A stretch of DNA of 25,953 nucleotides from an uncultured archaeon (GTDB lineage: Archaea; Altiarchaeota; Altiarchaeia; IMC4; SCGC-AAA252-I15). Of this stretch, positions 1-25,953 are shown in pieces. The notes below the pieces were generated by a model, which saw nothing but the letters and a program-made list of their open reading frames with translations, was not told the origin of the DNA and did not search any database. The DNA lies in the NCBI GenBank assembly GCA_964587725.1, contig CAZPLO010000019.1, positions 1-25,953 of the forward strand. Reading direction: 5' to 3'. The translations under genes and the position numbers were made by a program. How positions within the stretch are numbered: the first letter of the stretch is position 1; every line of letters starts with the position of its first letter.

Positions 1-981
1 GAATACGCCTGCGAGTACCGCCACCGGCGTGCCGATGCTTATGCCTGAGGCAACGTAGCCTGCCTGGCTTATGGCGTGGTAGCTGAGCATCCGGTGGTAG
101 TTGTCCTGCTTCAACGCCATGATGACGCCGAACACCATCGCACCCATCGACATGTACAGCATTATGGGCCGCATGATGCCGACGTCGTTGAACAGCTTCA
201 GCAGTATCAGCCCCAGCGCTATCATGATGAACTTGGTCTGCGTCTGCATCAGCCCCGACGCGTGAGGCCGCGCAGCCGCATACAGTTCGGATTTTATGTT
301 GTGGAAGGGGAACACTCCGCCGGCGTAGCTCCACGCGAACAACGCGAGACCCGCCGCCGCGAGGAACACGGGGTTCGACATTAACGAGCCGGCGTTCACG
401 GCGGCCTGCATGTCCCCGATGTTCAGGGAGCCCGTCAGGGACAGCATCAACGCCACCCCCAGGAGGAGGCAGTTGCCTGCGACGTTCGCGACAATCAGGT
501 ACTTCACCGCCGCCTTATACGCTCGTTCGGTCCCGGAGGCTATGGCCAGCGCGGTCTGGGAAATCAACGCTATCTCCAGAAACACGTAGAAGTTGAAGAA
601 GTCGTCAGCCATCAACACCGCGGTTGTCGCCCCCACCCCAAGCATCATGAACCCCAGGTACGTGCCGGACACTTTTTCGAATGCGCCAACGTACGACATC
701 ACCACCAGGGCGGCTATCAACGCGAGTATGAAGCCGATGAGCCGCTGGTGCGCCCCGAACGAATACACTATTGCGGCCGCCAAATCGCTGCCTATCAGGG
801 TTTGCTCGTGGCCGCCGAAGTAATGAAGGCCGTATGAGGTGAGCAGGGGGAGGGCTAGGAACACAAGGGCCGCGAAGACGGCGAAAATCTTCACCAGCCG
901 GTCCCGTCCGTGCAGCAGATTCAACGCCACGGCGGCGGCGAGCGGCAGCGCAACCATCAGCGGAATCAGTACACTATTCAC
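1..981 (-). CDS. ehbF: Antiporter-like (MrpD/NuoN-type) membrane subunit, EhbF-like; 5' part only, continues beyond the window edge
   Basis: Absent from the ORF track because it has no stop in the window. Hand translation from GTG at 981 is open to position 1: MNSVLIPLMVALPLAAAVALNLLHGRDRLVK...ADDFFNFYVFLEIALISQ...AAVKYL...GSLNIGDM...FPFHNIKSELY...KQDNYHRMLSYHAISQAGY. These are complex I/Mrp antiporter-module motifs. It overlaps the upstream gene by 8 bp. Confidence 0.85.
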   Translation of the reverse strand, partial: MNSVLIPLMVALPLAAAVALNLLHGRDRLVKIFAVFAALVFLALPLLTSYGLHYFGGHEQTLIGSDLAAAIVYSFGAHQRLIGFILALIAALVVMSYVGAFEKVSGTYLGFMMLGVGATTAVLMADDFFNFYVFLEIALISQTALAIASGTERAYKAAVKYLIVANVAGNCLLLGVALMLSLTGSLNIGDMQAAVNAGSLMSNPVFLAAAGLALFAWSYAGGVFPFHNIKSELYAAARPHASGLMQTQTKFIMIALGLILLKLFNDVGIMRPIMLYMSMGAMVFGVIMALKQDNYHRMLSYHAISQAGYVASGISIGTPVAVLAGVF

Positions 982-1327
982 TCCATATCCTCCTCGAACT
1001 CAACGTCTTGTGTTTATTGTGAAGTTTCACGCACAGCCCAAGTATCAGTGCGACGGTGGCCACGGCGATGACAATGTTCGTAAGCACAAGCGCCATGGGC
1101 AGCGGATAACCCGCATGCGACGCAAAACCCTCCGCCGTCATGCCGGGCAGCTGGATGGGTACTATGCCTCCTTCACGGTACCCCATCGCCACCAGCGTGA
1201 GGTTGACTGCGTCACCCACGAAGGTGACGCCCATCACCTTCTTTATGAGATTGTCTTTTGAAAGTATCGCCCACAACCCTATGAGGAACAACAATCCTGC
1301 TGTGGCGAAGGAGGCGGACTGTATCAC
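974..1327 (-). CDS. ehbE: MrpC/NuoK-like small membrane subunit (EhbE-like), 117 aa
   Basis: Start re-called to GTG at 1327 (GGAGG upstream, GTGA overlap with the previous stop). The motifs DNLIKKVMG, AVNLTLVAMGY and PLPMALVLTNIVIAVAT are typical of MnhC. Confidence 0.85.
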   Translation of the reverse strand: MIQSASFATAGLLFLIGLWAILSKDNLIKKVMGVTFVGDAVNLTLVAMGYREGGIVPIQLPGMTAEGFASHAGYPLPMALVLTNIVIAVATVALILGLCVKLHNKHKTLSSRRIWSE

Positions 1328-1560
1328 TCCTCCCACCTCTCCGTCTTGTAGACGACGATGGCGAACAGCGCAGGCAGTATGGTTGAAGCAATGATGGCCT
1401 GCGTCAGCGCGACGTCCGCCGCCAGAAGTCGTTGGTAGAGGACTGCCAACGCCAGCCCCTCTATGCCTGTGCCTATTATGACCGCCTTCAGCAGGTCCTT
1501 GGGGTAGAGTGCCGCGGCTGCGACGAAAACCGCGGAGGCCATCAGAACATACTCTATCAC
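1324..1560 (-). CDS. ehbD: DUF4040/MbhD-like small membrane subunit (EhbD-like), 78 aa
   Basis: Contains KDLLKAVII...LLAADVALTQAII, a variant of the A-P-D-V-A-L-T-E/Q-A motif. About 3 TM helices, with GTGA overlaps at both ends. Confidence 0.8.
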   Translation of the reverse strand: MIEYVLMASAVFVAAAALYPKDLLKAVIIGTGIEGLALAVLYQRLLAADVALTQAIIASTILPALFAIVVYKTERWEE

Positions 1561-1805
1561 CTTTTACCACCCCTGCCGTAGTGTGCTTCGGCGATGGCGT
1601 GCCCGCTCAACGGCACAAGAGCCAGGTATATGAGGCTGATGAGCGGATAGCCGAGTATGAGGGTGAGGAAAATGCATGCGACGTCGATGACGCCTGCGAG
1701 GTGGATTCGCGCGTACACGATGTTGGGCCGCTCTTTGAACCGGAGCAGTCCGATGGAGGCGGCGAGTATCAGCGCGGATGCCATGGCGTACGCGACGTCT
1801 ATCAC
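1557..1805 (-). CDS. ehbC: MrpG-like membrane subunit (EhbC-like), 82 aa
   Basis: Start re-called to GTG at 1805. The motifs IGLLRF...YARIHLAG and P.SGHAIAEA are MnhG-like. Confidence 0.8.
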   Translation of the reverse strand: MIDVAYAMASALILAASIGLLRFKERPNIVYARIHLAGVIDVACIFLTLILGYPLISLIYLALVPLSGHAIAEAHYGRGGKR

Positions 1806-2044
1806 TCCCCCACCTCCCTGACGAATCTGCTGAACACTATCACTCCCAGGAAGCCGGGGAAGATGAGGTAGAACGCTATGTCCCTGCTGAACGCCACCGA
1901 CTCCTGCAGCAACACGAGGAACGTAACCGCCGATATGGTTGCTACATTCAACCCGATGAGGGAGTTCTCGGGGCCGCCGCGCAATACCAGGACGACGCCC
2001 GCGGCTATGGCCGCGGCCAGAGATAACAGCAGCACCTCCATCAT
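1802..2044 (-). CDS. ehbB: MrpF-like membrane subunit (EhbB-like), 80 aa
   Basis: Three hydrophobic segments, a GP motif after TM1 and DIAF..IF.GFLGVIVFSRF. It lies between the MrpE-like and MrpG-like genes. Confidence 0.75.
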   Translation of the reverse strand: MMEVLLLSLAAAIAAGVVLVLRGGPENSLIGLNVATISAVTFLVLLQESVAFSRDIAFYLIFPGFLGVIVFSRFVREVGE

Positions 2045-2352
2045 TCCAGCATCCCCCGAATGTATTTCTCAAACGGTATGACGGCCTCCGGCTTCCGCGG
2101 AGTCAACACCGCCACCTTCAGCTTCCTGGACTCGGAGTCCACATCCACGGTAAGCGTCCCCGGCGTCAACGTTATGGAGTTCGCCAGCAGCGTCTGCGAC
2201 CACGGCTTCGCCAAGACGGTGTCGATTTCAACGACCTGCGGGTCGATCCTGCCCGTCAAAGAGGCGACGGAAGCCTCCACCGCGGATTTCAGCATATTGT
2301 ATCCTAAGTCCAGGACATACAGTATGCCGTAAGCCAACCTGACCAAAATCAC
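2041..2352 (-). CDS. ehbA: MrpE-like subunit (EhbA-like), 103 aa
   Basis: Carries the MnhE signature LANSITLTPGTLTVDV and PFEKYI. GTG start with AGGTG just upstream (2357-2361). Confidence 0.85.
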   Translation of the reverse strand: MILVRLAYGILYVLDLGYNMLKSAVEASVASLTGRIDPQVVEIDTVLAKPWSQTLLANSITLTPGTLTVDVDSESRKLKVAVLTPRKPEAVIPFEKYIRGMLE

Positions 2353-2356
2353 TTTA

Positions 2357-2393
2357 CACCTGCACGGTAAACATTATGTTGAAGGAGTTAAAA
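2357..2393 (-). promoter_or_regulatory. Putative promoter and RBS of the ehb-like operon
   Basis: Minus-strand TTTTAA at 2388-2393, palindrome AACAT-T-ATGTT at 2370-2380, and AGGTG at 2357-2361. Confidence 0.4.
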
Positions 2394-2401
2394 CTTGAAT
2401 G

Positions 2402-3598
2402 TTAACCTATGAACTTCTTGGCTATGGGGAGCAGCTTCGGCGCCTTCTTCATCACCACTTCGAGGAGGGATTTGCTGTCGCCTTCCACAATCTTCATCAC
2501 TACCTCCCCGTCTATCACCCTTCCCATGCGGTTGAAGTCGTCGTCCTCCATCCTCTCCAAGAAAGCCCTCACCTTAGCCAGCTTCCGCATCCGGGCTCCG
2601 TCGCCGCTGTGCCAGCGTTCCTCATACTCTATGAGCATGTCTCTGCCGACATCCTCTTTCTCCAGGGCCTTGCAGCCCACTTCAGCAGCCAATGCGGCGG
2701 CGTCCATGGCCAGGCTTATCCCGCCGCCGTGGATGGGGTTCACCTGCTGGGCGGCGTCGCCCACCACCATCAATCCGTCGCCCACGAACGTCTCGCTTGA
2801 TATGCTGACGGGTATTCCGCCGCCGTTCACCTCCACGGGACTGGCTTCTTCGAAGAATTCCGGGTGCGAGTCTATGAACCGGTTCAGGTATTCCCTCGCC
2901 CGGTTGCCGTCGTCTGATTTGGTGCCGACGATTCCTATGCCCACGTTCGCCAGCTCCCCCTTGGGGAAAATCCAGACGTAGCCCTTCGGGGCCACTTCGT
3001 TGCCGAAGAATATGTGTAGTTTGTTCAATTCTACGCCTTTGACGCCCGCCATCTCGTACTGGAAGCCGCTGTGGTAGTCCTTCAGATGGTTGCGGGTGTT
3101 CAGTCCAGCGCGTTTCGCGGTAAGGGAGTCAACGCCGTCCGCCGCAATCACCACCCGGGCGCGGACCGTAATCTCCTCCCCCATGTGCACGGCCTTAACG
3201 CCGACCACGACCCCCTCCTCTTTTATGACGTCTGTGACGTTGGTCTTCACCATGTAGCGGGCGCCCTCCTTTATTGCCGCGGCAGCCAAGTGTTTCTCGA
3301 ACACCTTCCTCTCCAGTATGTAGCCTCTCATCCCGAGGTTCTCTAACTTCACCTGGTGCATGTCGGGCATGTATAATACTGCGCCGTCGATTTCCTGCAC
3401 AGCCCACCGGGGGTCCGGCTTCACCCCGATTCTCTCCAGGGCCTCCGCGTTCAAGCCTTCAGCGCAGCGTTTCGGGCAGCCTATCTCCTGGCGTTTCTCC
3501 AGAACCAACACGTTGAATCCTTTCCTGGCGAAATCCCTGGCCGCTATGCTGCCCGCCGGCCCTGCGCCGACCACCGCGACGTCGACTTCGTAGTTCAC
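2402..3598 (-). CDS. Digeranylgeranylglycerophospholipid reductase (archaeal geranylgeranyl reductase family FAD oxidoreductase), 398 aa
   Basis: Start re-called to GTG at 3598 (GTGA overlap with the ferredoxin stop). Motifs are the Rossmann VVGAGPAG, PKRCAEG, AADG, PKGYVWIFP (YxWxFP) and GDAAQQVNPIHGGGI. Confidence 0.9.
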   Translation of the reverse strand: MNYEVDVAVVGAGPAGSIAARDFARKGFNVLVLEKRQEIGCPKRCAEGLNAEALERIGVKPDPRWAVQEIDGAVLYMPDMHQVKLENLGMRGYILERKVFEKHLAAAAIKEGARYMVKTNVTDVIKEEGVVVGVKAVHMGEEITVRARVVIAADGVDSLTAKRAGLNTRNHLKDYHSGFQYEMAGVKGVELNKLHIFFGNEVAPKGYVWIFPKGELANVGIGIVGTKSDDGNRAREYLNRFIDSHPEFFEEASPVEVNGGGIPVSISSETFVGDGLMVVGDAAQQVNPIHGGGISLAMDAAALAAEVGCKALEKEDVGRDMLIEYEERWHSGDGARMRKLAKVRAFLERMEDDDFNRMGRVIDGEVVMKIVEGDSKSLLEVVMKKAPKLLPIAKKFIG

Positions 3599-3771
3599 TT
3601 CTCCCCCTCCAGCTCCAGAGCCCCTACGGGGCAGAATCTGACGCAGATGCCGCAGCGGGTGCATTTTTTGTCGTCCACTGTCAGCACGGTCTCCCTGAGT
3701 TCGATGGCGTCGACGGGGCATACGCCCGCGCATCCGCCGCAGTACAGGCACCTGCTTCTGTCAACCTTCAT
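3595..3771 (-). CDS. 2x[4Fe-4S] ferredoxin, 58 aa
   Basis: Start re-called to ATG at 3771. It has two CxxCxxCxxxCP motifs (CLYCGGCAGVCP and CTRCGICVRFCP). Confidence 0.93.
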   Translation of the reverse strand: MKVDRSRCLYCGGCAGVCPVDAIELRETVLTVDDKKCTRCGICVRFCPVGALELEGEK

Positions 3772-3894
3772 CGTAAGTAACGGAAAGTATAGGTTATTAC
3801 AATTATTTATATTAAATCCACATAAACCCTTCTTATATTCTGATAAATTAATATATAGCTGGATGGTTGTTCGGCTTTTTCTCAGAGGAGTGAC
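3772..3894. promoter_or_regulatory. Divergent AT-rich promoter region
   Basis: Minus-strand TTTAATATAAATAA at 3803-3816, plus-strand TTAATATATA at 3848-3857, and GAGGAG RBS at 3885-3890. Confidence 0.6.
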
Positions 3895-4608
3895 ATGAAA
3901 CACAACGTTAACCTGGGGCTGCTGGGGCTGTTGTTGCTGGTGATACTGGCCATGATAGGGTTGACCATATACAATTACATGACCTACGAGGGCCTTAACA
4001 GCAAATACGACGAGGCACTGGAGAACCTCGAAAACTACAGCGACATCATAAGCGCGAAGGAGGCTGAGCTCGCAGCCAAAGAGGGTGATTTACGCGACAA
4101 GGAGGCGAAGCTGGCGGCGTACCTGAGCGAACTGAACATATCCAAGCAGCGTGAAACCAGCCTGGGCGGCCACTTCGAGGAGTTGAAGGGGGAGGTCGGC
4201 ACACTGGAAGGCAACTTGAACTCAACAAAGGAGGAGCGTGACCGCTACGCCCAACTCTACAACAAGTACCTGGCGGAGAGCCAGCAGTGGAAGAGCCAGT
4301 ACGAGGAAGAGCACCTGGCTCTGACGAAGGCGGAGCAGAAGATAACCGACGTGAGGCGGCTGGCGCTCGACATAGGCGAATACGTCAAATCCATAAACGC
4401 GACGTTGAAGAGCATACGCGGTGACGCATACGACATAGGGGATGATGCGTCGGACATAGACTCCAACTCCGGGAACAAGACGTTCGTGGAGAACAGGGCG
4501 GGCGAGGTGGAGGATAAGGCCGACAACATAGTCTCCGATATTGACTCCATCTGGCCCAACATAAACGAAATCAACGACATCGGCAAGTTCATAAGGGGTG
4601 CGACGTGA
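3895..4608 (+). CDS. Membrane-anchored coiled-coil protein, 237 aa
   Basis: N-terminal hydrophobic helix followed by a long heptad-like E/K/L-rich region. It has an RBS and a GTGA overlap with the next gene. Confidence 0.85.
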   Translation: MKHNVNLGLLGLLLLVILAMIGLTIYNYMTYEGLNSKYDEALENLENYSDIISAKEAELAAKEGDLRDKEAKLAAYLSELNISKQRETSLGGHFEELKGEVGTLEGNLNSTKEERDRYAQLYNKYLAESQQWKSQYEEEHLALTKAEQKITDVRRLALDIGEYVKSINATLKSIRGDAYDIGDDASDIDSNSGNKTFVENRAGEVEDKADNIVSDIDSIWPNINEINDIGKFIRGAT

Positions 4609-5516
4609 GCGACTTGAACAGCAAATTGATGGAGGCTAAGGCGGTGTTCTGGAGCATGAAGTTCTACAACATCGTCCTCGACTTCCTGGTGGGGTTTCTG
4701 TTTTCGGCGTTGGTGTTCCTGCTGGCGGGCATAGGCCTCTTGTACGCGGTCCTGCCCGCTTTGATATACTCTGCTGTCCGGTTCTTCAAAGAGTACCGTA
4801 ACAGGAGCCTTGTCAGGCGGCTGGAGGGCAAATACGACAGACTCGACGAGCGCCTGCAGACGGCGATAGAATACGACGGCATGCGGAACGTGATAGTGGA
4901 GGACCTGGTTTCCGACGTCACCCGGAGGATGGACGCCATAGAGTCGTCTTCGTTTCTGGACTCCAAGGCGGTGTCCAAGCGCGTGTACACGCTGATAGTG
5001 CTGTCGTTCATACTGTTGACTGCTGTGATGCTGAACCTCCGCGCGTTCGTGTTCGACAGCCTCGACGACCTGCTGGAGAACACCGGCTTAGAGGGCCTGG
5101 AGGATCTGGCGGGGAAGGCCGGGACGGAATTCGACATGCTCACCGGCAACCGGTGGGAGAACAGCAACCTCACCGCGGAAGACAAGGAGAAGTTGGGATC
5201 CCAGTCAGGCGGAGAACGTCCGGGCGTCAGCGAAGGCCCCATACCCGGCGTCGGCGGCGGCATAGGCGGGGAATCCAACCAGGAGATATACGGCGAGGCG
5301 TCTTCCGCGAGCATCGAGGGCAGGGACGTGGACTTCCGCCTCCACCCGGAATACGGCGGTGAAATAGAGATTCGGGAGACCGGCGGCAGCGTACGCGACA
5401 ACACCTTCAACCTCGAGGACGTCCAGTCGGCGGAGGAATGCGTGGAGTGCGTTATTGGGCCGGAGCACGAGGAGATGGTTCGGAGGTACTTCGAGAAGAT
5501 ACTTCCGGAGACGTGA
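4605..5516 (+). CDS. Membrane protein of MoxR-vWA clusters (about 3 TM, acidic Gly-rich C-terminal region), 303 aa
   Basis: TM segments flank RRLEGKYDRLDERLQTAIE. An acidic low-complexity tail ends in PEHEEMVRRYFEKI. It is translationally coupled to the upstream gene. Confidence 0.8.
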   Translation: MSDLNSKLMEAKAVFWSMKFYNIVLDFLVGFLFSALVFLLAGIGLLYAVLPALIYSAVRFFKEYRNRSLVRRLEGKYDRLDERLQTAIEYDGMRNVIVEDLVSDVTRRMDAIESSSFLDSKAVSKRVYTLIVLSFILLTAVMLNLRAFVFDSLDDLLENTGLEGLEDLAGKAGTEFDMLTGNRWENSNLTAEDKEKLGSQSGGERPGVSEGPIPGVGGGIGGESNQEIYGEASSASIEGRDVDFRLHPEYGGEIEIRETGGSVRDNTFNLEDVQSAEECVECVIGPEHEEMVRRYFEKILPET

Positions 5517-5551
5517 TATAATAACTTAATTTAATATGTAAGAGGGTTAAC

Positions 5552-6601
5552 ATGGCATCAGGTGGAAAGAGTCTGTGGGACAGCGTTGAAGGGGAGAGCA
5601 CAACCAAGGGTAAGGCTGAGTCCGGCGCGGGGGCAGTCGACCTGAAGCAGGTCTACTCCCAGATGAAGGACACGTACCGGGACATCAAAAAAGAGGTGTC
5701 ACGTGTAATCGTAGGGCAGGAGGACGTTTTGGAGCAGATTCTGATCGCGATTTTCACCGACAACCACGCGCTGCTGGAGGGCTTCCCGGGGCTGGGGAAG
5801 ACCATGATGGTCCGCACGGTTTCGAGTGTCATGGACCTGAAGTTCCGGAGGATACAGTGCACTCCGGACCTGATGCCGTCCGACGTCACCGGCACATACG
5901 TGGTGGAGGAGGACGCTTCAGGGAGGAAGCGTTTCCGGTTCGAGGAGGGTCCGGTGTTCACCAACATACTCCTGGCGGACGAGATAAACCGTGCGACTCC
6001 GAAGTCGCAGTCGGCGCTGCTGGAGAGCATGCAGGAGCGGCAGGTGACCATGGGCACCACCACCCACAAACTGGACCGCCCGTTCTTCGTGCTGGCGACC
6101 CAGAACCCCATAGAGATGGAGGGAACTTACCCTCTGCCGGAGGCGCAGGTGGACCGTTTCCTGCTGAAGATAATGGTCGGGTACCCGAACCTGCAGGAGG
6201 AGGACAGGGTGGTGGAACTGTACTCAAGCGACTTCAAGCCGGCGGTCAACAAGCTCATGCGCAGGGAGCACGTGATGGCTATACAGGATTTGACGAAGAA
6301 GATGCCCATCTCCGGCGAGGTGAGGGAGTACGCGCTGAAGATTGTCGCCGCCACCCGGCCGAAGGAGCACAACCTCGCGTCCCAGTTTTTGGACTACGGT
6401 GCGTCGCCGCGTGCCAGCATAGGCATCGTCTTGGCGTCGAAGGCGAGGGCGCTGTTGAACGGAAGAAACTACGTGGGCAAGGACGACGTGAAGGCGATGG
6501 CGTACCCCGTGCTCCGGCACCGTCTGATAATGAACTTCGAGAGCGAGCGGAAGGGGATGAGCACCGACGACGTCATAACCCAGATACTGAAGGAAGTGTA
6601 G
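5552..6601 (+). CDS. moxR: MoxR-family AAA+ ATPase, 349 aa
   Basis: Walker A GFPGLGKT, RIQCTPDLMPSD, Walker B LLADEINR, ATQNPIEMEGTYPLPEAQVDRF, GASPR and VLRHR. Confidence 0.95.
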   Translation: MASGGKSLWDSVEGESTTKGKAESGAGAVDLKQVYSQMKDTYRDIKKEVSRVIVGQEDVLEQILIAIFTDNHALLEGFPGLGKTMMVRTVSSVMDLKFRRIQCTPDLMPSDVTGTYVVEEDASGRKRFRFEEGPVFTNILLADEINRATPKSQSALLESMQERQVTMGTTTHKLDRPFFVLATQNPIEMEGTYPLPEAQVDRFLLKIMVGYPNLQEEDRVVELYSSDFKPAVNKLMRREHVMAIQDLTKKMPISGEVREYALKIVAATRPKEHNLASQFLDYGASPRASIGIVLASKARALLNGRNYVGKDDVKAMAYPVLRHRLIMNFESERKGMSTDDVITQILKEV

Positions 6602-6611
6602 GTGGTCGGCA

Positions 6612-7490
6612 TTGATTGACCCGTCCTTTCTGGAGCAGCTGAAGGAGCTGGACTTCATAGTCAGGCAGAGAGTCTCAAGCGTCTACGCCGGCGGCCGCCC
6701 GTCCATAAAGCACGGGAAGGGCATCGAGGTCGTCGACTACCGCGAGTACATGCCAGGCGACGACTTCCGGCTCATAGACTGGAAGGTGTACGCCCGCACC
6801 GAACGGCTGCATATACGGCGTTTCGAGGAGGAGAAGGATTTGATAGTGCATATCCTGGTGGACGCGAGCTCCAGCATGGACTTCACCACCGGAGGTATGC
6901 GCAAATTCGACTACGCCGGCAGCATCGCAGCGGGCTTCGGATTCCTGTCGGTCCACAACCACGAGAAATTCGCGGCCGCATTGTACGCGGAAACCATACG
7001 GGAGGTGACGCAGCCTAGGAAGAGCCGCGCCCATTTGTTCAACGTCATAGACCTGTTCAATCGCATAAAACTCAAAGGCGGCACCGACCTGGGGGTGTGC
7101 GCCGGCCAGTACGGGAAGATGATTAAATCCAAGTCCTTCACCATAGTAGTATCCGACTTCATAGAAGACATAGTGTCCGTGAAGGAGGGCATATACAGGA
7201 TGGCGAAGCACAGCAAGGAGATGATGCTTGTGCAGGTGCTGGACCCGTTGGAGCTGGATCTGGGGTGGGAGGGTGACATCAAATTCCAGGACCTGGAGAC
7301 CGACGACGTCAAAAGAACATACCTGAGTCCTGGCTTCAAGAGGGAGTACGCCTCTAAGATACGGGAGCACAACGCTACCATACAGGAGACGTGCATCGAA
7401 CTCGGCGTCGACTTCACCACCGTCACAACTGATACGCCCATATTCGACGCGTTCGTGCAGATAGTGGGCGGAGGTAGGAGGGGTGGCTGA
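6612..7490 (+). CDS. DUF58 domain (vWA-like) protein, 292 aa
   Basis: Motifs DYREYMPGDDFRLIDWKVYART, ILVDASSSM (MIDAS), VVSDF and QVLDP.E. TTG start after GGTGG. Confidence 0.92.
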   Translation: MIDPSFLEQLKELDFIVRQRVSSVYAGGRPSIKHGKGIEVVDYREYMPGDDFRLIDWKVYARTERLHIRRFEEEKDLIVHILVDASSSMDFTTGGMRKFDYAGSIAAGFGFLSVHNHEKFAAALYAETIREVTQPRKSRAHLFNVIDLFNRIKLKGGTDLGVCAGQYGKMIKSKSFTIVVSDFIEDIVSVKEGIYRMAKHSKEMMLVQVLDPLELDLGWEGDIKFQDLETDDVKRTYLSPGFKREYASKIREHNATIQETCIELGVDFTTVTTDTPIFDAFVQIVGGGRRGG

Positions 7491-9432
7491 GGCTCTTCCC
7501 ATAATATCCAACCTGGGGAACCCGCTGGCGTTGGCGGGACTGGCTCTCCTGATACCGATTATACTGCTTTACCTGCTGAAGCCGAAGCCGAAGCTGATAA
7601 AGTTCCCGTCAACCATGTTCATCCGGTTCATCGAAAAAAACAAGCGGTTCACCAGCTTCCTCCAGCGGTTCATACACGACCCCCTGCTGGTGATGCAGCT
7701 GCTGATAATAACGCTGCTGGTGCTGGCGCTCGCCGCCCCCTTCTTCAACACCCAGGCGGAGGAGCGGGGGGAGCAGTCGGTGGCGTTCGTAATCGACGCG
7801 TCGGCGAGCATGCATTCCACGGACTCTAAGCCTACTAGGTTCGAGAGCGCATTGTCGAAGGCGAGGGAGATAATATCCGGGTTGAACGAACGAGACGATG
7901 TCTCACTGGTGTTGGCGGAGAACATTCCGGTGACGGTTGCGGCCGGCACTACATTAGAGGACGCGTTAACGATTCTCTCCAGGGTGGAGCCCGCCGACAC
8001 CCCCTCCAACGTCGGCGACGCAATCATGCTGGCACGGGACCTTCTTTCCGGCTCCGACAAGGACCGTGTAATCTATGTTCTGTCGGATTTCGCCGGCGGC
8101 CGCGGCCTCGACCCCCAGATTGCCCGCAAGATCGCGCTGATGTCCGGCATAGACGTGGAGTTCATAAAAGTCGGGGCCAGAGGCTCCAACACTGGAATCA
8201 TAGGGCTTGACGCCCGCCGCTCCGTGGTCAGGGACAATGAACTATACCTGACCGCGTCGGTGAGGAACTACCACCCCGTCGACTACACAGCCAACCTCCG
8301 CATACTATCGGGGACAAAGGTTTTGGCGGAGGAGGAGCGGACCATCGAGTCCGGCGGAGAGGAATTCTACTACTTCAGCCCCAACATAACGTCGGCGGGG
8401 CAGGTGATATCCGCGGAATTGGTTGGCGCCGACGACCTGCCGTTGGACGACATCGCATACGCGTACGTGAAGCCTGTGAAGGTCAACAGGATACTGCTGC
8501 TCACATCCGAAGGCCAGGACCGGTTCCTCCGTTTCATGCTGGAGTCCCTTGAAAACGTGGATTTAACTTATGCAGTGCCGCCTGTCACGCCGGACGTCAC
8601 AGGGTTCGACGTCATAATACTGGGGACCGTCCGCGGGGAAGAAATCCTCCCCGGCACCTTCAGGGACATCGGAAACCACGTCGGAAACGGGGCGTCGCTG
8701 GTTATCGTCGCTTCGGAGCCGCTGGCGGCCGTACAGTACCAGAACCTGTGGTCGCTGATGCCCGTGGACGTGCTTAGCCTCGGCAGCAGGGAGACCGAGG
8801 TGATCGTGACGGAGGAGCACACCATCTTGCAGGACGTCGTGTTCGACAACGTCGTTGCCAAACAGTACTACAACGTCCGGGAGCGTGACAACCAGACAGT
8901 AACCATTGTGGGGTCAACGCTGCTGCCGAACCCCCTGATAGCGTACAGGGAGCACGGGAAAGGCTATGTGGTGTACATGGGGTTGAACAGCAACCCGGAC
9001 TGGAGCAACCTATACTACAGCTCGTCGTTCCCCATATTCTGGTCTCAGATGATAAAGTATGTCACGCGCCCGCGGGGTTCGGACGTGGACCGCAGCCTCA
9101 CAACAGGCGAGTACCTGCACCTGCCGGAGGCGTCGTCGATAAAGACGCCTTCGGGGAGGACGACGGAGTCCAAGAGCGTGTTTCTGGACAAGGTCGGCGT
9201 GTACCGGGTACTGTACGAGGACCGCACGGACGTCATACCGGTGAACCTGTTCGACGGTGCGGAATCCAACACCACCGGCTCAAGCCTTGAGGACATGGAA
9301 TCCGCCAGGGAGTTTAAGGTTGAACGGGAGCTGGTGGACGTCAAAGTGGACGTGTTCCGCCACATACTGATACTGTTTCTGGCGGCACTGCTGCTGGAGA
9401 CCATACTATACCGTAGGAGGGGGCTGCTGTGA
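7483..9432 (+). CDS. BatA-like N-terminal domain + vWA membrane protein, 649 aa
   Basis: LLIPIILLYLLKPKPK..KFPS is the BatA motif. Also LALAAP, the MIDAS motif FVIDASASM, VLSDF and a C-terminal TM helix. Confidence 0.9.
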   Translation: MAEALPIISNLGNPLALAGLALLIPIILLYLLKPKPKLIKFPSTMFIRFIEKNKRFTSFLQRFIHDPLLVMQLLIITLLVLALAAPFFNTQAEERGEQSVAFVIDASASMHSTDSKPTRFESALSKAREIISGLNERDDVSLVLAENIPVTVAAGTTLEDALTILSRVEPADTPSNVGDAIMLARDLLSGSDKDRVIYVLSDFAGGRGLDPQIARKIALMSGIDVEFIKVGARGSNTGIIGLDARRSVVRDNELYLTASVRNYHPVDYTANLRILSGTKVLAEEERTIESGGEEFYYFSPNITSAGQVISAELVGADDLPLDDIAYAYVKPVKVNRILLLTSEGQDRFLRFMLESLENVDLTYAVPPVTPDVTGFDVIILGTVRGEEILPGTFRDIGNHVGNGASLVIVASEPLAAVQYQNLWSLMPVDVLSLGSRETEVIVTEEHTILQDVVFDNVVAKQYYNVRERDNQTVTIVGSTLLPNPLIAYREHGKGYVVYMGLNSNPDWSNLYYSSSFPIFWSQMIKYVTRPRGSDVDRSLTTGEYLHLPEASSIKTPSGRTTESKSVFLDKVGVYRVLYEDRTDVIPVNLFDGAESNTTGSSLEDMESAREFKVERELVDVKVDVFRHILILFLAALLLETILYRRRGLL

Positions 9433-11978
9433 CCACTGAAGCATTGAACGGGGATATGGTGTCCCAGATGGGGTTCAGCCAGCCCCTCTACCTGCTCCTG
9501 CTGGTTCCGCTGCTCGCATACCTCATATGGTATGTGCGCAAGGGCGGGTGGAGCAGGAAGAAGCTGGTTTTCCTCGCGGTCCGCACGCTCATGGTGGTGT
9601 TGGCTGTGCTGGCGCTCGCCTCCCCCGTGACGTACCGGAGCAGGGAGGTGGTGGAGGACGTTCCGCCTGTGACGGTGTTGGTGGATTCGTCCGCCAGCAT
9701 GGGCATGTACTCCGGCTCAAGGGAGCTGGGGCAGTTACTGTACAGTGAACTGCAGAGTGCGGTGGGGAACCTGAGCGACGAATCCGAAGTAAACATAGAG
9801 TATTTCTCGGAAGGCAACCGCACCGCGTTGGGGGACGCCCTCTACAACAACATGATAAAATACGGCGGCGAGCAGACGTCGGTGGTGTTGGTGAGCGACG
9901 GAAGAAGCAACCACGGCAGAAACCCCCTCGACATAGCTCGGGCGATGGCGGAGACAAACTCCACCGTATATGCGGTGGCTCCGGATAAGGGCGGGGAGGA
10001 CATATACATCAACTCTGTGATAGGAGATGGGAAGATACCGTCGAACATAGACTACGACCTCACCGTGGTGGTGGGCAGCACCGGGGCGCGGGGCGCATCG
10101 TATGAGCTGCTGGTGTACGTGGACGACATAAGGAAGTTCAACAAACGCTTCACCCAGGAGGAGCTGGAGAAGACCATACAGTTGAGTCTGAGGATGCAGG
10201 ATGTTGGAGTCCACGAAGTGCGTCTGGAGCTGGACGCCTCCGGGGATTCGTTCCCGGAGAACAACGCATACTATAAGACTGTGGAGGTGGTGGAGAAGCC
10301 GGAGATACTTGTTGTCACCTCCAACAGGAGTTCGCCGATGCTGCAGGTGTTGAACGAACTCTACGACGTCAAGGTAACCGGCAGGGTCGACAACGACTAC
10401 GGCCAGTACGCGGGCGTCATATTCGACAACGTCAACGCCAAAGACCTCCCCCGGGACAGGGTGAACAAGATTAAGAAATACGTGCTTGACGGCAACGGCG
10501 TAGCCTTCGTGGGCGGCAGAAACACCTTCGAATACGGCGGCTACAACAACAGCTTCATAGAGGGCATTCTTCCGGTAACAAGCACCGACAAGCCCACCGA
10601 ACGCAGGAGAGAGTTGGCGGTGGCGTTCCTAATAGACGTGTCGGAGAGCACAGAATACGGCATCGGCGAGGACTCCAAAATAGACGTGGAGAAGGCGCTG
10701 CTGCTGCGGATGCTCCGCACCCTCAACGCCAACGACTCCGTGGGGGTGATAGCGTTCAACACCCTCCCCTACTCGGTGTCCCAGCTCAGCCCGCTGGGGC
10801 CTAAGTTCACGGAGGTGGAGGACCGGGTGCTCCGGCTCAAGTTCGGCGGCGGAACCAAGCTGCTGCCCGCCATGGAGGCCGCCGACAGCATGCTGAGGGG
10901 CCAGACCGTCGACAAATACGTCATCATACTATCCGACGGCGTCATACAGGGGTCGCGGAGGGTACTGAACCTTAACAAGGCGGCTGAGATGCGGGACCGC
11001 GGCGTCGAAATATACGCGGTGGGCGTCGGATTCGACACCGACGAGGGGTTCATGCAGGAGCTCGCCCGCTCCGGAGGCGGCCAGTACTTCAAGTCCGAGC
11101 CGGGGGAGCGGCTTAAGGTGGTGTTCGGGGAGGCGGAGGACGAGAAGGACGCGGACAAGACCCCGGTGGTGTTGAGCGACGAATACCACTTCATAACCCG
11201 CAACCTCTTCGAATTGGAGAACGCGGGCGCGTCGGTGCAGGACTTCAACAAAGTCTACGAAAAGAACGTCGCGCAGATGCTGCTGTCGACGAAGGGCGGG
11301 AAGCCGGTGCTCACGGTGTGGCGGTTCGGCCTCGGCAGGGTGGCTGCGTTGACAACCGACAACGGCCTGGTGTGGAGTCCCGAGCTCATGAAAGTGGACT
11401 CCGGCAGGGTGGTTACGGGGATGACCAACTGGGTGATAGGCGACCTGGAGAAGGGGAAGGCAGTTCGTGTGAACGCGCCGGACGTCCACCTGGGAGACGG
11501 GGTCGAAGTAGCTGTCGTATCAGACAGCCAGCCCAGCCTCCAGGTGAGAAATTATGAGACGCTGGAGGAGCCGCAGGTGATGCTGACGCGCAACGGGCTG
11601 ATGACGTACTCTGGAGTATTCACTCCGCAGTCGCAGGGCTTCTACGGCGTCCGGGCGGTGGCGTCCGGGGAAGAGGACTTGGATGCGGCGGCCGTCAACT
11701 ACCCCCGCGAATACAACAGCCTCGGAGTCGACGAGGACACGCTGATGCGGGTCTCAGGCGTAACAGCTGGAAGAATGTACTCATCAGACGAAGTCGGGGC
11801 GGTGGTGTCCGACGTGCTGGAGAAGGCCCGTGAGAAGGCTGTGAAGGAGTTCCGCGAGCCCGTAGACCTGTGGACGTATTTCGCGGCCGCGGCGTTGATA
11901 ATCTACTTCCTAGACGCGGCGGCCAGGAGGATAATGGTGTTTCTGCGGAGGAATCAGTCCTCTACGCAGCCGACGTAG
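9429..11978 (+). CDS. Double-vWA membrane protein with a glutamine-amidotransferase-like domain, 849 aa (the start may instead be ATG at 9456)
   Basis: N-terminal TM hairpin (LALASP), MIDAS motifs VLVDSSASM and FLIDVSEST, two SDG motifs, GNGVAFVGG...ILPV, WRFGLGRVAALTTD and a C-terminal TM helix. Confidence 0.88.
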   Translation: MTTEALNGDMVSQMGFSQPLYLLLLVPLLAYLIWYVRKGGWSRKKLVFLAVRTLMVVLAVLALASPVTYRSREVVEDVPPVTVLVDSSASMGMYSGSRELGQLLYSELQSAVGNLSDESEVNIEYFSEGNRTALGDALYNNMIKYGGEQTSVVLVSDGRSNHGRNPLDIARAMAETNSTVYAVAPDKGGEDIYINSVIGDGKIPSNIDYDLTVVVGSTGARGASYELLVYVDDIRKFNKRFTQEELEKTIQLSLRMQDVGVHEVRLELDASGDSFPENNAYYKTVEVVEKPEILVVTSNRSSPMLQVLNELYDVKVTGRVDNDYGQYAGVIFDNVNAKDLPRDRVNKIKKYVLDGNGVAFVGGRNTFEYGGYNNSFIEGILPVTSTDKPTERRRELAVAFLIDVSESTEYGIGEDSKIDVEKALLLRMLRTLNANDSVGVIAFNTLPYSVSQLSPLGPKFTEVEDRVLRLKFGGGTKLLPAMEAADSMLRGQTVDKYVIILSDGVIQGSRRVLNLNKAAEMRDRGVEIYAVGVGFDTDEGFMQELARSGGGQYFKSEPGERLKVVFGEAEDEKDADKTPVVLSDEYHFITRNLFELENAGASVQDFNKVYEKNVAQMLLSTKGGKPVLTVWRFGLGRVAALTTDNGLVWSPELMKVDSGRVVTGMTNWVIGDLEKGKAVRVNAPDVHLGDGVEVAVVSDSQPSLQVRNYETLEEPQVMLTRNGLMTYSGVFTPQSQGFYGVRAVASGEEDLDAAAVNYPREYNSLGVDEDTLMRVSGVTAGRMYSSDEVGAVVSDVLEKAREKAVKEFREPVDLWTYFAAAALIIYFLDAAARRIMVFLRRNQSSTQPT

Positions 11979-12262
11979 CCGCGTTTCGGAGAATACACTA
12001 GGCCCTTCTCGGTCAGCTCATTGAGTATGCCCTTCAACTCATCCCCGCTGATGTCTTCCACGCCAGCCTCCTCCTCGAGGCTGTTGAGTTTAAGGCTGTG
12101 TAGGCGGTGGATTATGTTGTACACTGTCTGGCGTTTCCCAGCACGCTCCAGGCGAGTCTCATCAGACCACTTCCTCTGCTTCAGAGAATCGAACAGCTCT
12201 TTTGTTCTTTCAGAATCAGATGAACCCAGTTTAGACTTCCGCTCCCCCTTCAAACCAACCAC
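11954..12262 (-). CDS. Small winged-helix-like protein, 102 aa
   Basis: The C-terminal ILNELTEKGLVYSPKRGYV fits the wH wing pattern (as in RPA32/MCM C-terminal domains). TTTTAAT lies 26-32 nt upstream. It overlaps the convergent vWA gene by 25 bp. Confidence 0.65.
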   Translation of the reverse strand: MVGLKGERKSKLGSSDSERTKELFDSLKQRKWSDETRLERAGKRQTVYNIIHRLHSLKLNSLEEEAGVEDISGDELKGILNELTEKGLVYSPKRGYVGCVED

Positions 12263-12295
12263 CGGAATATACTATACGGTGTCTCTGATTAAAAG

Positions 12296-12505
12296 CTACC
12301 TTATCCTCCTAATCCAGCTGAGGTGTTCGTTGATGCTGTGGAGGTAGAAGATGACCAGTATAAGCAATACTATTATGACGCCGGAGGCTATCAGCAGTAT
12401 GAGGCCTATCCTCGCCTCTATTCCGCTGAGCAGCGACATATCCTCCTGGGCGGACGCAGCCGTCGCCAGGAAGGCCAACAGTGTGAAAAAAATCCCCTTG
12501 TTCAC
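12296..12505 (-). CDS. Small membrane protein (signal-peptide-like segment + 1 TM), 69 aa
   Basis: MNKGIFFTLLAFLATAASA resembles a signal peptide, followed by a long hydrophobic helix and a basic C-terminus. GGTGG RBS and TATA-like TTTTTAAG lie upstream. Confidence 0.7.
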   Translation of the reverse strand: MNKGIFFTLLAFLATAASAQEDMSLLSGIEARIGLILLIASGVIIVLLILVIFYLHSINEHLSWIRRIR

Positions 12506-12518
12506 CTTTCCCCACCGG

Positions 12519-12546
12519 CATGATATTAAATGTCATGACTTAAAAA
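12519..12546 (-). promoter_or_regulatory. TATA box with an adjacent operator-like palindrome
   Basis: CATGATATT-A-AATGTCATG at 12519-12537 (8/9 arm symmetry) sits next to minus-strand TTTTTAAG at 12539-12546. Confidence 0.45.
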
Positions 12547-12553
12547 CCATATC

Positions 12554-14671
12554 CTACCTGCTCTTCAGCCGCGTCATCTTCAGGCAGACTCCGTCCCTGC
12601 ACACACTGCTCTTGAACACCCCCTTGTTCGGGGGCAGCTGAACCCTGATTTCCTCATCCTCGGCGGTGGAGTATCTCTTGGTGTCGGGACTTCGTCTCCG
12701 CACGTTGGCGGCAGGTGCCACGTCCACTTCCTGGTCGTAGTATACGCGGTGGAGGTGCTCCGTCTTAAGCCTCTGCCGCCCGCTCATCTTCCACACGTAG
12801 TAGAGGAGGAGAACCAGTATGAATATCATCACCGCCGCTATGAGGAAGATTATCACGTACTCCGCCTTCACCGCATCCAAGGCCTCCCTGAGTCCTGAAA
12901 GATCCGGTACCGCCACTTCGGATTCCTTTTCAGTCTCTATCCCCAGCTCGCTTCTGAGCGCCTCCACCGTGGCGCGGGCCCTCTCCGTGTGCTCGCCGTA
13001 GCCTATGAAGGAGTAGTGTTTCTCTGCGAGTTCAGCGTGCTCCAGAGCCTTTTCAAGGTCTCCAGCGTGGGCGCTTTCGTTGGCGAGGGAGAACTCCCTG
13101 CTGGCGTTCTCCTCAATCCACGCCTCAGCCTCCTCTATGATTGATTCCGCGTCCTCCGCGGCGGACTGGTCGTTCAGCTGCGGCGCCGAATACTTCTGCT
13201 CCGCAATGTGCGCGTACCTGCTGGCGTTCAGGTAGTCCCGGAAGTCCAGCGCCTTCCGGGCGTTGAACAGCGCCAGCTCCGCCTCCGCCCGCAGGTCTTC
13301 CACGCGGGCGCTGGTGTCGCCCAGCCTGTCTATGCGGTTGATGCACTCAGACACCCTCTCTATCACCCCCAATTCAGAGTACAGTTCCCTGGCCTGCCGG
13401 AACTTCTCCACAGCCTCTTCTGGATTGGAGGTGCTTATCCGTATGGCGTCCTGGTAGAGTTCGTCCGCCCGCACCATCTTAGCGTAAGAGGTGGTCCTGT
13501 ACACGGTGACGTTCTTCTTCGACCCGGCGATTATCTCGCTGAAGCCGCCGCCTTCGATGTCCGCTGCCAAAACGAATCCCACGTAACCGTATGGTCCGCT
13601 CCTCCACCTCTGCACGCCGTCTCTGTCGAACACGTATATGTGTGAGGAACCGGCTATCACCTCCGGCAGTCCGTCGCCGTCCAAGTCGCCGGTGGTTACC
13701 GAATACGTTCTGGAGAACTCGGTCCCCCCCGTCCACTTCAGCGCGCCGTCGCTTTTGAAGGCGTAGACTTCGTTCGCCACCCCTATTACCTCGCTCATGT
13801 TGTCGCCGTCGAGGTCTGCGGCTGCCACGTCCACCACGTAGTCCGCTATAACCCTGGTGTCCTCCCACAGCAGGCTGCCGTCGCCGTCCAACACGTACAG
13901 GTTCGGGTACGTGCCCGCAACCACCTCCGGGAGGCCGTCGCCGTCCACGTCTCCCGTCGCAAGCGACAGCACCGCCCCCTGGGTCTGGTACTGCCACATA
14001 AGCCTGTTTTCGCTCAGGACGTAAATGCTGGATTCATGGTCCATGGCGTTCTGACAGGCTTTGTAGGAGCTTTTGGCCCGGTATATGAGCCCTACTATGA
14101 CCTCGTCGACGCCGTCTCCGTTGAGGTCCTCCACCAGGATGCTCGACGGCAGGCTGTCGCCGACGCTGTACTTCCACAGCTCCTCCTTCTGGGTGCCGTC
14201 GACCGCGTACACGAAACCGCTTCTGCTGCAGGAACTCTTATCATATGTTGTGAATGCGATGTCCGTGCGGCCGTCTCCGTCGAGGTCTCCGCTTCTGACG
14301 TCGTATACGCCGTCGCGGGTGCTGTACCTCCAGATTCTGTCCCCCGCCGAGTCGAACACGTATATGTCGGAGTGTCCGGAAACCACTTCGCCGCTGCCGT
14401 CGCTGCCCAGATCGTCTATCCACACCGTGTTTATGTAGGAGCCCACGTCCTTCCGCCACAGCAATTCCCCGTCAGCGCCCAGCAGGTATGCGCTGCCGTC
14501 GCTGCTGCCGGAAGCAGCAACCTCCAGCTCGCCGTCTCCGTCCACGTCCCCGACTGTTACGCCGGAGAGTATCTCCTTGGTGCTGTAGTCCCACACCAAA
14601 CCCATGTACTCCTCCGCAGCCGACGCCTGGACCACCGTCAGAAGCACCAGCAGGACCACATAACCTCTCAT
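12554..14671 (-). CDS. Cell-surface FG-GAP/VCBS-like repeat beta-propeller protein with helical stalk, TM anchor and cytoplasmic tail, 705 aa
   Basis: Signal peptide, then eight D-[LVI]-[DNEG]-x-D/G-G-like Ca-binding repeats alternating with G..LW motifs. An Ala/Glu-rich helical region precedes the TM segment YVIIFLIAAVMIFILVLLLYYVW. Confidence 0.85.
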   Translation of the reverse strand: MRGYVVLLVLLTVVQASAAEEYMGLVWDYSTKEILSGVTVGDVDGDGELEVAASGSSDGSAYLLGADGELLWRKDVGSYINTVWIDDLGSDGSGEVVSGHSDIYVFDSAGDRIWRYSTRDGVYDVRSGDLDGDGRTDIAFTTYDKSSCSRSGFVYAVDGTQKEELWKYSVGDSLPSSILVEDLNGDGVDEVIVGLIYRAKSSYKACQNAMDHESSIYVLSENRLMWQYQTQGAVLSLATGDVDGDGLPEVVAGTYPNLYVLDGDGSLLWEDTRVIADYVVDVAAADLDGDNMSEVIGVANEVYAFKSDGALKWTGGTEFSRTYSVTTGDLDGDGLPEVIAGSSHIYVFDRDGVQRWRSGPYGYVGFVLAADIEGGGFSEIIAGSKKNVTVYRTTSYAKMVRADELYQDAIRISTSNPEEAVEKFRQARELYSELGVIERVSECINRIDRLGDTSARVEDLRAEAELALFNARKALDFRDYLNASRYAHIAEQKYSAPQLNDQSAAEDAESIIEEAEAWIEENASREFSLANESAHAGDLEKALEHAELAEKHYSFIGYGEHTERARATVEALRSELGIETEKESEVAVPDLSGLREALDAVKAEYVIIFLIAAVMIFILVLLLYYVWKMSGRQRLKTEHLHRVYYDQEVDVAPAANVRRRSPDTKRYSTAEDEEIRVQLPPNKGVFKSSVCRDGVCLKMTRLKSR

Positions 14672-14708
14672 CTCGTCTTATATATTACTTTACCTAGAAT
14701 AAAATCCA
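14672..14708. promoter_or_regulatory. Compact divergent promoter, probably leaderless on both sides
   Basis: 37-bp gap with no RBS. Plus-strand TTATATA (14678-14684) is 25-31 nt before ATG 14709. Minus-strand TTTTATT (14698-14704) is 27-33 nt before ATG 14671. Confidence 0.55.
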
Positions 14709-15194
14709 ATGGTGTTGGCGAGGTCGAGGATACTGGAGCTGGTGGAGGCGGGTTTGATTGAAGGCTTCAGCGCCGGCTGCCTCGGCGGCGCCGGCTACGA
14801 CCTCCGCCTCGGCAGAGTATACCGCATAGAATCCGACAGTTTCCTGGGCGTGTCGGAGAGGCGGACGCCGGAGGTGGTGGAGGATGAATCCGATTCCTTC
14901 ACGCTGGAGCCCGGCGACTACGTGCTGGTGGAGACCGTGGAGAGGGTGAACATGCCGCCGAACCTTATGGCCCGCGTATTGAACCGTTCCACGTTGTTCC
15001 GTTGTGGCTGCAGCCTCTTCAACGCCCTAGTCGACCCAGGCTTCAAAGGAACCCTCACCTTCGGATTGAAGAACCTGTCCGGCCGGTGCTTCACAGTCGA
15101 AAAGGGCGCGCGTATAGCGCAGATGGTGTTCGAGGAAGTCGACGGCGAAGCGGTCGAGTACGAGGGGGAATACCAGGGCGGCAAAGTAGTTTAA
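14709..15194 (+). CDS. Trimeric dUTPase / dCTP deaminase family protein, probably an archaeal dUTPase, 161 aa
   Basis: Motifs GYDLRLG, ETVERVNMP, RSTLFR, VDPGFKG, GARIAQMVF and YEGEYQ. Confidence 0.88.
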   Translation: MVLARSRILELVEAGLIEGFSAGCLGGAGYDLRLGRVYRIESDSFLGVSERRTPEVVEDESDSFTLEPGDYVLVETVERVNMPPNLMARVLNRSTLFRCGCSLFNALVDPGFKGTLTFGLKNLSGRCFTVEKGARIAQMVFEEVDGEAVEYEGEYQGGKVV

Positions 15195-15209
15195 ATAATT
15201 TATAATTCC

Positions 15210-15246
15210 TTCAAAACAGTTTAAAAAATTTTCAAAACAGTTTAAA
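15210..15246. repeat. 16-bp direct repeat TTCAAAACAGTTTAAA x2 (21-bp period) between convergent genes; probable terminator region
   Basis: Exact copies at 15210-15225 and 15231-15246. The minus strand reads as T-tracts directly after the beta-CASP stop. Confidence 0.8.
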
Positions 15247-16489
15247 CCGTTATCCTGTCCCCTATGTTTGGCGTGTGGACGCTGCGTTCCCCGAATTCGC
15301 CGGCGAGGGTTTCAACGGAGTCCTCGTCCCCGTGGATTAACACTATCTCTTCGGGGTTCATGGAGGTGGCTGTTTCGACGAGTGTCTGTCTGTCGGAGTG
15401 TGCGCTGAAGTCGTACTGCTGGATTTCCATGTCTACGTCGAACCTCATACCGCTTTCTTCGTCGACTACGTAGCCCTGCTCCACTAGGAGGCGGCCGTTG
15501 GTGTCCTCCACCTGGTAGCCGGTCAACAGTATGCTGCTGACGGGGTCTTTGTGGATGTGGCTTAGGTAGTCGAGCACGGGGCCGCCCTCCAGCATGCCGG
15601 CGGTCGTCACTATAATGCACGGTCCCCCGCATATCCTCTTCCTCTGCCGCCGGTTCTTAATCCACACCGTCCTATCGACGGCAGCCTGCAGTTTGTCGTG
15701 GTTTTTCAGGGTGTCGGGGAACCTGAGTATGGTCTGGGAGGCGCGGCGGGCCATCCCGTCCAGGTATATGGTGTGGTCGAGTTCGTCCAGGATGAGAAGC
15801 AGCTCCTGCGTCCTCCCTATGGCGAACACCGGCACCAACGCCACGCCCCCCCGTTCTATGGTTTCCTCGACTTTGTCGAGGAATACGTTTTCGACCTCCG
15901 TCCTCTGGGGGTGGCTTCTGTTCCCGTACGTTGACTCCGAGACGATTACGTCGGCGTGCTCCGGGTACACCGCCTTGTTGAGCAGGCGGGTGTCGCTGCC
16001 GTGGGTGTCGCCTGTGTAGAACACGCTGCCTTCGTCGGACTCCACAAGTATGCCGGCGCTGCCTGGTATGTGGCCTGCGTCATAGAACGTGAAGTCGACT
16101 TTCCCGTGGAAGTTGTATCTGTTGCCCGGCGTAACGTGTATTTCGCCGGCCGCCATCCTCGAAATGTCCTTTTCCGTGTACTTGGGCTCGTAGCCCTTGA
16201 GCTTGTCTATCTTCATGCTGTCGTGCTGGAGCATGTGGCTCAGCTCAAACGAGACTGCGGTGCCGTACACCGGCATCTTATGTACTCGGTGGAGGGCTGG
16301 GAGGTTGCCGCAGTGGTCGAGGTGGGCGTGCGACAGGAACACGGCGTCGACGTCGTCCGTCGGCTCCGGGTACGTGGGAGGCTCCGTCAACTTTATGCCG
16401 GAGTCGAACACCATGTTCAGTCCGGAGGTCTCCAGCAGCACCGAAGACTTGCCGACTTCGCGGGCGCCTCCGAGAAAAGTCAAATCCAT
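15242..16489 (-). CDS. MBL-fold beta-CASP ribonuclease (CPSF-like, no KH domains), 415 aa
   Basis: Motifs FLGGAREVGKS, FDSG, SHAHLDH, AGHIPG, YTGD, ESTYG, PVFAIGRTQE, TAGML.GGP, GYQ, FSAHSD and IHGD. Confidence 0.92.
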   Translation of the reverse strand: MDLTFLGGAREVGKSSVLLETSGLNMVFDSGIKLTEPPTYPEPTDDVDAVFLSHAHLDHCGNLPALHRVHKMPVYGTAVSFELSHMLQHDSMKIDKLKGYEPKYTEKDISRMAAGEIHVTPGNRYNFHGKVDFTFYDAGHIPGSAGILVESDEGSVFYTGDTHGSDTRLLNKAVYPEHADVIVSESTYGNRSHPQRTEVENVFLDKVEETIERGGVALVPVFAIGRTQELLLILDELDHTIYLDGMARRASQTILRFPDTLKNHDKLQAAVDRTVWIKNRRQRKRICGGPCIIVTTAGMLEGGPVLDYLSHIHKDPVSSILLTGYQVEDTNGRLLVEQGYVVDEESGMRFDVDMEIQQYDFSAHSDRQTLVETATSMNPEEIVLIHGDEDSVETLAGEFGERSVHTPNIGDRITV

Positions 16490-16510
16490 TGGATGTCTTA
16501 GGGAGCAGGC

Positions 16511-16519
16511 TATTAAAAA
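16511..16519. promoter_or_regulatory. Single central TATA-like element between divergent genes
   Basis: TATTAAAAA (plus) / TTTTTAATA (minus) is centred at 16515, 25 nt from ATG 16540 and 26 nt from ATG 16489. Confidence 0.55.
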
Positions 16520-16539
16520 CCCCCTCCATATAGTGTTGT

Positions 16540-17412
16540 ATGGCCTGGTTGGATGAGCTCCGGAGCCTGTTCAGGGAGGCGGTGAAGTCCACGGTTGAGC
16601 CGGAGGTGGGCGTAATCTTCTCCTCCGGAGTGGACTCCGCGCTCGTGGCGTACGTGGCGTCCCGCTTCTCCAAAGTCACCGCATACAATGTGGGGTTGAA
16701 GGGGTCGGAGGACATGGAGTACGCGAAGAGGATGGAGTCCGAGGCTCCTTTCAGGATAGAATACGTTGAACTCTCCGTCAAAGACGTTGAATCTGTTATC
16801 CGGGAGGTCCTGTCCGTGTGGCAGAACCCCAACCCGGTGGACGTGGGCGTGGCGGTGCCCATGTACTGCGCCTCCAAGGCGGCTTCGGAAGACGGTTTGA
16901 AGGTGGTGTTGTGCGGGCAGGGGGGTGACGAACTCTTCGGAGGGTACTGGCGTTACCTGGAGGCGCTGGCATCCGACGGACCGGAGGAGGTTGAGGCGTT
17001 GATGGAGCGCGACTGGGAAAACGCATACGAAGACAACCTCGACCGCGACATGGCTGTGAACAGGGCGAACGGCGTGGAGCTGCGGTTCCCCTTCCTCCAT
17101 GAACCGTTCTCCCGTTACGTCAGGGACATGCCGTTGGAGCTGAAGATACGGGAGGGCGCGGAGGACGTGTACTGCGACGTCATAGACGGTAGAAGGTATG
17201 CCCGGAAGTACGCTTTGAAGAAGCTGGCGTTGTCTGAGGGGCTGCCGGCGTACATAGTCAACAGGCGGAAGAAGGCCGCCCAGTACGGCAGCGCGTCCCA
17301 GAAGGCGTTGGACAGGCTCGCGAGAAACCAGGGCTACAAGAAGAAGGCGGCTGAAGCCGGCAGGAAAGACTATCTCCAGATGTATTTGGAGGATGTTCTG
17401 GAGTCTGTTTAG
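16540..17412 (+). CDS. Asparagine synthase C-terminal (ATP-pyrophosphatase) domain protein lacking the glutaminase domain, 290 aa
   Basis: PP-loop GVIFSSGVDS, VVLCGQGGDELFGGY, NLDRD, ELRFPFL and RRKKAAQYGS. There is no N-terminal MCG Ntn domain. Confidence 0.88.
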   Translation: MAWLDELRSLFREAVKSTVEPEVGVIFSSGVDSALVAYVASRFSKVTAYNVGLKGSEDMEYAKRMESEAPFRIEYVELSVKDVESVIREVLSVWQNPNPVDVGVAVPMYCASKAASEDGLKVVLCGQGGDELFGGYWRYLEALASDGPEEVEALMERDWENAYEDNLDRDMAVNRANGVELRFPFLHEPFSRYVRDMPLELKIREGAEDVYCDVIDGRRYARKYALKKLALSEGLPAYIVNRRKKAAQYGSASQKALDRLARNQGYKKKAAEAGRKDYLQMYLEDVLESV

Positions 17413-17424
17413 TGTCAAAAAAGG
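17410..17424 (+). repeat. Left inverted repeat TAGTGTCAAAAAAGG
   Basis: Perfect reverse complement of 25181-25195. It begins with the TAG stop of the asparagine-synthase-domain gene. Confidence 0.9.
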
Positions 17425-17457
17425 TTCAGTGTTAAGATAGTGTAACTTACCCTAGTA

Positions 17458-17491
17458 TATTTAAAGCTACTACTAATCTAATACTGAGGTG
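17458..17491 (+). promoter_or_regulatory. Promoter and RBS of the signalling operon
   Basis: TATTTAAA at 17458-17465 and GAGGTG at 17486-17491, before ATG 17500. Confidence 0.6.
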
Positions 17492-17499
17492 GTTGGCGC

Positions 17500-18987
17500 A
17501 TGTCCGTGCTTAGCGGTTGGCCTCTAGTGACTACGGTAACTAACGTACTGGGGTTTGTGACCTGGGGTTTCCCCTTGTTGTCCCTGGCCGTACTGTCCTA
17601 CTGCATAGAATATTATACGAGGTTCAAGACGCGGTGGAAACTCTATGTCGTATCCACTCTGCTCGCGTTAACCCATCCGCTGGTGACGGCGTATGATTAC
17701 TGGTTGCACGGGGACAGCATCTCCGAGCACCTGATGGTGGCGAACACGTTTCTGCTGTCGGGCCTGCTGGTAGCGGCGTACGCTTCTCTGCAACTTATTA
17801 AGTTCCAGAAAATAGGTCTTGGAAAAACTAAGTACACCGTGCAGGTGCTTGCGGTATCCAGCATATTCGTTCCACTGGCAGCTGGCATTGTGGGGGTGGT
17901 GTCGTACCTGGTATCCTGGCATCTCATAGCCTATAACCTCTCCGCGTCGGCGATGATATTCATCTTCCTGGCAATGGGCAAGCTCACACAAAACTACATA
18001 CCACGGTACCGTGTATTGGCCTACAGCAGCGCCAGACTCGGCTCCATACTGCTGCTGGTGGACCCCATATTGCGGAACTACGTCTACATTACCGGCCTCT
18101 CACTGGGTGCGAAATACGGGATGCGGTTGATAGGCGTCCTGACGCAGTGTTTCGCAATAATACTGCTGCTGGTGACGGTGGTTATGCTGATATTGGAGGC
18201 CCAGACAAGGGGCATACACCTCATACCGTCGGACGAGAAGAAAACAGACAAGAAGCCGATGAAGTACCGTCTGAAGAAAGGCTACGGATACATACTTCAG
18301 GAGGAGAATCCGTCGGTGAGCACGGAGGTGTTCACTGAATACGTAACCCACCACCACCACGGCCTCATGTTCACCCGAGAGCAGCCATCCCGTATTAGGC
18401 AGTACTACGGGTTGAGGACCACCCCGATACTGTGGATGACCAACGCGAAGACGGAGGAAAAGTCGGTGAAGCCGACGGATTTGAACCGGATGCTGTACAT
18501 TATACGGGATTTCATACGGTTCGACACGGACTCCATAATACTGATACAGCGGCTGGATTACCTGATTACGGAGAACGACTTCAACACGGTGTTGAAGTTC
18601 ATACACCGCCTGAACGACGTCATAATGGAGAGCAAATGCATTTCGTTGTTGTCCATTGACCCGTCCACGCTCACCAGGGAGCAGCTGGCCCTCCTGACCC
18701 AGGAGTTGGAGGACCTCACACACGCGGACCAGGTTAGGCTGGGGGAGCCTTTATATTCTGTCCTTCTATTTGTATACAGTGAAAACAAGAGGAGGAAAAC
18801 CCCCTCTTTCAAAAACGTCACCAAAAACTTCTCAATAACCAAGACCACGGCCCGCAAGAGAATCTACGAGCTGGAGTCGAAGGGTTTGTTGAGGATACTC
18901 CAGAAGGGGAGGTACAAGTTTCTGGAGGTGACCGAGGCGGGGAAGAACATGGTGCGGAGCCCGGCCAGTATGATGGGAGGTGATTGA
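17500..18987 (+). CDS. 7TM - DUF835 (inactive KaiC-like) - winged-helix HTH protein, 495 aa
   Basis: About seven hydrophobic segments in residues 1-232. DUF835-type motifs are GLMFTREQP...TPILWMT and IILIQRLDYLITENDFNTVLKFIHRLND. The C-terminal wHTH reads ITKTTARKRIYELESKGLL...LEVTEAG. Confidence 0.82.
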   Translation: MSVLSGWPLVTTVTNVLGFVTWGFPLLSLAVLSYCIEYYTRFKTRWKLYVVSTLLALTHPLVTAYDYWLHGDSISEHLMVANTFLLSGLLVAAYASLQLIKFQKIGLGKTKYTVQVLAVSSIFVPLAAGIVGVVSYLVSWHLIAYNLSASAMIFIFLAMGKLTQNYIPRYRVLAYSSARLGSILLLVDPILRNYVYITGLSLGAKYGMRLIGVLTQCFAIILLLVTVVMLILEAQTRGIHLIPSDEKKTDKKPMKYRLKKGYGYILQEENPSVSTEVFTEYVTHHHHGLMFTREQPSRIRQYYGLRTTPILWMTNAKTEEKSVKPTDLNRMLYIIRDFIRFDTDSIILIQRLDYLITENDFNTVLKFIHRLNDVIMESKCISLLSIDPSTLTREQLALLTQELEDLTHADQVRLGEPLYSVLLFVYSENKRRKTPSFKNVTKNFSITKTTARKRIYELESKGLLRILQKGRYKFLEVTEAGKNMVRSPASMMGGD

Positions 18988-19351
18988 GACGGCCAAGATA
19001 CTCGTCGTGGACGACGAGCCGGACATGGTGGACATAGTCGAGCTTACGCTGACCCAGGCGGGGTTCGAAGTGTCCAAGGCCTACGGCGGCAAGGAGTGCC
19101 TGGAGAAGGCGTCCAAGGAAGACTATGACCTTATAATACTTGACATCCGCATGCCCGGCATGGACGGGTGGGAGACGTTGAGGAAGCTCAAGGAGAAGAA
19201 AATCACCGACCGCGCCAGGGTTATAATCCTGACGGTTGAGAAGGGGCCAGGCGTGGAGATATTCGGACTTCAGGATGTGGTCTCAGACTACATCACCAAG
19301 CCGTTCGACCGCGAGAAACTAATCAAGCACGTGAAGAAAGCGTTGATATGA
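18980..19351 (+). CDS. Stand-alone response regulator receiver (CheY-like), 123 aa
   Basis: ILVVDDEP, LIILDIRMPGMDG (phospho-acceptor Asp), IILT and YITKPF. It overlaps both neighbours. Confidence 0.95.
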   Translation: MIETAKILVVDDEPDMVDIVELTLTQAGFEVSKAYGGKECLEKASKEDYDLIILDIRMPGMDGWETLRKLKEKKITDRARVIILTVEKGPGVEIFGLQDVVSDYITKPFDREKLIKHVKKALI

Positions 19352-22300
19352 TGAAGTCTCCACCCGAGGACGCCGGGCTCAGTGGGGGGGAGCTGCTGCG
19401 CGTGTTGGATGAACTGCGAGATTCAGTGTTCAGAATAGATTCTGAAGGCGTCGTAACATACGTCAACGACGCCGCATGCCGCGTCACCGGCTACTCCCGG
19501 GAGGAGATTGTCGGAAAACCGTTCGCCGAATTCCTGGCGCCGGAGGAAATGGACTCTATTACAGAGAAGTTCAGCCGTGAGATGGGCGGCGAGGAAATAG
19601 GGCCCTACATTGTCACCACAATCGACAAGAAAGGGGATAGAAGAAGGTTCAGGATGTCCACCCTCCCCTTCACATCCGACGGGGAGGTTGTGGGTAAAAT
19701 CGGCGTAGCCCATGAAATAACCGAACAGGAAAAAAAAGAAGAACTGCTGCGTTACCACAGCCGTTTCAAAGACCTTATCACCGCGTTGTCAACGCACTTC
19801 ATAAACCTTTCGACGGATGAGATAGACGGCGGTATAAACTACGCCCTCCAGGCCATCGGAGAGTTCACCGGCGTGGACAGAAGCTACCTGATTCTGGTTT
19901 CAGAAGACCGGGAGACCCTAACCACCACCTACGAATGGTGTGCGGAAGGTGTGAAAAGCTTCAGCGAGAGAACAACCAATGTTCCCGTGGACATCTTCCC
20001 CTGGCTGGCTGAAAAGCTCAGGGAAGGGGAGGCAATATACATACCCCTGGTTTCAGACCTGCCCCCCGAAGCCGAGGCAGAGAAAGATATTTTCAGGTCC
20101 GAAGGCACCAAGTCTGTGGTTGTGGTGCCGTTAATAACTTCTGGAGAGATACTCGGGGCTGTGGGCTTCGACTACGTGAAGGAGGATACGGTGTGGTCTG
20201 AAGGGTCAATATCCCTGCTGAAGATTGTGGGGGAGATGCTGGTCAACGCGTTGGAGAGGAAGCGGATGGAAAAGGCGTTGATGGCGAAGGAGAAGGAGAA
20301 GCTTCTACTTGCGGAAAACACCAACGACATCGTGTGGACCACCGACATGGACGGGAATTTCCTGTACGTCAGCCCTTCAGCAGGGAAAATACTCGGCCAC
20401 AGACCGGACGAGCTCACAGGGAAATCATGTTTCGAATTCATGACCCGGGAGTCCGCTGAACGGGCTCTCAAACTCAGGGACATCTTCCAGGGGCCGGAGG
20501 CGGACGACGTGCCGATTATTGAACTGCACTATCTCGACAGCGAAGGCCGCCCAGTGCCGTTTGAGGTCTCCGTCTCCCTGGTCTGCGACGAAAAGGGGGT
20601 TCCGGCGGAGGTAATAGGGGTGTCGAGAGACGTATCGGAGCGTAAAAAAGCGGAGGAGGCGCTGCGTGAGAGCGAGGAGAAATACAGGAGCATACTTGAC
20701 CAGGAGACGGAGCTGGTGTGCAGGTTCACCCCGGAGTTGAAGCTCACATTCGTTAACGAAGCATACTGCCGATTCTTCGGCAAATCCAGGGAGGAACTCA
20801 TAGGCTCCACCCAGTTGGATCACATACCAAATGGGGAGCACGATGCTCTGAAAAAGAATCTGAAGAAGAGGATAAGGCCGGGGGAACTCGTCACATTGGA
20901 GCACACTGACGTGAGACACGACGGCGAACCCCGCATTCTGGAATGGAGGAGGACCGGGGTGTTCGACGACGAAGGGAAGCTGGTGGAGTTTCAGTCGACG
21001 GGCATAGACATAACCGAGCTCCGGGAAACAGAGGCGGCGCTGCGCGACAGCGAAGAACAGTTCAGGGCGTTGGCGGAGCAGTCTCCCAACATGATATTCA
21101 TCAACCAGGGCGGAAAGATAGTGTACGCCAACAGCCAGTGCGAGGAAGTGATGGGGTACACTAAAGGAGAATTCTACAGCCCCGGATTCGATTTCAGAAG
21201 CCTGATTGCCCCAGAGTACAGGGACATGGTAGAATCAAACTTCAAGAGGCACATGTCTGACAGGGAAGTGAAGCCGATGGAGTACGCCGTCGTCACCAAA
21301 GACGGGCGGAAGCTAGACACCCTGATAACCACCCGGCTGATAAACTACGGGGGTGAGAAGGCCATATTGGGGGTGGTGACCGACATCTCCGCCGTCAAGG
21401 AGGCGGAGAAGGCGCTGCGTGAGAGCGAACAGAAGTTCAGAAGCATATTCGAACAGTCTAAAGACGGTATAGTCCTGGTGGACGAGGAAGGCGGCATAAT
21501 AGGCTGGAACAGGGCCCAGGAGCGGATAACGGGGGTGAAGAAAAAGGATGTTCTGGGCAGGCCCCTGTGGGGGATACAGTCCAGAATCAACGCCCCCGGC
21601 GACAACGGAGCCCGTTCCATCGAAGAACTCAAAACTGCAGTACTCAAGTCATTAAAAACCGGGAAAGCACCCTGGTACGGCAAACTCCTGAGGCAGAGTT
21701 TCAGGAGGTCCGACGGCTCGGTGAAAACATTGGAGGTCACCACGTTCCCGATAAAAACCGGAAAAGGGTTCATGGCGGGCAGCGTAATCCGTGACGTAAC
21801 AGAGGATGTGAAATCCGAGGCGGCGTTGCGCGTGAGCGAGGAGAAATACAGGAGTCTAGTGGACAACGCATTGGTGGGCATATACAGGACAACCTTCAAA
21901 GGAGATGTGCTCTACGTCAACAAGGCGCTGTCCAACATGTTCGGGTTCAAGTCGCCAGAGGAAATGATGGCGGAAAACGTTGTCGCCAGGTACAGGAACC
22001 CGGCGGACAGAAAACGGATGCTCCAGCGGCTCCGGAAAGAAGGTAGGGTTCCGGGCTTCGAGACCGAGGTGCTGGCCAAAAAAGGCGACGTGAAAAACGT
22101 CATCCTCAGCGCTTCCGCGGAGGGGGACGTCATATCGGGGATGATAATGGACGTTACTGCCTTCAAGGCCGCCGAACAGGAGCTCCGCATAAGTGAAAGC
22201 CGCCTCCGCAGCGCGGTGGAGAGCATGCCATTCGACCTCTTCTTCCTCGGGGAAGACCGCCGCTACGTGCTTCAGAACAGTGCATGCAGAAGACACTGGG

Positions 22301-25164
22301 GGCGCATAATCGGTAAGAAGCCGGAGGACATAGCAACCACCAGAGAGAACCTCAAGTTGTGGAGGGAGAACAACCGCCGCGCATTCAACGGCGAAATCGT
22401 GGAAGGGGAGGTGTCGTTAGACGTTAAGGGCGAGGAAAGGCACTTCCACAACATCATAGCCCCGGTTGAAGTGGACGGTAAAGTCAAGGGCATACTCGGA
22501 GTCAACATAGACGTAACAGGCCGGAAGAAGGCGGAGGAGATGCTGCGGGAGAGCGAGGAAAGATACAGGGGGTTGCTGGAGTCCCAGAAAGACCTTATCG
22601 TGCGGGTGGACACTGAAAACCGATTCACCTTCGTGAACAACGCATACTGCCGGAAGTTCGGAAAGATGCGGAATCAACTTCTGGGGAAGAAGTTCACCCC
22701 CCTGGTGCACAAGGACGACCTCCCGGCTACCCTTAAAGCCATGGAGAAACTGAAGAAATCCCCCTACCGTGCGACCATGGAGCAGAGGGCTAAGACCGTG
22801 GACGGGTGGAGGTGGCTGGAGTGGGAGGACTACGCCATACGGGACGATGAAGGCCGCATAGTGGAGGTTCAGGGTGTGGGCCGTGACATCACAGACCGTA
22901 AGCTTGCCGAGCAGGCTCTCAAGGCTTCTGAGCGGAGATACAGGACCATGATAGACGCCCTCGGCGACGCCATACACCTGGTGGGCAGGGATTTGAGGAT
23001 AATGCTCGCCAACAAGACGCTGAAGAAATGGAACCGTAAGCTGGGCTTGAAGACCAAGGTGGAGGGCGAGAAAATCTTCAGCGTCTACCCGTTCCTGCCC
23101 AAAAAAGTCCGGAAAGAATACACGCAGGTTTTCAAGGAAGGCAAGACCCTTGTGACCCGGGAGGTGAACAAGGTGGGGAAAAGGGAGTTCACCACCGAAA
23201 CCCGGAAGATACCTGTTTTAGACGGTAAAAAAGTGGTGCGGGTAATCACCGTGGTGAGGGACATAACCCAGAGGGAGCGGGCTGAGGAGGCGCTGCGGGA
23301 GGCCAAGGAGTTCTCCGAGAACATCGTCGAAACCGCAAACGCCATAATAGTGACTGTCGACTCCAGGCAGAGGATAACCACGTTCAACCAGTACGCCGAG
23401 TCGCTTACCGGATACGTTAAAGACGAGATTATGGGCAAGAAGTGGACCACGCAGTTCATACCGCGGGGTCGCAGGAAAGAGGTGAATCGTCTGTTCAAGA
23501 ATGTCCTAAGAAAACGGATAAAAGACGTTACACACGAAAATCCCATACTCGCCAAAGACGGCAGGGAGAAGATAGTGAAGTGGAGCAATACGGTGTTGCT
23601 GGACCAGGGCAACAATCCAGTGGGGATGCTGGCTATAGGGGTGGATGTCACCGAAGCTAGAAGAGCAGAGGAGAGTCTGAGGGACAGCGAAGAACGGTAC
23701 AGTACTCTTTTCAAGACGGCGACGGACATGATAGCCATCCACGACATGCAAGGAGGATTCATAGACGTCAACCAGAACTTCTGCGGCACAATCGGCTACA
23801 GCAGGAAGGAGCTGCTTTCCATGAACATCAGGGCGTTGGCTGCCCCGGGGAAGGCCAAGACAGCCAAGCCCAGGATTAAGCAGATTAAATCCGAGGGGAA
23901 GGCGGAGTGGGAGAGCCAGCTGAAGCGCAAGGACGGTTCACTCATCGACATAGAATTCCACAGCGTACTCTCCAGCTACAGGGGCGAAGACGTAGTGTAC
24001 TCGATACTCCGCGACATTTCAGAGAGGAAGAATGCGGAGCAGGAGCTGCTGGCGATTAAAACGCATTTGGAGGCGGTGTTGGACGGCATCAGCGAGTCCA
24101 TCGTGGTGCTGGACAAAAAATACAATGTCATCAGCTACAACCGCGCCTTCCAGAGGTGGGTGGGCAGGCCGAAGGCCGACCTCCGCGGCGGCAAATGCTA
24201 CGACATCATACACGGCTTCGACAAATCCTGCAGGAAATGCGTGATACGCGACGTCTTCAAGTCCGGGGAGCCGTCGGAGTCCGTCCACTACCACCAGGGC
24301 AAGAGGGGTCGGGTATACCATGAAACCCGGGCGTATCCGATACTGAAGGACGGGGAGATAGAGCACGCCATATACGTGTTCCGCGACGTCACCGAACGGG
24401 AGAGGATGAAGGAGAAGCTCCGCGACAACTATGAGCAGCTGATGAAGGCGAACGAGGAGCTGCGGAACCTGGACAAGATGAAGACCGAGTTCCTGTCCAT
24501 AGCGTCGCACGAGCTCAGGACGCCGCTGGCGATAATCAAGGGCTACGCCGACATACTGGCTTCGGAGGACCTGGGGGCGTTGAACAAGCGGCAGAAGGAC
24601 AAGATGCAGAGGATAGGCGAGAACGCCAAACAACTGGACCGGCTGGTGAACAACATCCTCGACCTCACCAAAATGGACGCCGGGGAACTGCACGTTAAGA
24701 AGACCAGGTTCTCTTTTAAGCGGCTGGTGGATGAGGTGGTGTCCGACCTCACCCACCTGGCGGAGGCCAAGAAGGTGAAGCTGAAGACCAGGGTCCGTTC
24801 AAAGTCCAAGATACTCGCCGACAGGATGAGGTTGAAGCAGCTGCTGGTCAACTGCGTCGACAACGCAGTGAAATTCACCCCAGAAGGCGGCGAGGTGACG
24901 GTCTCCGTGAGCGAGACAGACGACGTCGTCAGGGTGAAGGTGTCGGACACCGGCATAGGCATGGGGAAGAAGGATTTGGAGAACATTTTCAGGCGTTTCT
25001 ACCAGATAGACTCCTCCTATCAGAGGCAGTACAAGGGTGTCGGACTGGGCCTAGCCATATGCAAGAGGATAGTGGACTTACACGGTGGGGAAATAGATGT
25101 GAAGAGCAGGAAGGGGAGGGGCACCACCATCATCATAACCCTGCCGTTGAACGGGAAAACCTGA
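19348..25164 (+). CDS. Giant cytoplasmic sensor histidine kinase: PAS-GAF-(PAS)x11-HisKA-HATPase_c, 1938 aa
   Basis: Twelve PAS/PAC units end in D[IV][TS]-type motifs plus coiled linkers, and the GAF domain carries YEWCAEG. Kinase boxes are ASHELRTPL (H), NCVDNAVKF (N), DTGIG (G1), FRRFYQ (F) and GVGLGL (G2). No TM segments. Confidence 0.95.
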   Translation: MMKSPPEDAGLSGGELLRVLDELRDSVFRIDSEGVVTYVNDAACRVTGYSREEIVGKPFAEFLAPEEMDSITEKFSREMGGEEIGPYIVTTIDKKGDRRRFRMSTLPFTSDGEVVGKIGVAHEITEQEKKEELLRYHSRFKDLITALSTHFINLSTDEIDGGINYALQAIGEFTGVDRSYLILVSEDRETLTTTYEWCAEGVKSFSERTTNVPVDIFPWLAEKLREGEAIYIPLVSDLPPEAEAEKDIFRSEGTKSVVVVPLITSGEILGAVGFDYVKEDTVWSEGSISLLKIVGEMLVNALERKRMEKALMAKEKEKLLLAENTNDIVWTTDMDGNFLYVSPSAGKILGHRPDELTGKSCFEFMTRESAERALKLRDIFQGPEADDVPIIELHYLDSEGRPVPFEVSVSLVCDEKGVPAEVIGVSRDVSERKKAEEALRESEEKYRSILDQETELVCRFTPELKLTFVNEAYCRFFGKSREELIGSTQLDHIPNGEHDALKKNLKKRIRPGELVTLEHTDVRHDGEPRILEWRRTGVFDDEGKLVEFQSTGIDITELRETEAALRDSEEQFRALAEQSPNMIFINQGGKIVYANSQCEEVMGYTKGEFYSPGFDFRSLIAPEYRDMVESNFKRHMSDREVKPMEYAVVTKDGRKLDTLITTRLINYGGEKAILGVVTDISAVKEAEKALRESEQKFRSIFEQSKDGIVLVDEEGGIIGWNRAQERITGVKKKDVLGRPLWGIQSRINAPGDNGARSIEELKTAVLKSLKTGKAPWYGKLLRQSFRRSDGSVKTLEVTTFPIKTGKGFMAGSVIRDVTEDVKSEAALRVSEEKYRSLVDNALVGIYRTTFKGDVLYVNKALSNMFGFKSPEEMMAENVVARYRNPADRKRMLQRLRKEGRVPGFETEVLAKKGDVKNVILSASAEGDVISGMIMDVTAFKAAEQELRISESRLRSAVESMPFDLFFLGEDRRYVLQNSACRRHWGRIIGKKPEDIATTRENLKLWRENNRRAFNGEIVEGEVSLDVKGEERHFHNIIAPVEVDGKVKGILGVNIDVTGRKKAEEMLRESEERYRGLLESQKDLIVRVDTENRFTFVNNAYCRKFGKMRNQLLGKKFTPLVHKDDLPATLKAMEKLKKSPYRATMEQRAKTVDGWRWLEWEDYAIRDDEGRIVEVQGVGRDITDRKLAEQALKASERRYRTMIDALGDAIHLVGRDLRIMLANKTLKKWNRKLGLKTKVEGEKIFSVYPFLPKKVRKEYTQVFKEGKTLVTREVNKVGKREFTTETRKIPVLDGKKVVRVITVVRDITQRERAEEALREAKEFSENIVETANAIIVTVDSRQRITTFNQYAESLTGYVKDEIMGKKWTTQFIPRGRRKEVNRLFKNVLRKRIKDVTHENPILAKDGREKIVKWSNTVLLDQGNNPVGMLAIGVDVTEARRAEESLRDSEERYSTLFKTATDMIAIHDMQGGFIDVNQNFCGTIGYSRKELLSMNIRALAAPGKAKTAKPRIKQIKSEGKAEWESQLKRKDGSLIDIEFHSVLSSYRGEDVVYSILRDISERKNAEQELLAIKTHLEAVLDGISESIVVLDKKYNVISYNRAFQRWVGRPKADLRGGKCYDIIHGFDKSCRKCVIRDVFKSGEPSESVHYHQGKRGRVYHETRAYPILKDGEIEHAIYVFRDVTERERMKEKLRDNYEQLMKANEELRNLDKMKTEFLSIASHELRTPLAIIKGYADILASEDLGALNKRQKDKMQRIGENAKQLDRLVNNILDLTKMDAGELHVKKTRFSFKRLVDEVVSDLTHLAEAKKVKLKTRVRSKSKILADRMRLKQLLVNCVDNAVKFTPEGGEVTVSVSETDDVVRVKVSDTGIGMGKKDLENIFRRFYQIDSSYQRQYKGVGLGLAICKRIVDLHGGEIDVKSRKGRGTTIIITLPLNGKT

Positions 25165-25180
25165 TTAACAGCATTCTAAC

Positions 25181-25195
25181 CCTTTTTTGACACTA
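25181..25195 (-). repeat. Right inverted repeat (CCTTTTTTGACACTA on the plus strand); its T6 tract may double as the kinase operon terminator
   Basis: Perfect reverse complement of 17410-17424, starting 16 bp after the kinase stop. Confidence 0.9.
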
Positions 25196-25241
25196 TATTG
25201 GCCTGTACCTTAACCTATGGGACATCAAATAATAACATGTA

Positions 25242-25577
25242 ATGGATTTGATGGCCCTGGTGGACGAGGCAGAGTTTGCGGCCGACATACGAAGGCACAT
25301 AGAGGAGTGCGACCGCATGTACTCCGAAATATACGGGTGCTGCAGCGACGCGCCGGAGTGCAACACCTGCAAGAAGCTGCTGAAGATGGGGTTCCTGCTG
25401 ACGCCCGCGAACCTGCCGGAGATATGCATCATGCACTGCGAGCGCTGGAGGCTGCCGGAGGAGGTGGAGCCGCTGCCGGAGAAGCCGGTTCCCCTGCCGG
25501 CAGCCCCGCACTTGGACGTGTGGCCGGGGTTCTCCACGGGAGGTTTGAAAAATGAACGTGTGCCTCACAGACTATAA
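25242..25577 (+). CDS. Cys-rich hypothetical protein, 111 aa
   Basis: Protein-like composition with C-x9-CC-x5-CxxC...C-x3-C and a Pro-rich tail. It fills the gap upstream of the HAD gene and overlaps it by 26 bp. Confidence 0.5.
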   Translation: MDLMALVDEAEFAADIRRHIEECDRMYSEIYGCCSDAPECNTCKKLLKMGFLLTPANLPEICIMHCERWRLPEEVEPLPEKPVPLPAAPHLDVWPGFSTGGLKNERVPHRL

Positions 25578-25908
25578 GCCTTCACTGGCGGTGGACGTGG
25601 ACGGCGTCTTAACGGACTTCCACAACTGCTGCAGATGCAACCACATGGACTTGGAGAACCGCCGATACGATTTGTGCCCGCCCAAAAAGAACATCGTCTC
25701 CAACCTCCGCAGGCTCAGAACCAAATACCGGATAATACTCCACACCGCAAGAGGCGAACACAAACGGCAGGTGACCGAAAAGTGGCTTAGGAGACACCGC
25801 ATCCCCTACGACGAACTCGTAATGGACAAACCCTACGCCCAATACTACATAGACGACCGAGCCGTGCGTTTTGAAAGCTGGCCCCAGGCACTGGAACTGC
25901 TAATCTAG
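25552..25908 (+). CDS. Small capless HAD-superfamily phosphatase (resembles the EcbF/BcbF capsule-biosynthesis phosphatase type), 118 aa
   Basis: Motif I AVDVDGVL, motif II ILHTAR, then WLRRHRIPYDEL.MDKP and motif IV YYIDDRA. GGAGGT RBS upstream. Confidence 0.85.
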   Translation: MNVCLTDYKPSLAVDVDGVLTDFHNCCRCNHMDLENRRYDLCPPKKNIVSNLRRLRTKYRIILHTARGEHKRQVTEKWLRRHRIPYDELVMDKPYAQYYIDDRAVRFESWPQALELLI

Positions 25909-25953
25909 GCTTCAACACAGGGGCTAGTCGCTGGGTTTCAGTTCGGTGTGTCC

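Follow-up and report, generated by a model that had tools for sequence, protein, structure and literature searches.

Genetic Organization of the Locus

The stretch of DNA analyzed here, referred to as the window, is 25,953 nt long and originates from an Altiarchaeota MAG. It contains an operon that encodes, in this order, a protein composed of a seven-TM domain, a DUF835 domain and a winged helix-turn-helix (wHTH), a stand-alone receiver (REC), and a soluble histidine kinase. We name the first of these genes gene A; the coordinates of all features are given in Table 1. The region 17500-19351, the range given in an earlier note on this DNA, comprises not one but two genes, gene A and the REC gene; the architecture described in that note was confirmed. 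The same note had put forward that gene A, REC and the giant kinase are translationally coupled, and the gene boundaries agree with this: gene A and the REC gene overlap by 8 nt, with the gene A stop codon (18985-18987) lying within the REC start region, and the REC and kinase genes overlap by 4 nt, the ATGA sequence at 19348-19351 being common to the stop of the former and the start of the latter.

A Shine-Dalgarno-like sequence and an A/T stretch precede gene A. A comparison of upstream regions revealed that the sequence GGTGGTT is kept 6-8 nt upstream of the start in orthologues, and that comparable A/T boxes are present at the equivalent spot; the A/T stretch at this locus may act as the TATA box. 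The gene upstream of the operon is Asn-synthase-like, and its stop codon contains the start of the first of the operator-like units described below.

Table 1. Features of the operon and its flanks (positions in the window).
Feature	Position	Strand	Remarks
Operator-like unit 1	17409..17427	+	core AGTG-N7-AGGT; regex and PWM, 23.8 bits, genome rank 2
Operator-like unit 2	17426..17444	+	17 bp after unit 1; regex and PWM, 21.2 bits
TATA-box-like A/T stretch	17456..17465	+	~35-44 nt before the gene A ATG; read from the sequence
Shine-Dalgarno-like GAGGTGGT	17486..17493	+	read from the sequence
Gene A (7TM-DUF835-wHTH protein)	17500..18987	+	495 aa
Seven-TM domain	17521..18210	+	residues 8-237; AlphaFold2 model and hydropathy
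DUF835 domain	18262..18708	+	residues 255-403; RecA/KaiC/FlaH fold without P-loop
MarR-like winged helix-turn-helix	18745..18957	+	residues 416-486; model, Foldseek
Stand-alone receiver (REC) gene	18980..19351	+	123 aa; GTG start at 18980
Soluble histidine kinase gene	19348..25164	+	1938 aa; ~11 PAS, GAF, HisKA, HATPase_c
Inverted operator-like unit	25178..25196	-	14 nt past the kinase stop; PWM, 24.5 bits, genome rank 1

Domains of the Gene A Protein

The earlier note had read the gene A protein as about seven TM helices, a DUF835 domain with an HHHH run but without an intact Walker A motif, and a C-terminal wHTH. All these elements were recovered, the HHHH run with only partial conservation. 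The AlphaFold2 model of the protein, which was based on a 28-row alignment (mean pLDDT 83.8), contains seven TM helices (residues 8-40, 46-70, 75-103, 109-131, 136-166, 171-198 and 202-237), and a Kyte-Doolittle scan detected five strongly and two moderately hydrophobic segments. The external loops are very short and the cytoplasmic loops are basic and conserved; clusters of Lys and Arg in loops 41-45, 104-108 and 161-170 fit an N-out/C-in topology, as judged from the sequence. Because it has almost no external loops, the domain may function as an intramembrane sensor or as an anchor. No Pfam family was found for it, and no TM family was recurrent among the 28 family members at E<=0.1, where Cytochrom_B558a and the like are one-member, chance-level matches. 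Likewise, the TM domain of gene A gave no profile match to 7TMR-DISM or other named 7TM receptor families; the sole 7TMR-DISM_7TM match, a weak one (E 0.007), was to a 93-aa ORF from an outgroup locus. Foldseek, run on the whole model, returned only a low-TM rhodopsin-chimera match for this fold, and the ESM Atlas neighbours of the domain, which serve as a lead only, are exclusively unnamed clusters at 0.88 or less.

The middle domain matches PF05763 (DUF835) over residues 269-403 with an E-value of 3.5e-33 (114.7 bits, cut-off 33.1), and this profile is matched by all 28 family members. Foldseek matches of the modelled domain include FlaH (4yds), PH0284 (2dr3; rmsd 3.2 over 164 columns), KaiC (8fwj) and RecA. 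A search of residues 240-420 with the Walker A regex [AG]xxxxGK[ST] gave no match in any of the 28 members. By sequence and modelled fold, the gene A DUF835 is an inactivated KaiC-like (iKaiC) domain that is predicted to be catalytically dead. The HHHH run corresponds to residues 284-287, of which H284 is present in 25/28 members, H286 in 16/28 and H287 in 17/28, while position 285 is variable.

For the C-terminal region, the modelled fold clearly indicates a MarR-like wHTH. Residues 405-495, modelled on their own (pLDDT 86.4), show the order H-H-H-beta-beta-H, and the best Foldseek match of this model is MepR (3eco; E 1.6e-4, TMq 0.79). PefR, MarR, BldR and RbkR are among the other matches, 20 of which have E<=1e-3; those to MepR, PefR, MarR and BldR span E-values of 1.6e-4 to 1e-3 and TMq values of 0.7-0.79. 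At the level of sequence profiles, no curated HTH family in Pfam is matched above its cut-off by the gene A C-terminus: DUF6293_C was detected with E 1e-3 (19.9 bits vs a cut-off of 27) and HTH_36 with E 7e-3. At E<=0.1, these two families are matched, below cut-off, by 25/28 and 16/28 members, respectively, and MarR_2 by only 5/28; PDB profile matches have E-values of at least 0.007. Also among the winged-helix matches are eS25 and the ORC/Cdc6 WHD.

The Receiver and the Kinase

The REC protein matches PF00072 (Response_reg) with an E-value of 3.7e-29, and residues D11, D12, D55, T85 and K107 are invariant in 13/13 orthologues. On the basis of its sequence, it is a CheY-like stand-alone receiver with all phospho-site residues. 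The stretch 85-99 is also invariant in the 13 orthologues and is absent from the two other REC domains of the genome. Identities among orthologues are 57-79% for REC vs 45-76% for gene A. The kinase, as judged from its HisKA (E 3.8e-18) and HATPase_c (E 3.7e-35) matches and from the H-box SHELRTP visible in the translation, is a classical HisKA histidine kinase. It is soluble: the maximum 19-residue hydropathy is 1.77, and this peak occurs once, within the GAF match.

Conservation of the Gene Order in Altiarchaeota

Among 20 further genomes of this GTDB family, 12 have a full-length gene A orthologue, with one copy per genome. In line with the expectation that gene A homologues would be linked to REC and kinase genes, REC lies directly downstream of gene A in 12/12 loci, starting no more than ~30 nt from the gene A stop, and the kinase core follows in 8/12. 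Of the remaining four loci, the contig ends too early in two, and in the other two (L008 and L009) gene A and REC are present and the kinase was not found nearby.

Operator-Like Repeats Flank the Operon

A conserved repeat with the core AGTG-N7-AGKG is present upstream of the TATA box, and an inverted copy is located just past the kinase stop codon. The AGTG repeat was first chosen by eye and by regex. A PWM built solely from the sites of other genomes was then used to scan the 1.56-Mb genome; it gave four matches of at least 21 bits, three of which flank this operon, against a block-shuffle background with a mean of 0.1 and at most one match (20 shuffles). Tandem units at the identical 17-bp spacing occur in L008, L009, L011, L012 and L014, and the upstream motif was below threshold in 3 of the 12 evaluable loci (L013, L015 and L018). 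The inverted copy directly after the kinase is present in six of the nine kinase-bearing loci (the window, L012, L014, L015, L016 and L017) and was not found in the other three (L010, L011 and L019). A repeat placed ahead of the TATA box of the operon itself, together with the inverted copy directly after the kinase, would imply autoregulation. Another regulator could bind the AGTG repeat. A palindrome around the TATA box, TAGTA-N10-TACTA, was also considered; when the upstream regions of the orthologues were inspected by eye, it showed no conservation, and it was dropped.

Protein contacts are another possible role of winged helices, for which eS25 and the ORC/Cdc6 WHD are examples. With its sub-threshold Pfam matches, the winged helix of gene A might be a protein-protein or dimerisation module, and the AGTG repeats might be bound by another factor or be remnants, for example, of old cassette ends; indeed, the inverted units at the two ends of the operon resemble terminal inverted repeats. 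We consider this explanation very unlikely. The best fold matches of the domain are DNA-bound MarR-family regulators, and the putative recognition helix, ITKTTARKRI, is basic and nearly invariant. As to the repeats, the same Asn-synthase-like and beta-CASP genes are found beside the operon in 6 to 7 other loci, which argues for vertical descent rather than mobility, and there is no transposase inside the operon. The inverted repeats were therefore set aside as marks of a mobile cassette.

Predicted Docking of REC on DUF835

The earlier note had suggested that REC interacts with the DUF835 domain. Prediction of the REC-DUF835 complex gave an ipSAE of 0.66 (0.70, 0.66 and 0.65 in the individual runs), and all three docking controls scored 0.00, so that the best of the three was 0.00. 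The runs have at least 87% of the contacts in common, and partner pLDDT is at least 90. In the calibration, the ipSAE mark was reached by 58/80 solved complexes and by 2/110 mismatched pairs; as custom alignments were used for the complex, these counts hold only roughly. In the predicted complex, the alpha4-beta5 face of REC, including the invariant family-specific motif, contacts a surface formed by DUF835 residues 287-343. The interface is enriched in conserved positions on both sides: 13/17 interface positions of REC are invariant vs 21/106 elsewhere (p 8e-6), and 10/19 of those of DUF835 are conserved at >=90% vs 24/130 (p 0.002). Structure predictors are drawn to conserved surfaces as well.

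These results have to be weighed against a simpler situation, namely that the genes are merely co-transcribed: REC would make no contact with DUF835 and would act on another target or as a phosphate sink, and gene A would encode an independent one-component regulator. Stand-alone receivers frequently have distant targets, as is also reflected in a census of archaeal two-component systems (PMC5847659). Besides, the conservation of the DUF835 interface is not REC-specific, since most of its residues (G288, P296, R300, the TPxxW strand and F338) are likewise kept in four DUF835 paralogues that this genome encodes without a REC, and 2/110 mismatched pairs of the calibration were also above the mark. 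We nevertheless regard mere co-transcription as quite unlikely, because the gene A-REC pair is kept overlapping or abutting in 12/12 loci, even in those without the kinase, because all of the controls scored 0.00, and because the invariant alpha4 motif of REC maps to the predicted interface. In addition, a REC of the same subtype, with the motif IFGLQDVV..Y..KPF, is fused directly to DUF835 in the representative P0132.

Distribution of the DUF835-wHTH Module

Word-based homologue searches yielded close relatives only, and a full HMMER scan was required to reveal the spread of the module. There are roughly 2,900 DUF835 hits in all, and the best 150 representatives at 50% identity were surveyed. 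DUF835 and wHTH are located at the extreme C-terminus in 114 of them, showing that DUF835-wHTH is a widespread C-terminal module and not a rare one. In ten scanned representatives, the preceding domains are PAS, GAF, dCache, 4HB_MCP-HAMP or REC. An N-terminal REC before DUF835 was found in 22 of the 150 best representatives, 20 of which also have the wHTH, and these fusions provide a Rosetta-stone argument for a link between REC and DUF835. Most of them contain PAS or GAF domains between REC and DUF835; direct contact is therefore not implied in most fusions.

The docking prediction is silent on the direction in which a signal would flow. Instead of receiving input from REC, the 7TM-DUF835 part might be a sensor in the membrane or a scaffold, to which REC is recruited; it would in this way adjust the two-component pathway, be it through sequestration of REC, shielding of REC~P or bringing the soluble kinase to the membrane, and the wHTH would be constitutive or serve dimerisation only. 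A soluble kinase could indeed need a membrane partner, and the REC-less paralogues show DUF835 to be a general module that follows CBS, TM and similar sensor domains. This reverse flow seems unlikely to us: REC is N-terminal to DUF835(-wHTH), that is, in the input position, in 22/22 fusions, few parts of the gene A protein are as well conserved as the wHTH, and the operon is flanked by a conserved DNA motif of its own.

Proposed Mechanism and Its Implications

We give about an even chance to the reading in which gene A encodes a membrane-tethered transcription factor, probably autoregulated, with REC as a trans-acting input. It agrees with the interpretation in the earlier note, which is supported in that none of the three outcomes named there as refuting it was observed: the C-terminal domain has a wHTH fold, the homologues are linked to REC, and the complex prediction favours docking. 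The evidence is computational throughout. The 7TM domain, as intramembrane sensor or anchor, would be joined via the dead DUF835 to the MarR-like wHTH. DUF835-wHTH, the output module of cytoplasmic and membrane sensors in many archaea, would here be reached by a further input, supplied in trans: the PAS-rich, soluble kinase would phosphorylate the co-translated REC on D55, and REC~P would dock on DUF835, at its beta2-alpha2-beta3-alpha3 side, by the alpha4-beta5 face, to which the switch residues T85 and Y104 belong. Docking would alter DNA binding by the wHTH pair, whose likely target is the AGTG-N7-AGKG repeat. A site just upstream of the TATA box is a typical position for an archaeal activator; the sign of the regulation and the direction of signal flow are inferred.

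More generally, DUF835 may be an archaeal docking platform that turns REC~P, fused or free, into transcription, with alpha4-beta5 docking switching a MarR-like wHTH; this generalization is possible but doubtful. If it holds, the many "output-less" REC-(PAS/GAF)n-DUF835 regulators and some stand-alone RECs would be DNA-binding response regulators, and the Altiarchaeota 7TM factor would integrate a cue from the membrane with those that the 11-PAS kinase takes up in the cytoplasm, and hold its own operon at the membrane via the operator copies at both ends. Archaeal response regulators rarely have known DNA-binding outputs, and ~40% of them consist of REC alone, with no partners assigned because most of these receivers lack a conserved gene neighbourhood (PMC5847659). 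The locus is a compact counter-example, in which kinase, REC with its distinctive invariant surface, predicted DUF835 docking site, wHTH and candidate operator can all be named, and it points to a testable path by which two-component signals could control genes in an uncultured phylum. A further suggestion is that regulators of the DUF835 type generally end in a wHTH missed by standard Pfam cut-offs, which would raise the count of archaeal DNA-binding response regulators.

Comparison with Known Systems

In the literature searched, the census of Galperin, Makarova, Wolf and Koonin (2018, PMC5847659) was the sole match for DUF835 or PF05763. Its Table 2 lists REC-DUF835 and REC-PAS-PAS-DUF835 regulators for Methanomicrobia and Thermoplasmata; the wHTH is not named in its passage on REC-DUF835, and "Altiarchae" does not occur in its main text. 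Among papers on Altiarchaeota two-component systems, no match to this system was found by title or abstract, and searches for inactivated KaiC, iKaiC, KaiC-like and winged-helix returned nothing closer to 7TM-DUF835-wHTH. As far as its description goes, CsmR/CirA (PMC13286277) is a different system.

Several better-known systems resemble parts of this one. The protein shares with bacterial ToxR/CadC-type regulators, which have an N-terminal wHTH, one TM helix and a periplasmic sensor, a winged helix held at the membrane and the combination of sensing and transcription control in one polypeptide. Its wHTH, in contrast, is C-terminal behind seven TM helices, there is no periplasmic sensor, and it has a REC input; with no homology outside the wHTH fold, the likeness is an analogy only and does not place gene A in that class. 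Csa3 (CARF-wHTH) and Orc1/Cdc6 (ATPase fold and winged helix) also have an alpha/beta nucleotide-binding-like domain followed by a wHTH, but TM-scores of 0.14-0.19 on the query (whole-model Foldseek) indicate a likeness of layout and not relatedness. CheY-type stand-alone receivers dock on their targets, for example CheY on FliM or on archaeal CheF. The REC studied here is likewise a single-domain receiver with a predicted alpha4-beta5 contact and an aromatic switch (Y104), whereas its predicted target is not a motor switch but the inactivated KaiC-like domain in a membrane protein with a putative DNA-binding end. KaiC-like ATPases and inactivated KaiC domains were reportedly presented as archaeal signalling hubs by Makarova, Galperin and Koonin in mBio in 2017, and gene A has the same arrangement of a RecA/KaiC fold without P-loop between sensor and output domains.

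The closest relatives are the REC-DUF835 (iKaiC) regulators, which also combine DUF835 with a REC input and, in 20/22 of the sampled REC-bearing representatives, end in a wHTH. They differ in that REC and DUF835 form one polypeptide, whereas here REC is encoded by a separate, coupled gene and DUF835-wHTH is fused to 7TM. The gene A/REC pair would work like the REC-DUF835 class without being a strict member of it. The view that the architecture is poorly described needs to be narrowed, as DUF835-wHTH is widespread and REC-DUF835 regulators are listed in the census: the system is a variant of REC-DUF835 regulators, and what is new in it is the 7TM anchor, a REC that is split off and acts in trans, and the putative operator.

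Organization of the operon and its conservation

The gene for the 7TM-DUF835-wHTH protein (gene A), the gene for a stand-alone receiver (REC) and a large kinase gene follow one another in the window, which is the entire contig C19 of a genome of 1.56 Mb (48 contigs, 92% complete). The range 17500-19351 given in the earlier note holds two genes, gene A and the REC gene. The sequence fits the translational coupling proposed for all three genes: gene A and the REC reading frame overlap by 8 nt, with the gene A stop codon at 18985-18987, and the ATGA at 19348-19351 contains both the stop codon of REC and the start codon of the kinase. A hydropathy scan of the kinase gave no convincing TM segment, its sole peak (1.77) falling within the GAF match.

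Coordinates of the features in the window and in other loci (window positions unless a contig of the same genome, C, or another locus, L, is named)
Feature	Position	Strand	Remark
MoxR cluster	5552-11978	+	co-directional; MoxR AAA+ ATPase, DUF58, two VWA proteins (BatA-like); preceded by a DUF7502 protein
FG-GAP repeat protein	12554-14671	-	705 aa; opposite strand to MoxR cluster
Operator-like units	17409-17427; 17426-17444		core AGTG-N7-AG(G/T)(T/G)
TATA-like box	17456-17465		directly downstream of the tandem units
Gene A	17500-18987	+	495 aa
REC gene	18980-19351	+	GTG start at 18980; 123-aa receiver
Kinase gene	19348-25164		1938 aa; about 11 PAS, one GAF, HisKA, HATPase_c (Pfam)
Inverted operator-like unit	25178-25196	-	14 nt past kinase stop
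Cys-rich ORF	25242-25577	+	111 aa, after the operon; relatives after kinase only in L017 and L011
Inverted units after kinase, related loci	L012:13557; L014:6401; L015:14313; L016:6832-6872; L017:14255		three overlapping in L016
Further motif sites (18-21 bits)	C34:1791-1809; C4:5741-5770; C21:13408-13426; C37:1433-1451	-; +; +; +	
ORF next to C34 site	C34:1374-1703	-	109 aa; signal-peptide-like start
DUF835 paralogues (L002-L005)	C7:10062; C26:9703; C11:31617; C38:5963		none adjoins REC
DUF7504/KaiC-like protein	L008:12126-12644		small; 1.3 kb downstream, in a kinase-less locus keeping gene A and REC
Short TM-DUF835-wHTH genes	L020:8402-9711; L021:1690-3000; L022:8630-9939		336-343 aa; Theionarchaea and Thermococci MAGs

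A search of 5.8 billion proteins yielded 30 full-length relatives of the gene A product, and those with a named source all belong to Candidatus Altiarchaeota or Altiarchaeales. Among 61 genomes of the phylum, 12 of the 20 others in the same GTDB family carried a full-length match, one copy per genome; the 40 genomes from other families yielded no full-length match and only two partial ones.

We then compared 12 loci of Altiarchaeota drawn from the collection of species representatives. The proposed linkage is conserved: the REC gene directly follows gene A in all 12, its start no more than about 30 nt away from the stop codon before it, and a kinase core lies downstream of REC in eight. The contigs of loci L013 and L018 end 0.6-0.8 kb past REC, so the presence of a kinase cannot be judged there, and no kinase core was found near REC in L008 and L009 (the latter by tblastn only). 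In L008, REC is followed by genes for an aminotransferase, the DUF7504/KaiC-like protein and a PMT_2 protein. The sensor part of the kinase differs greatly in length among the loci. Of the three proteins, REC shows the highest conservation (57-79% identity); it retains D11, D12, D55, T85 and K107, and residues 85-99 form a stretch that is identical in all 13 sequences and was not present in the two other REC domains of the window's genome. According to a 2018 census, most REC-only regulators lie outside any conserved neighbourhood (PMC5847659). Gene A and REC might be merely co-transcribed; we consider a functional link between REC and DUF835 quite likely.

Domains and fold of the gene A product

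The DUF835 domain noticed earlier is matched by Pfam at residues 269-403, far above the cut-off (E 3.5e-33; 114.7 bits versus 33.1). An AlphaFold2 model, built from an alignment of 28 of the 30 hits (A1; the truncated P0015 and P0032 were excluded), has a mean pLDDT of 83.8 and contains seven long helices in residues 8-237, in agreement with the roughly seven TM helices first counted, an alpha/beta domain (255-403) and an H-H-H-beta-beta-H domain (416-486). The TM domain matched no Pfam family and no named Atlas cluster. Its external loops are just 3-4 residues long. Its conserved loops are basic (around 40-46, 102-111 and 160-170), which suggests an external N-terminus and C-terminal domains that face the cytoplasm. 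The middle domain resembles FlaH (4yds), PH0284 (2dr3), KaiC and RecA (Foldseek against the PDB). As had been read from the window alone, it has no intact Walker A motif, and none was found in any of the 28 family members; the HHHH run at 284-287 is how the H-x-[HY]-[HY]-G motif, itself only partly conserved, reads in this protein.

The C-terminal wHTH is recovered at the level of fold, but not as a significant Pfam match. Residues 405-495 modelled alone (pLDDT 86.4) resemble MarR-family wHTH regulators, several of them solved on DNA (MepR, E 1.6e-4, TMq 0.79; 20 matches at E<=1e-3), whereas the Pfam HTH matches at 426-486 are sub-threshold only. Weak DUF6293_C winged-helix matches occur in 25 of the 28 members and HTH_36 matches in 16, and a PDB profile search returned weak wHTH matches only (E >= 0.007). 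We are almost certain of the architecture as described; in a rival reading, the wHTH has no DNA-binding role.

Predicted docking of REC on DUF835

The earlier note proposed that phosphorylated REC docks on DUF835, and a structure prediction favours a contact between REC and DUF835. In the one complex predicted, between residues 245-495 of the gene A product (alignment A1) and REC (alignment A2), the ipSAE was 0.66 (runs 0.70, 0.66 and 0.65), compared with 0.00 for the best of three controls. In the calibration, 58 of 80 solved complexes reached that mark, as did 2 of 110 mismatched pairs; these counts hold only roughly here since our own alignments were used, and the score is no measurement. 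At least 87% of the contacts are common to the runs, and the partner pLDDT is at least 90. To the predicted interface REC contributes residues 83, 87-92, 94-96, 98-99 and 101-105, which belong to the beta4-alpha4 loop, alpha4 and beta5 and include Y104 at the aromatic switch position; DUF835 contributes residues 287-288, 296-297, 300, 306-311, 319-321, 334, 337-338, 341 and 343.

On the REC side, 13 of 17 interface positions are invariant versus 21 of 106 elsewhere (p 8e-6); on the DUF835 side, conservation of at least 90% is seen at 10 of 19 interface positions versus 24 of 130 elsewhere (p 0.002). Most of these conserved DUF835 interface residues are also kept in the genome's four REC-less paralogues (two are TM-DUF835 proteins, a third is 4xCBS-DUF835, and the N-terminus of the fourth is unassigned; all four lack a wHTH), and this family-wide conservation counts against the docking evidence. 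The exceptions, T307, K321 and D337 among them, are specific to the orthologue group in an alignment read by eye. Direct docking through the alpha4-beta5 face is a prediction that we somewhat favour.

Spread of the DUF835-wHTH module

With gene A residues 250-495 as query, a full HMMER scan over 1.84 billion cluster representatives gave 2857 matches at E<=1e-3. Re-alignment of the best 150 of these assigned 114 to DUF835 + wHTH, in every case at the very end of the protein (median 2 residues after the match), 31 to DUF835 only and five to another class. N-terminal extensions span 0 to 1416 residues, and at least five hydrophobic segments, the Altiarchaeota type, occur in only 3 of the 114. Ten of the best 150, picked for length and variety and thus non-random, were run against Pfam; upstream of the module they carry (PAS)n, GAF-PAS, dCache, 4HB_MCP-HAMP or REC-PAS-GAF-PAS. 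Since the module stands behind sensor or REC domains, it occupies the place of the HisKA-HATPase or MCP signalling domains in other receptors.

An HMM of the REC alignment detected an N-terminal REC in 22 of the best 150, 20 of them with a wHTH. In one protein, P0132, REC is fused directly to DUF835 and has the IFGLQDVV..Y..KPF motif also found in the window's REC (the alignment displayed covers 15 of the 22). REC is a recurrent input to DUF835-wHTH, and REC-DUF835-wHTH fusions are common. Signals could also flow in reverse, from the membrane protein to REC, a rival with which the predicted interface itself would be compatible.

Shorter TM-DUF835-wHTH proteins occur in three outgroup loci (L020-L022). 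A separate 93-aa hydrophobic ORF precedes and abuts or overlaps the gene in all three, as if the membrane domain were divided over two genes; no REC was found near these genes by tblastn.

A candidate operator at both ends of the operon

The spacer before gene A is 87 nt long and contains two tandem operator-like units 17 bp apart, followed by the TATA-like box and an SD-like GAGGTGGT. Archaeal activators such as EarA usually have their site upstream of BRE/TATA, as described in PMC13286277. A regular expression for the unit matched within 110 nt of the gene A start in 9 of 12 evaluable loci (L019, without upstream DNA, is outside this count); none was found in L013 and L015, and the match in L018 appears unrelated. 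This step is circular, as the expression was composed after viewing the upstream regions, and a PWM scan of the genome and a scan of related loci were added as independent tests.

With a PWM derived from the sites of other genomes only, both strands of the 1.56-Mb genome gave four matches at >=21 bits, compared with a mean of 0.1 and a maximum of 1 in 20 block shuffles. This operon accounts for three of the four, and the best (24.5 bits) is the inverted unit after the kinase, at a spot that the earlier note had singled out. In related loci, PWM matches at >=15 bits lie almost only at both operon ends, apart from one stray match within gene A of L017. An inverted unit directly follows the kinase stop in six of nine kinase-bearing loci, window included; at this threshold none was found in L010, L011 and L019, nor was a downstream copy in the kinase-less L008 and L009. 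Its distance is constant to the kinase stop and variable to the next gene; it may function in looping, as an antisense promoter, in controlling the next gene or as a boundary element.

The wHTH of gene A is the sole DNA-binding domain in the operon, and there is about an even chance that it recognizes the AGTG repeat. The C34 motif site precedes an A/T box and the 109-aa ORF, which may belong to the regulon.

Proposed mechanism and comparison with known systems

As the most likely mechanism, we propose that the gene A product is a membrane-tethered, autoregulated transcription factor. DUF835 would couple the wHTH to two inputs, one in cis from the 7TM domain and one in trans from the kinase-controlled REC; we would give the whole chain of this mechanism equal odds of being right or wrong.

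In the 2018 census, "DUF835 (iKaiC)" appears among the REC outputs, in the architectures REC-DUF835 and REC-PAS-PAS-DUF835, with 36 such proteins counted in Methanomicrobia and Thermoplasmata (PMC5847659). In its main text, no passage with "wHTH", "winged" or "iKaiC" ties a wHTH to DUF835, and "Altiarchae" does not occur; RR-HTH interactions are said there still to be demonstrated. The window's locus resembles the REC-DUF835 regulators in using a known REC-to-DUF835 logic. Unlike the fusions, however, it divides this logic over two genes and has a 7TM anchor and a defined candidate operator, and this two-gene, 7TM-anchored form is restricted to one Altiarchaeota family.
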